Made by a program: the position numbers and the translations under genes. A stretch of 64,000 bases of DNA, from positions 192,001 to 256,000 of the forward strand of contig CBDBCR010000001.1 in assembly GCA_965203465.1 (NCBI GenBank), given 5' to 3'. Position 1 is the stretch's first letter; each line of letters begins with the position of its first letter. The stretch is from Nitrosopumilaceae archaeon. GTDB taxonomy: Archaea > Thermoproteota > Nitrososphaeria > Nitrososphaerales > Nitrosopumilaceae. Under the pieces are notes generated by a model. It saw only the letters and a program-made list of their open reading frames with translations, was not told the DNA's origin and made no database searches. This document shows positions 1 through 64,000 of this stretch, piece after piece.

Positions 1-898
1 CGGCGGTCGTCTCTTCGTAGACGCACTTTAGCAGGCGCCGCCCGGCGCAGTCGCGCGCCAGCCGCCCGGCCCTCCGCGCCTTCCCTTCCAGGGAGCAGAG
101 GCGGGCCATGAGCGCCTCGTCGTACAGCTCCAGGTGGGCCTCGGGGCTGTCCGGCTCCAGGCCAAGCTCCCCGGAGGCCAGCCGGACGGCCTCGGCCAGC
201 ATCACCTCGACGGCCCTGACGGTCTTGTGAAAGTAGACCGCGCGGAACATCTGGTACCTGGAGTGCATCATGGATTCGAACGAGTGCAGGGCCGAGCGCT
301 CGATGGCCAGCCTGCCGCGCCTCGCGTCCATCGACTTTATCATCCTAATGTGGTCTATCCGGGCGTGCTCTGCGCGCGTATAGTAGCCGTCGCGCGGCAG
401 GTAGTCCATCACGTCTGCGCTAAGCGGCCCCGAGACTACCTCGTTCATGAAGCGCGAGCGCGAGGTGCCGAAGGCGATGTCGGCTATGCGCCGCCTGCCG
501 TACCCCTCCGATTCCAGCACGTCCCCTATCTGCGTCTCGGCTATGATGCGCCTGCCCATCTTTTCGTGCGAGACGCCGACGGCCTCCTCGTACAGGTGGG
601 AGAACGGGCCGTGGCCGACATCGTGGAGCAGGGCGGCCATGCGCAGCTCGCCTATCGCGTCGGAGCTGAGCGCGCCGCGCTCTAGCAGCGCCTCGCCGGC
701 CATGCCGGCGTTGTTCATGACGCCGAGCGAGTGCTCGAAGCGGGTGTGCTGCGCGCCGGGGTACGTGAGGTGGGCGCCGGACAGCTGCTTTATGCGGCGC
801 AGGCGCTGGAAAGCCGGGTGATCCACCACGCGCAGCTCCGGAGAGCGGACGCGGATGAAGCCGTGGACCGGATCTATGATGTCTACGTATTTTTTCAA
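1..898 (-). CDS. HD-domain phosphohydrolase (dGTPase/SAMHD1-like); 3' end runs off the window
   Basis: Manual translation from TTG at 898: MKKYVDIIDPVHGFI...FQRLRRIKQL...YPGAQHTRFEHSLG...AALLHDVGHGPFSH...DVMDYLPRD; start overlaps the tmk stop. Confidence 0.9.
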   Translation of the reverse strand, partial: MKKYVDIIDPVHGFIRVRSPELRVVDHPAFQRLRRIKQLSGAHLTYPGAQHTRFEHSLGVMNNAGMAGEALLERGALSSDAIGELRMAALLHDVGHGPFSHLYEEAVGVSHEKMGRRIIAETQIGDVLESEGYGRRRIADIAFGTSRSRFMNEVVSGPLSADVMDYLPRDGYYTRAEHARIDHIRMIKSMDARRGRLAIERSALHSFESMMHSRYQMFRAVYFHKTVRAVEVMLAEAVRLASGELGLEPDSPEAHLELYDEALMARLCSLEGKARRAGRLARDCAGRRLLKCVYEETTA

Positions 899-1461
899 AG
901 CCCCATCGCCTCCAGCACCGCCGCGTGCACCTCGGCCCTGCCCTTGGAGGCGTCCACGCGCCTCCAGCGGGGGCCGCGCGCCATCCGGCGGTATTCGGCC
1001 GACACGCGCCGCGCGAGGCCCGCGTCGCTCTCGAACACGTCCCGGTTCTTGCGCTTGCGCGCGCGCGCCTCTTCGAACTCTACGTCCAGGAACACGACGA
1101 CATCGGGCTCGGGCAGGCCCCTGTCGAGGGAGCGCAGCCACGCGCGGTCCAGCCCGTTCGCCGCGCCGTACGCCACGTTGGAGTGGACGTACCTGTCGAG
1201 TATCACGTAGTCGCACGATTCGCTTGCGCGCTCTATCTTTTCTGCGCACTCCCACCGGTTGGCGGCCAGCAGCAGGTGCAAGAGCTGCGGGCGCGGCGCG
1301 CGCCGGCGCAACAGCGCGCGTATCTGCCTGCCGGCCGGCGTGCGGTACTGGGGGAAACTGAGCGTCTTTGCCGAGGCGCCGCGCCTCCCCAGCTCTTTTG
1401 AGAGCATGCCGGCCTGCGTGCGCTTGCCTGCCTGGTCGCCGCCCTCGATGGCCACGATCAC
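895..1461 (-). CDS. tmk: thymidylate kinase
   Basis: P-loop IAIEGGDQAGKRTQ, ILDRYVHSNVAYG, PEPDVVVFLDV. Confidence 0.95.
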   Translation of the reverse strand: MIVAIEGGDQAGKRTQAGMLSKELGRRGASAKTLSFPQYRTPAGRQIRALLRRRAPRPQLLHLLLAANRWECAEKIERASESCDYVILDRYVHSNVAYGAANGLDRAWLRSLDRGLPEPDVVVFLDVEFEEARARKRKNRDVFESDAGLARRVSAEYRRMARGPRWRRVDASKGRAEVHAAVLEAMGL

Positions 1462-1657
1462 GGCGCGCCCCGGCCGCCCCGCTCTAAATACGTGCGGCTC
1501 TCCGGCGCCCCCGCGGGCCGCGCTTCCCGACTCCTTTTCGGACGGAAAGCGGCCCGGCAGCGCGGCGTCGGGGGCGCGTCCAAGGCGCCCGCGGCGCCTT
1601 GATCCCCTGCCGGATCTTCGGGAGGACGATCCAAAGGCGCCGTTTCAAATTCGGGGG

Positions 1658-2071
1658 CTAGACGCGATTTCCCCTCTGGCGAGGCGGCGGCCCCTGTTCT
1701 GGATCATTGTCGGCCCCTTCGACGAACGCGCCCGCTTCCTGGCCGGGCCTCATCCGCGCGGATCGCGGTTTGCCGCCCGGCGCCCAGCGGCGGCCGTCGA
1801 ACGTGAACGACACGACGCCCCCGTCGTCCGCCTTTCCTATGTCGTCGAGCGTCTTTTCCAGCGCCCCGTCGTCCGCCTCCGCGTCGCCGTGCCCCAGCAG
1901 TTTCGACACGGCGGCCACCGCTTTTCCGGCCGGCGTCTTCATCGCGTCGTCCACGGAGACGGATGCCGGCCTGCCGCAGGCCGAGCACTCGCCGGCCGGC
2001 GTTTCGGACACGAGGGGGCGCCTGATCGAGGCACCCGCGTCAACGGCGCAGTCCTCACAGTATACGGGCAC
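1658..2071 (-). CDS. hypothetical protein with two CxxC motifs
   Basis: YCEDC...ECSACG; natural amino-acid composition; TTATAA-like box upstream (~2095-2100). Confidence 0.5.
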   Translation of the reverse strand: MPVYCEDCAVDAGASIRRPLVSETPAGECSACGRPASVSVDDAMKTPAGKAVAAVSKLLGHGDAEADDGALEKTLDDIGKADDGGVVSFTFDGRRWAPGGKPRSARMRPGQEAGAFVEGADNDPEQGPPPRQRGNRV

Positions 2072-2319
2072 GCGGCCCGTCCGCCGCCGCCGCTTATAAT
2101 TCAGCCGAAGCCCGGCCGATCACCCGCCGATCCTCAGCGACAGGCCCGCGGCCCGAGCGCCTCGAAAGAGTGGAAATCGGCGAGACAAACGGCGGACGAT
2201 TGTGCAGAACGGCAGCCGGCACCTCAGACGTGGAAGCGGGTCTGATCCCACGAATTGGAAACGGCGCCTGCGCGCTGCCGGCATGTCACCAATAAATAGG
2301 AGGCAGGCCCGTGCGCCGC

Positions 2320-2598
2320 ATGGCAGAATCGTTCTGGATTCCGAGGGAAGAGTTTGTCATGCCGGAGGGCGCGCAAGAGACGAAGCTCGGATACCCGAAA
2401 GGCTCCATCAGGCAGTACCGCGTGGGCAGGTTGCACATACGCGAATACAAGGAAGGCTTTGAAGTGCACAAGGACGGCGCGGATCCGCGCCAAGATCCCG
2501 TCGGACACCTAGTAAAGGACGCGCCCGAGATCTTGGTATTGGGGCTGGCCGCCGCGCTCGGCATAGGGTACGCCGTGTACCGCGTGACGCGCAGGTGA
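2320..2598 (+). CDS. small hypothetical protein with a C-terminal TM helix
   Basis: MAESFWIPREEF...IRQYR...HLVKDAPEILVLGLAAALGIGYAVY; stop overlaps next start (GTGA). Confidence 0.75.
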   Translation: MAESFWIPREEFVMPEGAQETKLGYPKGSIRQYRVGRLHIREYKEGFEVHKDGADPRQDPVGHLVKDAPEILVLGLAAALGIGYAVYRVTRR

Positions 2599-4121
2599 AA
2601 TGCATGTTCCGCATCCTCTACGTGCTCGCCAAACTTCTCCCGTGCGCCTTGGCCCTGCGCCGCGACAGGAAGGAGTGGTCGCGCAAGGAGGGCGACGTGG
2701 ACCAGGAAAAGTACCGCAGGAACGCGCGCAGGGCGCTCGCAGCGTTTCTGTCGCTGGGCCCCGTTTACATAAAACTGGGCCAGTGGCTGTCCTCGCGCGC
2801 CGACATCCTGCCGCAGCCGTACATGGAAGAGCTTTCGAAACTGCAGGACGACGTGCCGGCAGCCCCGTTCGAAAAGGTCAGGCCGGCCATCGAGGCCGAG
2901 TTCGGGCCCATAGGCGAGGCATTCGAGCGGTTCGAGACCGAGGCCCTCTCGGGCGCATCGCTCGGCCAAGTGTACCGCGCCAGGCTGCGCGGGGAAGAAA
3001 TAGTGGTCAAGGTAAAGCGCCCCGGCATAGGCGAGGCCGTCGAGCGCGACCTGGGGGGCTTGCGCCGCCTGCTGCCCGTCGGCCTGCGGTTCGTCGATCC
3101 CAACCTGGGCCTGTCCGCAAAGGCGCTGCTCGCGCAGTTCATCGACAGCATACGCGAAGAGATGGACTACCGCGCCGAGGCGGACAACCTGCGCCAGATA
3201 CGCGGCAACATGGACGCAAGCCGGGTGATCGTGCCGCGCATCTACGAGGCGCACACCGGCCGGGGCCTGCTGGTCATGGAGTACGTGCCGGGCACCAAGG
3301 TGACCGACATCGAAAAGCTGGACGAGCTGGGCATAGACCGGACGCGGCTGGTCGTGGACCTGCACAAGGTCTTCTTTACGATGCTGCTGCGCCACTCGGT
3401 CTTCCACGCCGACCCGCACCCGGGCAACGTGTCCGTGACCGACGACGGCCGCCTGATACTGTACGACTACGGCATGGTGGGCAGGCTCGACGAGGATAGC
3501 CGCATGAGGCTGGTGAGGCTGTACCTGGCGATGGTCGAAAAGGACGCGGGCCGCACGGTCACCGCGATGAAGGAGCTTGGCATGCTGGCAAGCGACCTCA
3601 ACCGCTCGCTCATAGAGCAGGCCATAGAGCTGACGGTGAGCGCGCTGCACGGCCGCAGGCCGTCGGAGATGGAGATCAACGGGCTGATGGAGATAGCCAA
3701 CAGGACCATGAGCAGGTTCCCGTTCGTGCTGCCAAAGCACCTGGCCCTGTACATGCGCATGGCCTCCATAATCGAGGGCATCTACAAGGCGCACGACGTC
3801 GACTTTCGGTTCGTCAAGGTGATACGCGAGGTGCTCGAGGAGGAGAACCTGATCAGGGGGGCCCAGGCGGAGGAGCTAAAGTCCTCCCTGTACAGGGTCG
3901 CAAAGTCCATAGACGCGGTCATATCGGTGGCCCCCGAGCTGCGCAGCCTGGTCGAGGAGGCGCGCTCCATGCGGCTGGAGGGGCGGCGCAGCCGCACGCC
4001 CGCCGCCGTCATGGCGGGGGCCGCCTTCGTCGGGTTCGCCGTGCTGTACGGCCACGAGCCGCTACTCGGCGCGGCCGGCATGGCCGGCGCCGCCCTAGCC
4101 GCGCTGCTCGCGCTGCGCTAG
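2595..4121 (+). CDS. AarF/ABC1/UbiB family atypical kinase
   Basis: LGPVYIKLGQWLSSRADIL, ASLGQVY, VVKVKRPG, FHADPHPGN, YDYGMVG. Confidence 0.95.
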   Translation: MKCMFRILYVLAKLLPCALALRRDRKEWSRKEGDVDQEKYRRNARRALAAFLSLGPVYIKLGQWLSSRADILPQPYMEELSKLQDDVPAAPFEKVRPAIEAEFGPIGEAFERFETEALSGASLGQVYRARLRGEEIVVKVKRPGIGEAVERDLGGLRRLLPVGLRFVDPNLGLSAKALLAQFIDSIREEMDYRAEADNLRQIRGNMDASRVIVPRIYEAHTGRGLLVMEYVPGTKVTDIEKLDELGIDRTRLVVDLHKVFFTMLLRHSVFHADPHPGNVSVTDDGRLILYDYGMVGRLDEDSRMRLVRLYLAMVEKDAGRTVTAMKELGMLASDLNRSLIEQAIELTVSALHGRRPSEMEINGLMEIANRTMSRFPFVLPKHLALYMRMASIIEGIYKAHDVDFRFVKVIREVLEEENLIRGAQAEELKSSLYRVAKSIDAVISVAPELRSLVEEARSMRLEGRRSRTPAAVMAGAAFVGFAVLYGHEPLLGAAGMAGAALAALLALR

Positions 4122-4552
4122 CCGGTCCTGCGCGCCAGCACGAACCGCGGCCCGGCCGGGTCTATGTCCGGATGCACGCGCACGTCCGATATTATCCGGG
4201 CTTCCAGGTTGCCCCATATGCGCCCCGCCTGCGGCCAGGTCCCCGCGTCCTCAAAGCTTGCCACGTACGCGCGCGATACGCGCAGGGCCTCGGCGGCCCC
4301 GCCGGCCAGGTTGCGTGACACCACTAGGTCGAACTCGCCGGCGGGCCACGGCAGGCGCGAGGGCGGGGCCTGGGCGAGCTCGGCCCGGACCGATTCCAGG
4401 CAGCGGGCAAGCTCGTCCGGATCTTGGCAGGCCACGCAGGCGCGCGCCCCGCCGGGCGGCAGCACGTCGGCGGCCCGGCACCCCGAGTACAGCACGTCGC
4501 GCGCGCGCAGGGAAAGGGCCAGCCTCCCCACAAAGTCGGCCAGCGCGGACAT
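4118..4552 (-). CDS. hypothetical protein, degenerate methyltransferase-like fold
   Basis: LPWPAGEFDLVVS and EALRVSR resemble class I MTase motifs; co-oriented right after ilvE. Confidence 0.55.
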   Translation of the reverse strand: MSALADFVGRLALSLRARDVLYSGCRAADVLPPGGARACVACQDPDELARCLESVRAELAQAPPSRLPWPAGEFDLVVSRNLAGGAAEALRVSRAYVASFEDAGTWPQAGRIWGNLEARIISDVRVHPDIDPAGPRFVLARRTG

Positions 4553-4555
4553 TTT

Positions 4556-5470
4556 TCAGACCGGCGTGAGCCAGTGGGCGAACCTTTCGTCCCTGCCGAG
4601 CGCGGCCTCGGAGAACGCCTTTTGCAGCGCCTTGGTGGCCTTGCCCACCCTGCCGGAGCCGACCTGCACGCGGTCCACGCGGGTGACCGACTTTACCTCG
4701 GCGGCCGTGCCGGTCATGAATATCTCGTCCGCCGAGTACAGGTCGTCGCGCTCCAAGTCGGCCTCGACGACGTAGCCGCCGTTTTCTTCCGTTATCTGTA
4801 TGACGCTGTCGCGCGTGATCCCCTCCAGGCAGCCCGACGACACGGGCGGCGTGCGGATCTCGCCGTCGCGCACCACGAATATGTTCTCGGCGCTGCCCTC
4901 GGCAACCTTGCCGTGGTAGTTTAGCATGATGGCCTCGTCGTAGCCCTCGTCGAGCGCCTCGACGCGCGCGAGCGCGGCGTTGCCGTAGTTGGGCGCGCCC
5001 TTTGCCCTCATCGGCTGCGCGCGCGAATCGATGCGCAGCCAGCTTGAAACCTTGCAGCTGGCCCCGGAGAACTTGCCGGCCTTCGATTCCCCCATCTTCC
5101 ACTCCCAGCACGAAATCGACAGCTCCACCTTGTTGGGCTTGGGGGTCAGCCCCATGGTCCCGTACCCGTAGTAGGCTATGGGCCTGATGTAGCACTCGCG
5201 CAGCCCGCTGGCCCTGACCGTCTCGAGGACGGCCTCGCTGACCTGCCGCGGCGAGTACCGCATCTTCATCGAGTACAGCCTCGCGGACCGGAACAGCCTC
5301 TCGACGTGCTCGCCCAGCCGGAAGACCGACGGGCCTTTGGCCGCGTCGTAGCAGCGTATCCCCTCGAATACGGACGTCGAATAGTGCAGGGCGTGGGTCA
5401 GCACGTGCACCTTGGCGCTCTTGAACGGCACCAGCCTGCCGTTCATCCATACCTTGCCGGTCTCGTCCAC
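4556..5470 (-). CDS. ilvE: branched-chain amino acid aminotransferase
   Basis: HALHYSTSVFEGIRCY, EGSAENIF, LEGITRDS, ADEIFMTGTAAEV. Confidence 0.97.
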   Translation of the reverse strand: MDETGKVWMNGRLVPFKSAKVHVLTHALHYSTSVFEGIRCYDAAKGPSVFRLGEHVERLFRSARLYSMKMRYSPRQVSEAVLETVRASGLRECYIRPIAYYGYGTMGLTPKPNKVELSISCWEWKMGESKAGKFSGASCKVSSWLRIDSRAQPMRAKGAPNYGNAALARVEALDEGYDEAIMLNYHGKVAEGSAENIFVVRDGEIRTPPVSSGCLEGITRDSVIQITEENGGYVVEADLERDDLYSADEIFMTGTAAEVKSVTRVDRVQVGSGRVGKATKALQKAFSEAALGRDERFAHWLTPV

Positions 5471-5571
5471 GCCCGGGCCCCCCGCCGAGCCGATTTAAGT
5501 TGCGCGCACCGAAACCCTATGCGGGGCGACCGTTTTCTATATAGATCAGCCATAAATATCCCGCCCGCTAA

Positions 5572-5667
5572 TACAGGGTACAGCGTGTTATGGGTAACGC
5601 CGGGCTAATTCTAGATAACGGGCCCAAGAAGAAACCCAGGACAGCGCTACGGGGCTAACCCCCTGTA
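5572..5667 (+). ncRNA. candidate structured non-coding RNA (strand uncertain)
   Basis: Nested helices 5572-78/5661-67, 5582-88/5641-48, 5591-95/5634-38, 5602-05/5622-25; AT-rich promoter-like boxes at 5535-5559. Confidence 0.3.
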
Positions 5668-7055
5668 GGGCTGGTGTCCTTTATCCCCGAGTGGACGGCC
5701 CTTACGGCCCTCTGGACGTTGTCGCCCGAATCCTCGACGACCACTATTATCCGCGAGGTCTCTTCCTGCGCGTCCATGTTGAGTATGTTGAGGCCGACCT
5801 CGGCCATGCGCGCGCTGGTCATCGATACGATGTGGCGCGCCTTCCACATCTGGTCGCCTATCAGCGTGATCACGCCCCTGCCGTACGTTATCGAGGCGAG
5901 CGGGTCGAATCCGAGCAGGTACTTTTCGTTGCGCTTGGCATAGTCGCCGTCCAAAAACAGTATCCGGGAAAGGTCGATGCCGTCGCGGGTGAACGGCGAG
6001 AGCACGACGTACTCGCTGTATCTGCGCTCGGCCTCCAGCGAATCCAGGAGCCTTCGCGCAGCGGCGCGCTCGGCCCGCATGATAGCGCAGTTTTCTCTGC
6101 CGGTCACTATCTTTACGGGATCGCCGCCCGCGTCCCCGGGCGACCTTTCTATGGTGGTCTTTTCCGACGGGTCCTTCATGTCGGTTATGGTGATCGGCAT
6201 GTCCGCGCCGTTTTCGAGTATCTCCTTGATCGCGACCGGATCGAGTATCTTCATGCCGAACATGCCGGCCAGCCTGGCCTCGTTGTACGAAAGGACGGGC
6301 ACCTTGGAGAGGCCGTCCGAGACTATCTTGGGGTCGGCAGATGCCACAGATCTGTCCTTTTCAAAGTCTATACTGGTCTCGTAAGAGTTGCGCAGCAGTA
6401 TCCCCATGTCCGCCGCGGTCCTGTCGGTCCCGCCGCGCTCGTAGGTGGTCACGGTGCCTGTTTTCGTCCTGCCGACGAACCCGCCCATGCAGACTATATC
6501 GTGCCCGCGCAGCAGATCCTCGACGGCGCCGATCTTTTCGCCCGAGGCGTCTGCAAGAAAGTTGGTGTACTCTATGTTGTCGTCGGTCACTACGGGCCAG
6601 TCCTCGAACGGGACCGCCGCCGAGCAGAGGCCCTCGGAGCGCAGCACGTGGTCCATCACGCCGCCCATGAGGACCTCGCCCGAAAAGCCCAGGGCCACGG
6701 ACCTGCGCTCGTCGGCGAACTCGCCGGATTCGAGCGCCTCCCTTGCCCTCGCTAGGTGGGAGTCTATAGTCTGTCTGCACTGCTCGCGCAGGCCGGGGCC
6801 TACCGAGCGCAGTATTGCCTCGTAGGCGTTCCTGACATGGCCCATGCCCGCGCGCGTGTCGCGGTTTTCGCCGATGCCTATGACCACGTCGGTCAGCGAC
6901 ATCTTTTTGCCGCCCACCGTGGTCAGCGGCGCGGAAAAGACGGCCAGCACCTTGGAGCCCGAGCCTATCTGGCGTATGCGCGAGACTATCTTCGGTATGT
7001 ACTCGCCGTCGGAGCCTATCGCGCTTCCGCCGAACTTGGCCACCGTGAGCCTCAT
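5655..7055 (-). CDS. lysC: aspartate kinase
   Basis: ATG at 7055: MRLTVAKFGGSAIG, TYERGGTDRTA, ADPKIV, LSYNEA, C-terminal ACT-like region. Confidence 0.93.
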   Translation of the reverse strand: MRLTVAKFGGSAIGSDGEYIPKIVSRIRQIGSGSKVLAVFSAPLTTVGGKKMSLTDVVIGIGENRDTRAGMGHVRNAYEAILRSVGPGLREQCRQTIDSHLARAREALESGEFADERRSVALGFSGEVLMGGVMDHVLRSEGLCSAAVPFEDWPVVTDDNIEYTNFLADASGEKIGAVEDLLRGHDIVCMGGFVGRTKTGTVTTYERGGTDRTAADMGILLRNSYETSIDFEKDRSVASADPKIVSDGLSKVPVLSYNEARLAGMFGMKILDPVAIKEILENGADMPITITDMKDPSEKTTIERSPGDAGGDPVKIVTGRENCAIMRAERAAARRLLDSLEAERRYSEYVVLSPFTRDGIDLSRILFLDGDYAKRNEKYLLGFDPLASITYGRGVITLIGDQMWKARHIVSMTSARMAEVGLNILNMDAQEETSRIIVVVEDSGDNVQRAVRAVHSGIKDTSPTGG

Positions 7056-7256
7056 CTGAGCCGGCCCCCGCCCGGCCGGTATTAATCGTTGGCCGCGCTT
7101 TGCGTGGAAGATCCTGCCGCCGGACTCGGCTTGCGCGGACTCGCCTCGCCCCGGACAGGCGCGCCGCTTCGGGCTTGCAGGCTTCGCGCGGGTTCGAGCG
7201 CGCCTTTCCACCCGCGGGCTGTCTAGATTTAAATGGTTTTGAGCGGCGCGGCCCGC

Positions 7257-7330
7257 GGGCTCGTGGTCCAGCTGGCTATGACATCGCCCTTACACGGCGA
7301 AGATCCGGGGTTCGAATCCCCGCGGGCCCA
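7257..7330 (+). tRNA. tRNA-Val(TAC)
   Basis: Cloverleaf GGGCTCG/CGGGCCC, anticodon loop CTTACAC, T loop TTCGAAT; TTTAAA box at ~7228. Confidence 0.97.
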
Positions 7331-7331
7331 C

Positions 7332-9380
7332 CTACTTCCATTCCGGCTTGTACCTTCCGAGCAGCAGCGAGTTGGCCACGACCGACGCGTCGCTCAGGGC
7401 CATGGCGCCGGCCGCCAGCAGCGGCAGCACCGAGTACACCTCGGGTCCCATGAAAGGCACCAGGGCGCCGGCCGCCACCGGCACCAGCGCCGCGTTGTAC
7501 CCGAACGCCCACGCCAAGTTCTGCCTTATCTTGGCGGCCGTCTTTTTGGAAATGTCCAGCAGGACCGGCACCGCGCGCAGGTCGTCGCCCACCAGCACCA
7601 CGTCGCCGGATTCGCGCGCCACGTCGGTGCCGCCGCCGACCGCTATGCCCAGATCGGCCGCGGCCAGCGCCGGCGCGTCGTTTATCCCGTCGCCCACCAT
7701 CGCCACGGCGCCGCCCGGCCTCAGTGATTCGATCTCGTCGCGCTTGCCGCCCGGCATCACCCCGGCGCGCACCTCGTCGATGCCCAGCCGCGAGGCCGCC
7801 GCCTTGGCGGCCCCCCCCGCGTCGCCCGTTACCATCACCGTCTTGACGCCCGCCGAATGCAGCCTGGCCACCGCCTCGGCGGCCCCGGGCCTCTCGGCGT
7901 CCGAGACGGCCACGGCCCCGGCGAACTTTCCGTCCACCGCGACCAGGACCACCGTCCTGCCGCCCGCTTCCAGGGCTCGCCAGTCCCGGCCCGCCTCTAT
8001 GCCGGATTCTTCTAGCAGCGCGGGGCTGCCCACCAGCACCCGCCTGCCGCCGGCGACGGCGCGCACGCCGCCGCCGGTCACGGACTCGAACTTTTCGGGC
8101 CGCGCCACCTCCATGCCCAGCTCGCGCGCGCGGCGCACCAGCGCGCGCGCCACGGGGTGCTCCGAGTCGCGCTCGGCAGAGGCTGCCGCCTCGAGCACCG
8201 AATCGGACGGCATGGTCTCGACCACCTCGGGCCTGCCGGCGGTCAGGGTGCCGGTCTTGTCGAGCACGACTGTGCGCACGCGGCGCGCCGATTCGAGCAC
8301 CCCGCCGTCCCTGATCAGTATGCCGTATTCGGCGGCCTTGCCGGCCCCGGTGGTCAGCGCCATGGGCGTGGCGATGCCGATGGCGCACGGGCACGCTATG
8401 ATGATGACGGAGACGAACGCTAGCAGCGCGTACGGCGTGCCGATGCCGGCCAGAAACCAACCCAGCCCGGCCGCGACGGCCACTACGGCTATCACCGGCA
8501 CGAAATACTTTGAGACCCTGTCGACGGCCCTCTGGTATGGCACGCGCCCCGACCTCGCGTTCTCCACGAGCGCTATGACCTGCGACATGACCGTGTCCCT
8601 GCCCACCTTGGTGGCTTTGACGCGCAGAGAGCCGGTCGTGTTCACCGTGGCGCCGATCACCGCGTCGCCTTCGGCCTTTGGGGCCGGCACGCTCTCGCCG
8701 GTGACGGCCGACTGGTCTATTTCGGAGCTTCCAGAGACCACCACCCCGTCGGTGGGCACGGCCTCGCCGGGCCGCACGTGCATGATCTCGCCTATCTTGA
8801 CGAGCTCCACGGGGACCTCCTTCTCCTGCCCGTCCCTGATCACGCGCGCCGTGCGCGGCTGCAGATCCATCAGGCGGCTTATGACGCGCGACGCCTTTTT
8901 GGCCGACTTTGCCTCCAGCGCGTTGCCGGCCAGTATGATGGTTATGATCGCCGCCGAGGTCTCGAAATAGACGTGGCCGTGCGGAAAGAAACCGGGCGCG
9001 AACGTGACCGCGGTGCTGTACGCCCAGGCGGCCGTGGTGCCGGCGGCCACTAGCACGTCCATGTTGGCCGCCCTGCTGCGCAGCGCGTCGAGCGCGCCGC
9101 GGTAGAACCGCATGCCTATCCAAAACTGCACGGGCGTGGCAAGCGCGAACATGGCGTATTCGCCGCCGGCCACTCCGAGGTGCGTCAGCACCGCCACGGG
9201 CGCCGTCAGCAGCACGGCTATCACCAGCTGCCGCCGGACGCGCGCGGCCTCGCGGTCGGGCCTTGCGAACCTCTCGAGGCAGCTGCTGCCGCAGAAGAAA
9301 AACTCGCGGCCGTCCGATTCGTAGCGCAGGGCCCCCGGCGACTCGTCTACGAGCATGCCACAGACCGGATCCTTTGCCAT
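7332..9380 (-). CDS. copA: P1B-type copper-translocating ATPase with N-terminal YHS/TRASH domain
   Basis: MAKDPVCGM...FFCGSSC, TGES, CPC, DKTGTLT, GDGINDAPAL, YN motif. Confidence 0.95.
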   Translation of the reverse strand: MAKDPVCGMLVDESPGALRYESDGREFFFCGSSCLERFARPDREAARVRRQLVIAVLLTAPVAVLTHLGVAGGEYAMFALATPVQFWIGMRFYRGALDALRSRAANMDVLVAAGTTAAWAYSTAVTFAPGFFPHGHVYFETSAAIITIILAGNALEAKSAKKASRVISRLMDLQPRTARVIRDGQEKEVPVELVKIGEIMHVRPGEAVPTDGVVVSGSSEIDQSAVTGESVPAPKAEGDAVIGATVNTTGSLRVKATKVGRDTVMSQVIALVENARSGRVPYQRAVDRVSKYFVPVIAVVAVAAGLGWFLAGIGTPYALLAFVSVIIIACPCAIGIATPMALTTGAGKAAEYGILIRDGGVLESARRVRTVVLDKTGTLTAGRPEVVETMPSDSVLEAAASAERDSEHPVARALVRRARELGMEVARPEKFESVTGGGVRAVAGGRRVLVGSPALLEESGIEAGRDWRALEAGGRTVVLVAVDGKFAGAVAVSDAERPGAAEAVARLHSAGVKTVMVTGDAGGAAKAAASRLGIDEVRAGVMPGGKRDEIESLRPGGAVAMVGDGINDAPALAAADLGIAVGGGTDVARESGDVVLVGDDLRAVPVLLDISKKTAAKIRQNLAWAFGYNAALVPVAAGALVPFMGPEVYSVLPLLAAGAMALSDASVVANSLLLGRYKPEWK

Positions 9381-9638
9381 CGCCCGGCCACCGTCCTGCG
9401 CAATATAAAATTCGGGCCGCCTGCGGGCCCTTGGAGGCGCGCTGTAGCCCGAAAACCCGATCCGCAAAGCGCGTCGCGCGGGGAATCCTGCTCCCGGTAG
9501 CGGGGGCCGTGCTTTGGCGGCCTAGCAGAATACGATGCCCGCCGTGTCCGCGCCGGACGCCTTTGCGAATTTCTCGATCTCTGGAAACAAAGCGTCTTTT
9601 TTCAGATGGCGGCACGCCCCGTCTCTGAAACCTCCGGG

Positions 9639-11090
9639 CTAGGCGCTGACCCGCGCGGCCCGCGCTTCCAGCTCCGATACGGCTGCCCTCACTGCCCCCT
9701 CGCGCGCCGTGATTCTGGAGCGCGCCCGGGATATGGCCCCGGCCCTCTGCCGCACCATCCTGTCCTGCTCGGCAAAGCCCGACGAGCCGCGCGAGGCGCG
9801 CGCGCGCAGCGAGCTCTCCGGCGTCGCCGAGGCGAGCGCCTCGGTCAGGCGCCGCGCGTCGGCCCCAGAGCCGCCCAGGCACGCCTCGACGTCCTCCTCT
9901 TCGAGCTCGTCGAGGCGCACGCCGTCGCGGTGGGCCGCCTGCACCAGCCTGCCCACCAGGCCGTGGGCCGTCCTGAACGGCATCCCTTCGGAGACCAGCC
10001 CGTCGGCTATGTCGAGGGCCAGCGCGTAGCCCGACTCTAGGGATTCGCGCATCCTGCCCCCGTTCACCGACATCGTCAGGACGGCTGCGCGCGCCACGGC
10101 CAGGGCGCCCAGCGCGGTGCGCGAGGCGTCGAACGCTGCCGGCTTTAGCTCCTGCAGGTCGCGCCCGTACCCCGTGGCCAGCCCCTTTGTCCCCGAGAGC
10201 GCGCCGGCCAGCGAGCCCGAGACGACGGCGGCCTTGCCGCGCGTCAGCTCCATGACGTCGGGGTTTTTTTTCTGCGGCATGACGCTCGACGGCGAGGCGA
10301 GCTCGTCTGCAAGCTCCAAAAACCCAAACTCCGAGGACGACCACACCACCACGTCCTCGGCCATGCGGCTCAGGCCGGCCATCATGGCGGCGACGCACCA
10401 GACGTGCTCCAAGACAAAGTCGCGCGAGCCGGTCGCGTCTATCGAATTTTCCAGCAGGCCGTCAAAACCGAGCATCGCGGCAGTGGCGTCCCTGTCCACC
10501 GGCACGGCGGTGCCGCCGACCGGGCCCGCGCCCAGCGGGCACCTGTTTAGCCGGGAATAGCTCCCCTCGAACCTTTCCAGATCGCGCATCAGCGCGTCTG
10601 CCTGCGCCAGCAAATAGTGCGACAGCGTCCCGGCCTGCGCCTGCTGCATGTGCGTGTACAGGGGCATGACGGTGCGCCGGTGCGACTTTGCCACCGAGAC
10701 CATCGCCTCGGCCGCGTCGGCTATGCGCGCGCACACGGAGTTGGTGTCGTCGCGCAGTTTCAGCCGCATGTCCAGGGCCACCTGGTCGTTGCGCGACCTG
10801 CCCGTGTGCATCTTGAGGCCCGCCGGCGTCGCGGACACCACTGCCGCCTCGACCGCCTCGTGTATGTCCTCCGAGCCGTCGCCGCCCAGCTTGTCCGGCT
10901 CCAGGCCGCCCAGAGCTTGCAGTATCTGCCCCGCCTCGCCGGCGTCGAGCACGCCGGCGTCGAGCAGCGCCAGCGCGTGCGCCTTGCTGCCCAGTATGTC
11001 ATAGTAGGCAATATCCCCGTCGGCCCGGGCCGAAGATACGTACTCGAGGGCCTCGCCCCCGAGCCTGCCGCCGAGCCGGTCGCGGTACAC
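9639..11090 (-). CDS. argH: argininosuccinate lyase
   Basis: HTGRSRNDQV, MPLYTHMQQAQ, SSVMPQKKNPD. Confidence 0.97.
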   Translation of the reverse strand: MYRDRLGGRLGGEALEYVSSARADGDIAYYDILGSKAHALALLDAGVLDAGEAGQILQALGGLEPDKLGGDGSEDIHEAVEAAVVSATPAGLKMHTGRSRNDQVALDMRLKLRDDTNSVCARIADAAEAMVSVAKSHRRTVMPLYTHMQQAQAGTLSHYLLAQADALMRDLERFEGSYSRLNRCPLGAGPVGGTAVPVDRDATAAMLGFDGLLENSIDATGSRDFVLEHVWCVAAMMAGLSRMAEDVVVWSSSEFGFLELADELASPSSVMPQKKNPDVMELTRGKAAVVSGSLAGALSGTKGLATGYGRDLQELKPAAFDASRTALGALAVARAAVLTMSVNGGRMRESLESGYALALDIADGLVSEGMPFRTAHGLVGRLVQAAHRDGVRLDELEEEDVEACLGGSGADARRLTEALASATPESSLRARASRGSSGFAEQDRMVRQRAGAISRARSRITAREGAVRAAVSELEARAARVSA

Positions 11091-11139
11091 GGATGCCCCC
11101 CTACAATGGCTATATATAGCCTAGACGCAACGCCGGCCG

Positions 11140-11448
11140 TTGGCGGAGATACGCGAGCTGCGCGTCAAGATATTCGACGAGCTCTCAAAGATAGTCGATC
11201 CGGAGATAAACACGACCATAACGGAGCTCGAACTCATCGACGAAGTCGACATCAAGGATTCGGACGTGCGCGTGGATCTGCACCTGACAAGCCCGTTCTG
11301 CCCGGCCGTGTTCGGCTTCAAGATATGCCAAGACATACACGACAACCTCCTAAAGATAGACGGCATCGACGACGTGAAAGTCAACGTCTCCAACCACTTT
11401 ATGGCCGAGCAGATAAACAACCAGGTGAACAGCTCCAAAAAGCCCTAG
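11140..11448 (+). CDS. DUF59/MIP18/SufT family Fe-S assembly protein
   Basis: IVDPEINTTITELELI...LTSPFCP. Confidence 0.92.
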   Translation: MAEIRELRVKIFDELSKIVDPEINTTITELELIDEVDIKDSDVRVDLHLTSPFCPAVFGFKICQDIHDNLLKIDGIDDVKVNVSNHFMAEQINNQVNSSKKP

Positions 11449-12179
11449 CGCAGCCCGAGCATGTACCCGCGCAGCAGCTGTATCCCCATGGCCGGATCGA
11501 CCCCCTTGGGGCACACCTGGCTGCACGAGCCGGCAAAGTGGCACCGCCATATCCCGTGCGAATCGTCTATCACCTTGAGGCGCTCGTCCTTGCCCCTGTC
11601 CCTGCTGTCCGCCGTGTACCTGTAGGCCTGCGCGAGCGCCTGCGGGCCCAAAAAGGACGAGTCGGTGGCCATCGTGGGGCAGGCGGCGTTGCACAAGCCG
11701 CACTTTATGCAGTTTGCGAACTGGATGTACTTTTCGTGCTCCTCGGGGGTCTGGAGCAGCTCGCGCGAGCCCGGCTCGGGCTCGGCCTCGTCGCGTAGCA
11801 GGTACGGCTTTACGCGCCGGTGCGAATCGAACAGGCGCTCAAAGCGCACCGCCAGGTCGCGGATCACCTCGAAGTTGCGCAGCGGCTCGACCGTCACGGT
11901 GTCCGATCCCAGCTCGGCCACCTTGGTAAAGCAGGCCAGGCGCGGCCTGCCGTTTATCATCATGCCGCACGAGCCGCAGGTGGCCTGCCTGCACGAGTAC
12001 CGCACGGCTATCGAGTGGTCCATGTGCTTTTTGGCGTCGAGTATCACGTCGAGAACGGTGGTCCACCTCTCGTGGGGCACGTCGAACTCGTCGAACTTGC
12101 CCCCCGACCTCTTTACGCGCAGCCTCACGCTGGAGCGCGGCGAGAGGTGCCCGCCGGAGCGCTCGGGCGCGACGGACAT
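11445..12179 (-). CDS. sdhB: succinate dehydrogenase iron-sulfur subunit
   Basis: SCRQATCGSCGM, CIKCGLCNAACP, CHFAGSCSQVCPKG. Confidence 0.96.
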   Translation of the reverse strand: MSVAPERSGGHLSPRSSVRLRVKRSGGKFDEFDVPHERWTTVLDVILDAKKHMDHSIAVRYSCRQATCGSCGMMINGRPRLACFTKVAELGSDTVTVEPLRNFEVIRDLAVRFERLFDSHRRVKPYLLRDEAEPEPGSRELLQTPEEHEKYIQFANCIKCGLCNAACPTMATDSSFLGPQALAQAYRYTADSRDRGKDERLKVIDDSHGIWRCHFAGSCSQVCPKGVDPAMGIQLLRGYMLGLR

Positions 12180-12181
12180 TT

Positions 12182-12526
12182 TCACGCGGCCCCCGTGGTC
12201 ACCACGATTATGGTGCGCGAGCCGTACGCTATCAGACCTATCATGCCGGCCACGCACCCGTACGAGACCGCCTTTTCATAAACCCTGCCCTGCCTCAGCT
12301 CCAGCAGTATCACGCGCAGCCCGTTGAACCCGTGCACCGAGAGCAGCACCAGTATTATCTCGAGCATGCCCGCGTAGGGCAGGAACCTGTAGTTTTCCAG
12401 CACCTGCTCGTACTCGAGCGAGGCCTCGAAGCCCTGCACCACGCGCAGCAGCACGTGCACGGCCACGAACGCCACGGCGGCCAGGGCCGTGCCGTAGTGT
12501 ATCTTCATTATGGTGCTCTCTTTCAT
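12182..12526 (-). CDS. sdhD: succinate dehydrogenase membrane anchor
   Basis: MKESTIMKIHYGTA, three TM helices, HGFNGLRVILLE; operon position. Confidence 0.9.
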   Translation of the reverse strand: MKESTIMKIHYGTALAAVAFVAVHVLLRVVQGFEASLEYEQVLENYRFLPYAGMLEIILVLLSVHGFNGLRVILLELRQGRVYEKAVSYGCVAGMIGLIAYGSRTIIVVTTGAA

Positions 12527-12930
12527 CAGAACATCACCGTGATCCCGTACACCGCGGCCAGCGCCGAGAGCACTATGGCCGAGTAGATGCCTATCTTGTG
12601 GCGGTAGTTCTGCGAGGCCGGCTCGTACGGATAGTCGGGCCTCGAGGGGCTGCCCACGGCCACGCCGCCGTGGCCCAGCATGACCCTGATCCCGTTGACC
12701 GTGTGGAAGACGCACATGGCTATGACTATGACGAGCACCGCGTGGCCCTCGAAGGTCTGGGTGAGCTGGAGGAACTGGTCCCAGCCGGCCCTGCCCTGCA
12801 GTATGTTGCTCGTCTCGTATATGTGGGCCACGAAATAGGCCAGCAGGCCCAGGCCGGTCAGGCGCATGAGCAGGTAGGCCACGCGCTCTATGCCGAACCG
12901 CCTCGGGCTGGCCATGCCGCCTATCCCCAT
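12526..12930 (-). CDS. sdhC: succinate dehydrogenase cytochrome b subunit
   Basis: LMRLTGLGLL, FHTVNGIRVML; operon position. Confidence 0.9.
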   Translation of the reverse strand: MGIGGMASPRRFGIERVAYLLMRLTGLGLLAYFVAHIYETSNILQGRAGWDQFLQLTQTFEGHAVLVIVIAMCVFHTVNGIRVMLGHGGVAVGSPSRPDYPYEPASQNYRHKIGIYSAIVLSALAAVYGITVMF

Positions 12931-14642
12931 CAGTACTTCCTCTCCACGGGCTGATAATTAGTTATGGTCACCGGGTGGGCCTTCATGAGCGGCTCGGACG
13001 GGCCGTAGTAGGCCAGGGTGTGGTGGAGGAAGTTCTCGTCGTCGCGCTGCGGATAGTCGGTGCGCGCGTGGCTCCCCCTAGATTCGCGCCTGTTTATGGC
13101 CCCTACCAGCACCGCCTCGGCCGCGCGGAACATGGAATCTATCTCCATGACGTTGGCGAAGTTGGTGTTGTACTCGGAGGCCTTGTCGTCGACGTGCTTC
13201 CAGGTCTGGGCGCGCAGCTTGCGCACGCGCGCGAGGCCCGCCGAGAGCCCCTCGTGGTCCCTGTACACGTAGGCCTTTTCGTTCATGGTGTCGGTCAGCT
13301 CCTGCCTGACCTCGTAGGGGTTGGCCCCGCCGCCGGCCCGGAATATGCCGTCGTAGATGCGCTTTTCTTCGGCGGCCACCATGTGGTGGGGCCACGGCTC
13401 CGAGCCCACCCTGCCGGCGATGTACTCGGCGGCCAGCTCGCCGGTTATGCGGCCCCACACGATGCACTCCGAGGTCGAGTTGGCGCCCAGGCGGTTGGAG
13501 CCGTGGACGCTGTTGCAGGCGGCCTCGCCCGCGGCCCAGACCCCCCGCAGCTCGGTGGCCCCGTCGATGTCGGTGTGTATGCCGCCCATCATGTAGTGGC
13601 AGACGGGCCGCACGTCGAGCATCTCCCGGGCCGGGTCTATGCCGGAGAACTTTATCGATATCTCGCGTATGCCGCCCAGCTTTTCCTTGATTACCTCGTC
13701 GCCTACGTGGCGCAGGTCCAGCTTCATGCAGTCCACGCCGGTCTCGTGGACGAACCCGCGCCCCTGCTCTATCTCGGTGATTATGGAGCGCGAGACGATG
13801 TCGCGCGGGGCCAGCTCCATCTTGCTGGGCGCGTAGCTCTTCATGAAGCGCTCGCCCTCGCTGTTGACCAGGTGGCCGCCCTCGCCGCGCGCCCCCTCCG
13901 TTATCAGTATGCCCGACGGCAGTATGCCGGTCGGGTGGAACTGCACGAACTCCATGTCCTTCAGGGCCATGCCGGCCCTGTACGCCATGTCGAGGCCGTC
14001 GGGCGTCGAAGAGTACGCGTACGTCGAAAAGCTGTACAGCCTGCCGGCGCCGCCCGTGGCTATTATCATGGCCGGCGCCCGCACGGCGTAAAAGGTCCCC
14101 GAGGCCAACTCTATGGCCGTGATCCCGTGGAACCTCTTGCCGTCGTGGACTATGGAGGTGACGAACCACTCGTTGAGGTATTCTATGTTGTCGTGCTTTT
14201 GGCACGTGTCATACAGAGTCTGCATCTCGAAAAAGCCCACCTTGTCCGAGGCGTACGTGGCGCGCGGAAAGCTGTACCCCCCGAAGGCGCGCTGGTCTAT
14301 GCGGCCAGTCTTCCTGCGCGACCAGGGCATGCCCCACCTGTCCATCTGGTATATCTGCCCGGGCATCTCCTTGCAGAGGCGCTCGGCGGCGTCCTGATCC
14401 GCGAGGAAGTCGCTGCCCTTTACGGTGTCGTAAATGTGCGATTCGACGGTGTCCCCCTCGTCTTCGAACAGGACCGCGGCCGTGCCGCCCTCTGCCGAGA
14501 CCGAGTGGGACCTCATCACCTGCACCTTGGACACGACTGCTATGCGCAGGTGGGGCCCCTTTTCGGCCGCCGCGATGGCCGCGCGCAGCCCCGCCAAGCC
14601 CGAGCCGCATATGACCAGGTCGTAGTCTATGAAATCGGCCAA
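12930..14642 (-). CDS. sdhA: succinate dehydrogenase flavoprotein subunit
   Basis: GSGLAGLRAA, RSHSVSAEGG, EFVQFHPTG, LITEGARGEGG, HGSNRLGANS; probable TTG start at 14642. Confidence 0.97.
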   Translation of the reverse strand: MADFIDYDLVICGSGLAGLRAAIAAAEKGPHLRIAVVSKVQVMRSHSVSAEGGTAAVLFEDEGDTVESHIYDTVKGSDFLADQDAAERLCKEMPGQIYQMDRWGMPWSRRKTGRIDQRAFGGYSFPRATYASDKVGFFEMQTLYDTCQKHDNIEYLNEWFVTSIVHDGKRFHGITAIELASGTFYAVRAPAMIIATGGAGRLYSFSTYAYSSTPDGLDMAYRAGMALKDMEFVQFHPTGILPSGILITEGARGEGGHLVNSEGERFMKSYAPSKMELAPRDIVSRSIITEIEQGRGFVHETGVDCMKLDLRHVGDEVIKEKLGGIREISIKFSGIDPAREMLDVRPVCHYMMGGIHTDIDGATELRGVWAAGEAACNSVHGSNRLGANSTSECIVWGRITGELAAEYIAGRVGSEPWPHHMVAAEEKRIYDGIFRAGGGANPYEVRQELTDTMNEKAYVYRDHEGLSAGLARVRKLRAQTWKHVDDKASEYNTNFANVMEIDSMFRAAEAVLVGAINRRESRGSHARTDYPQRDDENFLHHTLAYYGPSEPLMKAHPVTITNYQPVERKY

Positions 14643-14749
14643 CCGGCACGCGCGAGCCGCTGGCAAGTTAATAGTATTTGCGCAAAAACGCGGCCGGTGC
14701 CGAGGGGCGCGCAGGGTTAATATATATCGCTAGCGATACGCCGTCCGTG

Positions 14750-15208
14750 ATGGGCGGATGGCTCTCCTGCATGGGCTCGGCGGTTCCGCGCGGGTTCTCG
14801 CGGTACTATATCATGGAGCTGCTCGCCGCCGAGCCGCGCACCGGCAAGGAGATAATCGAGCACGCCGCCGAAAAGAGCGGGGGGCACTGGAAGCCCTCGC
14901 CGGGGCTGATCTACCCGCTGCTCGGCAGGCTGCTCGACGAGGGCATGATAGAGGAGGACGGCGGCGGCAGGTACCGGCTCACCGAAAAGGGCAAGACCAC
15001 GGCGGCCGACGCGGATCGCATAGAAGAGACGGTGAAAAAACAGATGGAGGTGCTGGCCAGGCTGGGCAACCTGGGCAGGTTCGGCATGATGGACATGCTC
15101 GAGAGGTTTTCCATGGCGATCGGCTCCGGCGGCACGATGAAGGGCGACGAGCGCGAGAGGTACCGCAAGTTCCTCGTATCCGAGCTGGAGCGGCTGGACA
15201 AAAACTAG
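14750..15208 (+). CDS. PadR family transcriptional regulator
   Basis: WKPSPGLIYPLLGRL...YRLTEKG. Confidence 0.92.
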   Translation: MGGWLSCMGSAVPRGFSRYYIMELLAAEPRTGKEIIEHAAEKSGGHWKPSPGLIYPLLGRLLDEGMIEEDGGGRYRLTEKGKTTAADADRIEETVKKQMEVLARLGNLGRFGMMDMLERFSMAIGSGGTMKGDERERYRKFLVSELERLDKN

Positions 15209-15238
15209 AGATATTAACCTCTTGCTGGGAAGGGCCGC

Positions 15239-16090
15239 GTGGCCTCTGCGCGATCCGTCGTAAAGTCGGACATCGTGATGCCCGGCGTCTACGACGCGCT
15301 CGGCGCCAAGATGGCGTCTGCTGCCGGCTTTGGGGCCATATTCCAGACCGGATACGGCACGTCGGCCTCGATGCTGGGGATGCCCGACTACGGGTTTCTG
15401 GGGGCCGCCGAGACCGTCGCGAACGCGCGCCGCGTGTGCGCGGCCTCGTCGGTGCCGGTCATAGTGGACGCGGACACGGGCTACGGCAACGCCCTGACCG
15501 TCTGGAGGCTGGTGCGCGACCTGGAGGACGCCGGCGCCTCGGGGATGTTCTTGGAGGATCAGAGGTGGCCCAAGAGGTGCGGCCACATGCGGGGCAAGGA
15601 CGTCACCCCGCAGGACGAATACGCCGAAAAGCTTGGCGCGGCGCTGGACGCGCGCCGGAGCCGCGACTTTGTGGTCGTGGCGCGCACCGACGCGCGCGCC
15701 ACCGCGGGGCTGGACGAGGCCATCGAGAGGGGCAGGCAGAACCGCAAGGCCGGCGCCGACGCGGTCTTTGTCGAGGCGCCGCGCACGCTCGCCGAGATGA
15801 CCGAGATCGGGAAAAAGATAGGCCCGCCGCTGGTGGCCAACATGATAGAGGGCGGTGCCACCCCGGCCGCGCCGGCCAAGAAACTACACGCGATGGGGTT
15901 CAACATCGTGCTCTACCCGCTCTCGGTGCTGTACGCGAGCGCGTCGGCCTCGATGCGCGTGCTCCGCCGCCTCAAGGAGACCGGCTCGGCGGGGCGCTCG
16001 GGGATGGACTTTGCCGCGTTCAACGAGCTCGTGGATCTGCCCAAATACGAGCGGCTGGAAAGAAAATACGGCGGCAAAAAAACCGGGTAG
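15239..16090 (+). CDS. isocitrate lyase/PEP mutase family enzyme (methylisocitrate lyase-like)
   Basis: VDADTGYG, LEDQRWPKRCGH, ARTDA, ADAVFVEAP. Confidence 0.93.
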   Translation: MASARSVVKSDIVMPGVYDALGAKMASAAGFGAIFQTGYGTSASMLGMPDYGFLGAAETVANARRVCAASSVPVIVDADTGYGNALTVWRLVRDLEDAGASGMFLEDQRWPKRCGHMRGKDVTPQDEYAEKLGAALDARRSRDFVVVARTDARATAGLDEAIERGRQNRKAGADAVFVEAPRTLAEMTEIGKKIGPPLVANMIEGGATPAAPAKKLHAMGFNIVLYPLSVLYASASASMRVLRRLKETGSAGRSGMDFAAFNELVDLPKYERLERKYGGKKTG

Positions 16091-16098
16091 AGAGGAGC

Positions 16099-16383
16099 CT
16101 AGTTCCTCTTTACTTCGATGTCGATGGTAGATACGTTTCTAGTCTTGCCGTCGTCGGCCTCGAGCGATTCGGAGCCGATGCGGATGGTGCCGATAGAGTA
16201 CCCGGAATTCTCCGTCTTCCTAGAAATTATCTGAGCCACGTCCACAGCACGCGCGATGCTGAGGCCCCTGGCCTTGATGTTCACGGACGGCATTTTGGCC
16301 AGCTGGAGCAGCGTCGTGGTGACGTACGCCATGAGCGGCTTTTTGCCGATGAACACGGTGTCTCTTACTTCGTTGTCAGACAT
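16099..16383 (-). CDS. albA: DNA/RNA-binding protein Alba
   Basis: VFIGKKPLMAYV...IKARGLSIARAVDVA...VSTIDI. Confidence 0.95.
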   Translation of the reverse strand: MSDNEVRDTVFIGKKPLMAYVTTTLLQLAKMPSVNIKARGLSIARAVDVAQIISRKTENSGYSIGTIRIGSESLEADDGKTRNVSTIDIEVKRN

Positions 16384-16456
16384 TGGCGGCCGGCAACCGG
16401 CGGGATAATTTAAACTCTGGGCATTTGCTTTTATTCGGCGGATCCGGACTGCCCGC

Positions 16457-16912
16457 GTGGACGGGGCGCGCGAGGCCGTTTCGAGGCTGGCCCACCCGGA
16501 CGTGCGCGTGCGCGGCGAGGCGTTCGCCCTGCTCGTGTCGGATCCGGGCGCCTCTGACGTCCTGGAGGGGGCCTGCCGCAGCCCCGACAGGAGCGTGAGG
16601 GCCTTTGCGGCCCTCGCCCTGGGCAACCGGGGCGAGGCGCGCGGTATCCTGCTGGAGATGGCCTCGGACCCCGAGGCGCTGGTGCGCTCGTGCGCCCTCG
16701 GCGCGCTTGCGCACATGGGCATGGACGGGGCGCGCGGAAAGGCGCTGGCCGGCCTGGCCGACGCCAGGATTGAGGTGAGGCGCGCTGCCCTGCAGGCTTG
16801 CGCAAAGCTGGGCGTCGCGGTGCCCGACGCCGAGCTCGAGCGGCTCGAGTCGGAGGGCGACGGGGAGCTGGGCCTGATCGCGCGAATAGTGCGTGGACAC
16901 CGGTTGAAATGA
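16457..16912 (+). CDS. HEAT-repeat protein
   Basis: Repeated D-x-x-VR-x-x-A-x-x-AL helical motifs. Confidence 0.85.
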   Translation: MDGAREAVSRLAHPDVRVRGEAFALLVSDPGASDVLEGACRSPDRSVRAFAALALGNRGEARGILLEMASDPEALVRSCALGALAHMGMDGARGKALAGLADARIEVRRAALQACAKLGVAVPDAELERLESEGDGELGLIARIVRGHRLK

Positions 16913-19107
16913 CCCGTGCGGCGAGGCCGTCCGGCACGCCCGCGCTCCGCATCGCGGCTTTTTCGGACTTTAGGGTCCAAGACATACCAAAGACACTGGA
17001 GCTGGTAAAGAGCCTGAAGCCGGACGTGACGCTTTATGCGGGTGACGACGTGCGCAGGTTCGGCCCCTTGCAGACGGGCACGCTCGAACGGTTGCTCGCA
17101 GAAAACGGACATGCGAGGGCCGGAATCCACGCGTGTGGATCTTTTCCGCGCACGGGACCGTATCGGGACCGCGACGGCACCGCCCACCCGCGCGGGCTTT
17201 ACCAGGCAAGGCTGCCTCGCACCGTGTGCTTTAACGTCAAAGTCGAAGGCAAGGCCTCAGAAAACCTGCTGGAGCAAAAAATCTTGGACATGGCGCGCGA
17301 CCCAAAGATTGGCGAAGAATTCGAGTTTTTGCGCCCGGCCCGAAGCCGCCGCCCTGGCAAAGGCGCGCCGAAAAAAACCAGGATTGTTTTTGAGCAAAAG
17401 AACGGCCGTGCGTACGGAATAGCGCATTTTCCCGAATCCGGCGTGGATTATGCCAAAGAGTTTGCCAAGGCAAGCAGGCTCGGGTTCGGGGGAGTGATAG
17501 GCAACGACGACGATCGCATATACAAATCGCTCCTCAGTGGGGACGGCGCCTGCGATCTGCACGACGGGCCTCTGCTCACGGGAGGCTTGTGCATCGTAGG
17601 GCAGGAAGGCGACGCGCTTTCGGAAAACGGTGGGATGGGACTGACGGTCTACTCGGAGGGCGAAGTAGAAAAGCACTTGGACGATCTGACTTTGGGACGC
17701 AGTCTGGAAAACGTCATACTGGTATCACACACCCCGCCTGCCGGCGTGTTGGATTACGCGCACAGGTTCGGCGACCGGCACGTGGGCTCGTCGGCAGTCC
17801 GTCGATTCGTGGCGGACAGACAGCCGCTGCTAGTGCTCTGCGGGCATGTTCACTCCCACGGCGGATGCGTGTCTAGGGTGGGACGAACAACGGTCGTCAA
17901 CCTTGCGTCGCACGACAGCCCGGGCAGTCCTGGCAGGGTCTGCCTGATCACCGTATCAGGCACAAACGTGGACATGGAATGGTTCTTGGTATCGGCAGAC
18001 GGCGTGGCAGAGTACTCGCACCGCTTTGTAAAAGATGGCGGACGCCTGCATCACGTATTGACGCTGCACAATGTGGGGATAAAAACGGCCGAAAAGATGG
18101 AGGCGGCCGGCGTCCGCACGCTAGAAGATGTCATCTCGGCCGGCGAAGGGGGGCTTGCAAAGCTGCTGAACACGAGCTTGACCTATGCGCGCAAAATGTC
18201 CGCGCAGGCCAAAGCCGTACTGGACGGCAGGACGGTTCCGCAAACCAAACTCGAGATTCCGCAAAAACCACTGATGTTCATCGACATCGAGACGGACTTG
18301 TCGAAATCATACGTGTGGCTGATCTCCGTTTGTGCGGAAGGCAAGAAGGGACTAAAGCAGTTTTACGCCGAGTCTCCGACCCGGGAAAAGGCGATTCTGA
18401 AGGATTTTTTGGAACACCGCAGAAAGCACGGCGGCCACGTGCTCTGTTATTGGTCCGGTGCCGGCTTTGACGAGCGGGTGATCAAATGCCGTCTTAGCCA
18501 GCATCGGCTCGACGCGTCGGGGCTGGGCAGCTGGTTTGATCTGTGTCTGGCGGTAAAGAAAAGCGTGGTCCTGCCCACCGGCTCATTTTCTTTGAAATCG
18601 GTTGCAGCGTGCGTCGGATACAGATACATGCATTCGGATATGGACGGTTTTGCGGCTGCCAAGATGTACCAAGAGACCGTGGGCAGTCGGAAACCGGCGC
18701 TTTCCAAGAAACTGCTCGAATACGGCAAGGACGACATTTTGGTGTTGGACCGCGTGGTGGAAAAAATCGGCGCGATTGCCGGACTGTCTCGGGATTTAGA
18801 GAGCCCGGAAGTACTGCCCGCATCTTTCGAGCAGGAATGCGCCCTCTTGAAGGATCTCCGTAAGCGGGGCATGCGAGTAACCGAGATCGCCGGAAGATTC
18901 GGCAAGGGCCGGGACTATGTCAACACCAGGCTGCGCCAGAATCCTGAAGCAATGAAGGGCAGGCGGGTATTGTTGGAAAGCGGCTTGGTAGGCCGTCGGC
19001 GCGGTTCTGCCGGAATAATTACCGGGCAGATATCTCCAACTGTCTTTGAAGTCAAGTTCGGCAGGAAAACCCTGAACGTGAGCATGAGCTCCATGAAATT
19101 CGCCTAG
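16909..19107 (+). CDS. metallophosphoesterase fused to HhH and an RNase H-like (YprB/TM0106-type) exonuclease domain, plus C-terminal HTH
   Basis: SDFRVQ / AGDD / GNDD / SHTPP / CGHVH; LHNVGIKTAEKMEAAGV; FIDIET...GFDERV...FSLKSVA...YGKDDI. Confidence 0.85.
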   Translation: MTRAARPSGTPALRIAAFSDFRVQDIPKTLELVKSLKPDVTLYAGDDVRRFGPLQTGTLERLLAENGHARAGIHACGSFPRTGPYRDRDGTAHPRGLYQARLPRTVCFNVKVEGKASENLLEQKILDMARDPKIGEEFEFLRPARSRRPGKGAPKKTRIVFEQKNGRAYGIAHFPESGVDYAKEFAKASRLGFGGVIGNDDDRIYKSLLSGDGACDLHDGPLLTGGLCIVGQEGDALSENGGMGLTVYSEGEVEKHLDDLTLGRSLENVILVSHTPPAGVLDYAHRFGDRHVGSSAVRRFVADRQPLLVLCGHVHSHGGCVSRVGRTTVVNLASHDSPGSPGRVCLITVSGTNVDMEWFLVSADGVAEYSHRFVKDGGRLHHVLTLHNVGIKTAEKMEAAGVRTLEDVISAGEGGLAKLLNTSLTYARKMSAQAKAVLDGRTVPQTKLEIPQKPLMFIDIETDLSKSYVWLISVCAEGKKGLKQFYAESPTREKAILKDFLEHRRKHGGHVLCYWSGAGFDERVIKCRLSQHRLDASGLGSWFDLCLAVKKSVVLPTGSFSLKSVAACVGYRYMHSDMDGFAAAKMYQETVGSRKPALSKKLLEYGKDDILVLDRVVEKIGAIAGLSRDLESPEVLPASFEQECALLKDLRKRGMRVTEIAGRFGKGRDYVNTRLRQNPEAMKGRRVLLESGLVGRRRGSAGIITGQISPTVFEVKFGRKTLNVSMSSMKFA

Positions 19108-19143
19108 CGCAACTTTGGGACGCATCGCGATCCCAAAGATCTA

Positions 19144-19227
19144 TTATAGCTTCAGCGTCTTTAGTACCATTCCTGCCACACCAGCTACCGCCAATAGGGT
19201 CACCAGTGCCGTAAGCATTTCTGCCAT
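19144..19227 (-). CDS. 27-aa single-TM small peptide
   Basis: MAEMLTALVTLLAVAGVAGMVLKTLKL; GGAG just before the ATG; TTTTAAATAA box about 25 nt upstream. Confidence 0.5.
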   Translation of the reverse strand: MAEMLTALVTLLAVAGVAGMVLKTLKL

Positions 19228-19277
19228 ACTCCGATATATGAGGCGTTATTTAAAAGCATATCGTCAGGGGGGTTTTG

Positions 19278-19334
19278 TTCGGCAATTCCCCGATCCGTGC
19301 CTGAGCGGAGCCGTTTTTTGGCCGATCCGGCCAC
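19278..19334 (+). repeat. dispersed ~56-bp repeat, copy 1
   Basis: TTCGGCAATTC..CGATCCGTGCCTGAGCGG.GCCG...GGCCGATCCGGCCAC; near-identical copy at 53657-53712. Confidence 0.85.
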
Positions 19335-19494
19335 GGCGCAGGCACGAAAATGCGAATTGCCGAACAAAGCCGTCAGGGGTGGTTTACAGTTGGCCAGTAC
19401 AACAGTCCGATCCCGCCTTGAGCACGAACGAGCAGCTTGCCAAACGTTAATACCACCTTTCCTGACACGGCGCACATCAGACCCAGTCTGATTT

Positions 19495-19568
19495 GGGCCG
19501 GTCGTCTAGCCTGGTAGGATAGGTGCATGGCATGCATCGGATCAAGGGTTCAAATCCCTTCCGGTCCA
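19495..19568 (+). tRNA. tRNA-Ala(GGC)
   Basis: Acceptor GGGCCGG/CCGGTCC with G3:U70 alanine identity pair; anticodon loop ATGGCAT; T loop TTCAAAT. Confidence 0.95.
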
Positions 19569-19612
19569 TCTTTCTCTTGTCCCTTTTATCGGATGTTTCC
19601 GGGTGGTAATCG

Positions 19613-20809
19613 ATGAAAATAACGCTGGCCGAGTTCGAAAGGACGGACGGGGCCCCGCCGCTCGAGATGTTCACGCAGGGGATCAAGGCCGAAGAGACGC
19701 GCGAAAAGTACACGCGCACGCTGCGCCGCGTGCTGTGCAACATATTCGAGGAGATACTCGAGGGGACGTTCGAGGAGCGCGCAGCGCAGCTGGTAAGGCA
19801 CGGCAGGGAAAACCCGGACTGGGTGCGCGATCTTTTGCTCAACCTCTCCAAAAAGCTGCGCGCAAGGACAGAGCTTGCGCGCAACGACCCCGACTACTTC
19901 AATCCGTCCTCGATATCCAACTACTTCAAGCCGATCAAAAAGCTGCTGGACATGAACGACGTGAGCATGCCGTGGGCGCGCATCTACGCTACTTTTCCGG
20001 AGCAGGACAACGTGCCCGATTCGCGCGGATGGACGCGCGCCGAGATATCGCGGATGCTCCGGTTCGCCTCGGGCACCACCGACAGGGCGCTGGTGCTGCT
20101 GGCGGCAAGCTCGGGCATACGGATGGGCGGCTTCGACCTGGACTGGGGGGACATGAAGCCGGTGTACCGCGACGGCGACAAGCTCTCGTTCGAGGGGTCG
20201 GGCGAGCCGGCCTGCGCCATGCTTTCCATATACAGGGGGACCAGCTCCCAGTATCCGGCGTTCATCACGCCCGAGGCGTGCCGCGCGCTGGCCGACCACC
20301 GCGCGTCGTGGGCGCGCGAGACGGGCAGGCAGCCAGAGCCGTCCGATCCCATGTTCAAACAATACGGTCCGCTCCCGCGCAGGGCCACGCAGGTGTCCAT
20401 GAAAAAGAGGATACAGCGCATGATGTCAAAGGCCGACCTGCGCTCCCCAGAGCTCAAGAACCACCGCAGGTTCAAAGTCCCCATGATGAACGGGTTCCGC
20501 CGGTTCTGGAACAAGGCGTGCAAGGAATCCATGTCCCCGGATTCGCCGCTGGCCTCGCTGGTCAAGACCGAGTTCATGATGGGCCACAAGGGCCTGATCA
20601 GCCTGGACAAGAACTACTTCCAGGTGAGCCCCCTGGAGCTGGCAGCCGAGTACCTGCACGCCGTGCCCAACCTGACCATAGGCGACGAGGAGCGGCTGGC
20701 GGCCGAATCCGAGCGCAGGGCCGAGCGGATAGCCGAGCTGGAGAAGGACAAGGACGAGATCAAAGAGCTGCGCGCCCTGGTCGAGCAGCTCTCGCGCCGG
20801 ATAAAATAG
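19613..20809 (+). CDS. tyrosine recombinase/integrase
   Basis: RALVLLAASSGIR (catalytic R), NGFRRF (HxxR-like), EFMMGH...DKNYF (H, Y); C-terminal coiled coil. Confidence 0.88.
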   Translation: MKITLAEFERTDGAPPLEMFTQGIKAEETREKYTRTLRRVLCNIFEEILEGTFEERAAQLVRHGRENPDWVRDLLLNLSKKLRARTELARNDPDYFNPSSISNYFKPIKKLLDMNDVSMPWARIYATFPEQDNVPDSRGWTRAEISRMLRFASGTTDRALVLLAASSGIRMGGFDLDWGDMKPVYRDGDKLSFEGSGEPACAMLSIYRGTSSQYPAFITPEACRALADHRASWARETGRQPEPSDPMFKQYGPLPRRATQVSMKKRIQRMMSKADLRSPELKNHRRFKVPMMNGFRRFWNKACKESMSPDSPLASLVKTEFMMGHKGLISLDKNYFQVSPLELAAEYLHAVPNLTIGDEERLAAESERRAERIAELEKDKDEIKELRALVEQLSRRIK

Positions 20810-20841
20810 CGGCCTTTTATGCAGGCCGCCGCACCGGCCGC

Positions 20842-20964
20842 GTGAAAGACTGCCCTTCCTGCTCGGAGCCGTTCACATACCATTCCAACAAGCGGCTGGT
20901 CGCGTGCGCGCGGCGCTTCCTAAAGTCGGCACCCTCGGGTTCCCGGCGCGGCGGCCCGGACTAG
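20842..20964 (+). CDS. small putative Zn-binding peptide (CxxC-x6-H-x7-C)
   Basis: GTG start: KDCPSCSEPFTYHSNKRLVACARRF; TTTTAT box at ~20815. Confidence 0.45.
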   Translation: MKDCPSCSEPFTYHSNKRLVACARRFLKSAPSGSRRGGPD

Positions 20965-21001
20965 GCCCCCCGCCTTTTTCCCGCCCGGCTCTGCCTCCCG
21001 G

Positions 21002-21049
21002 GATGTGCCGCTTAACGGGGCGCAAAGGTGCCCCGTTAAGGGCCACATC
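21002..21049. other. long inverted repeat / hairpin
   Basis: CTTAACGGGGCGC-AAAG-GTGCCCCGTTAAG, extended by GATGTG/CACATC. Confidence 0.8.
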
Positions 21050-21109
21050 GCGGGCAAAACCTGACCCTTTTTTCGCCCAGCAGACCTTGCCGGCCGCGCG
21101 CGGCACCCC

Positions 21110-21736
21110 TTCGGGCGGCGCCGGGCTGTAGGAGGGCCTATACCCTTCATGGCGGCAGCTAGGCTGTCGGGTAGCATATACCCTTAAGCTGGGACGCTGG
21201 CGTCCCGAGTAAAGGGCACATCGCCCCAGTCGCGGGCGCCTAGTGCGCCCGGCGGATCTCCCCGCCGCGCACGATCTTTTTCGGGCGGCGCCGGGCTGTA
21301 GGAGGGCCTATACCCTTCATGGCGGCAGCTAGGCTGTCGGGTAGCATATACCCTTAAGCTGGGACGCTGGCGTCCCGAGTAAAGGGCACATCGCCCCAGT
21401 CGCGGGCGCCTAGTGCGCCCGGCGGATCTCCCCGCCGCGCACGATCTTTTTCGGGCGGCGCCGGGCTGTAGGAGGGCCTATACCCTTCATGGCGGCAGCT
21501 AGGCTGTCGGGTAGCATATACCCTTAAGCTGGGACGCTGGCGTCCCGAGTAAAGGGCACATCGCCCCAGTCGCGGGCGCCTAGTGCGCCCGGCGGATCTC
21601 CCCGCCGCGCACGATCTTTTTCGGGCGGCGCCGGGCTGTAGGAGGGCCTATACCCTTCATGGCGGCAGCTAGGCTGTCGGGTAGCATATACCCTTAAGCT
21701 GGGACGCTGGCGTCCCGAGTAAAGGGCACATCGCCC
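21110..21736. repeat. perfect 170-bp tandem repeat, about 3.7 copies, non-coding and hairpin-rich
   Basis: TCGGGCGGCG recurs at 21111, 21281, 21451 and 21621; units identical; the last copy ends at ...ACATCGCCC (21736). Confidence 0.97.
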
Positions 21737-22042
21737 GGGCCCCCCCCGCCCGTCCGGCAGCAGCCGCCCGGCCGGAAAACCCATCTAATCCCGGGCTTTG
21801 AATGACAAAAGCGCCGAGGCGCGCGGCCCCGGCCGCCAAGGCGCCTAGAATTTTCTTGCCGCCGTCAAGGGGCAGGCATCCGATCCGGCGCTGCGCGCTC
21901 TCATGCCCGGTACTCGGAATCCCCGGAACCGAGAACTTCCGAGTTTATATAACGAGCCCGCCGCGCCGCGTTCGTGATCCTCGCCGCGCCGTTCGTGGTT
22001 GCAGAACGTTGCCGGCCGATGCCGCGGCGCGGGTGAAGTCAG

Positions 22043-22507
22043 ATGGAATTCAAAATTCCGTTCACGAGTTCGTCTCTAGTCTTCGGCCCTCAGAAGGTGT
22101 TGACGGAATGCCAAAAATGCGGCGTTCCGACGCGCCACAAATGCGTCAAGGTGGTCGGCAACCTGTCCAAATGGAGGTGCGAATCGTGCAGCACGGTCTA
22201 CGTGTCTCTCACTGCCAAATGCTCTGAATGCCCCAACGAGAAACTGAGCCTGCTGGAGGATCGCGACACGTGGATCAAGTTTGAATGCGGAATGTGCTCG
22301 TCGGTCACGTACTTTTACATTTTTGATTGCAGTTTGTGCAGAAAATCTACTTTGCATGAGGGCATTGGCCCGATATGGAAGTGCGTCAACTGCAACACGC
22401 AGTCCGAGATGCAAGGTAAGCATTTGGCTGAAATTATTCAGGACATTGGTAATAGAATCCAATCAGACACCGTGCAAGATGCATTAGACGCAAAGTACCA
22501 AAACTGA
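22043..22507 (+). CDS. multi-zinc-ribbon protein
   Basis: Six CxxC motifs (CQKC, CESC, CSEC, CGMC, CSLC, CVNC); lower GC than the host genes. Confidence 0.75.
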   Translation: MEFKIPFTSSSLVFGPQKVLTECQKCGVPTRHKCVKVVGNLSKWRCESCSTVYVSLTAKCSECPNEKLSLLEDRDTWIKFECGMCSSVTYFYIFDCSLCRKSTLHEGIGPIWKCVNCNTQSEMQGKHLAEIIQDIGNRIQSDTVQDALDAKYQN

Positions 22508-22577
22508 CTCTGCCGGTACGGCGGCATAGGCGGGAACGTATGCTCTGCCCCTTAAATCCTGCCCGCCCACCGCCCTC

Positions 22578-23399
22578 GTGAAGGTCGGACTGGATCTCGG
22601 AACGGGGTTCGTAAAGTGCGTCTCGGACGTGGGCTCGGTCAGGTTCCCCACCCTGTACGCCAGGCGCGTGGGCGGGTGCTGGTCCACGAAGGCGTCCGAG
22701 GCGGTCGGCTCCGGCGCCCTGGCCCTGCTGGGAACCGCGGGGACCGCGGCGGTCGGGCCCATATCGAAGGGCAGGCCGGATCCGCGCCACCAAAAACAGG
22801 TCGAGATGCTCGTGCGCGAGGCGCTGGCCCAGATCCGGTGCCTGGCCAAGGCGCCGGCGCCCGGCAACGAGAAACTGAGCATGGTGGTGGGTTTGCCCTA
22901 CCACGCGTTCGACCAGCGCGAGTTCGTCGCAAAGCTGGTAAAGCGCACGCTCGACGCGGACTCGTGCAGCGTGGTCGCCCAGGCGTGCGGCACGCTGGTG
23001 GACCTTGACATGGACACGGGCGTGGTGGTATCGATAGGGCAGGGCACCACCGAGATAGTGGTCGTCGACGGATCGGAGGTAATCGACGGCGCAAGCTCGG
23101 CCTGGGCCTCGGACTTCGTTACCAAAAAGGTGGGCAGGTTCGCCCACTTGGACCCGTCCGCGCTGGAGGCGCACAAGGACGTCTGCAAAAAGTACGCGCG
23201 CGTCTTGGCGGAGAACCTGGCCGCCGAGATCCGGGACGTGGCCGGCCAGTACGGGTACCCCCTGGCGCTCTCGGGCGGCGGGCTGCTGATGCCGGGCGTG
23301 CGCGACGAGCTGGAGGCCCGCCTCGAGGGCCGCAAGATCGTGGTGCCGTCCGACCCCGTGATGAGCAACGCGCGCGGGCTGTACAAGCTGGCGGCCTGA
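22578..23399 (+). CDS. actin-like ATPase, ParM/StbA/MreB superfamily
   Basis: Phosphate-1 GLDLGTGFVK, VVGLP, phosphate-2 SIGQGTTE, adenosine LSGGG, NARG. Confidence 0.88.
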   Translation: MKVGLDLGTGFVKCVSDVGSVRFPTLYARRVGGCWSTKASEAVGSGALALLGTAGTAAVGPISKGRPDPRHQKQVEMLVREALAQIRCLAKAPAPGNEKLSMVVGLPYHAFDQREFVAKLVKRTLDADSCSVVAQACGTLVDLDMDTGVVVSIGQGTTEIVVVDGSEVIDGASSAWASDFVTKKVGRFAHLDPSALEAHKDVCKKYARVLAENLAAEIRDVAGQYGYPLALSGGGLLMPGVRDELEARLEGRKIVVPSDPVMSNARGLYKLAA

Positions 23400-23607
23400 G
23401 GCCGGATTTTTCAGCAGGACAGCAACCCCTTCGTCTTTGGCAACTATGGCATGCTCCCAAGATCGGATCCGCAACCGCCGGATCTGAACAGCGCAGATCC
23501 GGCAGAACGGCCCAAACGCGCATCCGTTCGGCTACAGACGATCTCGTTGCCGAAAGGCTGCCCGACTATTCGGCCGGCCCCTTTTATGCGGCCCGGCACC
23601 GGCAGCC

Positions 23608-26165
23608 GTGGGCGGAAAATGGCGGCTGGCCAACGGGCGCAAGCCAAAAGGGGTATTGGACGGGGCCAAAAAGTTCCTGCCCGGGCCCGCCGACGTAGCG
23701 GCCTGCTCTGTGTCGGTCCCCGTGGAGACGGACAAGAAAGAGGCGGTCGAGGCGGCCGGCGGGCTGGCCTGCCCGGGCGTGAGAAGCTACGAGGTGTGGT
23801 GGGACGGCGCCGAAAAGCAGCTTCGGATGGTGCTGGCGTGCGAGAGGGCCGACATGGCGGGGTACAGGCAGGCGTTCCGCAACATGTACCCCACCGCGGC
23901 GTTTTCCGACGCGGAAACCGCGCCTTCCTGGTTCGACCCGGCCGGAAAATACCGCATGTTCGACGTGGGCGCCTACCACGGCCACTACGCGACCGTCTTC
24001 GACAAGGCGCGCGCCCACCAGATAATGTCGCAGATAGCCAGCACCGTCCAGCTTTCAAGCAAGGCCTGGATACAGTTCGTCTTCAAGTCGTACTCGTTCA
24101 ACCCCTTCCTGAGGAGGCACGTGGCCAGGCTGGACGGCAAGGTCCGCGAGATACGCCGGGGCAACTACCTCTCCAATACGGAAATACTGATGCACCCCGA
24201 CAAAAAGCCGCACGACCACCCGGAGGCGGGCAGGGACTTCGACAACAACTACGCCGGCCTGCAAAAGCACGCCACCCTCAAGATGCAGGGCTCCCACGTG
24301 CTGATGGCCGTGCGCGGGCTGATGGTCAGCGACGACGAGATCGACCTCAATTTCGACGAGATCGAGGCCCTGCCCGTCGAGAGCGTGCGCTCGGGCCACG
24401 AGCACCTGACCAAGTTCCGGTACCTCGACGCGGAGAGGTGGAGGCACGGATCCCAAAAATCGGAGATACGGGCGGGCGGGCAGAAACTGAGCCGCCTGGA
24501 GATGTTCCCGCGCCGCCTGCTGCCCGACCCCGAGCAGCATTTGGAAAAGGTGCTGTCCGGGTATTGCGGGCGCGGCCTGTTCGGCTACAAAGACAGGCGG
24601 CCCCTGCCCTTTTTGATGCTGACCCTCTCGGAGATGCCGCTGTTCGTGCATTTGCCGTCCCCGTCCACGCCCAACATAGACACCACCCGCGGCGTGGCCA
24701 TGCCGACAAAGCCGTCCGAAAAGGAGGGCGGGCCGCTCGGCTCGTTCGTTCCCGGCGCCGGCGCCCCCGAGTGGGGCCTGACCGTCAGGTCCAAGGACGC
24801 CGAGGCGGCCGTGGTGTCTCCCTCGGACTTTGCCACCCACCTGTACGCCGTCGGCGGCTCGGGCTCGGGCAAGACTTCCCTGATCCGGCTGCTCGCCAAG
24901 CACCTCGAGGCGTGGAACGACTCGGGGCAGTTTCCCAACGCGTTCATTTACGTAGACCCGAAAGGGGACGACTCCCGCAAGTTCGTCCAGCAGTGTTTGC
25001 CGGGATCTTTGGAGGAGGGCAGAGTCCACTACTTGGATCCGCAGGAGACGCGCTTTTCGATAAACCCGCTCGAGCTGCCGCCCCACAAGGAATCGGAGCG
25101 CGAGGAGGTGGTCTCGCGGTACGTCGGGTACTTCATGAAGACGATAGAAGAGTGGTACCAGCAGTCTGCCAGCTACGTGCAGATGGAGAGGATCTTCCGG
25201 GCCCTGCTCTTCTACATGTACATGAAGCACGACGCCCCGACCTTCCTGGACATGCACGGTATCATATTGAGGCTGCAGGGGGGCAAGGACGCGCTGGCCG
25301 ACGTCATCCGCGAGTACGGCGAGCCGGACCCCGAGATGGCCCAGGCCCTCGAGAGCATATCTTCCCTCAAGGGGGACGCTTTCGTGCCCCTCCTGAACCG
25401 CGTGGAGCAGTTCGCCACAGACCCGGTCCTCAAGAGGATGTTCTCTGTCAGGCGCGGGACCGTAGATTTCGACGAGCTAGTAAAGCCCGGCTCCTGCACG
25501 GTGGTCCGCATATCGCCCCTAAACATGCCCCAGCACGTCCAGCCGCTGGCCATGCAGGCGTTCATCCTGAAGCTGTGGTTTACAATACAGGAGCGGGCCG
25601 CCGGACACCGGAGCGCGACCGCACCCAGGTGGTCCTGGCCCTGGACGAGTTCCAGATAGTAAAGGACCTGCAGGTTCTGCAGCTCATGCTCGAGCAGGCC
25701 CGCTCGCTGGGCCTCGGGCTCGTACTGTCACACCAGACCACCGAGCAGATCAGCGACAGGCAGCTTGGCATAATCACCGGCAACTCTGGCACCCAGTTCG
25801 TGGGGCGCGTCAACGGCAGGGACGCGGCCCGGATATCGCAGATCTGGGACCCCCAGTTCCAAAAGCCGCTCCAGCACCAGCTTGCCAGCCAGGAATATTT
25901 CCACTGGACGGTGAGGGAAAAGGCGCCGCCCGGCAAGGAGCAGCCGCCGCCTTCACAGTTCTGGCTGAGCCCCCCTCCCGGGCTGGTCTCGGCGGGCATG
26001 TTCGAGCAGTTCGTCTCGTCACAGCTTGCAAAGTACGGAAGCGGCGTGGTAGAGGGGGCGGCCCGCGCCGCCGGCCCCGTCCAGTGGAAGGCGTCGCTGG
26101 ACGTGGACGTGCCGCCACGTAGGACTACGCCATTTACGAGGCTAGATTCCATCCGCGTTACTTAA
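23608..26165 (+). CDS. VirD4/VirB4/HerA-like conjugative-type ATPase (1-nt frameshift near 25600)
   Basis: THLYAVGGSGSGKT (Walker A), IYVDPKGD, INPLE; after the shift VVLALDEFQ (Walker B) and EQARSLGLGLVLSHQT. Confidence 0.85.
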
Positions 26166-26245
26166 ATGAGCCCAAACTTGGTCAGGATCGTGTTCTGTAA
26201 AGCATTCGTGCAAACGGCGCGCGGCATACTGGACGGTGGGCTATT

Positions 26246-26908
26246 TTGAAATCGTCTGACACACCGTACCTGAAATGTGGGAAGTGTGACTGGAGACGGC
26301 ACAGGTTGGACGGTATGACATTCCGGTGTGGGTGCGGTGCTGCCAACTACGAGGTGCGCGAGATCCATGCGTCAAAATCGATGCGGGGGCCAGACGCTTT
26401 TCTATTCATCGAGCGTAATATCGAGGGCGCGTCCCCTTGCCGCGAGTGTGGTGTAGTTATGAAGCAGATACTGTACGCGGGCAGGGTGGTGGGTACCGTT
26501 GGTTGCTCCAGCCATGATTCTATAGACACCATGGTGCGCGAATACGCCCTTGCCCGATACAACATGCTCAACGCCGAACACTATCGCATAGAGCGCGAGA
26601 GAACGGACGCGGAGCAAAGGTTGGCCGGCCCCGTATGGCTCAAGTACAATAACGTCTGGCACATAAAGGCCCCTGGTGGTAGAACTGGCGACGAGGTAAC
26701 CGTGGTGAAAAGTGACGGCACGAAGTCCGACCAAGTGCTCGGCACGCCAGTAGCCGACGATATTTTTGTGCCTGCAGTGCCCAAGGGCCGCAAACGAGGC
26801 AAGTGTGAAGAGTGCGGTATGGACGGACATGAACGCGGAAAAGGAAGAGTATTGTGCAATGCCTGCGTGGCCCGCAATCGGTCAAGGTACGCCAGACGAA
26901 GGTCTTAG
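26246..26908 (+). CDS. hypothetical Cys-rich (zinc-finger) protein in low-GC DNA
   Basis: CGKC, CGCG, CREC, CEEC, CNAC motifs; GDEVTVVKSDG segment. Confidence 0.6.
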   Translation: MKSSDTPYLKCGKCDWRRHRLDGMTFRCGCGAANYEVREIHASKSMRGPDAFLFIERNIEGASPCRECGVVMKQILYAGRVVGTVGCSSHDSIDTMVREYALARYNMLNAEHYRIERERTDAEQRLAGPVWLKYNNVWHIKAPGGRTGDEVTVVKSDGTKSDQVLGTPVADDIFVPAVPKGRKRGKCEECGMDGHERGKGRVLCNACVARNRSRYARRRS

Positions 26909-27127
26909 ACATGCTAGTGGAGGGGTTCATAGCGTCTGACTATTGGGCGCTCGGATTCTACAGCTTTGTACATGAACATGCTTACATGAAAGCTGTAGAT
27001 CGCGCCGGGTGCCTGCAAACTCGCGCCCCTTCGACTCGGGTAAGAGTTTGACGCCGCAGAATCCCGGTTCTGCTGGAGTCAACAATAAATGCCGGAACGC
27101 CCAAAAGGGACACTGTGGGTTCATTTT

Positions 27128-28623
27128 CAGTAGAAGTCATGCGTAATCCCCCGGAGTCCGGCTCCGGTGGGCGCGCAACGCCGCTACATATGTATCAATA
27201 TTGATAATATTGCGCGGAAAGCCGTAGATTCACAAAGACACGTGCGGCGACAACCTTGAGAGAGTTTCTGCCCTCCTGCCGCTCTTCGCGGCCGCAGTTA
27301 GCGGCTGCGCGCCGTCTTGGGCCCCGGCTTTTTGCCCTTGCGGTGGGTGCGCGGCTCCCTGTTCCCGCTGGTCATGATGGCCAGGTTGACCACGCCAATG
27401 ATCACGTCCAGCCCCCTCCTGAACTTTCCCTCGATTTTGCGCCCCCGGTTGCGCACCCACGCGAACGTCTCCACCTTGCGGAACGTGTTCTCTATCTGGA
27501 CGCGCTTGGTGTTCACGCGGTGGTTGTGCGCCCTTGCCTTCTTGGTGCCGCTTTGGGCGCGCGGCAGCGGCATCATTATCTTGGATCCGGGGTGGTGCTT
27601 GTCCAGGCCCCGGAAGCCCTTGTCGACGAACTCGATTATCTGCATGGCGGCGCTTTCCCCCTTCATGCACCGGGTTATCAGGCCCAAGTCCGGCTCCGAT
27701 TCGCGCAGGAGTGTCAGGTCGTGGGTGCTGCCCGGCGCCAAGTCGCTGTGGCCCAGCAGCGCCCCCTTGGCATTGGAGATCGCGTCGCTTTTGCGCGTGG
27801 TGTCTTTTTTCTTGCCCGAATAGCACGCGTCCCTCTCGTCCTTGTCGGTCGGGCGCTGCACGCGCAGTTCCACGCCGTCGGTGATCGCGATGTTGCCAGG
27901 CAGCGTCGGGCCCGGGTCGCCCGCGGAGCCCAGCTTGAAGCCGGCGATTTTTTCCAGCCGGCGCAGCAGCTTGTTGAACACTCTCTGGATCTGATCCTCC
28001 GTCCTGGCGTTCTGCAGCTCCTCGGATATCCTGTCCGCGGTGGGCAGCAGATTGGACATCCACTGCTCTATGTATTCAAAGTACCTGCTGATGGCGGTCT
28101 GGCTGATCTTGTAGACCGAGGCCACGTAGTCCTGCGACATGCCGTGCCGCTTGTGCTCAAAGTACAGGAACAGCATGTGCCTGGGGGCCACGGAGCACCG
28201 CCTCCCGGCCGAGCTCTCCGCCCCCTTCTTTCCCCAGTACAGCGGCGAATTCAGATCCGCGTCCATGCTGTTGAGCAGGGCGGCAGAGACCAGGCGGAAG
28301 TTGTCCTCGGGCAGCCCCGTCCTGATCTGCAGCACCCCGCCTTCGTCTATGTAAGAGTCGACCATTATGAGGCTGGCCGTCCTGGTGACGTCGAGTTCGG
28401 AAAGGCCAGACGCCTCGGCCAGGAACTTGGCCGCACCCCCAGGCGTCTCCGGCGTCGGAATCGTCCTCGCCTTGGCCCTTACCATGGCCGCGAGGGCCCG
28501 GATCGCCGGATCTTAAGGTTTCGATCAGAATTCTTTAGACAAGAAGTCTAGAAAAGTTGATTCGCTGCGCGTTGCCCGCCGCGCAAAACTCAGACTCCGG
28601 GGGATTACGCATGACTTCTACTG
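27128..28623 (-). mobile_element. IS5-family insertion sequence (DDE_Tnp_4 type)
   Basis: Perfect 31-bp inverted repeats CAGTAGAAGTCATGCGTAATCCCCCGGAGTC at 27128-27158 and 28593-28623 flanking one transposase ORF. Confidence 0.93.
27298..28485 (-). CDS. DDE transposase (IS5/ISL2-like)
   Basis: TDGVELRVQRP...YSGKKK, PGSTHDLT, VDKGFRG, HNHRVNTKRVQIENTF; HTH before the catalytic domain. Confidence 0.92.
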   Translation of the reverse strand: MVRAKARTIPTPETPGGAAKFLAEASGLSELDVTRTASLIMVDSYIDEGGVLQIRTGLPEDNFRLVSAALLNSMDADLNSPLYWGKKGAESSAGRRCSVAPRHMLFLYFEHKRHGMSQDYVASVYKISQTAISRYFEYIEQWMSNLLPTADRISEELQNARTEDQIQRVFNKLLRRLEKIAGFKLGSAGDPGPTLPGNIAITDGVELRVQRPTDKDERDACYSGKKKDTTRKSDAISNAKGALLGHSDLAPGSTHDLTLLRESEPDLGLITRCMKGESAAMQIIEFVDKGFRGLDKHHPGSKIMMPLPRAQSGTKKARAHNHRVNTKRVQIENTFRKVETFAWVRNRGRKIEGKFRRGLDVIIGVVNLAIMTSGNREPRTHRKGKKPGPKTARSR

Positions 28624-28870
28624 CTAAATTCGTGCCATGCGGCTGAATTCTTGGCGTTTGGCTGTTGTCGTCGATTGCTTTTGCAGGATTTGCCAATCTC
28701 AACACATACGGCCTAGGCCGGTGGACTCGGCGGCTGTGTAGGCACCCGCACGCCCAGAGGCTCCTTTCGTCGCTGTAGATGGCAGAGTCCAAGCTGGGCG
28801 ACTACCAGACCATCCGCAGCGGCTTCCGCTCCAGGCAGCGCCGCGCCTGCCGGCACGGGCTCTAGGCACA

Positions 28871-30961
28871 ATGCCGGGCGCGCAGGCGGGGCCGTACAAA
28901 ACCTCGGAATACGTTATATCGCGGCGCGCCCCGGCCGACTCGTTGAAGGCATTGGCCGCGTGCGCGGCGGTATCCGCGCTGCTGGCACTCTCGCAGTCCG
29001 GCGCCCAGCTGGCCTCGCCGCTGGCGCAGGAAGAGGCGGGCGCGGCGCCGGCCGACGTGCTCTGCAACGAGGGCCTGGTGCTGGTCATGCGCGCCTCTGG
29101 CGCCGCGTGCCTGCGGCCTGCCACCGCCGACCGGCTGGGCTTGGAGATACTCCAGCGTTCCGAACGATACGGCCACGCGGACGCCCCTGTAGTATCCGAC
29201 GGCGCGCTCGCAGACCTGGCCGGTCAGCCCGAGAAGGGTTCCGTCCAAGTCAGGGCGCACTCCTTGGTGCCGGCGCCCGATTTCAAGCCGGCCCTGCAGC
29301 ATCCCGACACCGGCGAGCGGCTCGAGTGCGTCTGGGAACAGTGCTACGCCGTCTCGCCCTCGTCGGAGACCTACGCGGGCCTGCACGGGGCGCAGTGCTC
29401 CAGGCACGGCAAGTGCTTCGTGGTCTCGGACGTGCCCCCGCCAACAGAGCGCGAGCCGCTGGTGTTTTTCTCGTCTTTCAGGGGGGAGCCTATCCGCACC
29501 ACGATAATGGTGGATCCGGACCGCACCGGCTACTGGTCCACCGCAACAAAGGCCGAACTCGACGAGCTGCTGCCCAGGCTCGCCGGATCGTTGTACCAGA
29601 GTCTCATCGCGCACACTATTGCTGATTTGGGGCCTGCTGTCCGCGCCCCTGACGGGACGCGGATCTGGGCGGCGATAGGCGCCGGTTTTGAAAACGCCCG
29701 CTGGCAGGATCAGTGGCAGACGGTGGCGGGCGACGATTTTGACTTTACCTCCGAAAGATACGATTATCTCTGGTCTTCGAACAAGGGCTGGTTCACGGCG
29801 CACAACGGGCTTGACGGCGGCAAGATCGAGCACCAGAGCTACACTCCGGTGCCCGGCTCGCCTACCGGCCTGGAATTTGCCGCCGAATTCATGGATACGA
29901 TGGGCTTTGACGACTGGTCTGTATACGTGGGGAAAGTATGGGGCTCGGGGCTGATCCACGGGACCGTACTGGATCAGACCACCGACCTCAAGGAAAACTA
30001 CAAAGCGACCGGGCCGACGGTTCAGCAAGTGACCTCGTTTATACAGGATGCGCGGGGCGACCCGGAACTGGATCCGGAAAAAATGACGAACAGCGTGTGG
30101 CACATAAGAAACAACTACGGCACGTACCGCGACGCCATCTTCGATCGCTTTGAGCCGGATCATATTCCGTTGACAGCGTACAACGAAGGGGCGGGGTGGA
30201 TATCGGTTGGCCCCGTCCCCGACGGGATGGCGGGCACTTTCGAGGGGTGGTCCGACTATCCTATACCCAAACCCGCCGTATCGCGGACGGAGGCAATAGA
30301 GCGGGCGCTGGAATTCGCCGCGGCCGACCCGGTGCTGTCCGGCCCCGAGTGCGGCCTGTCCGTTCAGGACAGGTCGGCCGAGGACCGGCCGCGGTACGTC
30401 TATCTGGACCAAGTGGCCGGCGCGCCGTTCTGGGTCGTGGACATGGGGGCCTGCGAGGTACTTCGCGATCTGTGCCACGACGACATTGTGTTTTCACAAG
30501 ATCTTTTGAGCATGGAAGAAGAGAATGCTGTAATAGAAGAAGCAAAGGCAAGGGGCCAATGGAACCTCAATCTGGTCTATGATCCCGAACGGTGGAACAC
30601 ATGGGGAGCCGATTCGGATCAATGCCGCATTATCTTGGAGAAAGCCACCGGCCTCAAGATAAACGCCTTTGGCAGGATCAATTCATCGGCCATGGACAAG
30701 GCGCCCTACATGCCGTACCACCAACACGTATTCAACCGCATCCACGAGATCAACGTGGACGTGTTCGTCGACGCGCTAGACGGCCAGACCGCCTGGTTCC
30801 GGGAGAACGAGGAATGGGACTCGGACATCAGGTGGAGAAACAGCTTCTTTGAGGACAAGAACGTGTGGTTTTTGGAGGACGGCAAAGTCACGTTTGCCTC
30901 AAAATGGCCCAAAGGGTATATCTACGAGACGGTGTGGCTGACCGACGAGACGGTTCGATGA
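28871..30961 (+). CDS. large secreted/surface hypothetical protein
   Basis: Signal-like hydrophobic N-terminus followed by the thaumarchaeal module DVLCNEGLVLVMRASGAACLRPATADRLG. Confidence 0.75.
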   Translation: MPGAQAGPYKTSEYVISRRAPADSLKALAACAAVSALLALSQSGAQLASPLAQEEAGAAPADVLCNEGLVLVMRASGAACLRPATADRLGLEILQRSERYGHADAPVVSDGALADLAGQPEKGSVQVRAHSLVPAPDFKPALQHPDTGERLECVWEQCYAVSPSSETYAGLHGAQCSRHGKCFVVSDVPPPTEREPLVFFSSFRGEPIRTTIMVDPDRTGYWSTATKAELDELLPRLAGSLYQSLIAHTIADLGPAVRAPDGTRIWAAIGAGFENARWQDQWQTVAGDDFDFTSERYDYLWSSNKGWFTAHNGLDGGKIEHQSYTPVPGSPTGLEFAAEFMDTMGFDDWSVYVGKVWGSGLIHGTVLDQTTDLKENYKATGPTVQQVTSFIQDARGDPELDPEKMTNSVWHIRNNYGTYRDAIFDRFEPDHIPLTAYNEGAGWISVGPVPDGMAGTFEGWSDYPIPKPAVSRTEAIERALEFAAADPVLSGPECGLSVQDRSAEDRPRYVYLDQVAGAPFWVVDMGACEVLRDLCHDDIVFSQDLLSMEEENAVIEEAKARGQWNLNLVYDPERWNTWGADSDQCRIILEKATGLKINAFGRINSSAMDKAPYMPYHQHVFNRIHEINVDVFVDALDGQTAWFRENEEWDSDIRWRNSFFEDKNVWFLEDGKVTFASKWPKGYIYETVWLTDETVR

Positions 30962-31212
30962 TGACACATACCGAAACACGCGCGACGCGCCGCAGATGGC
31001 CCCTGCCCGCGCTCTTGGTTTGTGCGCTGGCGGTGGCAAACCGCCTTCTCAAGGACGGACTCGGCCTCAAGTGAGGCCCTGCGCCCGCAGGCGAGCGTGA
31101 GCGAGAATGGCGGCAGCGCGCAGTCCGCCGGCCCGGCCTTTTGCCGCGCCCGACGCCGGGGTCCGCGCCAGGCACAGCCAAGTTTAAGTTCGGCAGAGGC
31201 GGGGCGGCGTTC

Positions 31213-32127
31213 GTGGTCCCGCCGTTTGAGGAATTCATGCTGCCGCTGCTAAAGGAGGTATCGGACGGCAGGGAATACACTTTGGCCAACACAGTACGGC
31301 CAGTCTCGGACAGCATGGGCCTGTCGGAGGACGACCGCAACAAAGTCATGCCGAGCAAAAGAAACAAAAGCACTACCTACGCGCAAAACAGGCTGCACTG
31401 GGCAAAGACGTACCTCAAATTTGCAGGCCTGCTGGAGATACCGAGCAGGGGGAAGTTCAGGATCACGCAACAAGGCCGGGACGTTCTTGACGAACGCCCT
31501 TCCCGGATAGACATAAAGTACCTGCTCCGGTTCGAATCGTTTGCAGAATGGAAGTCCAAGAGCCGAGGCGAGGGCACGGACAGTGCCGACGCACCCAGCA
31601 CCAGTAGCGCGACCCCCGAGGAGGCCATACAACGCGGCGTTGCAGAATACAGCGAATCGCTGCATGCGGACTTGCTGGAGGAAGTGTTGAAGGTTTCGCC
31701 GCACGGCTTCGAGGAGTTGGCGCTGGACTTGTTGGAACGGATGTACGGCGGCAAGGCGGAGCCGACGCAGCGCAGCAGGGACGGCGGGTTCGACGGCATC
31801 GTGTACGAGGACGAGCTGGGCTTGGCCAAGATCTACGTACAATGCAAGCGATACGACAGCGGCAACTTCGTGCGGGCCAAAGACATCGACGCCTTCATAG
31901 GCGTGCTTGACGCCAGCTCCAAAAAGGGCATCTTCATAACCACGTCCAAATTCACGCCGGACGCAGAAGCTCGCCTCAAAAACCGAAACGACGTGTCGGT
32001 GGTTTTGATAAACGGCTTGCGTCTGGCAGAACTCATGGAAAAGCACGGCGTGGGCGTTTCCGAAAAAGACTCTATAACCATAAACAAGATCGACCAAGAC
32101 TATTTCGAGCAGTACAAGGACGACTGA
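31213..32127 (+). CDS. mrr: Mrr-family type IV restriction endonuclease
   Basis: N-terminal FMLPLL...NRLHWAKTYLKFAGLL (Mrr_N); catalytic DGGFDG...YVQCKRY...KGIFITTSKFT. Confidence 0.93.
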   Translation: MVPPFEEFMLPLLKEVSDGREYTLANTVRPVSDSMGLSEDDRNKVMPSKRNKSTTYAQNRLHWAKTYLKFAGLLEIPSRGKFRITQQGRDVLDERPSRIDIKYLLRFESFAEWKSKSRGEGTDSADAPSTSSATPEEAIQRGVAEYSESLHADLLEEVLKVSPHGFEELALDLLERMYGGKAEPTQRSRDGGFDGIVYEDELGLAKIYVQCKRYDSGNFVRAKDIDAFIGVLDASSKKGIFITTSKFTPDAEARLKNRNDVSVVLINGLRLAELMEKHGVGVSEKDSITINKIDQDYFEQYKDD

Positions 32128-32320
32128 GCCCGCGCCGCCCACCGGCCCATCTGCCGGCGGCCCGGAAACCGGAGCGGCCGACCGGGCGAGTGGCGCCCTA
32201 GTTCGCTAGGCACCCTGCACGGCAGGCGCCCGGGGAATTCTACGGCCTGCGCGTCAACTGCACCCGCGCCCGCCAGCCGGCGCGGCCGGCTATAAGGCCG
32301 GCAAGAGGCGCCGCCGTGGC

Positions 32321-33274
32321 ATGTTCATATACCCCGCCGTCCCTAAGACGCCGGTGGAGCAGCTCAACCGCACGTGCACGGGCAAGTGCAAAAAGTACCG
32401 GGTCAAAAAGCCGTCTGTGGGCAGCAGGTACGGTGCCGGCCACGCCCGGTGCCAGATCTGCGACGTCTGGATAGACCACCGGGGCGGGCACCTCAAGGAC
32501 GGCTCGCCGGCTAGCGCGGACTCGTCGGGCTGGTTCTGCAACTGCTGCAACTACAAGGTGCGCCGCAGCCCGCGCAACATCGAGTACAAGGCCAAGATAC
32601 GCACCGCCGTGCAGGGCTCGGGGCCGGCCCGCCGCGGCCGCGTCGACCTCGAATACTTTAACAAGCGGCGCGCGCGCATGCTGCGCGGCATCGGCGAGGC
32701 GCTGGCCCTCTCGCGCATATCCGAGGGCGCCCCGGAGGACATGCTGCCGGCCGGCATGACCTCCGAGGAGATCGCCGCCGAGTTCGAGACGAGCATGGAC
32801 GAGCTGATCGCGCTCGCAAAGTCCGACTCCCCCAACAAGGCATCGCTGATAGCCGAGCTGGAAAGGTGCCGTTACAAGATACGCCTGGTCCCGACAAAGG
32901 AGGAGATGGCCGCCGACTCCAAGTTCACCATGGAGCAGTACGAGGCAGAGTTCCAGTCTTGGGAGCACCTGCTAGACAGGCTCGACTACGACCCGTGGTA
33001 CCGCGACCGAATGAGCACGGCCGTGCCCATGTGCGGCATGGTGGACGAGCTGCGCCCCGACGAATCCGGGGCGGAGAGGACCGGCAGGCTCGTCTCCGAG
33101 GCGCTCGGCATTCTCCGGGAGGGCAGCCTGCGCTCGTCGGAGCTGCGCGACCGGCTGGGCATAACCGGCTACGAGATGGCCCACCTGGAGCTGGCGCTCG
33201 CCCGGGCAAAGGGCGTCTCGTGCAAAAAGACGCGCCGCAGCGGCTCGACCGAGACGGTCTTTTCGTGCGGGTAG
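32321..33274 (+). CDS. Cys-rich Zn domain plus homing-endonuclease-associated repeat-like domain
   Basis: TCTGKC...RCQICD...CNCCNYKVRRSPR; LIAELERCRYKIRLVPTKEEM...YEAEFQSWEHLL. Confidence 0.7.
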   Translation: MFIYPAVPKTPVEQLNRTCTGKCKKYRVKKPSVGSRYGAGHARCQICDVWIDHRGGHLKDGSPASADSSGWFCNCCNYKVRRSPRNIEYKAKIRTAVQGSGPARRGRVDLEYFNKRRARMLRGIGEALALSRISEGAPEDMLPAGMTSEEIAAEFETSMDELIALAKSDSPNKASLIAELERCRYKIRLVPTKEEMAADSKFTMEQYEAEFQSWEHLLDRLDYDPWYRDRMSTAVPMCGMVDELRPDESGAERTGRLVSEALGILREGSLRSSELRDRLGITGYEMAHLELALARAKGVSCKKTRRSGSTETVFSCG

Positions 33275-33316
33275 CCCGGGCAATGGTTTAAACGGCCCCG
33301 CCCGCCGGCGCCCCCC

Positions 33317-33841
33317 GTGAAGGTGGCCGTAGTCTCTGCTAGCCCGAGGCCCGGATCCGTAACCCAGCACATGATGAGGCTGGCCCACGAGCGCGCCTCC
33401 GGGCGGGAGGACTCTTCGTTCATCAACCTGGCCGAGATCAGGATGGACTGCTTCCGGGGCCACGGCGAGCAGTACGGCGAGCAGACCCTCCGGGCCGCAA
33501 AGACCATGACCGAGGCCGACGTCTGGCTGATAGGCACGCCCGTCTACAACTCGTTCTTCAGCGGCGCCCTGAAGAACCTGGCCGAATACCTAGACTACAA
33601 AAAGACCCCGGGCAAGACCGCCGGCCTGGCCATAATGGCGTCGGGCCAGATAGGCTTTACCAACGTGCAGACGCTGCTGACCCAGATGATGTCGTACTTT
33701 GGCGCCGTCACCAACCCCAAGGCGGTGTTCATGACCGCTGACAGCGTAAGGGACGGGCGCGTCGCCGACGAGGACGCGCGCCGCAGAATGGAGGAACTGG
33801 TCGATTCGACGCTGTCGCTGGCCTACAAGGTCGGGGCGTAG
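33317..33841 (+). CDS. NADPH-dependent FMN reductase
   Basis: SASPRPGS, GTPVYNSFFSGALKN. Confidence 0.92.
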   Translation: MKVAVVSASPRPGSVTQHMMRLAHERASGREDSSFINLAEIRMDCFRGHGEQYGEQTLRAAKTMTEADVWLIGTPVYNSFFSGALKNLAEYLDYKKTPGKTAGLAIMASGQIGFTNVQTLLTQMMSYFGAVTNPKAVFMTADSVRDGRVADEDARRRMEELVDSTLSLAYKVGA

Positions 33842-34197
33842 ACGAACTTGTACACCCTTACGGTATAGTCGCCTTCGAATATGGCCGTGCGCTGCCCGTC
33901 GGTCACGTCTAGCACCCTGAAGCGGTGCTCGTAGCTGCCGTCTTTAGACACCTCGACCTGCGCGAAATGGACAGGCTCGCCCCCGGAACCGTAGATCTGT
34001 ATTATCACCGGGTATCCGTCGGCGTGGCCGGCCACGGCCCCCTCCACGAACGCCCACGGCAGGGCGTTGCCCTCCGGCACGCTCATGGAGATCTCCGACA
34101 CCACGGCCTCGACGCCGCCCTCGCCCAGCTGGGCGTAGGCGGGGTACAGCGCCGCGCATGCCAGCAGGGCGCACGCAGCGGCCAGCCTGCCTCTCAT
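33823..34197 (-). CDS. secreted hypothetical protein
   Basis: Signal peptide ending AYAQ; Ig-like beta composition (FEGDYTVRV). Confidence 0.7.
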   Translation of the reverse strand: MRGRLAAACALLACAALYPAYAQLGEGGVEAVVSEISMSVPEGNALPWAFVEGAVAGHADGYPVIIQIYGSGGEPVHFAQVEVSKDGSYEHRFRVLDVTDGQRTAIFEGDYTVRVYKFVYAPTL

Positions 34198-34329
34198 GGG
34201 CGGCTTCTCGCGCACCAGATATTAAAGGAATGCGGAACGGCTGCACGTGGAGTGCGGCTGCAAATGCCACTACGGGGGGGCCGTCAGCTGCCCCTCGTGC
34301 AAGGGGCGCCACGGCCAGGCCTGCTGCCA

Positions 34330-34737
34330 CTAGGCCTTTGCCATCGCCTTCAGGTCTGCTATCTCGGCGCGCAGCGCCTCTATCTGCACGCGCGTCTCGA
34401 GCTTGGAGACCTGCCCGCGCAGCCTCTCTATCTCGTCGTCCTTTACCTTGACGCTCGCGCGCAGCGAATCCAGCTCCGAAGAGAGCTGCGCCTTTGCGGT
34501 GTCTAGCTGCTCAGAGCTTTTTTTTTCCGGCTCGCGCGGCGAGTTCTTTTTTACGTAGTCGGCGCTCTTTTGCGCCAGCCAGCAGGTCAGCGCCATGAAC
34601 CAGGCGATGGGCACGGCCATGAGGAATATGAAGTCGAGCAGGCCCGTCCAGCCGGCAAACCACGGCCACAGGCCCGTTAGCACCGCGGCGAACGCGGCCG
34701 TCGAGACGGTCGCCAAGTGGTTGCGCATGTACCCCAC
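34330..34737 (-). CDS. membrane protein with C-terminal coiled coil
   Basis: Two TM helices followed by heptad-rich tail. Confidence 0.75.
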   Translation of the reverse strand: MGYMRNHLATVSTAAFAAVLTGLWPWFAGWTGLLDFIFLMAVPIAWFMALTCWLAQKSADYVKKNSPREPEKKSSEQLDTAKAQLSSELDSLRASVKVKDDEIERLRGQVSKLETRVQIEALRAEIADLKAMAKA

Positions 34738-34792
34738 AGCCGGGGCCCGGCGGGGGCGTTTTATAATGGTAGTGAAAAAATGGGGCGGGGGC

Positions 34793-35041
34793 CTAGGCCC
34801 CGACTCGCGGCTCCAGCATCTTTTCCCGCGCGCCCTCGTTGGCCGCGTCTATGGCCTGCAGTATCCGTATCTTTTCGAGCAGCTCGTTGCGCAGGTCGCG
34901 GGCCACCCTGCGGACGGTGGGCCGGGGCACGCCGAGCTCGTCTACTACTTTCTGGTAAATGTCCTTCTTGTCGGTCACGCCCTTGTCCATGCACGAGTTG
35001 ATTGCCTCCTTTATCACCGTGGTCTGGTTCATGTGCTCCAC
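34793..35041 (-). CDS. small HTH-like conserved hypothetical protein
   Basis: IYQKVVDELGVPRPTVRRVARDLR; TATA-like boxes upstream. Confidence 0.75.
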   Translation of the reverse strand: MEHMNQTTVIKEAINSCMDKGVTDKKDIYQKVVDELGVPRPTVRRVARDLRNELLEKIRILQAIDAANEGAREKMLEPRVGA

Positions 35042-35231
35042 GACGATGCGTCTTGGATCGTTCTATATATTGTTATAACCGCGCGGGATTTTTGCCAGCG
35101 CCGGCCCCGCGCGGGATCCGCCGCGCCGCAAACGCGCGCCTTTGCGGCGGAATCCGCGCGCGCGGCCCCGTTCTGCCGGGCGCGGGCCGCGCTTCACAAG
35201 GTTCTTAACGAGGGCGCCGGGCCGGCGCGCG

Positions 35232-35705
35232 GTGATCACGCTGGAGACGGCCATGGGCGCCATCGAGATAAGGACGCTGCCCGAGGCGGCCCCCGAGACG
35301 GTGCGCAACTTTGAAAAGCTTGCAGGCTCGGGGTTTTACGACGGCACGCTCTTCCACCGCGTGATACCCGGCTTCATGATACAGGGCGGCGATCCCAACA
35401 CGCGCGGCGGCCCAAAGTCCACTTGGGGGACCGGCGGGCCGGGCTACTCTGTAAAGGCCGAGTTTAACTCCATACCGCACAAGCGCGGCGCCGTGTCCAT
35501 GGCGCGCTCGGCCGACCCGGACAGCGCCGGCTCGCAGTTTTTCATAGTCGTGGCAGACAGCCCGTTCCTCGACGGCAAGTACACCGCGTTCGGCCAAGTG
35601 GCCTCGGGGATGGAGGCGGCAGACCGCATAGTCTCGCTAGAGCGCGATTCCAACGACTGCCCCCTGCGTGAGGCCAAGATACTAAAGGCGAGCGTGTCCG
35701 GCTAG
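35232..35705 (+). CDS. cyclophilin-type peptidyl-prolyl isomerase
   Basis: FHRVIPGFMIQGGDP, SMARS, SAGSQFFI, LDGKYTAFG. Confidence 0.96.
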   Translation: MITLETAMGAIEIRTLPEAAPETVRNFEKLAGSGFYDGTLFHRVIPGFMIQGGDPNTRGGPKSTWGTGGPGYSVKAEFNSIPHKRGAVSMARSADPDSAGSQFFIVVADSPFLDGKYTAFGQVASGMEAADRIVSLERDSNDCPLREAKILKASVSG

Positions 35706-36569
35706 TTGATCGCCCTGGCGCTGGCCCTGCTGGCCCTGCCGGCGGCCTCGGCGCAGCTCTCGATAGGCGAGCCGGCCCTGCAGGATTCGATCACGATAGA
35801 GGTGGGCCGCGGCTCGTCCTCGGTCACGCACGCCGTCTCGGGGGCCGACGGGCCCGTCCAGCTGGACCTGGTGGAGGGGCAGCGCGGCGAGATCGAGGCG
35901 AGCTCGGGCGGCCGGCCCCTCGAGCACGCCGAGGTCTCGGGCTCGGAGAGCATCGTGGTGTTTCCGGGGGGGCGCGACTTTGAGGTCTCGTACCAGATAA
36001 GCGGCGCGCCCGTCTTAGAGGACGGGCTGTGGACGTGGGACTTTTTCTACCCCGAATCGACGGCGTTCCTGTTCGAGGACGGCGTGGAGATGGTGTTCGT
36101 CAACGGCACGCCCGTCGAGCTGCCCGAGGGCGTGGCCGGCATAAACTGCCACGGCTGCCAGATGGTCCTAGAGTACTTTGAGGACCAGCGCGGGCGCGCA
36201 TCGACCGTCTCGTGGGAGGGGCGCGAGTTCGAGGTGGGCGTCGTCTCCAACGACGACATAGAATCGCTCATGTTCGACCAGCCCTCAAAGAGCCTCGGGT
36301 TCGAGGCGACCAAGGCGGGCGCGTACACCGTGCTCGTGATACCCAAGGCGCTGCTCTGGCCTCCGTACGACGCGTACCTGGACGGCGAGAGGATGCTCGA
36401 CCAGGAGAACATCTCGGACGAGGGACGCGTCTGGCTGGTGCTCCGCCCCGAGTCGGCCGGCACGGTCACGGTGATCGGGACCACGGTGGTGCCCGAGTTT
36501 TCCGCGCTGGCGCTGCCGCTTGCAGCCGGCTTCGGCGCGGCGGCGGCCGCCAGGCTCATTCGCCGCTAG
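35706..36569 (+). CDS. PEFG-CTERM surface protein
   Basis: Signal peptide; C-terminal IGTTVVPEF + TM + RR. Confidence 0.88.
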   Translation: MIALALALLALPAASAQLSIGEPALQDSITIEVGRGSSSVTHAVSGADGPVQLDLVEGQRGEIEASSGGRPLEHAEVSGSESIVVFPGGRDFEVSYQISGAPVLEDGLWTWDFFYPESTAFLFEDGVEMVFVNGTPVELPEGVAGINCHGCQMVLEYFEDQRGRASTVSWEGREFEVGVVSNDDIESLMFDQPSKSLGFEATKAGAYTVLVIPKALLWPPYDAYLDGERMLDQENISDEGRVWLVLRPESAGTVTVIGTTVVPEFSALALPLAAGFGAAAAARLIRR

Positions 36570-36699
36570 CGCCGCACGAGCACATGCCGTACTCGTCTAT
36601 GCGGGAATCGCACAGGCCGCACTTTTCGCCGTACTCGACCTCCCAGGGCTCCTTGCCGTACATGCGGTAGTGGTCGTCTATCTCCCGGGGGATCTCCAC
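36556..36699 (-). CDS. 47-aa Zn-finger protein
   Basis: Manual translation MEIPREIDDHYRMYGKEPWEVEYGEKCGLCDSRIDEYGMCSCGASGE (absent from the ORF track). Confidence 0.75.
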   Translation of the reverse strand: MEIPREIDDHYRMYGKEPWEVEYGEKCGLCDSRIDEYGMCSCGASGE

Positions 36700-36738
36700 G
36701 CGGCAGGGTACATATTGTCATATTTCAAGATTGGCGGC

Positions 36739-36921
36739 GTGGAGTGCGGGTGCCGGTGCGTAAGGTGCGGCGCCGCCGAGCTGGAATCGCGGCGCACGGG
36801 CCCCGACGAAAAGGACGGGTATTTCGACAGGCACCACACGTGCCGCCTGTGCGGCTGCCACTTTGATCACTTGGACGGGACCGTCTTCGAGCAGTGCGTC
36901 AGGTGCAGGCATCCTGCCTGA
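36739..36921 (+). CDS. 60-aa Cys-rich protein
   Basis: CGCRCVRC...HHTCRLCGCHFDHLDG...CVRC; divergent from the previous gene. Confidence 0.7.
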   Translation: MECGCRCVRCGAAELESRRTGPDEKDGYFDRHHTCRLCGCHFDHLDGTVFEQCVRCRHPA

Positions 36922-37300
36922 CGTAGCCGCCCGAGCCCCTGCAGAGGCGGCGCGACATGGCCATCCTGGCCAGGCCGCGCGAGACGTCCAGCGGGCTCGC
37001 GGCCCAGCCGGCCCCGCGCAGCTGCTCGACGGTCTCGGCTACGGTGCGCGGCCGCTCAAAGAACCCGCCGCCCTCCAGCGATTCCAGGCGCGGGCCCAGC
37101 TGCCCGCCCTTTACGGGGACGGGCTCGAACTCGGGCTCGCGCACCTCGGCGTCGTCGAGCGGCTCGAGCACGCGCATGGACGGCTTTAGGTAGCCGGAGA
37201 TCTCGGCTATCATCCGCCCCGCCGTCTCGTTGTCGATGTGCAGGTCGCGCGAGTCGATCTCGACCTCGGCGCTGCCGGCCCTCACGCGTATCCTCGCCAT
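36899..37300 (-). CDS. hypothetical protein with C-terminal winged helix
   Basis: FFERPRTVAETVEQLRGAGW...VSRGLARM. Confidence 0.7.
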   Translation of the reverse strand: MARIRVRAGSAEVEIDSRDLHIDNETAGRMIAEISGYLKPSMRVLEPLDDAEVREPEFEPVPVKGGQLGPRLESLEGGGFFERPRTVAETVEQLRGAGWAASPLDVSRGLARMAMSRRLCRGSGGYVRQDACT

Positions 37301-37411
37301 GGCATACTGACGCGGCGCCCGCATTTATCCTGTCTTGTCTCTTGTTTTTGGCACGGGGTCAAGATTTTTTGAGCCGCGGGGGGTTAAAAGCCGCCTCGGC
37401 GAGCCGTACCC

Positions 37412-37843
37412 GTGAGGCGAAGGGCCAAGATCGGGCTTGCGGTGCTGCTAGTGGGGCTGGCAGGCGTGGGGTACTGGCAGTACGCCATGGCCACGCAGCT
37501 GTCCGTCTCGGTGGCCGGCACCGAAAAGCAGGGCTCCGACTACGACCTACAGCTGCGCCTGGACAACCCGTCGCTGCTGTACCTGACGGCCGGCGAGACC
37601 GAGTTCGTGGTTCTGGCAGACGGGCTGCCCGTCGGCAGCGGCACGCTCTCTCCGTTCGTGCTGCCGGCCCTGGATTCTGCCACGGTGGACGGCACGTTCC
37701 GCACCGAGCACTCGGGCGCGCCCGGCTCTGAGATCAAGATAAGCGGCACCACCAAATACAACCTCCTGTTCACCTCCGTCGAGGTGCCCTTCGTGCTGTA
37801 CCCGACCGCCGAGCAGGCAAGCCCATTTATAGATTCGACCTGA
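37412..37843 (+). CDS. LEA_2/WHy-like membrane-anchored protein
   Basis: N-terminal TM followed by LRLDNPS and beta-sandwich pattern. Confidence 0.7.
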   Translation: MRRRAKIGLAVLLVGLAGVGYWQYAMATQLSVSVAGTEKQGSDYDLQLRLDNPSLLYLTAGETEFVVLADGLPVGSGTLSPFVLPALDSATVDGTFRTEHSGAPGSEIKISGTTKYNLLFTSVEVPFVLYPTAEQASPFIDST

Positions 37844-37854
37844 GAGAGCCCTCC

Positions 37855-38751
37855 GTGCTGACCGTATTCGGCTCCGTCGCGCTGGACACCATACGCACCA
37901 AAAAGCGCACGGTGCGCGGGGCCCTCGGCGGGGCCGCCTCGTTCGCGGCGGTCTCTTCCTCGCGCTTTTGCAGGACCGGCCTGGTCGGCGTGGTCGGTAG
38001 CGACTTTCCTTCCAGGTACCGGCGCCTGCTCGCATCGCGCGCGGATCTTGCAGGCCTGGAGGAAAAGAAGGGCAGGACGTTCCGCTACGACGGCGCGTAC
38101 GACGCGGACCTGACATCGCGGCGCGAGCTGAGCACGAAAGCTGGGCGTGCTGGCCGGGTTCTCGCCGGACCTGCCCGAAGAGTACAGGCGCTCCAAATTC
38201 GTGTACCTCGCAAACAACGATCCCGACCAGAACGTGCGGCTGCTCGGGCAGTTCGACCGGGTGCGGTTCTCGGCGTGCGACACCATATCGTACTGGATAT
38301 CGCGCAAGAAAAAGTCGGTCATACGCATGATGTCAAAGACCGACGCGGTCGTCATAAACGACGAGGAGGCGCGCATGCTGACCGGCGAGCACAACCTGCT
38401 GCGGTGCGCCCGGGCGATGCGCAGGTGGGGCGCCGGCCTGATAGTCCTAAAAAAAGGCCGAGCACGGCGCGCTGCTGTTTTACGGCCGCGAGGCGTATCC
38501 GGTACCGGGCATGCCGCTCGAACGGGTTCTGGATCCGACCGGCGCGGGCGACTCGTTTGCCGGCGCCATGATGGGGCACTTGGCCTCGTCAAATTCGGTA
38601 TCCTTGCGGGCGCTGCGCGAGGCCGCGGTGCGCGGTGCGGTCATGGGATCTTTCGCGGTCGAGGGGGCACGGCCTCGCCGGCCTGCTGGGGGCCGACGGG
38701 CGCGCGGTCTGCGCGCGGCTCAAAAAGTACCGCAGGCTGGCGGGGATCTAG
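37855..38751 (+). CDS. PfkB family carbohydrate kinase (three apparent 1-nt frameshifts)
   Basis: GSVALDTI...LGGAA; VINDEEARML; DPTGAGDSFAG spread over successive frames; shifts near 38137, 38455 and 38665 at A/G runs. Confidence 0.85.
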
Positions 38752-40700
38752 CCGCGGTTGGGCTGATTCCGGGATCTCCTTTATCCCGAGCCCGCGAAAG
38801 TACTCGTAGGTGGGATCGTACATGCCCGGCTATGCGCTATTGCCAAACACCTGCTGTCGGCAGCTCGGGTATGAATATCACCATGCCCTGCCTGGCCCTC
38901 GTCAACAAGCACCCTGTACGCGTTCTTTACGGTGCGGCCTCCGCTTTTCCCCCACCCTAAGTTCCATTTGGTTCCTCGGAACTCGCTGTACTCCCATCCG
39001 CCGCCGCGGTACGTGAGGTTGGCGTCCCAAGCCACGCACGCCCAGTCGACTTCGAGCAAACTGCACCGTTAGAATTCGGTGGCCGCGTATTCCAGGCTGT
39101 AGGACGATTACTCGGATCGAAAGCTTGCCGTCAAGGAACCACTTTGATCGCGTCGACTGCGAGGCTCGACGTAGATTCCGTGGGGCCGCAGGCGGTGGGA
39201 CTTGCTGCACGCGACTATGCCGTACCTTTCGGTTCCGCGGGCCCTGTCCCTTAGCCAGGACTTTGCGGCCTCGACGCTGCGGGTCATCACGACTTCGTAT
39301 TCTGCGAGCTTTGGCAGCGTTCGTCCCACGCCGTCCGAATCGCACTCGAGCAGCGAGTTTACGAATCCCGCGACGTGCGGGGTAGCGGAACGACCTGGTC
39401 GGGGTGGGCAGGTGGAGGTCGTTTTCGCGTGTAGACGATGCCTGCTCTGCGCGCCGCCCCACACGTACTGCTGGTCGGGCTGCCGGCATACGGCGCGTAC
39501 GCCTTCCAGTGCGAAGACATGCATTTTACCAGCGCGGAGAACCACCCGCCTAGGCCCACCTCCCCCACGCCGATCTCCTGGCCGCCCCCGACCAGGCACA
39601 CTATGGACGCCCAGCCGTCGCGGCGGTCCATTATGCTGATCATCATCTCGGGCATCGGACATGCCGACGACTTTGCCGTTAACACCTTTGGATTTTTCGT
39701 ACTGGTACTAGCTTTTTTTGGTTCCAAGCGCGCTGCGCTTCGTAAAAAGATTAAATGGCTGTTCAATCTGGAAAACGACAAACGTCGGTTCCGCCGTACT
39801 CAAAATTTGCGGAACGCGTGCACGTGCTGTATGAACGACTCCACGTTCTTCTTTTGGCTGATCTTTGTGTATCCGCGGAACGTCTCCGCCGCGCTTCCCG
39901 TGCCTCTTGCTTTTTTCTCTCCACCGCGTCGCAGTACTGGAGGAAAAGCCTCCTGCAGACACCATGAACACAGGTACTGGTTAAAGCCATGACTTTGAAC
40001 ACGGCGTGCTCGCTGTCCTCGCCGCGCACCCCGCTGGCTATCTCCATGCCTGAACCAGCGTAAATTGCCAGGCGCCGGGCACGCCGGTGATGAAGCATAT
40101 TCAATTTGGTGCCGGCGCGCCTCGAACTCTGTCAGATGATCCTACCTTACAGGAAATGTCCAAATACCGTCCTGTGCAATGTTCTCGCCCTCTGCGTCGT
40201 GCCTTCTGATCTCGCCCACGCCGTGCTTTGCGTACGGGAGGTTGCAGCGGGCCGACTCGATTATCGGTCGGCGTGGGGCAGTATCCCGATCCCTCCCACG
40301 CGCCCGACGTCTACTGGGCTCTGCGTTGACCGACGCCGCCGCCTTTCTGACTATTGCGCCAAGATCTTTTCCGTTGGATCTGAGCGGCTCGGACCAGATG
40401 CCGCGTTTCCCACGACAGGCCGTCGTCGCAGCGGCCCGGCTTTTGTGGACACCAGCACCGGCACGACGGGGGCCCCGCGGCTCCCCACGTGAAAATTCTA
40501 CGAGGCCCAGCGCGTAGTCTGTCACTTGTGTCCAGGCCTGCTTCGGAATGCGACTTTGCCCCGACCTTGAACTCGATCACGAATATGACGCCGGAGTGCA
40601 GCACGATGGCTTTCGATCCTGTTCGGCATTCTCGGCATCGTCAATATTCCAGCAGCACGTGGCCCTACTAGCCCGACCCAGAAGCGCCCTTCAACACGTC
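38752..40700 (-). pseudogene. degraded DUF2075 / Schlafen-group-3-like helicase
   Basis: Fragments in order: IFVIEFKVG; CLVGGGQEI..GE.GL..W; MTRSVEAAKSWLR..ARGTERYG; EVDWACVAWDANL; KNAYRVL; YDPTYEYF; many stops and shifts. Confidence 0.8.
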
Positions 40701-40889
40701 TATCGTCTTATCTTCCACGCGTCGGTCTCGTTGCATCTGTAGGTCGAACGGATGGGCATCGGTCAGCGTCGCCGAGCACCGCGCGCGCGTCGGCCCGCAG
40801 GAAATCCGTGCAAGGCTCGCAGAATAGTACAGCCCTGCCCATCTTGCCGCGCGCGGCGGTCCCGTATTAAAACATCCTGGCGACGATGC

Positions 40890-43273
40890 CTACACCTCCA
40901 CTACGTCCACGTCCAGCTCTTTTATCGCCGAGCCGAACATCAAAAAATCGTTGTCGTCGGTGACCAGCCCCACGCTCGAGCCGCCCGAGGCGATCTTTGC
41001 CGCGATGGCCAGTATCCTGGAATCGCGCGCGCCCATCGGCGGGCCGCCGGCCAGCGGCCAGCGGCCTGCCGCCGCGCCGCTTCTTGTACGACCACTTTTC
41101 CTTGGCCTCGCGGCTCATGGCGAACCACGCCCGCCAGTACGCGCGCCTTATGCGCATGACGTCGCGCGGCCCGGCGCTGCCGGCCTCCTCGGACCAGCGG
41201 GTGCGCGGCAGGCCGTCGAGCGTGTCTTTGACGCCGTCTGTCACGCGCAGGCGGCTCGCGCGCGGCGCGTACTTTGCAAGAAAGTCGCTGTTCAACTGCC
41301 CGATGATCTCGTACCTGCACACGGCGGGTATCACGTAGCTTCCCTCCTGCAGCCTGGTCCAGAACTTTTTGCGGTGGTAGGCGAGGTTCATCCATTCGCG
41401 CACGTCGTCCTGCAAGAACGAGCGGACCAGGTGGGGCAGGGACACGTTCGTATCCACGATGCACACGTCCAGCCTCCCGTCGTCGGGCGACTGCATGTTG
41501 TAGTGCGGCTCGGGGGGCTTCCCGCGCGCCTCGCGCATCTGCTCGGCAAAGCCGGGGCCGTAGTCGGGATCGCGCGCCAGCGCGTCCAGGTACACGGACA
41601 GCGCCGTCTCGTACTGGCCCAGAAGATCCAGCGCGTACCCCTTGCAGTACGACGGCCAGCTGTCGAAACCGGATGCCTCGACTTTGGCCTCGGCGGCAAG
41701 GCCGTACATGCGGTTCGCTTCCGACGCGTCGCCGCCGTGATCGAGCGCCTGACCCATGTGGTACAGCGCGACCGCGTCGGACGGATCGGCCTTTAGCGCC
41801 TCGCCGAACGAGCGCCGCGCGTCGGCCCCGCTAGCTATCCCTATAGACCTGGAGCTGTGGTATTCGACGAGCCCCGAGAGCGTGCGCGCCCCCGGATAGA
41901 GCGGATCGGCCCCCAGTATCCTGTCCAGCAGGCGCTTGGCGTCGCGGTAGCGCTGCGCCTTTTGGCTGCGCCCCACCTCGAGCATGCCGGTCAGGCCCAG
42001 CCGGAACAGCGACATGGCGCTCCAGTACGTGGCCTCCAGGCCGCTGCCGGCCTTCTCGAAGCAGGCCTGCGCCTCCTCGTACTTTGCCAGCCCGTAGTGG
42101 GCCATCCCCCTGCAGAACTGCGCGCCGGCCCCCTGCCTGTCCGGCACCGCCAGCTCGTCGAGCGCGGCCAGCGCCTTTTCGCAGCTGCCCGGCTCGCACA
42201 GCTCTTTTGCCCTCCTTACGATCCCTTCCGCGTCGGGCAGGCGGGGCGCCGCCGGCTGTTTCTTCTTTTTGGCCCGCGGCTTTGGTTTCGGTTCGGGCTT
42301 CGGCTTCCGGGGCGCCGGCTCGGGCGCCGCCGGCCTGCGCAGGCTGTCTTCGGCCTCCCGCAGGCGCCTGCCCGATTCCTTTTCGGCGTCGGCTAGCAGC
42401 TCTGCGACGGCGGGGCTGGAGCGGTTGCGCGCCTGCGAGGCCTTTAGCGCCTTTGCGGCCTTTTGGTGCCACCGCACGTCGCCGTCGAGGCCCAGCATGT
42501 GGCACGCGAGCCCCACGTAGTACAGGCCCTCCCAGTTTTCGGATCTGCATTTGGCCGCGTTCTTGAACCAGTCCGATGCCTCGGCCTTGCCGGCTTCCTT
42601 CAGCACCTGGCCCCTGATGCACGCGGCCTTGGGATCGCCGGGGAGATCCAGCTCCTCGAGGGCCTCGGCCGTCCGGCCAAGGCGCCACATCACGACGCCC
42701 ATGCTGGCCCGCGGCGAATCCGTATCGTCGGGCTCTTGCAGCGCGGCCTCCCCGTAGTACTTTTGCGCCTCTTCGCCCTCCAGCGAGAGGGCCGCGTAAA
42801 AGAGCGCGGAAAAGCCCGCGCCCGCCTCCTTGCAGCAGCGCGCCGCCCCCCCCAGGTCGCCGGTCTCGTAGAGCGCGCGCCCCTTGGCTGCCAGCACGCG
42901 CGGATCCGATGCATCCGCGCAGCACTCGAGGGCCGCCGCGTGCATGTTCTGGCCGACGAGCGCCAGGGCCTTTACGGCGAGCGCGCCCGGCTCGCCGGGG
43001 GCTTCTCTGAGTATTTTGCCCGCCTCCGAGGCGGCCTTTGCGTGCCTGCCGGCCCGGTACAGCAGCGCGGCCTTGCGCAGGCTGGGGGGCCCGGTCGGAC
43101 TTTTGCAGGCATTCGGCGGCCTTTTCGTGCATTCCGAGCGCCTCGTACGAAGAGGCCATCGCGGCGTACCCCTCGGCCCTCAGGCCGGCAGAGGCGGCCT
43201 TTCTGCACAGCTCCACGGCCTCCTCGTGCCTGCCCTCGCCGGCGAGCTTTGCTGCCTCCTCGAGCGGTTCCAC
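40890..43273 (-). CDS. TPR-repeat protein with C-terminal PIN nuclease domain (two frameshifts)
   Basis: Many TPR helices; IVDTNV...YEI; shifted frame reads DSRILAIA...LVTDDNDF; 7-bp duplication at 41051-41064 and G6 run near 43084. Confidence 0.75.
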
Positions 43274-43414
43274 GGGAGGCCGTCCGGCGGCGGCTCTATT
43301 AGGCTTTGATCGAGGCGGGCTTGAGGGGCTTCGATCCCCCGACCTGTAACTTAGGAGGCTACCGCGCTATCCATGCTGCGCCACAAGCCCGCCGGGCGGG
43401 CCCGCCGTAATTAT

Positions 43415-44068
43415 TTAAAGCCTAGCCGGTTCCCACTTTTCGTAGTTCACCACGTCCTCCAGCTTCAGCCTGGGGAGCCAGCCGGCCCTCTCCAGGTCGG
43501 GCTTTTCGGCGAACTCCTCGACGTACCCCAGGCACAGGTACGCGACGGGCACCACGCGCTCTGGGATCCCCAGAACCTCGCGCAGCACGTCGTTGGACAG
43601 TATGCTGACCCACCCCACCCCGACCCCCTCGGCGCGCGCGGCCAACCACAGGTTCTGCACCGCGCAGCAGACGCTGTACAGGCCGGCCTCGGGCACGGCG
43701 CTTCTGCCTATCACGAACGGGCCGAACCGCGACGGATCGTAGGTCACGCAGACGTTGAGCGGCGATTCCAGTATCCCCTCCAGCTTCAGCGAGAGGTACT
43801 CGGACCTGCGCGGCTCCTCTACCAGGCCGGCCGAGCGCTCCAGCTCGGCCTCGAAGCTGCGCTTGACGGCGCGCCGCGTCTCCGGGCTCCGTATCAGGAC
43901 AAAGTTCCACGGCTGGGAAAAGCCGACCGACGGGGCGTGGTGCGCGGCCTCCAGTATCCTTTTCAGCACCTCCTCGGGCACCTGCCTCGGGGTGAACCGG
44001 GACCGCACGTCGCGCCTGGTGAATATGGCCTTGTAGAGGCCCTCGCGCTCCTCGGGTGCAAAGTCCAA
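43415..44068 (-). CDS. bluB: 5,6-dimethylbenzimidazole synthase (nitroreductase fold)
   Basis: IFTRRDVR, AHHAPSVGFSQPWNF, LKLEGILE, QNLWLAARAEGVGVGWVSI. Confidence 0.93.
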   Translation of the reverse strand: MDFAPEEREGLYKAIFTRRDVRSRFTPRQVPEEVLKRILEAAHHAPSVGFSQPWNFVLIRSPETRRAVKRSFEAELERSAGLVEEPRRSEYLSLKLEGILESPLNVCVTYDPSRFGPFVIGRSAVPEAGLYSVCCAVQNLWLAARAEGVGVGWVSILSNDVLREVLGIPERVVPVAYLCLGYVEEFAEKPDLERAGWLPRLKLEDVVNYEKWEPARL

Positions 44069-44123
44069 CGGGGCCCCGGGGCCGTCAAAGGTTAATAATG
44101 TCTCTGCCCCCACGCCCGGCGCT

Positions 44124-44197
44124 GGGCCGGTAGTCTAGTTGGTTAGGATACCGCCTCGACACGGCGGTGATCGTGAGTTCGAATCTCTCTCGGCCCA
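44124..44197 (+). tRNA. tRNA-Val(GAC)
   Basis: Acceptor GGGCCGG/TCGGCCC; anticodon stem CCGCC/GGCGG with loop TCGACAC; T loop TTCGAAT. Confidence 0.9.
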
Positions 44198-44204
44198 TCC
44201 CAGC

Positions 44205-46604
44205 CTACCTGCACTCCTTGCACTTTTGCGGCAGCTGCGAATGGTCTCCGCTCTCTATGCACTCCGCCAAAAACTGGTCGGCGCCGTATATCCCGAACGT
44301 CTCCTTTACGGATTCGAGGTCGGCGCAGCTTGCCCCGCACTCGGCGCACGCGTACGCGCGCATCTTTTCCTCCGGGACCTGCGGGGCCGGCTCGGGCTCG
44401 GCCGGCCCGACCCACTCGGCGTTTTTCTGCGGCTTCCAGGGCTTCCAGTACTCGCGGAACACCTTCCAGCCCATCTCCTTCATGGAGGCGTCGGTGGTGC
44501 CGTGCAGCTGGAAGTTGTCGTCCATGTCCACTATGAGCATGTTCTCGGTGCCGCCGCTCTTGGTCCCGCGCATGCCGCGCCCTATCATCTGCGTGTACAG
44601 CAGCGTGCTCTTGACGGGCCTGCCCACGAAGACGCAGTCCACGTTGGGCGCGTCGAAGCCGGCGGTCAGCACGTCGTAGTTGCACAGCACCTCCAGGTCG
44701 CCGGACCGGAACATCTCGACGGTCTTTACGCGCGTGTCCATGTCTATCTTGGAATCCACGTAGCCGGACCTCATCCCGTACAGCGTGCGCAGAAACATGG
44801 ACATCTGGCGCGAGTGCTCCACGCTGCACGCGAAGAACAGGATCTTTTTGCGCCCCCCCTCCTCGCACAGCTGGCGCACGTTGTCCAGCATTATGCGGTT
44901 GCGCTCGTAGTTCTGCCCTATGGCCTTGAGGGTGTCCCTGGCGAACTCGCCGAACTTTTCCATGTGCCGCGTCTCCTGGGCGCTCAGCTCTATGTCGCGC
45001 GAGGGCAGCACCTTGTGGTGCACGTCGCACAGTATCTTGCGGCGCACCAGCTTGGCGAACAGGTCCTTCTGCATGCGCTCGGGCGGCACGTCGTAGACCC
45101 GCGCCTCGTTGACGGTTATGAGGGCCTCGGCCGAATCGGCGTCCCCGTCGTTGTCGGTTATGGCCAGCGTTATCCTGTACGAGCCGGGCTCGTCGAAGCG
45201 GTGCGTGACGTTCTTGGATCTGTACTCGACGGGCTCGCCGACCTCCTTGCCCTTCCTCTGCCGCACGATGGTCCAGATGTACCCGTCCTCGCCTATGAAG
45301 CCGTCCCTGTCGTACGAGCGGTCGCCCATCATCATGACGTCCTCGCCCACCGAGGCGCGCATCTGGCAGTCTATGATGGCGCGCGGGCTGAAGTTGTTGA
45401 ACTCCGGCGGCGTGGCTATGGTGGGGAAATGCACGCCGTTGAGGCGCCGCGCCAGCCGCTCGGTCTCGGCGCCGCTGCCGGCGCCGCGGAACGGCGTGGC
45501 CGTCAGGCCCAGCAGAACGATGCCCTTTTCGGATATCTCTTTTTTGCGGTTGTCCCAGTTGAAGCCCATCTCGCGCAGCACCGCCGAGTACGAGTCGGCC
45601 GTGACGTGGTGGGCCTCGTCTACCACGACGCACGAGGTCAGCGCGGCCAGCCTGGCCAGCTGTGCCTTTTCGCCCGTGTATATCTTGTACAGGGACTGTA
45701 TGGTGGCCACGATGACGCCCTTTTCGTCGAGCAGCTCCTCCATGTCCATCTGGGGCAGCTCGCCTCCGGGCCCCCAGAAGCGGTGCAGGCGCAGCGTGGT
45801 GCCCCTGCGCCCGCGCGATTCAAAGACGGTCCGGAACGTGCTGAACGCCTGCTCGCACAGCTCGTGGGACTGGGCCACCCAGAGCACGAACTTTGAATCG
45901 CGCTGCTGCGGGTCCTCCGAGGGCTTGCCGTCGTTGAACCAGTTTACGAGGGCCTCGACGGTCATGCGGGTCTTGCCCGAGCCGGTCGGCACCGCTATCA
46001 GCTTGCGCTTTACGGGCCTGCCGTCCTCGGCGGCGGTCCCGTCGAGCATGCCGCGTATCAGCAGGCCCGTCGAGTGCTGGTAGTCGTACAGCGGGTTGAG
46101 CGGCGTGTACGGCTCGACCGCCTCGGTGCTGGGCAGCTGCTCGGCGTGCTCCTTTTCGGCGACCGACGGGGGCAGGCCCAGCACCGCTGCCAGCGCCAGG
46201 CAGAGCCGGTTGCTCATGTCCAGCGCGGCGATCTCCTCTATCGACGAGGCTTTTTTGCGCTGCGGGGACGAGGCGCGGACCGCCCCGAGCACGGCCTCGT
46301 CGGGGACCAGCTTTTTGGAAGAGACGGTCTGCAGCATCAGCTCCAGGAACAGCCTGCGCTTCTGCGGGCTGTTTTCGATGTTGCGCAGGAACCGCGGGCC
46401 CACTATGTCGTAGACGACCTCGGCGAGCCTCCCGTGCGTGGAGATCTTTTCGCCGTGGTCGGCGAATATCTGTATGACGCCGGGGTTTATCTGCGAGAGT
46501 ATCTGCGAGAGCTCGTCGCGCGTCCACCACTCCTTGAACCTCGCGATGCAGGCGGAGCGCGCCGCCGCCTCCTCGAGATCGCTGCTTCCGGTGCTCCGGC
46601 CCAC
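44205..46604 (-). CDS. SF2 DEAD/DEAH (ResIII/RadD-like) helicase with PKD insertion and C-terminal Zn finger
   Basis: VPTGSGKT, VVDEAHH, GLTATP, LTAGFDAP, QMIGRGMR; CAEC...CKEC. Confidence 0.9.
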   Translation of the reverse strand: MGRSTGSSDLEEAAARSACIARFKEWWTRDELSQILSQINPGVIQIFADHGEKISTHGRLAEVVYDIVGPRFLRNIENSPQKRRLFLELMLQTVSSKKLVPDEAVLGAVRASSPQRKKASSIEEIAALDMSNRLCLALAAVLGLPPSVAEKEHAEQLPSTEAVEPYTPLNPLYDYQHSTGLLIRGMLDGTAAEDGRPVKRKLIAVPTGSGKTRMTVEALVNWFNDGKPSEDPQQRDSKFVLWVAQSHELCEQAFSTFRTVFESRGRRGTTLRLHRFWGPGGELPQMDMEELLDEKGVIVATIQSLYKIYTGEKAQLARLAALTSCVVVDEAHHVTADSYSAVLREMGFNWDNRKKEISEKGIVLLGLTATPFRGAGSGAETERLARRLNGVHFPTIATPPEFNNFSPRAIIDCQMRASVGEDVMMMGDRSYDRDGFIGEDGYIWTIVRQRKGKEVGEPVEYRSKNVTHRFDEPGSYRITLAITDNDGDADSAEALITVNEARVYDVPPERMQKDLFAKLVRRKILCDVHHKVLPSRDIELSAQETRHMEKFGEFARDTLKAIGQNYERNRIMLDNVRQLCEEGGRKKILFFACSVEHSRQMSMFLRTLYGMRSGYVDSKIDMDTRVKTVEMFRSGDLEVLCNYDVLTAGFDAPNVDCVFVGRPVKSTLLYTQMIGRGMRGTKSGGTENMLIVDMDDNFQLHGTTDASMKEMGWKVFREYWKPWKPQKNAEWVGPAEPEPAPQVPEEKMRAYACAECGASCADLESVKETFGIYGADQFLAECIESGDHSQLPQKCKECR

Positions 46605-46634
46605 GCCGGCAAAGCCGGGCCGCTCATTGATAAG

Positions 46635-47135
46635 TCAACCGCCCCAGAGGCCCGCGTCGAGCGCGGCGGCCAAGAACAGCACGGCCACCGATATCGCCAC
46701 GGCGGCCTCGCCCAGCACTATTATCCTGCGGCGCAGCGACTGCAGGGCCGCGCCGGACAGCCTGCCCGATTCTACGTCCCTCATGGTCTTCTCGCCGAGC
46801 AGCCGCACGTGGACGGCAAAGACCGCCACCAGCGCGACCACCAGGGCTATCTTGACCGACAGGTACGCCCCGTACTCGCTCGAAAGCAGGGCCGGCTCCG
46901 AGACGAACGCGCGCGCGCTGTACGCCCCGGTGCCGATGAGCACGGCCAGCGAGGGCAGCGCCAGCAGGTTGAAGCGCCTGCCGACCATCACCATGAGGCG
47001 CATGCGCTCGGCGGGCGTCTGGCATATCTTCTTGAGCAGGGGGGCCAGCACGGCCCCGATGAATATGGAGCCGCCCACCCATATGCAGGCTGCCAGCAGG
47101 TGGGCCCAGACAAGCAGCGTCTGCTCGGCGCCCAT
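46635..47135 (-). CDS. CopD-like membrane protein
   Basis: WAHLLAACIWVGG, GRRFN, YGAYLSVKIALV. Confidence 0.8.
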   Translation of the reverse strand: MGAEQTLLVWAHLLAACIWVGGSIFIGAVLAPLLKKICQTPAERMRLMVMVGRRFNLLALPSLAVLIGTGAYSARAFVSEPALLSSEYGAYLSVKIALVVALVAVFAVHVRLLGEKTMRDVESGRLSGAALQSLRRRIIVLGEAAVAISVAVLFLAAALDAGLWGG

Positions 47136-47209
47136 GGCCGCGCGCGCCCCGGTTTCGTTATAATTGAACCCGGCAACGTTTTTTAGTCGTACGCGGGGTT
47201 TCACGTCGC

Positions 47210-47686
47210 TTGGAGTTGCAGCGCAGGGCCACCGTCTATGCCGCCATAGGGGGGGTGCTGGCCCTCATGGGGGCCATCGTGCTGTACGCCTCGCAGGACA
47301 ACCCGCAGCTCGAGATGGTCGGCGTGGAGCTGGCCGGAGTCGAGGTCATGCCGGGCGGCCAGGACGGCAAACTCCGCCTGGAATCGACGTTCCTCGTCTC
47401 CAACCCCAGCGAGACGACGTTCACAGTCTCGCTCATCACCTACGACCTCTTCGCCAACGGGGCCCTTGCGGCCTCGGGACAGTACTCGACGGCCGACATC
47501 GCCATGCCGGGGCGCGCCGTGTTCTATCCGGGGGCCGAGATACCGCTGACTACGATATCGGTGGTCGAGCGCGAGGCGCTGGGCGCCGCGCTCTACGATT
47601 CGCTGGGCTCGGCCTCGTTCCGCGCGGAGGGCGTCATCACGGCAGAGTCGGCCTGGAGCATAGTCGAAAAGGACTTCAGCACCTGA
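47210..47686 (+). CDS. membrane-anchored hypothetical protein (LEA_2-like)
   Basis: N-terminal TM, FLVSNPSE motif. Confidence 0.7.
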   Translation: MELQRRATVYAAIGGVLALMGAIVLYASQDNPQLEMVGVELAGVEVMPGGQDGKLRLESTFLVSNPSETTFTVSLITYDLFANGALAASGQYSTADIAMPGRAVFYPGAEIPLTTISVVEREALGAALYDSLGSASFRAEGVITAESAWSIVEKDFST

Positions 47687-48662
47687 CCCCGCGCACGCGG
47701 ATCTGGTAGCCGCCCTTTACCCTGGCGGCGCCGTACCTGCACCCCGTCATGCGCGAGGCGGTCTCGAGCGCCGTCTGCAGGTGCGGCGTTATGCGGCGCA
47801 CCGTCCACGAGCTGGTCCCCTCGGCGACGCTGGCAGGCAGAACCAGCATGTCCGAGAGGTTCTCGTCTACCGACGCGCACCCGAGCAGCTCCGCGGCCAC
47901 GGGGCCGAACCCGCCGTCCCACAGGGAGTCGGCGCCGGCGGCGCACCCGCTTCCGGAGGCCGACGCGACCAGCGAGCCGCCGGAGCCGCCGCAGCGCTCG
48001 GCGCGCACCGAGACGGGCAGGCCGGTCTTGCGCAGCTCGTCGGCCGCCGCGCGCGCCTCTTCTTCGGCGCCGCGTATGCCAGAGTGCGCGCAGGAGACGG
48101 AGAACCTTTCGGCCTCGCCGTCGAACGAGGCCGCCGAGGCGCCCCCCGGCTCTGCGCGCGCCTCCATTATCCCGCCGCCCTTGGGATAGTGCCCGCGCCG
48201 CCTCGTCCGGACCGAGACGGACACGCCGAAGCGGCGCAGCGCCGGGGCGAAGACGTCGCGCATATAGTCGGCGGCCGGGCTCCAGGGCACGTCGGTGCCG
48301 CCCCGTATCTCGAAGGAGGCGCGCCTGCCCGAGAGCGCCGCTGCCGGCAGCGCGGCCTGTAGTATCAGCGGCACGCTGCCGGCGGTCCCCACGCTCTCCG
48401 ATACGGACTCCTCGCCCTCCCCGCCCGGCTCGAAGAGCACCTCGCGCGAGTCGATCCGGGCGCCTTTCGTCCGGGCGCCGCACGCGCGCGCGAGCACCCT
48501 GAGGGCCGCCGCGTGCTGCGCGCCGAGGCCCGGCCTTTTCCTGCCCGCCCTGATGTCGGTTATCCTGACCGGCGAGCCCGAGACCGCCGAGAGCGCCGCC
48601 GAGAGGCGCAGCACCTGCCCGCCGCCCTCCCCCGAGCTTCCGTCTATGAGGATCGGATCCAA
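47676..48662 (-). CDS. rtcA: RNA 3'-terminal phosphate cyclase
   Basis: IDGSSGEGGGQVLR, IRAGRKRPGL, GGTDVPWSP, GHYPKGGG, ITPHLQT. Confidence 0.95.
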   Translation of the reverse strand: MDPILIDGSSGEGGGQVLRLSAALSAVSGSPVRITDIRAGRKRPGLGAQHAAALRVLARACGARTKGARIDSREVLFEPGGEGEESVSESVGTAGSVPLILQAALPAAALSGRRASFEIRGGTDVPWSPAADYMRDVFAPALRRFGVSVSVRTRRRGHYPKGGGIMEARAEPGGASAASFDGEAERFSVSCAHSGIRGAEEEARAAADELRKTGLPVSVRAERCGGSGGSLVASASGSGCAAGADSLWDGGFGPVAAELLGCASVDENLSDMLVLPASVAEGTSSWTVRRITPHLQTALETASRMTGCRYGAARVKGGYQIRVRGVRC

Positions 48663-48715
48663 CGCCGCGGCTCCCCCGCGCCATGCTTTATAGATCCCCG
48701 CCCGGATCCGGCTCC

Positions 48716-49219
48716 GTGGACGGGTTTTTGGTGGGGCGCTTCCAGCCGTTCCACCTGGGGCACCTGCACGCGGTGCGCTACGCGCTGGCCCGGACCGCCC
48801 GCCTGCACGTGGGGATAGGAAGCTCGGACGCGCCGCCCGACGCGCGCAACCCGTTCACCGCCGCCGAGCGGCGCCGGATGATACTCGGCTCCGTAAGATC
48901 CGAACGGCTGGGCGTCTTTGACATACCCGACTGCGGGAACCACTCGCGCTGGGCCGACCAGGTGTCCGAGATCGTGCCCGCCTTTCAGGCGGTGTTCACC
49001 AACGACGCCATGACGCGCCGCGTCTACGAGCGGCGCGGGACGGCCGTGCTGCCGGTGCCGTTCCAGGACAGGGGGAACCTGTCGGGAACGCGGGTGCGGG
49101 AGCTGATGGCCTCGGGGGGCGACTGGAGGCCGCTGGTGCCGGAAGGCTCGCGCGCGGTCCTCGAAGAGATCGGCGCCGAGGGGAGGCTGCGCCGGAGCTG
49201 GCACCAGCCGAGTCTCTAG
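48716..49219 (+). CDS. nadM: nicotinamide-nucleotide adenylyltransferase
   Basis: GRFQPFHLGH, GIGSS, NPFTAAERRRMI, SGTRVR. Confidence 0.93.
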   Translation: MDGFLVGRFQPFHLGHLHAVRYALARTARLHVGIGSSDAPPDARNPFTAAERRRMILGSVRSERLGVFDIPDCGNHSRWADQVSEIVPAFQAVFTNDAMTRRVYERRGTAVLPVPFQDRGNLSGTRVRELMASGGDWRPLVPEGSRAVLEEIGAEGRLRRSWHQPSL

Positions 49220-49249
49220 TTATAAATAAACCCGCGGGCGGGGGGCCGC

Positions 49250-50398
49250 GTGGAGTACCTCGCCATGCTGCCTGGCCCGACCAACGTGCCCAACCGCGTC
49301 ATGCGCGCCATGCTGGCGCCGATGATAAACCACCGCAGCGCCGACTTTGTAGAGCTGTACACCGACGTGGTCGAAAAGACAAAGCGCGTATTCGAGACGC
49401 AGAGCGACGTGGTCGCGCTTTCGGCCTCGGGCACCGGCGCCGTCGAGGCCGGCGTAGTGAACTTGGTAGGCAAGGACGACAAGGTCATAGTGCCAGTCAA
49501 CGGCGAGTTCAGCGGCAGGCTGGCGCAGCTCATCGAGTGGCGCGGCGCGCGCACCGTCCGCATAGAGACGCCGCCGGGGCAGAACGCCACGCTCGACCAG
49601 GTGCGCGAGGCCTTCGACAACAACCCCGACGTAAAGGCGTTCTACGTGGTGCACAACGAGACCTCGACGGGCACGATGGTAAAGTACCTGGACCGCATAA
49701 GCGATCTTACGTCCCGCAACGACGCGTTCTACGTGGTCGATTCGGTCTCGCTGCTCGGCGGGGCCCCGCTCAGGGTGGACAAGTGGGGCGTGGACGTGTG
49801 CATGACCGGCGGCCAGAAGGCGATCGCCGCGCCGCCGGGCGTATCGCCCATATCGGTCAGCCCGCGCGCAAGGAAGCACATGGAGGCAAACCCGCCGCCG
49901 ACGCTTTACTTCAACCTGGCCCGGTACTTCAAGTACTACGACGAGTCGCGCCACACCCCGTTCACGCCGGCGCTGCCCATAATGTACGCGTACCGCGAGG
50001 CGCTCTCCATACTCTTGGAGGAGGGCCTCGAGAACGTCTTTGCGAGGCACAGCGCCTGCTCCGAGGCGCTTTATTCGGGCCTGAGCGGGCTGGGGCTGAC
50101 GCCGTTCGCGCGCGAGGAGGACCGCTCCGTGTCCATCGTGGCGCTAAACTACCTGGCCGGGCTCGACGACAAGGAGTTCCGCGGCACGCTAGCCGAAAAG
50201 TTCAAGGTCCTGGTGGCCGGCGGGTTCGGCGACCTAAAGGGCAAGGTGTTCCGCGTCGGGTGCATGGGAGAGGTGGGCCCGTACCACGTCATGCGCACCG
50301 TCTCTTCGATAGCTTCGACCCTGGCCATGATGGGCCACGCCGCCGACGCGCGGGCCGGCCTGTCGGCCGCGGAAAAGCACCTGTCCCGCCTAACTTAA
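49250..50398 (+). CDS. class V PLP aminotransferase (alanine-glyoxylate/serine-pyruvate family)
   Basis: MLPGPTNVP, SGTGAVEA, HNETSTG, VDSVS, GGQKAIAAPPG. Confidence 0.94.
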   Translation: MEYLAMLPGPTNVPNRVMRAMLAPMINHRSADFVELYTDVVEKTKRVFETQSDVVALSASGTGAVEAGVVNLVGKDDKVIVPVNGEFSGRLAQLIEWRGARTVRIETPPGQNATLDQVREAFDNNPDVKAFYVVHNETSTGTMVKYLDRISDLTSRNDAFYVVDSVSLLGGAPLRVDKWGVDVCMTGGQKAIAAPPGVSPISVSPRARKHMEANPPPTLYFNLARYFKYYDESRHTPFTPALPIMYAYREALSILLEEGLENVFARHSACSEALYSGLSGLGLTPFAREEDRSVSIVALNYLAGLDDKEFRGTLAEKFKVLVAGGFGDLKGKVFRVGCMGEVGPYHVMRTVSSIASTLAMMGHAADARAGLSAAEKHLSRLT

Positions 50399-50425
50399 TA
50401 TTGGGAGATCGGGGCCGCGCGCGCG

Positions 50426-51232
50426 TTGGCTTTTGCAAAGGGCTCGCTCGTCGTCGTCGATTACACGGGGCGCACCAAGGACGGCGAGGTCTTCGACACC
50501 ACGCGCGCCGAGGACGCGGCAAAGGCGGGCCTGCCGTCCGACAAAAAATACGCGCCGATGCTCGTCTCGGTAGGCGCCGGCTGGGTGCTAAAGGGCCTCG
50601 ACGAGGCGCTCGAGGGGGCCGAGCTGGACAAGGAGGTGACCGTGGAGGTGCCGCCGGCCAAGGGGTTCGGCGAAGTCTCGTATTCCAAGATCCGCGTCAT
50701 GCGCTCGCGCAAGCTGGGCGACGAGGAGGAAAAGGCCTCGGTGGGCGACCGCGTCGAGATAGACGGCAAGTCAGGGACCATCAGGCACATGGGCTCGGGC
50801 CGCGTAAAGGTGGACTTTAACCACCGGCACGCCGGCAAGACGCTCGTCTACGACATCCGCGTCCTGCGCGCCGTCGAGACCGACGGGGACAAGGTCGAGG
50901 CGCTGCTCGACAGGCACCTTCCGGACAGGGAGGACCACGCGCACGACGACGGCGTTCTGTCCCTGCACGTCTCGGACTACTACGCGACCCCGGCCGTAAA
51001 GCAGGCGGCCCGCATCGAGATATTCAGGCTGGTCCCGTCGGTGCGCATGATCAAATTCATCGACGCGCACACCAACCCCAACTTCAAGCCCGCCGAGGCG
51101 CCTCCCGCCGAGGGCGCATCCGCCGAAGTGGGCCCCGAGCCGAGGGCCGAGGCGCCCCCCGAGCCGGCCGGATCCGCCGAGGGAAGCCCGGAGCCGGGTG
51201 CCGGGCGCGAAAAGGAACTGGCCCCCGGCTAG
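50426..51232 (+). CDS. FKBP-type peptidyl-prolyl isomerase (long archaeal SlyD type)
   Basis: VDYTGR...VFDTT, VLKGLDEAL, VDFNHRHAGKTL. Confidence 0.93.
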   Translation: MAFAKGSLVVVDYTGRTKDGEVFDTTRAEDAAKAGLPSDKKYAPMLVSVGAGWVLKGLDEALEGAELDKEVTVEVPPAKGFGEVSYSKIRVMRSRKLGDEEEKASVGDRVEIDGKSGTIRHMGSGRVKVDFNHRHAGKTLVYDIRVLRAVETDGDKVEALLDRHLPDREDHAHDDGVLSLHVSDYYATPAVKQAARIEIFRLVPSVRMIKFIDAHTNPNFKPAEAPPAEGASAEVGPEPRAEAPPEPAGSAEGSPEPGAGREKELAPG

Positions 51233-52272
51233 GCCACGCCGGTCTCGGAGGCGAGGCGGGCCGCGCGGGCGCGCGTCATCTTTTTTTCGGCCAGCACGGT
51301 GTGCCTGCCGGGCCGCAGATCCTGCGCGGATTCGAGCGCCTCGATCACCTGCCCGCGCGAGACGCCCACCGATTCGGCCCTCACCGGCGCGCCCACCGCC
51401 GCCAGGGCGCGCGCTATCTTTTTCCAGTCGCGCCCCTGCAGTTTCGCCATCATTATCGCCCCGAGCCCGCACTTTTCGCCGTGCAGGCCGGCGCCCGGCG
51501 CTATCCTGTCGAGCGCGTGCGAGAACAGGTGCTCCGAGCCCGAGCACGGCCTGCTGCTGCCGGCTATGCACGAGGCCACCCCGGCGCTGATTAGCGCCTC
51601 GACGACTATCCTGTGGTCGGGCCCCTCCGCTGAAAAGCGGCGCGCGTTCTCCAGTATCATGTCGGCGCTCATCAGGGCGAGGCTGGCCGAGTACCTGCCG
51701 TAGTACTCGCCGGTCCTGCGGTGGCCCAACTCCCAGTCGCGCACAGCCGTCGTGTTGGCTATCAGGTCGCCGCACCCGCTCGAGAGCAGGCGGGGCGGGG
51801 CCCTCTTGATCACGCCGATGTCGACAAAGACGCCGTGCGGCGCCGAGGCCACCGTCGAGTGCGGCTTGGGGCCGCGCACCGAGACGAACGGGCTGGCTAT
51901 CCCGTCGTGCGAGGCCGCCGTCGGCACGCTCGCGAACGGCAGGCCCAGCTGGTAAGAGACAATCTTGGCCACGTCGACTGACCTGCCCCCGCCGACGCCG
52001 GCCACCATGGCGCAGCCGGTCCCGGAGACGGCCTCCCGCACCGATTCTATCTGGGCCGGCTCGGTGCCCGGCGCCTCGTGCCACGAATATTCTATGGACG
52101 ACTTTTTGAGCGACCGCTCGACTTTTCTGCCGACCGCCTTTCTGACGTGCGCCCCCGAGACGAGCGCCGCGCGGGAGGGCGAGGCGAGCCTGGCGAGGAA
52201 CCCGCCTATCCGGTCCATGTTGCCCTCGCCGACCGATATAAGGCGGGGCAGCTCCATGGTGTGGGGCTTCAA
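51229..52272 (-). CDS. egsA: sn-glycerol-1-phosphate dehydrogenase
   Basis: GVGGGRSVDVAK, PTAASHDGIASP, SSRPCSGSEHLFSHALD, HGEKCG. Confidence 0.96.
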   Translation of the reverse strand: MKPHTMELPRLISVGEGNMDRIGGFLARLASPSRAALVSGAHVRKAVGRKVERSLKKSSIEYSWHEAPGTEPAQIESVREAVSGTGCAMVAGVGGGRSVDVAKIVSYQLGLPFASVPTAASHDGIASPFVSVRGPKPHSTVASAPHGVFVDIGVIKRAPPRLLSSGCGDLIANTTAVRDWELGHRRTGEYYGRYSASLALMSADMILENARRFSAEGPDHRIVVEALISAGVASCIAGSSRPCSGSEHLFSHALDRIAPGAGLHGEKCGLGAIMMAKLQGRDWKKIARALAAVGAPVRAESVGVSRGQVIEALESAQDLRPGRHTVLAEKKMTRARAARLASETGVA

Positions 52273-52438
52273 CGCGGCGCTCCGGCGGCGCTATCTATTT
52301 GAGAGTTGGGCGCCCCTTGCGGGCGCGGGGCCGCCCGGGTTGGCAGTTTCCGGCTCCCGCGCGGCGGCACGATCTTAATAAAAAGCCCGGAAGAAATTAG
52401 GAGTCACAATTTATACATAAGTTCCCCGCATAACGGGC

Positions 52439-52810
52439 ATGCAGAAAGCGCAGCCCACGGCGTTTGCCGACACCATGGAGATCATCATGAACACCCCCAT
52501 AGAGGAGAGCATGAAAAAGGTCAGGTCTGAAGAATACTTTGAGGCCTGGAAAAAAGAAGCAGAGCAAAGCGCCCGCGTGATATTCACCTCGCTCCCGCTG
52601 GAGGGTCCGATCATACCGGACGAGCTGAAAAAAGAGGCCACGGAGCTGGTCTGCAGGCTCTCGTGGAACCATGCCTGCGATTACATGACCGCCGAGGAAA
52701 AGATCGCCGCCTGCCGCGCCAAGCGCAAAGAGATAGACGAGTACGCGTGGGAGCTGGCCAAAAAGGCCGCCGCCGAGCGGTGGAAGCGGATTCTGGCAGC
52801 TTCTAAGTGA
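52439..52810 (+). CDS. hypothetical protein
   Basis: Helical E/K-rich ORF; TTTATA box about 25 nt upstream. Confidence 0.6.
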   Translation: MQKAQPTAFADTMEIIMNTPIEESMKKVRSEEYFEAWKKEAEQSARVIFTSLPLEGPIIPDELKKEATELVCRLSWNHACDYMTAEEKIAACRAKRKEIDEYAWELAKKAAAERWKRILAASK

Positions 52811-53573
52811 AGCGTATCTCTGCTACGTCTTTCAGTGATTCGAGCACGGCGTAATATCGCGCAGAGTCTGGATCTGCGTCGAGTACCCGCCTTTTCACTA
52901 CTATGCGGGCGCCGCCGGGCACGCGGGTGCCGTCGGGCAGCCTGCATTCGGTCTCGCCCGCGAAGGAAAGATACTTTCGGCTGTCGATCCTCTCGTCTGC
53001 GGACGGAACCGACCAGGGCACGGCGGTGTATGCTGCAGGCCGGAGCGCGCCGCGGACTGCGTCGTCCACGGGCACCGTCAAGTATGCGGGGCGATCGCCG
53101 GTGTATTCGTTCGGGCCGAGGCTGAAAAGCTTGCATCCGCTCGGTTCCTTGCCTTCCTCCTTTTTGCTCTCGAACGTCCCTTTCCGGTAGCTGGACAGCT
53201 CCACAAAATCCATCCAGCGGTGCAGCGTCTCGGCTCCGGAGACCTCGCAGGCCAGGGCCGAAGTGAACCAGCGCGCCATGCACTCCATGTAGAGCGTCTT
53301 GCGATACTCGCCCGGATTTACGATTCTGAACCGATCCAGGCATATCGTGTTGGCTCTGTCCCACTCGCGCGCGCGCATCGCGTCCGCGTACGCCCGCGAT
53401 TCCGGGCTACCGCGGCCGAGAATCTCGTATGGATCTGCTATCAGCTTTTTCGCCATTTTGCTTATCCGGTTCGCCGCGTCCAGAAACCCGTCCTTGTCCA
53501 GCAGGGCGAACTCGCGGCGCGCCCGATCCAGCATGCCCGGATCCAGCGGGTGGCCCGGGCATATTTCCTCCAT
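52803..53573 (-). CDS. hypothetical protein (accessory)
   Basis: ATG at 53573 (MEEICPGHP...); natural composition; TTTTAT box upstream. Confidence 0.6.
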   Translation of the reverse strand: MEEICPGHPLDPGMLDRARREFALLDKDGFLDAANRISKMAKKLIADPYEILGRGSPESRAYADAMRAREWDRANTICLDRFRIVNPGEYRKTLYMECMARWFTSALACEVSGAETLHRWMDFVELSSYRKGTFESKKEEGKEPSGCKLFSLGPNEYTGDRPAYLTVPVDDAVRGALRPAAYTAVPWSVPSADERIDSRKYLSFAGETECRLPDGTRVPGGARIVVKRRVLDADPDSARYYAVLESLKDVAEIRFT

Positions 53574-53656
53574 GCCTGCATCCGACAAGTTTGGGATAAA
53601 AATGCACCGTAATGTGCGGTACCACGCTCGGCCCGCGGCGAGGGGCGCCCCCGGCT

Positions 53657-53712
53657 TTCGGCAATTCTGCGATCCGTGCCTGAGCGGGGCCGCTTTCGGC
53701 CGATCCGGCCAC
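53657..53712 (+). repeat. dispersed ~56-bp repeat, copy 2
   Basis: Matches 19278-19334 with few differences. Confidence 0.85.
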
Positions 53713-53807
53713 TGAAGGCGCGAAGATGCCAACCGCCGAGCAGAGCCGCCCCTCGCAAGTTATTTAACGGGGCCCGCCCGGGCGAGGGCACCTTTCAGGT
53801 GTGACAT

Positions 53808-54437
53808 TTGTCTAGCGTACAGGAAAAGATACTGCATGGAACCACCACGGTGGGGATAAGGGCCTCGGACGGCGTGGTGCTCTGCGCCGACATGCGCGCC
53901 AGCGCCGGCTACTTTATCGCCAACAACAACACGATGAAGATCCAGAGGCTGGACGCGCACGCGGGCCTGACGCTCGCCGGCGGCGTGGCCGACGCGCAGA
54001 ACATCACCGAGACGCTGCGCTACCACGCCAGCATGTACCGCGTGCGCCGGCACGGGCCGATCCCGATAAGGTCGCTGACCCGGCTGACCTCGCTCATGTT
54101 CCACCAGAACCGCGGGTACCCGTTCATCGCGGACATACTCGTGGGCGGCTTCGACCTGGACGGCCCGGCGCTGTTCAACATCGACATGTTCGGCTCCGTC
54201 GAGCAAAAGCCGTACGTCACGACGGGCAGCGGATCGCCGGTGGCCTACGGGGTGCTCGAGGACGCCTACTCTGCGGAGCTCTCCGTCGGGGACGCCAAGA
54301 AACTGGCCCTAAAGGCCGTAAAGGCGGCCATCGTCCGCAACATAGGCACCGGGGACGGCATCAACGTCGCGGTGATAGACGGCGACGGCTTCCGCCTGCT
54401 CGAGGGCGAGCGGAAAAAGGCCGTCATTGAGTTATAG
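53808..54437 (+). CDS. psmB: proteasome beta subunit
   Basis: Propeptide then HG|TTTVGI; TGSGSPVAYG. Confidence 0.97.
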   Translation: MSSVQEKILHGTTTVGIRASDGVVLCADMRASAGYFIANNNTMKIQRLDAHAGLTLAGGVADAQNITETLRYHASMYRVRRHGPIPIRSLTRLTSLMFHQNRGYPFIADILVGGFDLDGPALFNIDMFGSVEQKPYVTTGSGSPVAYGVLEDAYSAELSVGDAKKLALKAVKAAIVRNIGTGDGINVAVIDGDGFRLLEGERKKAVIEL

Positions 54438-54440
54438 ATC

Positions 54441-56366
54441 ATGCAACGCAAGCCGCGCAAAGAGACGCCCAACATAATGAAGACCATACTGGCCAGCATG
54501 CCGCCCGAATCCGGCTTCACCACCGTCGAGTACGAGGGCCCGCGCATCGCGCTGTACACAAAGTCGCCGCGCTACCTCATGGAGCACAATGAGGTCATAT
54601 CCGGCCTGGCCAACTCCATACGCAAGAGGATAGTGCTGAGGACCGACAAGTCGGTGCGCAAGCCCGAGGAGCAGGTGCGCAAGACCATGTCGGCCGCGGT
54701 GCCCGAAAAGGCGGGCCTGCAGAGCATGTTCTTCGACGCCTCGACGGGCGAGGTCTCCATAGAGGCAAAGAGGCCGTGGCTGCTACAGCGCAAGTCGCCC
54801 GGGTTCAGCCACACCGACCTCGCCGAGCAGACCGGCTGGATGATACGCATCCGCAAGGCGCCCACCATACAGTCCAGTACAATCCAGTCCATAAACTACA
54901 ACCGCAAGGTCTCGGCCGCCGAGAGGGCAAAGCAGCTGAAGCAGATGGGCGACGACATATTCAGGCCGCGCATGTCTCCCCGTACCGAGGTGGTGCTCCA
55001 CTCGCTGGGCGGGTTCGGCCAGGTGGGCCGCTCGTGCATGCTGCTCTCCACGCCGGAAAGCAAGATACTGCTGGACTGCGGGGTCAACCCGGGCGCCTCG
55101 CACCCGTCCGACGCGTTCCCGCGCCTCGACTCGGTCAACCTCACGCTGGAGGATCTCGACGCGGTGGTGATAGGGCACGCGCACCTGGATCACACCGGGT
55201 TCCTGCCGGTACTGTGCAAGTACGGGTACCGCGGCCCCATATACTGCACCGAGCCGACGCTGCCCATGATGAACCTCATACAGCTGGACGCCATCAAGGT
55301 CTCGGCCGCGCAGGGGCGCGCGCCCCTCTACGCCGAGCGCGACGTAAAGCAGATAATGCGGCAGGCGGTCACCATCCCGTACTCGACGGTCACGGACATC
55401 TCGCCGGACGTAAAGCTGGATCTGGCCAACGCCGGCCACATACTCGGCTCGGCGCTGTGCCACTTCCACATCGGAAACGGCGACCACAACTTCGTGTACT
55501 CGGGGGACATAAAGTTCGGCAAGAGCATACTCTTCGAGTCGGCCAGCCACCGCTTCCAGAGGGTCGAGACGCTCCTCATAGAGAGCACCTACGGCGCAAA
55601 GGAGGACATACAGCCGAGCAGGCAGGAGGTCGAGTCGGCCTTTGTAAAGGCGGTCAACGAGACGCTGGCCGACGGCGGCAAGGTCCTCATACCGATACCG
55701 GCCGTCGGGCGCGCCCAGGAGATAATGATGGTCATAGACCACTACATGAAGTCGGGCCAGATGACCGAGGCGCCCGTCTTCACCGAGGGCATGATATCGG
55801 AGGCCTCCGCCATACACGAATCCTACCCCGAGTACCTGGAGCGCGGCCTCGGCCGCAAGATAATGGAGACCGACGACAACCCGTTCGATTCGGAGTACTT
55901 TACCAACATCGAGCACTCGGACGCGCGCTCCGAGCCTATGCGCGAGGGCTCGCCGTGCATCGTGCTGGCCACCTCCGGCATGCTCGAGGGCGGGCCTGTC
56001 CTGGAATACTTTAGGAACATGGCGCCCGACCGCGGCAACAAGATACTGTTCGTCTCCTACCAGGTCAACGGGACGATGGGCAGGCGCGTGATGGACGGCG
56101 CCCGGCAGGTGTCCATGCTGGGCCGCGACGGCAAGGTGGACGTGGTCAGCATAAACTGCAGCGTCGAGAGGCTCGAGGGGTTCAGCGGGCACAGCGACTA
56201 CAACCAGCTGGTCTCGTTCGTGCAGCGCCTGCGCCCAAAGCTGCGCCGCATACTGGTCAACCACGGCGAGAGGCGCAAGTCCGAGAATTTGGCCTCGGCG
56301 CTGCGCCGCATGTACCGGATACCGTCGCACAACCCGCAGGTGCAGGAAGCCGTGAAGCTATTTTAG
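54441..56366 (+). CDS. fttA: beta-CASP ribonuclease aCPSF1 (transcription termination factor)
   Basis: N-terminal KH domains; HAHLDH, AGHILGS, FSGHSD, NHGE; adjacent to psmB. Confidence 0.95.
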   Translation: MQRKPRKETPNIMKTILASMPPESGFTTVEYEGPRIALYTKSPRYLMEHNEVISGLANSIRKRIVLRTDKSVRKPEEQVRKTMSAAVPEKAGLQSMFFDASTGEVSIEAKRPWLLQRKSPGFSHTDLAEQTGWMIRIRKAPTIQSSTIQSINYNRKVSAAERAKQLKQMGDDIFRPRMSPRTEVVLHSLGGFGQVGRSCMLLSTPESKILLDCGVNPGASHPSDAFPRLDSVNLTLEDLDAVVIGHAHLDHTGFLPVLCKYGYRGPIYCTEPTLPMMNLIQLDAIKVSAAQGRAPLYAERDVKQIMRQAVTIPYSTVTDISPDVKLDLANAGHILGSALCHFHIGNGDHNFVYSGDIKFGKSILFESASHRFQRVETLLIESTYGAKEDIQPSRQEVESAFVKAVNETLADGGKVLIPIPAVGRAQEIMMVIDHYMKSGQMTEAPVFTEGMISEASAIHESYPEYLERGLGRKIMETDDNPFDSEYFTNIEHSDARSEPMREGSPCIVLATSGMLEGGPVLEYFRNMAPDRGNKILFVSYQVNGTMGRRVMDGARQVSMLGRDGKVDVVSINCSVERLEGFSGHSDYNQLVSFVQRLRPKLRRILVNHGERRKSENLASALRRMYRIPSHNPQVQEAVKLF

Positions 56367-56636
56367 GTCGTAGTCGGGCTTCCATATCTTGACGTCGGCC
56401 GGGGTTATGATGACGCGCTCCTCGCCGAGCCGGGCCACCTCGGAGCCGGCGTCCTTTGCCGATTCGTAGACCTGCTCTATGAGCTTGCGCAGCTGCTCGA
56501 CGTCCTTTTGGGCCAGCGGCGTGACGCGCAGTATCAGTATCATCTTCTTCTTGATGTCCTCGTTGATCCCGTGTATGTCGCTCGGATCCCTCAGGGTGAT
56601 GGCCTTTAGGTACGTCGGGCTCGACTGCTTCTGCAC
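56358..56636 (-). CDS. sepF: cell division protein SepF
   Basis: ILILRVTPL...VARLGEERVIITPADVKIW. Confidence 0.85.
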   Translation of the reverse strand: MQKQSSPTYLKAITLRDPSDIHGINEDIKKKMILILRVTPLAQKDVEQLRKLIEQVYESAKDAGSEVARLGEERVIITPADVKIWKPDYDLK

Positions 56637-56685
56637 GCCCCCCCGCGCACCCCCTCCCTCAAAAACTCTTCTTTGGATTCCGTGC

Positions 56686-57672
56686 CTAGAGTACGCGCAG
56701 GGGCCCGTACTCGGCCTCGGTGGCCGGCTCGTGCTCGGCCTCGCCCTCCTGCGCCCCCCAAGCCCGGACGCGCGCGGGGCCCGGCGCGTCCGAGTACCTG
56801 ACGGTTATGGACGCGGCCAGCGCGGCGTGCCCGGCGCCTCCCCTGACCAGAGTGGTGGGACCCATGTGGCCGACCACCTCGAGCAGGGTGTCTGCGGGCA
56901 GCGCGAGGGACCTCATCGCCAAGTTCTCGTCGCGGTTGCGCCCGACTATGATCTTTGTGTTCTCGTCGGGCCTGAAGTGCCTGCCTATCTTTAGCAGCTC
57001 TACGTCGTTGATGGTCGGCGTCTCGGTGTGCGAAAACAGGTCGGCCGCCTTCCTGCCGAACGAGGGGTCGGTCAGCAGGCAGCCGCCGCCGGCGTTGGGA
57101 GGATCCTCGATGCCGTACTCTTTGGCCATCCTCAGCTGGCCCGATCTGGTGCGGCCGCGTATCATGCCCAGGTCTTCCCTCTTGATCAGGCCCTCTTTTT
57201 CGGGGCCGGTGGCCGGCAGCAGCCTCCCCGAGAGGGGCCGCACTATCCTGCCCTCGAGGCCGGATTCGCCCTCGATGGTCCGCAGGGCCTTTGCGTGCTG
57301 GCTCATGGGGCGCTGGCCGAGCACCTCGCCGGATATGGCGAACTCGGCGCCGATCTCGGCCATGTGCTCCTTGGCGGCCTTGAACATCATGGCCCTGCAG
57401 TCCACGCACGGGTTGAAGCCGGCGCCCCTGCCGTACTTTGGGCTCTTTAGCATCTTGATGTACTCGTCGCCAAGGTACACCGTCTTTAGGTCCACGCCCA
57501 GATCGTCGGCCCTCTGGCGTATCTCGAAGCCGCAGCCGCGCCCGCAGTCAAAGTCGCAGAACGGCGTCTTTATGGCGACGGCCGAGACCTCGAAGCCCTG
57601 CTTTTGCATCATCCTGACGGCCAGCTGGCTGTCCAGGCCGCCGGAGAGCAGGGCCACCACCTTCTTTGCCAC
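56686..57672 (-). CDS. PP-loop tRNA thiouridylase-like protein (ThiI/MnmA-like, DUF814-associated)
   Basis: LLSGGLDS, NPCVDCR, GEVLGQRPMSQ, AGGGCLLTDP, GRHFR...IVGRN. Confidence 0.85.
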   Translation of the reverse strand: MAKKVVALLSGGLDSQLAVRMMQKQGFEVSAVAIKTPFCDFDCGRGCGFEIRQRADDLGVDLKTVYLGDEYIKMLKSPKYGRGAGFNPCVDCRAMMFKAAKEHMAEIGAEFAISGEVLGQRPMSQHAKALRTIEGESGLEGRIVRPLSGRLLPATGPEKEGLIKREDLGMIRGRTRSGQLRMAKEYGIEDPPNAGGGCLLTDPSFGRKAADLFSHTETPTINDVELLKIGRHFRPDENTKIIVGRNRDENLAMRSLALPADTLLEVVGHMGPTTLVRGGAGHAALAASITVRYSDAPGPARVRAWGAQEGEAEHEPATEAEYGPLRVL

Positions 57673-57744
57673 GCGGCGGCCGGCCGGGGCCACTATACAA
57701 AAGTAGCGCAAAGAAACAAAAGCCCGGCGGCGGCCGGCCCCGCC

Positions 57745-58803
57745 GTGGAGCCCCGCCGCAAAAAGCTGCTAAAGCTGGCCAAAAAGGCCGGCTGCGACGC
57801 GCTGGCAGCCTTCGAGCCGGAGAACGTCTTTTACATGACCGGGTTCTGGGGGGACGGCTCGGCGGTCCTGGAAAAGGGCGGGCGGGCCACGGTGGTCGCC
57901 TCGCCCCTCGAGGCCGGCAGGGCCCGCCAGGAGGCGCCCGAATGCCGCATAGTGGAGTCGTCGAACGTGCTCTCCGAGACTATATCCTGCCTGCGCGGCA
58001 GGCGGCCGTGCACCGACGCGCGCGACCACCAGACCGTCTCGGCGCTGCGCCGCAAGATGCCCGGGATACTGGCCGATCCGGGGCCGTTTTTCGGCGCGCG
58101 CATGGTAAAGGACGACAGGGAGATGTCGGTGCTCCGGCGCGCCTCGCGCCTGATAGACGAGATGTTCGAGCTGTGCGCCTCAAAGATGCGCGAGGGCATG
58201 CGGGAGTCGGAGCTGCAGGCGCTGCTCATGTCGCACGCGGTGCAGAAGCAGCTGTTCGATACGGGGTACAGGCACACGCTCAACCCGCTCATCGTGGCCG
58301 GCGGGCCCAACGGGGCGCTGCCGCACGCGCAGGTGTCGGCAAGAAGGTTCAGGCGGCGCGACCTGGTCGTGGTCGACATAACGCTGCGCTACCAGGGCTA
58401 CGTCTCTGACGCGACGCGCACGTTCTCGATCGGGCAGCCGACAAGGAGGGCTCGCGAGGCCTACGATGTGGTGCGCGAGGCGCAGGTGCTCGGCCTGCAC
58501 GCCGCGCGCAAGGGGGCGCGGTGCAGCGAGGTCGATTCTGCGTGCCGGCGGCACATCGCCTCGCGGGGGATGGAAAAGCTGTTCGTGCACTCGACGGGCC
58601 ACGGCGTCGGCCTCGAGGTGCACGAGCAGCCGTCGATATCTGCGCGCAGCGCGGCAAAGCTGAAGGAGGGCATGGCCATCACCGTGGAGCCGGGCGTGTA
58701 CGCGCCGCGCAAGTTCGGCGTGCGCATCGAGGATTCGGTGCTGGTGCGCGACGGGCCGCCCTCGGTCATGCACAAGTTCACCAAGGACTTGGTGACCGTG
58801 TAG
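57745..58803 (+). CDS. Xaa-Pro aminopeptidase (M24 family)
   Basis: ALPHA, YVSDATRT, HSTGHGVGLEVHE, TVEPGVY, GVRIED. Confidence 0.95.
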   Translation: MEPRRKKLLKLAKKAGCDALAAFEPENVFYMTGFWGDGSAVLEKGGRATVVASPLEAGRARQEAPECRIVESSNVLSETISCLRGRRPCTDARDHQTVSALRRKMPGILADPGPFFGARMVKDDREMSVLRRASRLIDEMFELCASKMREGMRESELQALLMSHAVQKQLFDTGYRHTLNPLIVAGGPNGALPHAQVSARRFRRRDLVVVDITLRYQGYVSDATRTFSIGQPTRRAREAYDVVREAQVLGLHAARKGARCSEVDSACRRHIASRGMEKLFVHSTGHGVGLEVHEQPSISARSAAKLKEGMAITVEPGVYAPRKFGVRIEDSVLVRDGPPSVMHKFTKDLVTV

Positions 58804-59219
58804 GTTCGGGGCAGCTTTGCAGGCCTTTCAGGCGGGATGCGCCGTCAAGCGGCGCGGCCGCGCTGAGAAAACGGGATATCCGTACCCACATCTGCCCAAG
58901 GGATTCGAGTACGGCCTCGTGATCCGGCCCGCGCCCCCGGCAAAAACCATCCGTGCGGCGATCCGCTGCGCGCCGGCTGCGCAAGCGCCCGCTAGACTGA
59001 ACTTTGCGGCGGGAGTTTTGGATTCCAGCTATCGCTGCAGTTGCCGCACATTCTGCATACTCGCGCACCCGTCTGCTATCGTCTTCGGACAAGCTGACCG
59101 AAATGCCGCCGAACGCTCCGGGGCCATTATGACGCGCGACGGGACTGAACGGCGCGGTACCGTTTGAGCCAAAAAGATTGATATGGAAACTGCAGCCGCA
59201 GAGGCGTGCGAGCTAACCA

Positions 59220-59438
59220 ATGTCTGACATCAAGAAAGCGCCGGCAGTAGCCTTGGCGCTGGCAGAATATGCCCGGGATCGCGCGGACGAAGGCGGCGTC
59301 ACTCGGCTCGATCTCAAGCAATACGTGCTGAGCTGGATAGCAGGACTTGGAATGCGCATCTCCACATCCGAGATAGTCCAGCGCATGATAGACGGCGGCA
59401 TGTTGGTAAAGAGCGGCATGCTGGGAGACGATGTCTAG
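59220..59438 (+). CDS. small hypothetical protein (winged-helix-like)
   Basis: 72-aa ORF; TSEIVQRMIDGGML. Confidence 0.4.
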   Translation: MSDIKKAPAVALALAEYARDRADEGGVTRLDLKQYVLSWIAGLGMRISTSEIVQRMIDGGMLVKSGMLGDDV

Positions 59439-59567
59439 TATCTTCCGGCAGAAAACTACCGCGAGATCGCCGCGCGCAAACCGCCTTGGCAGCCCGGCGA
59501 CATTTAGACGCCTGAAACAGGATCGCGCCGCTTTATCGAAAGCGGCAGATTGGAACGCACGGTGCGC

Positions 59568-59894
59568 CTACGGCGCGAGCGTCCCTACAGCCTGAACTTT
59601 ATTCCTCGAGGCGGGGGTCTGGGCTTCCAGCTCCCGTCGCCGTTGCTGCACCTCTCCGTACTCTATCATGTAACCGTCGACCATTTGTTTGCCCTCTTTT
59701 GGCAGCTGCTCGTACGGAAAGCCGTACCTGCACAGGCCGGTCAGCGTCGCCGGCGTAAAGTACTCGTTTTCGCAATAAGGCGCGAACGTGTTCTTTAGCC
59801 GCGACGGCGGCTTTTCCGTACTGTCGATTGCGTCGATCTCGTCCACGGCGCCCGTCTCTTGCGTTCGTGTAATACACCGATCTTGAACTTTCAA
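59568..59894 (-). CDS. hypothetical protein
   Basis: 108-aa ORF with natural composition in an accessory-looking stretch. Confidence 0.4.
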   Translation of the reverse strand: MKVQDRCITRTQETGAVDEIDAIDSTEKPPSRLKNTFAPYCENEYFTPATLTGLCRYGFPYEQLPKEGKQMVDGYMIEYGEVQQRRRELEAQTPASRNKVQAVGTLAP

Positions 59895-59990
59895 ACCTAG
59901 CCGGCACGCGCGCCCGATCTAAAGCCGGGCCGTCGGCGCCGCGCGCGGCCAAGCGCCATGTCCTGGGTTCAGGATCAGTTCATCCAGAGG

Positions 59991-60413
59991 TCAGTCGTAA
60001 AACAACACGGTGTCCAGGACCGACTTGCCGTTATCGTTGTCGGCGCTCACCGTTCCGTCCCCGAGCAGCTGCCACCTGTACTCTATCCTCTCCGGCCCCG
60101 CCTCGAACGCCAGCGAGACCAGCTCGCCGGACACGTCGGCGCTCACCGAGGCGTCCCCGTACACGTCGTCCCCGAACCTGTCGGTCAGCTTTGAATCGAG
60201 CGCCTCGAGTATGCTCAGGCCACCGCCGTCGGGCCCCGAGTACCGCATCACCGCCTCGAGCGCCTCCCCGTCGCTGCCCTCCAGCTCCGGGATCAAGTCC
60301 TCCAGGTCTTCCTCCAGGATGCCGGGCAGCGCGAGCACTAGGAACACGCCGGTCAGGGCCGCGTACACGGGCGCGCGCTTTCTCAAGAACCCCTGGCTCT
60401 TCCAAGCTCCCAC
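59991..60413 (-). CDS. membrane-anchored acidic hypothetical protein
   Basis: N-terminal TM; ends KSVLDTVLFYD. Confidence 0.7.
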   Translation of the reverse strand: MGAWKSQGFLRKRAPVYAALTGVFLVLALPGILEEDLEDLIPELEGSDGEALEAVMRYSGPDGGGLSILEALDSKLTDRFGDDVYGDASVSADVSGELVSLAFEAGPERIEYRWQLLGDGTVSADNDNGKSVLDTVLFYD

Positions 60414-60435
60414 GGCCGGCTGCCGGGCGCGGGCG

Positions 60436-61263
60436 TTAAAGCCCTTTGGACGCGCGCGCCGAGCCCACCAGCACCTGCCAGGGGAACGTGATGCGCCCGC
60501 CCCTGCCCGCGTACCTTGCCGCGTTCTCCCTGGCCTGCCGCTTCAGCCCGGCCATCTCGGAGCGGCTCAGCTTTGCCAGCATCGAGCGCACGCGCTCCGA
60601 GGCGTACCTGCGGTAGGAAGACCAGTACTGCTCGAAAGTGCCTGGGCTGTAGCTGAACCGGAACTCGCGCACGCGCACCGACGACAGGCCGGCCCCGCGC
60701 AGCTCCGAGGCCAGCGCCGGGCGCGAGCCGAACCTGTCCAGGCGCGGCGAGCCGGCCGGCAGGTACCCGGGCACGTACCTTTCCACCGCGTCGAGTATGC
60801 TCGTGTAGTAGGGCGTGTCGTTGCCGTGCACCGTCACCGTTATCCTGCCGCCTTTTCTGAGGCAGGCGGACATCTGGCGTAGCGCCCCGCGCGCGTCGGG
60901 GAAGAAAAACAGAGCGTACTGGCAGACGGCCGCGTCGAACACGCGCGCCGAGCCCAGCCGCTCTGCGTCCATGCACGCAAAGGCGCAGCCCGGCGCCGCC
61001 CCGCGCGCTATGCGCAGCGCCGCGCGCGAGGCGTCCACGCCTAGCACGAACCCCGACGGGCCCGCGGCCCTTGCCAGCGCGGCCGAGGACATGCCGGTGC
61101 CGCACGCCACGTCGAGCACCGAATCGCCCCTCTCTATCCGCGCGCACTCTACGGTGGCCGCCGTGGCGCCTCCCCACGGACCGCGCCTGTCGGACGACCA
61201 CCGCCGGTGGTACCTGGCGGCCATCTCGTCCCACGTGCGCGCGCACAGGGCCTTGTAGGACAC
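60436..61263 (-). CDS. class I SAM-dependent methyltransferase (UbiE-like)
   Basis: VLDVACGTG, LGVDAS, MDAE, FDAAVCQYALFFF, LRKGG. Confidence 0.92.
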   Translation of the reverse strand: MSYKALCARTWDEMAARYHRRWSSDRRGPWGGATAATVECARIERGDSVLDVACGTGMSSAALARAAGPSGFVLGVDASRAALRIARGAAPGCAFACMDAERLGSARVFDAAVCQYALFFFPDARGALRQMSACLRKGGRITVTVHGNDTPYYTSILDAVERYVPGYLPAGSPRLDRFGSRPALASELRGAGLSSVRVREFRFSYSPGTFEQYWSSYRRYASERVRSMLAKLSRSEMAGLKRQARENAARYAGRGGRITFPWQVLVGSARASKGL

Positions 61264-62474
61264 TAGATCCGGTCCCCGATCTCGCGCGCTATCACCTTTG
61301 CGATCTGAGCCTTTGTCCTGCGGCCCGTCCTCCTGGAGCCCGACGGCCAGACCAGCAGCGCCTCGCTCGACTCGCCCGAGACCCGCGAGACGTCGTTTGC
61401 CACCATCATGTCTGCCCCCGAGGCGCGCATCTTTTTCCTGGCGCGCCGCTCCAGCTCCGAGGCCGACACGCCCGACTCTGCCTTGAACCCGACCAGGAAC
61501 GCGCCGGGCTTTTTCCTCTTTACGGAATCTATTATCTTGGGCGTGGCCCGCATCCGCACCGACACCTCTTTCCTGCCGCTCTGAATCTTTGAGCGCCGCG
61601 GCGCCGGGGCATAGTCCGAGACCGCCGCTGCCATGACCACGATGTCGCACTTTTTGCGCAGCTCCGAGGATACCGCCGCGGCCATCTCGGAGGCGGACAC
61701 CACGCGCCTCACGCGCACGCCTGCCGGCGGCGCCGCCGAGCCGGGGCCGTACACCATCGATACGGACGCGCCCGCCTCCGAGAGGGCCCCTGCCAGCAGC
61801 GCGCCGGTCCTGCCGCTGCTGCGGCTCACCACCGACCTCACGGGGTCTATTTTTTCCGAGGTGGGCCCGGCGACCACCAGGGCCTTTTTGCCGCGCAGGA
61901 ACCGCGGCGGGCAGAGCGCGTCCATCACGCGCCCGAGCACCTGTTCGGGCTCGGCCGCGCGCGCCTTGCCCTCGCGCGCGACCGGCCCCACCACGAGGGC
62001 CCTGGCCTTGAGGAACTCCACGTTGCGCCTCACGGCCGGGTTGCCGTACATTGCAGAGTGCATCGCCGGCGCGAGCAGTATCGGGATGCCTGCACCAAAC
62101 CCGACCGTCAGTACCGACGAGACGGGCGCATCGTCCATGCCGTTGGCAAGGCGCCCGAGCGTGTTGGCCGTCGCAGGATACACCACTATCATGTCCGACT
62201 TGCCGTAGTCTGCCAGCTCCACGTGCTCCATCTTGCCTGTCAGCTTTGTGACCACCGGATTCCCGGTGGCCCACCTCAGGTAGGCGGGGCGCAGCAGGCG
62301 GCCGGCGGCCGGGCTTGCCACGCACCGCACGTTGGCGCCGCGGCGTATCATCAGCCGCGCCAGCTCTATTGCCTTGTAGGCGGCCACGCTACCGGAGACG
62401 CACAGCACTATTTTCTTGCCGGCAAGCTCCGAGCCGTCGCTGCCGGCTATCTCGCGCGATCCCGCATCCTTCAA
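61263..62474 (-). CDS. coaBC: phosphopantothenoylcysteine decarboxylase/synthetase
   Basis: SGSVAAYK, PATANTL, APAMH, GPTSEKIDPVR, AAAVSDY, VGFKAE. Confidence 0.96.
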   Translation of the reverse strand: MKDAGSREIAGSDGSELAGKKIVLCVSGSVAAYKAIELARLMIRRGANVRCVASPAAGRLLRPAYLRWATGNPVVTKLTGKMEHVELADYGKSDMIVVYPATANTLGRLANGMDDAPVSSVLTVGFGAGIPILLAPAMHSAMYGNPAVRRNVEFLKARALVVGPVAREGKARAAEPEQVLGRVMDALCPPRFLRGKKALVVAGPTSEKIDPVRSVVSRSSGRTGALLAGALSEAGASVSMVYGPGSAAPPAGVRVRRVVSASEMAAAVSSELRKKCDIVVMAAAVSDYAPAPRRSKIQSGRKEVSVRMRATPKIIDSVKRKKPGAFLVGFKAESGVSASELERRARKKMRASGADMMVANDVSRVSGESSEALLVWPSGSRRTGRRTKAQIAKVIAREIGDRI

Positions 62475-63262
62475 GGCATATCAGTCCAGTTTTCCGGCGC
62501 CGGGAACCGGCCGGCGCGCACGTCATCGGCGTATCTTTTGACCGCGTCGGTGACGGCCCCGCCAAGCTCGGCGTACCTCCTTACGAACCTCGGCCGGATC
62601 CTCTCGTACATGCCGAGCATGTCCTGGAGCACCAGCACCTGCCCGTCGCAGTCGGGCCCCGAGCCTATCCCTATCGTGGGCACCGGGACCGCGCGCGTGA
62701 TCTGCCCGGCAGCCTCCCTGCCGACCATCTCGAGCGTCACGGCAAAGGCGCCCGCCTCTGCCAGCGCCTTGGCGTCCTCGGACATGGCCCGCGCGGCCTC
62801 GGCCCCGCCGCGCACCGCGTACCCCTCGCCCAGGCCCGCGGTCTGCGGCAGCACCCCCAGGTGGCCCATCACCGGTATGCCCACCCCCGTGATGGCAGAG
62901 ACGGTCCCCGGCATGGCGCCCTCGAGTTTCACCGCGTCGGCCCCGGCGCGCACCAGCCTGCCGGCGTTGGATACCGCCTGCGAGGCGTCGGCCTGGTAGG
63001 ACATGAACGGCATGTCGGCCACCAAGAGGGCCTCGCGGCGGGCCCGCGCGACCGAGCCGGCAAACAGGCACATGTCGTCCATGGTGACCGGCACCGTGCT
63101 CTTGTGGCCCATCATCACCATGCCGGCGCTGTCGCCGACCAGCACGATGTCGACGCCGGCCCCCTCGCACAGCGCGGCCATCGTATAGTCGTAGGCGGTC
63201 ACCATGGCTATCTTTTGCCTGCCCTTCATGCCGGCTATCTCGCCGACGGTCCTGCGGCTCAC
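62471..63262 (-). CDS. panB: ketopantoate hydroxymethyltransferase
   Basis: MVTAYDY, LVGDSAGM, ADMPFMSY, VKLEG, IGIGSGPDCDGQVLV. Confidence 0.97.
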   Translation of the reverse strand: MSRRTVGEIAGMKGRQKIAMVTAYDYTMAALCEGAGVDIVLVGDSAGMVMMGHKSTVPVTMDDMCLFAGSVARARREALLVADMPFMSYQADASQAVSNAGRLVRAGADAVKLEGAMPGTVSAITGVGIPVMGHLGVLPQTAGLGEGYAVRGGAEAARAMSEDAKALAEAGAFAVTLEMVGREAAGQITRAVPVPTIGIGSGPDCDGQVLVLQDMLGMYERIRPRFVRRYAELGGAVTDAVKRYADDVRAGRFPAPENWTDMP

Positions 63263-63999
63263 GCCCCGGCCCTCGCCAGCTTGGCGCACTCGCGCAGGCA
63301 TTCTCCGTTGTCGAACCCTGTCTGGCGCCCCCCCTTTCTGGCGTACGCGGCGAGCAGCGGCACGGCGCGCACCACGTTGTCCACCACCGTTATCGAGGCG
63401 CGGCGCGCGGTCCTAGAGAACGGGTTCAGATCGACTGCCACCACCTTTTTGCCGGCCCCGACCAGCGCCTCGGCCCGGTCGCCGTCCTCCAAGGCCACGA
63501 GCACCGCGTCGGCCTCGTGGACTGCCGTATCCGCGGCCCCGCGCGGGCCCGCGAGGCCGGGCACGCGGTGCCTCCTGCGGCCCGCGCCGTAGACGCGCCC
63601 CGCGCCGAAGCCCTCCAGGTGCTCTGCTATCAGGGCGCGCCGGCCGGCCGGCCCGTAAAAGACGTTGACCTCTATCCTGGCCCCGACCGCGCGCGCGAGT
63701 TTTACCGTTTCGGCGGGGCACAGCGCCGCCATGTTCCCGTTGACCGAGATGGCCGGCTTTTCGGCCGCCAACAGGGCCTGCGCGCCTGCCCGCGCGGCCC
63801 TTTTGGCCGGCGCCGGGCTCTTTTCGCCGAGCATGTAGTCGAACGCCTCGCCCCTGCCGTGGGCGATCAGGCCCTCGGGGGCCACGAGGCCGGCGGCGTG
63901 GCCCGCCGACAGGCGGGCGCGCACGCGCAGCGATTCGGCGCGCGGGTGCGAGGGGCGTATCCCGGACAGGTGCCTCTTCAGCTCGCGCTCCCACGCGGC
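63259..63999 (-). CDS. archaeal phosphopantothenate synthetase; 5' end not in the window
   Basis: SHPRAESL, GLIAHGRGEAFDYMLGE, ISVNGN, LEDGDR, DLNPFSRT, VDNVVRA. Confidence 0.93.
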   Translation of the reverse strand, partial: AAWERELKRHLSGIRPSHPRAESLRVRARLSAGHAAGLVAPEGLIAHGRGEAFDYMLGEKSPAPAKRAARAGAQALLAAEKPAISVNGNMAALCPAETVKLARAVGARIEVNVFYGPAGRRALIAEHLEGFGAGRVYGAGRRRHRVPGLAGPRGAADTAVHEADAVLVALEDGDRAEALVGAGKKVVAVDLNPFSRTARRASITVVDNVVRAVPLLAAYARKGGRQTGFDNGECLRECAKLARAGA

Positions 64000-64000
64000 C

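Follow-up and report, generated by a model that had tools for sequence, protein, structure and literature searches.

Downstream of a tRNA-Ala(GGC) gene in a Nitrosopumilaceae archaeon, an integrase gene is followed by genes whose products resemble actin and the ATPases of conjugation systems, which raises the question of what kind of mobile unit this is and what the two proteins do for it. The original prediction, made on the 64,000-nt stretch of DNA analyzed here (the window), had proposed an integrative element, either a minimal or decayed integrative and conjugative element (ICE) or an actin-plus-ATPase module for DNA segregation or transfer. The host genome encodes an archaeal AmoA (1.9e-115), and ammonia-oxidising archaea are not known to have plasmids, to conjugate or to be open to genetic manipulation. 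Our preferred reading, to which we assign a probability of about 0.6, is that the unit derives from thaumarchaeal elements of the ICE type and is a compact and probably non-autonomous form of them, because in relatives this ATPase, frequently accompanied by the actin, is part of larger clusters with TFIIB-like and prepilin-peptidase genes.

The unit at tRNA-Ala(GGC) and its copies

The tRNA-Ala(GGC) gene used as integration target lies at positions 19494 to 19570 of the plus strand (Rfam tRNA, 50.1 bits). As predicted, the same strand carries the integrase, a Cys peptide, a hairpin, a 170-bp array, a Zn-ribbon ORF, the actin and the P-loop ATPase. The integrase (398 amino acids, 19613 to 20809, plus strand) does sit just 3′ of the tRNA gene, with its ORF starting 42 nt rather than the claimed 45 nt after it. 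It gave no family match in Pfam, PHROGs or NCBIfam and is classed as a probable, divergent tyrosine-recombinase-type protein by its homology to the integrases of four paralogous copies (30% identity, E value of 1e-41); one integrase in genome G226 is 55% identical. The paralogous integrases themselves produced sub-threshold matches only, to Phage_integrase (0.0042; 17.3 versus 27.1 bits), archaeal XerA (2.5e-4) and phrog_1 (2.7e-4). Within the integrase alignment, R170, K264, R296 and H325 are invariant and a Tyr is found about 10 residues past H325, while the window protein reads N-G-F-R where the paralogs have H-G-F-R, so that Asn stands in place of the initial His of HxxR. This integrase would be responsible for both excision and insertion of the unit.

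The T-loop of the tRNA gene (GGGTTCAAAT, 19546 to 19555) has a near-repeat, GGGTTCATTT, at the putative right end of the unit (27117 to 27126, plus strand). Contigs from two other runs, X10 and X3, which belong to two different studies, join back from this place to the tRNA gene, at 27126 to 19571 in X10 (depth of 26.3) and at 27121 to 19556 in X3 (depth of 40.4), and in both cases tRNA-3′-like letters sit between the joined parts. These joints come from assembled contigs, not from reads, and a tandem pair of elements would yield an identical joint. Since contigs of two other studies share this arrangement, we place the unit at about 19571 to 27126 (7.6 kb), at the 3′ part of tRNA-Ala(GGC). 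The proposal of an integrative element at a tRNA gene was supported. The degenerate motif GGGTTCAWWT occurs three times in the window, at 19546, at 27117 and, without relation to the element, at 47162 on the minus strand, with 0.21 matches expected. No clear att repeat longer than 7 to 10 nt bounds the window copy, and comparison of the tRNA region with up to 40 kb downstream by blast-short and exact-repeat searches revealed no repeat of at least 9 nt at the junction. The tRNA 3′ remainder (CCCKTCCRGTCCA) matched 8 times with up to two mismatches, against 8.7 expected, and the right end lacks the copy of this remainder expected under simple integration. Three further joints (19675 to 32627, 23763 to 32621 and 31102 to 33450), each having one side of length 22, were discounted because they probably stem from repeats or from different organisms.

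A multi-CxxC protein of 220 amino acids, zn220, with no family match (26246 to 26908, plus strand) is encoded by the gene nearest to the right end. It is followed by an IS5-like insertion sequence on the minus strand (27128 to 28623), in which inverted repeats of 31 nt without a mismatch enclose the gene of a DDE_Tnp_4 transposase (1.1e-16); a 99.5% identical second copy resides on contig C3, and runs X3 and X10 contain an IS-free allele. Further downstream lie an ORF of 696 amino acids (28871 to 30961), whose sole match is a WING-49 domain (1.3e-8), and an Mrr gene (31141 to 32127; Mrr_cat, 1.2e-28; Mrr_N, 9.5e-25). The insertion sequence, the 696-amino-acid protein, predicted to be secreted, and Mrr had been taken for cargo; because the back-joined contigs set the right end near 27126, all three probably fall outside the unit.

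The 2.26-Mb genome harbors five copies of the integrase-repeat-actin-ATPase arrangement, and the four paralogous copies carry intact ATPase genes (1,033 to 1,067 amino acids). In one paralog, an 11-nt sequence at the 3′ end of tRNA-Lys(CTT), TAGACCCGCCC, is repeated 15.8 kb downstream; in another, the 11-nt TAGCCCGGCTT at the stop of a gene for a 3,833-amino-acid protein recurs 17.2 kb downstream. CTTA precedes the right-hand repeat in both. A search for the att sites of copies C3a and C3b found none. The cargo of the paralogs is defence-like and comprises UvrD with PD-(D/E)XK, ParB_N with PRTase-CE, and DNA methylases. Being multi-copy, polymorphic between samples and equipped with recognizable ends, the element family is a candidate for studies of gene flow and for vector building.

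An actin-like protein downstream of a repeat region

Between the integrase and the actin gene lie several small features. A peptide of 40 amino acids with a CPSC...C pattern (20842 to 20964, plus strand) is kept as an open reading frame by each of the five copies. It is followed by a terminator-like hairpin with 25-nt arms and a T run (20997 to 21054, plus strand), whose folding energy of −49.5 kcal/mol (z of −5.7) was equaled by none of 200 shuffled sequences and which is conserved in copies C1b and C3c. The tandem array (21110 to 21736) consists of 3.7 copies of a 170-bp unit with 100% matches, each unit containing two TATACCCTT boxes and one palindrome. The boxes are restricted to the window copy and C1b (two of five copies), and about one 170-bp unit is present in the other copies and strains (joint 21050 to 21629 in X10). 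The Zn-ribbon protein of 154 amino acids (22043 to 22507, plus strand; six CxxC pairs in the translation) is unique to the window copy, and the segment from 21737 to 22547 is missing from the paralogs and from an X10 contig (joint 21592 to 22548). The Cys peptide, the hairpin, the repeat region, the actin and the VirB4-like ATPase make up the conserved core, which is combined with interchangeable integrases of the tyrosine-recombinase type.

The actin-like protein (273 amino acids, 22578 to 23399, plus strand) was recognized by profile matches and a structure model. Its matches to ALP_N (1.7e-5) and MreB_Mbl (2.2e-5) fall slightly below the Pfam cut-offs, a PHROGs search returned phrog_691, a "partition protein" family (2.1e-13), ParM models match weakly in sequence (NCBIfam NF010498, 0.0022), and a PDB sequence search gave weak matches only (EutJ, 0.006). 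The predicted structure (pLDDT of 93.2) aligned over 250 to 261 residues with MamK (Z of 27.2), MreB (about 26) and actin (about 25); among its best 50 structural neighbors, these three were present, and ParM and AlfA were absent. The phosphate-1, phosphate-2 and adenosine motifs are intact, with D6, G8, T9, G154, G156, T157 and S232 to G235 invariant in 31 sequences. On the strength of the model, the protein has an actin fold with intact nucleotide-binding motifs.

We consider this protein most likely to be a partition motor. Its filaments would partition the excised circle in a type II (ParM-like) manner, the repeat region may serve as centromere or operator, and a small Zn protein or another adaptor may link the filament to DNA. 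As in the ParMRC, AlfA and Alp7A systems, an actin-fold ATPase with intact nucleotide motifs is borne on a mobile element with repeats just upstream. Its small size (273 amino acids) resembles that of AlfA. In a distant actin subfamily, a small ORF sits at the actin stop in four of eight loci: an ORF of 94 to 105 amino acids comes after the actin and overlaps its stop in L067, L071 and L072, and one of 93 amino acids ends just at it in L068. In contrast to type II systems, no ParR/AlfB-like centromere-binding adaptor was recognized with Pfam and among the small ORFs adjoining the actin genes, the nearest folds are MamK, MreB and actin, and the host is an archaeon. The proteins of the TFIIB operon found in relatives likewise lacked an adaptor or ParB match in Pfam. 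Some relatives combine a putative ParB-type operon with an actin gene, so that partition may already be covered there.

To define the distribution of the pair, we surveyed the class with 401 genomes. The actin turned up in 42 of them, among these 41 of the 223 that belong to the family of the host and none of the 177 from other families, and the ATPase was present in 69. Loci are often several per genome, and some are broken. The prediction would have failed had relatives carried both as syntenic core genes unconnected to the integrase, or had the pair never co-occurred elsewhere. Instead, the genes are patchy, multi-copy and located at different sites, and in 15 of 18 close actin homologs the ATPase follows on the same strand within 2.3 kb, at spacings from a few nucleotides to 2.3 kb and across three integrase or operon contexts. 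The proposed pairing thus recurs, also in five of five copies here, but it is not obligatory: none of eight distant-actin loci, in which the actin follows integrases or a TFIIB/prepilin-peptidase operon, has the ATPase within 8 kb. Among 24 loci of relatives and paralogs, 11 Nitrosopumilus-like ones have the ATPase without the actin, and 10 to 11 have upstream of the ATPase an operon for a TFIIB Zn ribbon protein (0.0032), two uncharacterized proteins and a Peptidase_A24 protein (3.3e-5). Some relatives split the ATPase into two genes, one for the N-domain and one for the ATPase part.

This distribution bears on the idea that the actin and the ATPase constitute a self-sufficient two-protein machine for transfer or segregation, making the elements autonomous in the way of TraB-type actinomycete transfer. 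The tight adjacency in close homologs, in all copies and in three contexts would fit such a machine, and the small size (7.6 to 17 kb), tRNA targeting and repeat arrays of the elements recall actinomycete AICEs. Published thaumarchaeal ICEs, as far as the main text of the source goes, also manage without a relaxase (PMC6563490). Nevertheless, we regard self-sufficiency as very doubtful: distant actins occur without the ATPase and the ATPase without the actin, a VirB4-type N-domain docks on membrane partners in known systems, and none spanning the membrane was found in the unit.

A VirB4-like ATPase and the state of the window copy

The ATPase gene (23608 to 26165, plus strand) encodes an N-domain, a Walker A motif (GxxGSGKT) at about residue 430 and a TrwB/TraG-like core. 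A P-loop ATPase had been predicted correctly, but not as a single ORF of about 850 amino acids: the coding sequence runs from 23608 to 25599 and, after a +1 frame change at 25600, from 25602 to 26165. The frame 1 ORF extends from 23608 to 25659, with the conserved C-terminus continuing in frame 3. At this place the four paralogs each contain an additional base (A). The frameshift may be an assembly error: in three of four runs, the sole contigs covering position 25600 also have the extra A, although they may derive from paralogs. The window protein in addition lacks the last 190 or so amino acids of the paralogs (breakpoint at 26113), and the ATPase of this copy may be impaired.

The N-terminal domain had been described as unknown. 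In structure models, residues 1 to 350 are predicted to fold as an alpha/beta domain like that of VirB4: against TrwK/VirB4 (7o42_A, residues 36 to 423), the alignment with VIA-align gave a Z of 12.3 (rmsd of 3.5, 239 aligned residues; next match, 7.2), and Foldseek gave E values of 1.7e-4 to 1e-3. ESM Atlas matches of the N-domain to DUF8128 clusters (0.92 to 0.93) were not confirmed by Pfam, and PDB sequence searches with the ATPase, the N-domain profile and the integrase profile yielded nothing useful. For the core, an intact paralog matches TrwB_AAD_bind (PF10412; 23.8 bits against a cut-off of 20.5), residues 412 to 737 match the VirD4-like CD1115 family of NCBIfam (5.8e-6), and the ATPases of relatives match PF10412, PF12696 and PF02534. 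The modeled architecture is accordingly VirB4-like, a VirB4 N-domain followed by a P-loop domain. Of the VirD4/VirB4/HerA-like identities first put forward, the conjugation (type IV secretion) type in its VirB4-like form stood, and the predicted N-domain fold spoke against a HerA-like or plain VirD4 identity. On this evidence, the N-domain of thaumarchaeal "TraG-like" ATPases is of the VirB4 type.

Like VirB4/TrwK and archaeal TrbE/CedB-type ATPases, the protein combines an N-terminal alpha/beta domain with a RecA-like P-loop domain, matches TrwB/TraG-like profiles and is linked to type-IV-secretion-like genes in relatives. It differs in its length of about 1,040 amino acids with an extra C-terminal part of about 200, in sequence profiles that point to VirD4/TraG/TraD, in reaching just 14.3 bits with NCBIfam VirB4_CagE (TIGR00929), whose cut-off is 643, and in having no VirB3 or VirB6 beside it. 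With VirD4/TraG coupling proteins it shares the TrwB/TraG domain, but the model places a VirB4-type N-domain where those proteins have an N-terminal membrane anchor.

The state of the ATPase gene raises the alternative of a full-size ICE in decay: after integrating at tRNA-Ala, a large conjugative element would have shed the genes for channel, pilus and replication, and integrase, actin and broken ATPase would be inert debris. The frameshift and the missing C-terminal residues in the window copy agree with this, as do the insertion sequence at the edge of the unit and the presence of the same ATPase in the larger TFIIB/prepilin-peptidase clusters of relatives. The predicted want of the remaining transfer apparatus held as well, with no other transfer gene between 19571 and 27126. 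However, the compact layout occurs five times in the genome with four intact ATPases, two paralogs have flanking direct repeats, and contigs matching about 26090 to 27128 of the window copy, 3′ of the breakpoint and through zn220, are back-joined as a unit in other samples; independent decay would not be expected to produce the same architecture repeatedly. We thus find a decayed ICE unlikely. "Decayed" suits the ATPase of the window copy, but the compact layout itself is a propagating form, since the four paralogs have intact genes.

Relation to known elements and chromosomal setting

If the unit is a compact derivative of the ICE lineage, its single ATPase would be unable to build a transfer channel alone. 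Any transfer would depend on an apparatus provided in trans, as for bacterial mobilisable elements, and a TFIIB/prepilin-peptidase cluster found once elsewhere in the genome (G000 C1:526416-532972) is a candidate source. Bacterial integrative mobilisable elements and actinomycete AICEs are similarly small and tRNA-targeting, with an integrase and one DNA-transfer ATPase and no full apparatus; unlike them, the unit has no recognized relaxase or oriT, its ATPase is of the VirB4 type rather than FtsK/TraB, and its host is an archaeon.

According to the main text of the published description, thaumarchaeal ICEs have a median size of 64 kb, carry ParB-like partition genes and combine a VirB4 and VirD4 ATPase pair with VirB6, TadC, pilin, prepilin-peptidase and TFIIB-like genes and no relaxase (Krupovic et al. 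2019, PMC6563490). Shared with these ICEs and with cryptic integrated elements, as described there, are tyrosine-recombinase integration at tRNA 3′ parts or gene ends, very short att sites, a VirB4/VirD4-type ATPase, the missing relaxase, defence-type cargo and the TFIIB/prepilin-peptidase genes in clusters of relatives. The units here are smaller (7.6 to 17 kb), have one conjugation ATPase without a channel, pilin, prepilin-peptidase or TFIIB match in Pfam, PHROGs or NCBIfam, and carry an actin-like gene in place of the ParB-like ones. The words "actin" and "ParM" do not occur in the main text of PMC6563490, as far as it was available, and its supplements may list such genes; in the accessible literature, including PMC6563490 and PMC10746226, thaumarchaeal mobile elements were nowhere described as carrying an actin-like gene. 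The unit belongs to a wider group of actin-bearing elements in this archaeal family, apparently undescribed so far. With it, the few actins known from archaea gain a family that is borne on mobile elements and was confined, among the genomes searched, to the host's family (Nitrosopumilus-type names).

A viral origin, with structural genes too divergent to recognize, an ATPase that packages the genome and an actin that positions it, seems highly improbable. It could draw on the two PHROG families of unannotated function that match the ATPase (1e-14 and 6.1e-13), on the phage "partition protein" family matched by the actin and on several ORFs without a family match. But no capsid, portal or terminase was matched in Pfam, PHROGs or NCBIfam, and relaxase and Rep families, like capsid predicted to be missing, were not matched there either. 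Moreover, the N-domain resembles VirB4 and not a packaging ATPase, the genes in relatives adjoin prepilin peptidase and TFIIB as in ICEs, and a unit of 7.6 kb that already contains three large non-structural genes could hardly accommodate a virion module.

The filament and the ATPase might together form a minimal archaeal machine for DNA transfer or handover, with the filament positioning the excised circle at the ATPase or pushing it there. We regard this as a long shot; a complex prediction for the actin with ATPase residues 1 to 360 scored 0.00 and, being without controls, carries no weight either way. If true, elements of 7 to 17 kb could spread between ammonia-oxidising archaea without pilus or channel genes of their own, and the five copies in one 2.26-Mb genome would be explained.

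Comparison with relatives also revealed the setting of the copies. The gene upstream of the unit (769 amino acids) is not conserved in three same-genus genomes, whose tRNA-Ala(GGC) flank maps to G000 C1:393,597-386,433, 182 kb away. The right flank of copy C3c has no DNA match in relatives; the sequence on its tRNA-Lys side is conserved, yet in relatives orthologs of window positions 4556 to 6737 come next. Compared with genomes of the same genus, which offer no clean empty site, the chromosome has thus undergone rearrangement at the places examined. In this genome, copies of the element and sites of chromosomal rearrangement coincide.

Gene content of the element and folds of its proteins

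The host genome (2.26 Mb in four contigs, 65% G+C), which holds the window at C1:192001-256000, encodes an archaeal AmoA (E value of 1.9e-115), and the assumption that the host is an ammonia-oxidizing archaeon was therefore borne out. Searches for ORFs, repeats, tRNAs, and profile matches confirmed the gene order predicted 3′ of tRNA-Ala(GGC), which ARAGORN and Rfam both placed at 19494-19570 on the + strand. The tRNA is followed on the same strand by a 398-aa ORF, the integrase (19613-20809), a 40-aa CPSC...C peptide (20842-20964), and a hairpin succeeded by a T run (20997-21054; −49.5 kcal/mol, z of −5.7). Beyond a 170-bp array of 3.7 units that are 100% identical (21110-21736), the + strand encodes a 154-aa multi-CxxC protein (22043-22507), a 273-aa actin-like protein (22578-23399), a P-loop ATPase (23608-26165), and a 220-aa multi-CxxC protein (26246-26908). 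Farther downstream lie an IS with perfect 31-nt inverted repeats (27128-28623; DDE_Tnp_4, 1.1e-16), a 696-aa ORF (28871-30961), and Mrr (31141-32127; Mrr_N, 9.5e-25; Mrr_cat, 1.2e-28). In line with the original observation, no relaxase, Rep, or capsid family was matched in Pfam, PHROGs, or NCBIfam. The element belongs to an already known class, the thaumarchaeal integrated elements; beyond its first description, it occurs in five copies and has defined ends, its ATPase has a VirB4-type domain, and its actin occurs family-wide on mobile elements.

The window integrase had no direct family match in Pfam, PHROGs, or NCBIfam, and its paralogs matched Phage_integrase (0.0042), archaeal XerA (2.5e-4), and phrog_1 (2.7e-4) weakly. 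R170, K264, R296, and H325 are invariant in the alignment, with a Tyr nearby, and the window protein carries Asn in place of the first His of HxxR. We regard it as a candidate divergent tyrosine recombinase.

The actin-like protein retains invariant phosphate-1 (GLDxGTGFVK), phosphate-2 (SIGQGTTE), and adenosine (SGGG) motifs in an alignment of 31 sequences. Its AlphaFold model (pLDDT of 93.2) matched MamK with a Z score of 27.2 (rmsd of 2.7, 261 aligned residues), MreB with about 26, and actin with about 25, while the top sequence-family match was a phage "partition protein" family (2.1e-13). Homologs are named "hypothetical," "ParM/StbA family," or "rod shape-determining" in their source records; nearly all of those with a source name are from Nitrosopumilus, Nitrosotalea, Nitrosopumilaceae, or Thaumarchaeota, and one is labeled Candidatus Micrarchaeota.

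The ATPase core matched TrwB_AAD_bind (23.8 bits, over the cutoff), TraG-D_C, and a VirD4-like family (5.8e-6), and relatives are annotated as type IV secretion DNA-binding or TraM-recognition proteins. The N-terminal domain had been described as long and unknown. When its conserved 350 residues were folded from the ATPase alignment (pLDDT of about 83 over residues 1-350) and compared with 48,161 chains, the TrwK/VirB4 N-terminal domain (7o42_A, residues 36-423) was matched with a Z score of 12.3 (rmsd of 3.5, 239 aligned residues), the next match reaching 7.2, and Foldseek agreed (E values of 1.7e-4 to 1e-3). By these matches, the domain, and with it the architecture of the whole ATPase, is VirB4-like, although the sequence scores far under the curated VirB4 threshold.

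Nor is the window ATPase the single ORF of about 850 aa initially proposed, as frame 1 stops at 25659 and the conserved continuation lies in frame 3 from 25602. All four paralogs in the host genome carry one extra A at the frame change; besides the missing base at 25600, the window copy has an A of its own at 25583. In three of four public sequencing runs, the only contigs across 25600, which possibly derive from paralogs, also carry this A (depths of 24.7/24.7 in X1, 88.8/88.8 in X3, and 45.6/45.6 in X10). The window ATPase may be dead, but the frameshift is not corroborated by the run contigs. In several relatives, the ATPase is encoded by two genes, one for the N-terminal domain (about 390 to 430 aa) and one for the ATPase (about 650 aa), for example, at loci L045 and L046 of G226, on contigs C59 and C114 of G305, and in proteins P0183 and P0202; for G355 (C20/C44) and G343 (C95/C126), the split was inferred from partial contigs. 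Since the 650-aa form occurs in clusters of up to 19 sequences, it looks like a natural split variant and not a broken gene.

Five copies, their ends, and possible excision

A search of the host genome with the actin-like protein gave five matches (identities of 100, 97, 95, 61, and 60%), all within a common layout of integrase, repeat-bearing spacer, actin, and ATPase in that order. The four other copies, located at C1:670.9-676.0 kb (C1b) and at C3:331.7-337.7 kb, C3:924.0-930.9 kb, and C3:982.1-988.1 kb (C3a to C3c), all encode intact ATPases of 1033 to 1067 aa. The integrase genes of these four share about 84% DNA identity with one another, and the window integrase has only 30% protein identity to their products. 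At the DNA level, the window copy resembles the other copies from precisely the integrase stop (20804-20810) up to 26113-26121, which defines a conserved core of Cys peptide, hairpin, repeat region, actin, and ATPase. Integrases and right-hand parts have been exchanged around the core. The Cys peptide is retained as an ORF in all five copies, and a pattern search of 24 relatives' loci did not find it; the 154-aa Zn protein and the segment 21737-22547 occur, among the five, in the window copy only.

In C3c, the shared sequence starts within the final 11 nt of tRNA-Lys(CTT), and TAGACCCGCCC is found again 15.76 kb downstream. In C1b, it starts at the stop of a 3833-aa gene, and TAGCCCGGCTT recurs 17.2 kb downstream; CTTA precedes the right-hand repeat in both. 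An 11-mer alone is weak evidence, with a rough estimate of 0.3 chance matches per junction window; the repeats carry weight because, in two copies that have diverged, they fall precisely on the junction and share the CTTA. These 11-nt sites agree with the att lengths that Krupovic et al. 2019 (PMC6563490) give for thaumarchaeal elements (median of 17 bp, minimum of 8 bp).

At the junctions of the window copy, repeat searches yielded nothing of at least 9 nt. GGGTTCAWWT occurs at both of its ends (19546 and 27117); in the whole window, this pattern has three matches (0.21 expected), the third being an unrelated one at 47162 on the − strand. Contigs from two runs of different studies join the ends: in X10, 27126 is connected through 13 letters resembling the tRNA-Ala 3′ end to 19571 (depth of 26.3), and in X3, 27121 is connected through 5 letters to 19556 (depth of 40.4). 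Such joints are as expected from a circular form or a tandem pair, and they come not from reads but from assembled contigs, in which rare forms and artifacts look alike. They bound a unit of about 7.6 kb (about 19571-27126) that contains the integrase, Cys peptide, array, Zn protein, actin, ATPase, and 220-aa Zn protein. X10 also contains a shorter 170-bp array (joint 21050->21629) and a form without the 154-aa gene (joint 21592->22548).

The IS, the 696-aa "secreted" protein, and Mrr had been regarded as cargo. The joints place the right end near 27126, and therefore all three probably lie outside the unit. An IS-free allele (joint 27128->28620) was found in X10 and, with no other letters, in X3. 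Since the IS-free contigs of X3 are otherwise identical to the window, the insertion is recent.

A stretch of about 4 kb 3′ of the C3c ATPase (C3:977400-981588; L007:3400-7588) is rich in tandem repeats (228 bp ×2.5, 15 bp ×9.9, 55 bp ×2.3, and 23 bp ×3), has no convincing ORF, and is conserved in parts among four copies. The cargo of C1b (C1:681769-683668; L009:12769-14668) includes an N6/N4 DNA methylase and ParB_N (5.7e-18) directly followed by PRTase-CE (3.8e-34), which looks like a defense-type gene pair.

Occurrence in relatives and a proposed mode of maintenance

The ATPase was detected in 69 of 401 genomes of the class, among them 45 of the 223 from the host's family and some members of six other families. 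The actin was found in 42/401 (41/223 in the host's family and 0/177 elsewhere), a tally that takes in the unpublished genomes G326 and G132. Two to six copies, some with stops, are present in several genomes. The proposed pairing of actin and ATPase recurs elsewhere: for 15 of 18 close actin homologs (full length, at least 55% identity), the ATPase follows on the same strand at a distance of no more than 2.3 kb, namely, in G226 (two loci), G066 (two), G305 (four), G357 (two), G214, G249, G352, G304, and G355 (C20). One more (G355:C44) lies 5.8 kb from an ATPase, and two, in G302 and in the fragmented assembly of G343 (C8), have none nearby. The neighboring genes vary from locus to locus. The order in G066 and G357 is tRNA-Asp, a Phage_integrase protein (7e-17), a 300-aa protein, actin, and ATPase.

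In 10 to 11 of 24 loci, an operon of a TFIIB Zn-ribbon protein (0.0032), two further proteins, and Peptidase_A24 (3.3e-5) lies upstream of the ATPase, with or without actin. Krupovic et al. (PMC6563490) give these components for thaumarchaeal ICEs, with TFIIB before a ParB-like gene and no relaxase found. The host genome has one such TFIIB/prepilin-peptidase operon (C1:526,416-532,972), adjoining no ATPase copy.

Eight loci of distant actin homologs were fetched, seven at 36 to 40% identity (BLAST) and G302, counted in both sets, at 55%; in none of the eight does this ATPase lie within 8 kb. The TFIIB operon precedes the actin in four, a tRNA (tRNA-Ser, tRNA-Asp) and then an integrase precede it in two, and in another, an integrase is located two genes upstream. 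At L072 (G296:C12:1716-18513), which holds a different element, the actin homolog follows a 481-aa ORF overlapping a tRNA call. This site is syntenic with the tRNA-Lys flank in the host genome (72% protein identity of flank genes), and the two genomes appear to share it as a hot spot of integration. Across the close and distant loci, the actin is thus a hallmark of the integrated elements of the host's family, and being paired with the ATPase characterizes one subfamily.

Given the conserved parts, their patchy multicopy occurrence, insertion by tRNAs or gene ends, the joints, and the two folds, we propose that the integrase would insert and excise the unit and that the circle, once excised, would be partitioned by filaments of the actin-like protein. 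A role as centromere or operator is possible for the repeat region, which a putative small adaptor may join to the filament. As a single VirB4-like ATPase would be unable to make a channel, such compact elements would be mobilized by an apparatus encoded elsewhere or would no longer be transferred. The boldest reading, a two-protein transfer machine of actin and VirB4-like ATPase, we consider improbable, at roughly one chance in eight.

Rearrangement and flanking features

Because the host genome is rearranged, same-genus genomes do not define an empty site. Their tRNA-Ala(GGC) adjoins orthologs of C1:393,597-386,433, which lies 182 kb away in the host genome. In three of them, tRNA-Lys(CTT) precedes orthologs of window 4556-6737 and tRNA-Val(TAC) by 4 to 11 kb, while in the host, the tRNA-Lys(CTT) region (C3:988167-992262) and window 4556-7332 are on different contigs. 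This comparison of gene order suggests that the chromosome was rearranged at element-bearing tRNA sites, and recombination between element copies is a plausible cause.

Upstream of the tRNA, a 769-aa gene (16798-19107) encodes a TM0106-family RecB-like nuclease (5.5e-21). Because three genomes of the same genus do not conserve this gene, the DNA to the left of the tRNA may be variable as well. Just upstream of tRNA-Ala, a palindromic unit of about 100 bp (19271-19371; 36-nt arms, 81% complementary) looks like a MITE or REP-like repeat; it has about 18 further matches (79 to 99% identity, 75 to 107 bp) across C1 to C3, one of which is at about 53657 of the window, and in X3, 69 other letters take its place. 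Further copies of the IS5-like element occur at C3:21176-22667 (99.5% identical) and, in diverged form, at C1:908950 and C1:941044. The 696-aa protein has an N-terminal WING-49 domain (1.3e-8) and a 78% identical paralog (C3:953398-955458) in a region also holding two element copies. Finally, a 317-aa Zn-ribbon protein (32321-33274) has a 45% identical paralog (C1:545475-546107) located 13 kb 3′ of the host's only TFIIB/prepilin-peptidase operon.
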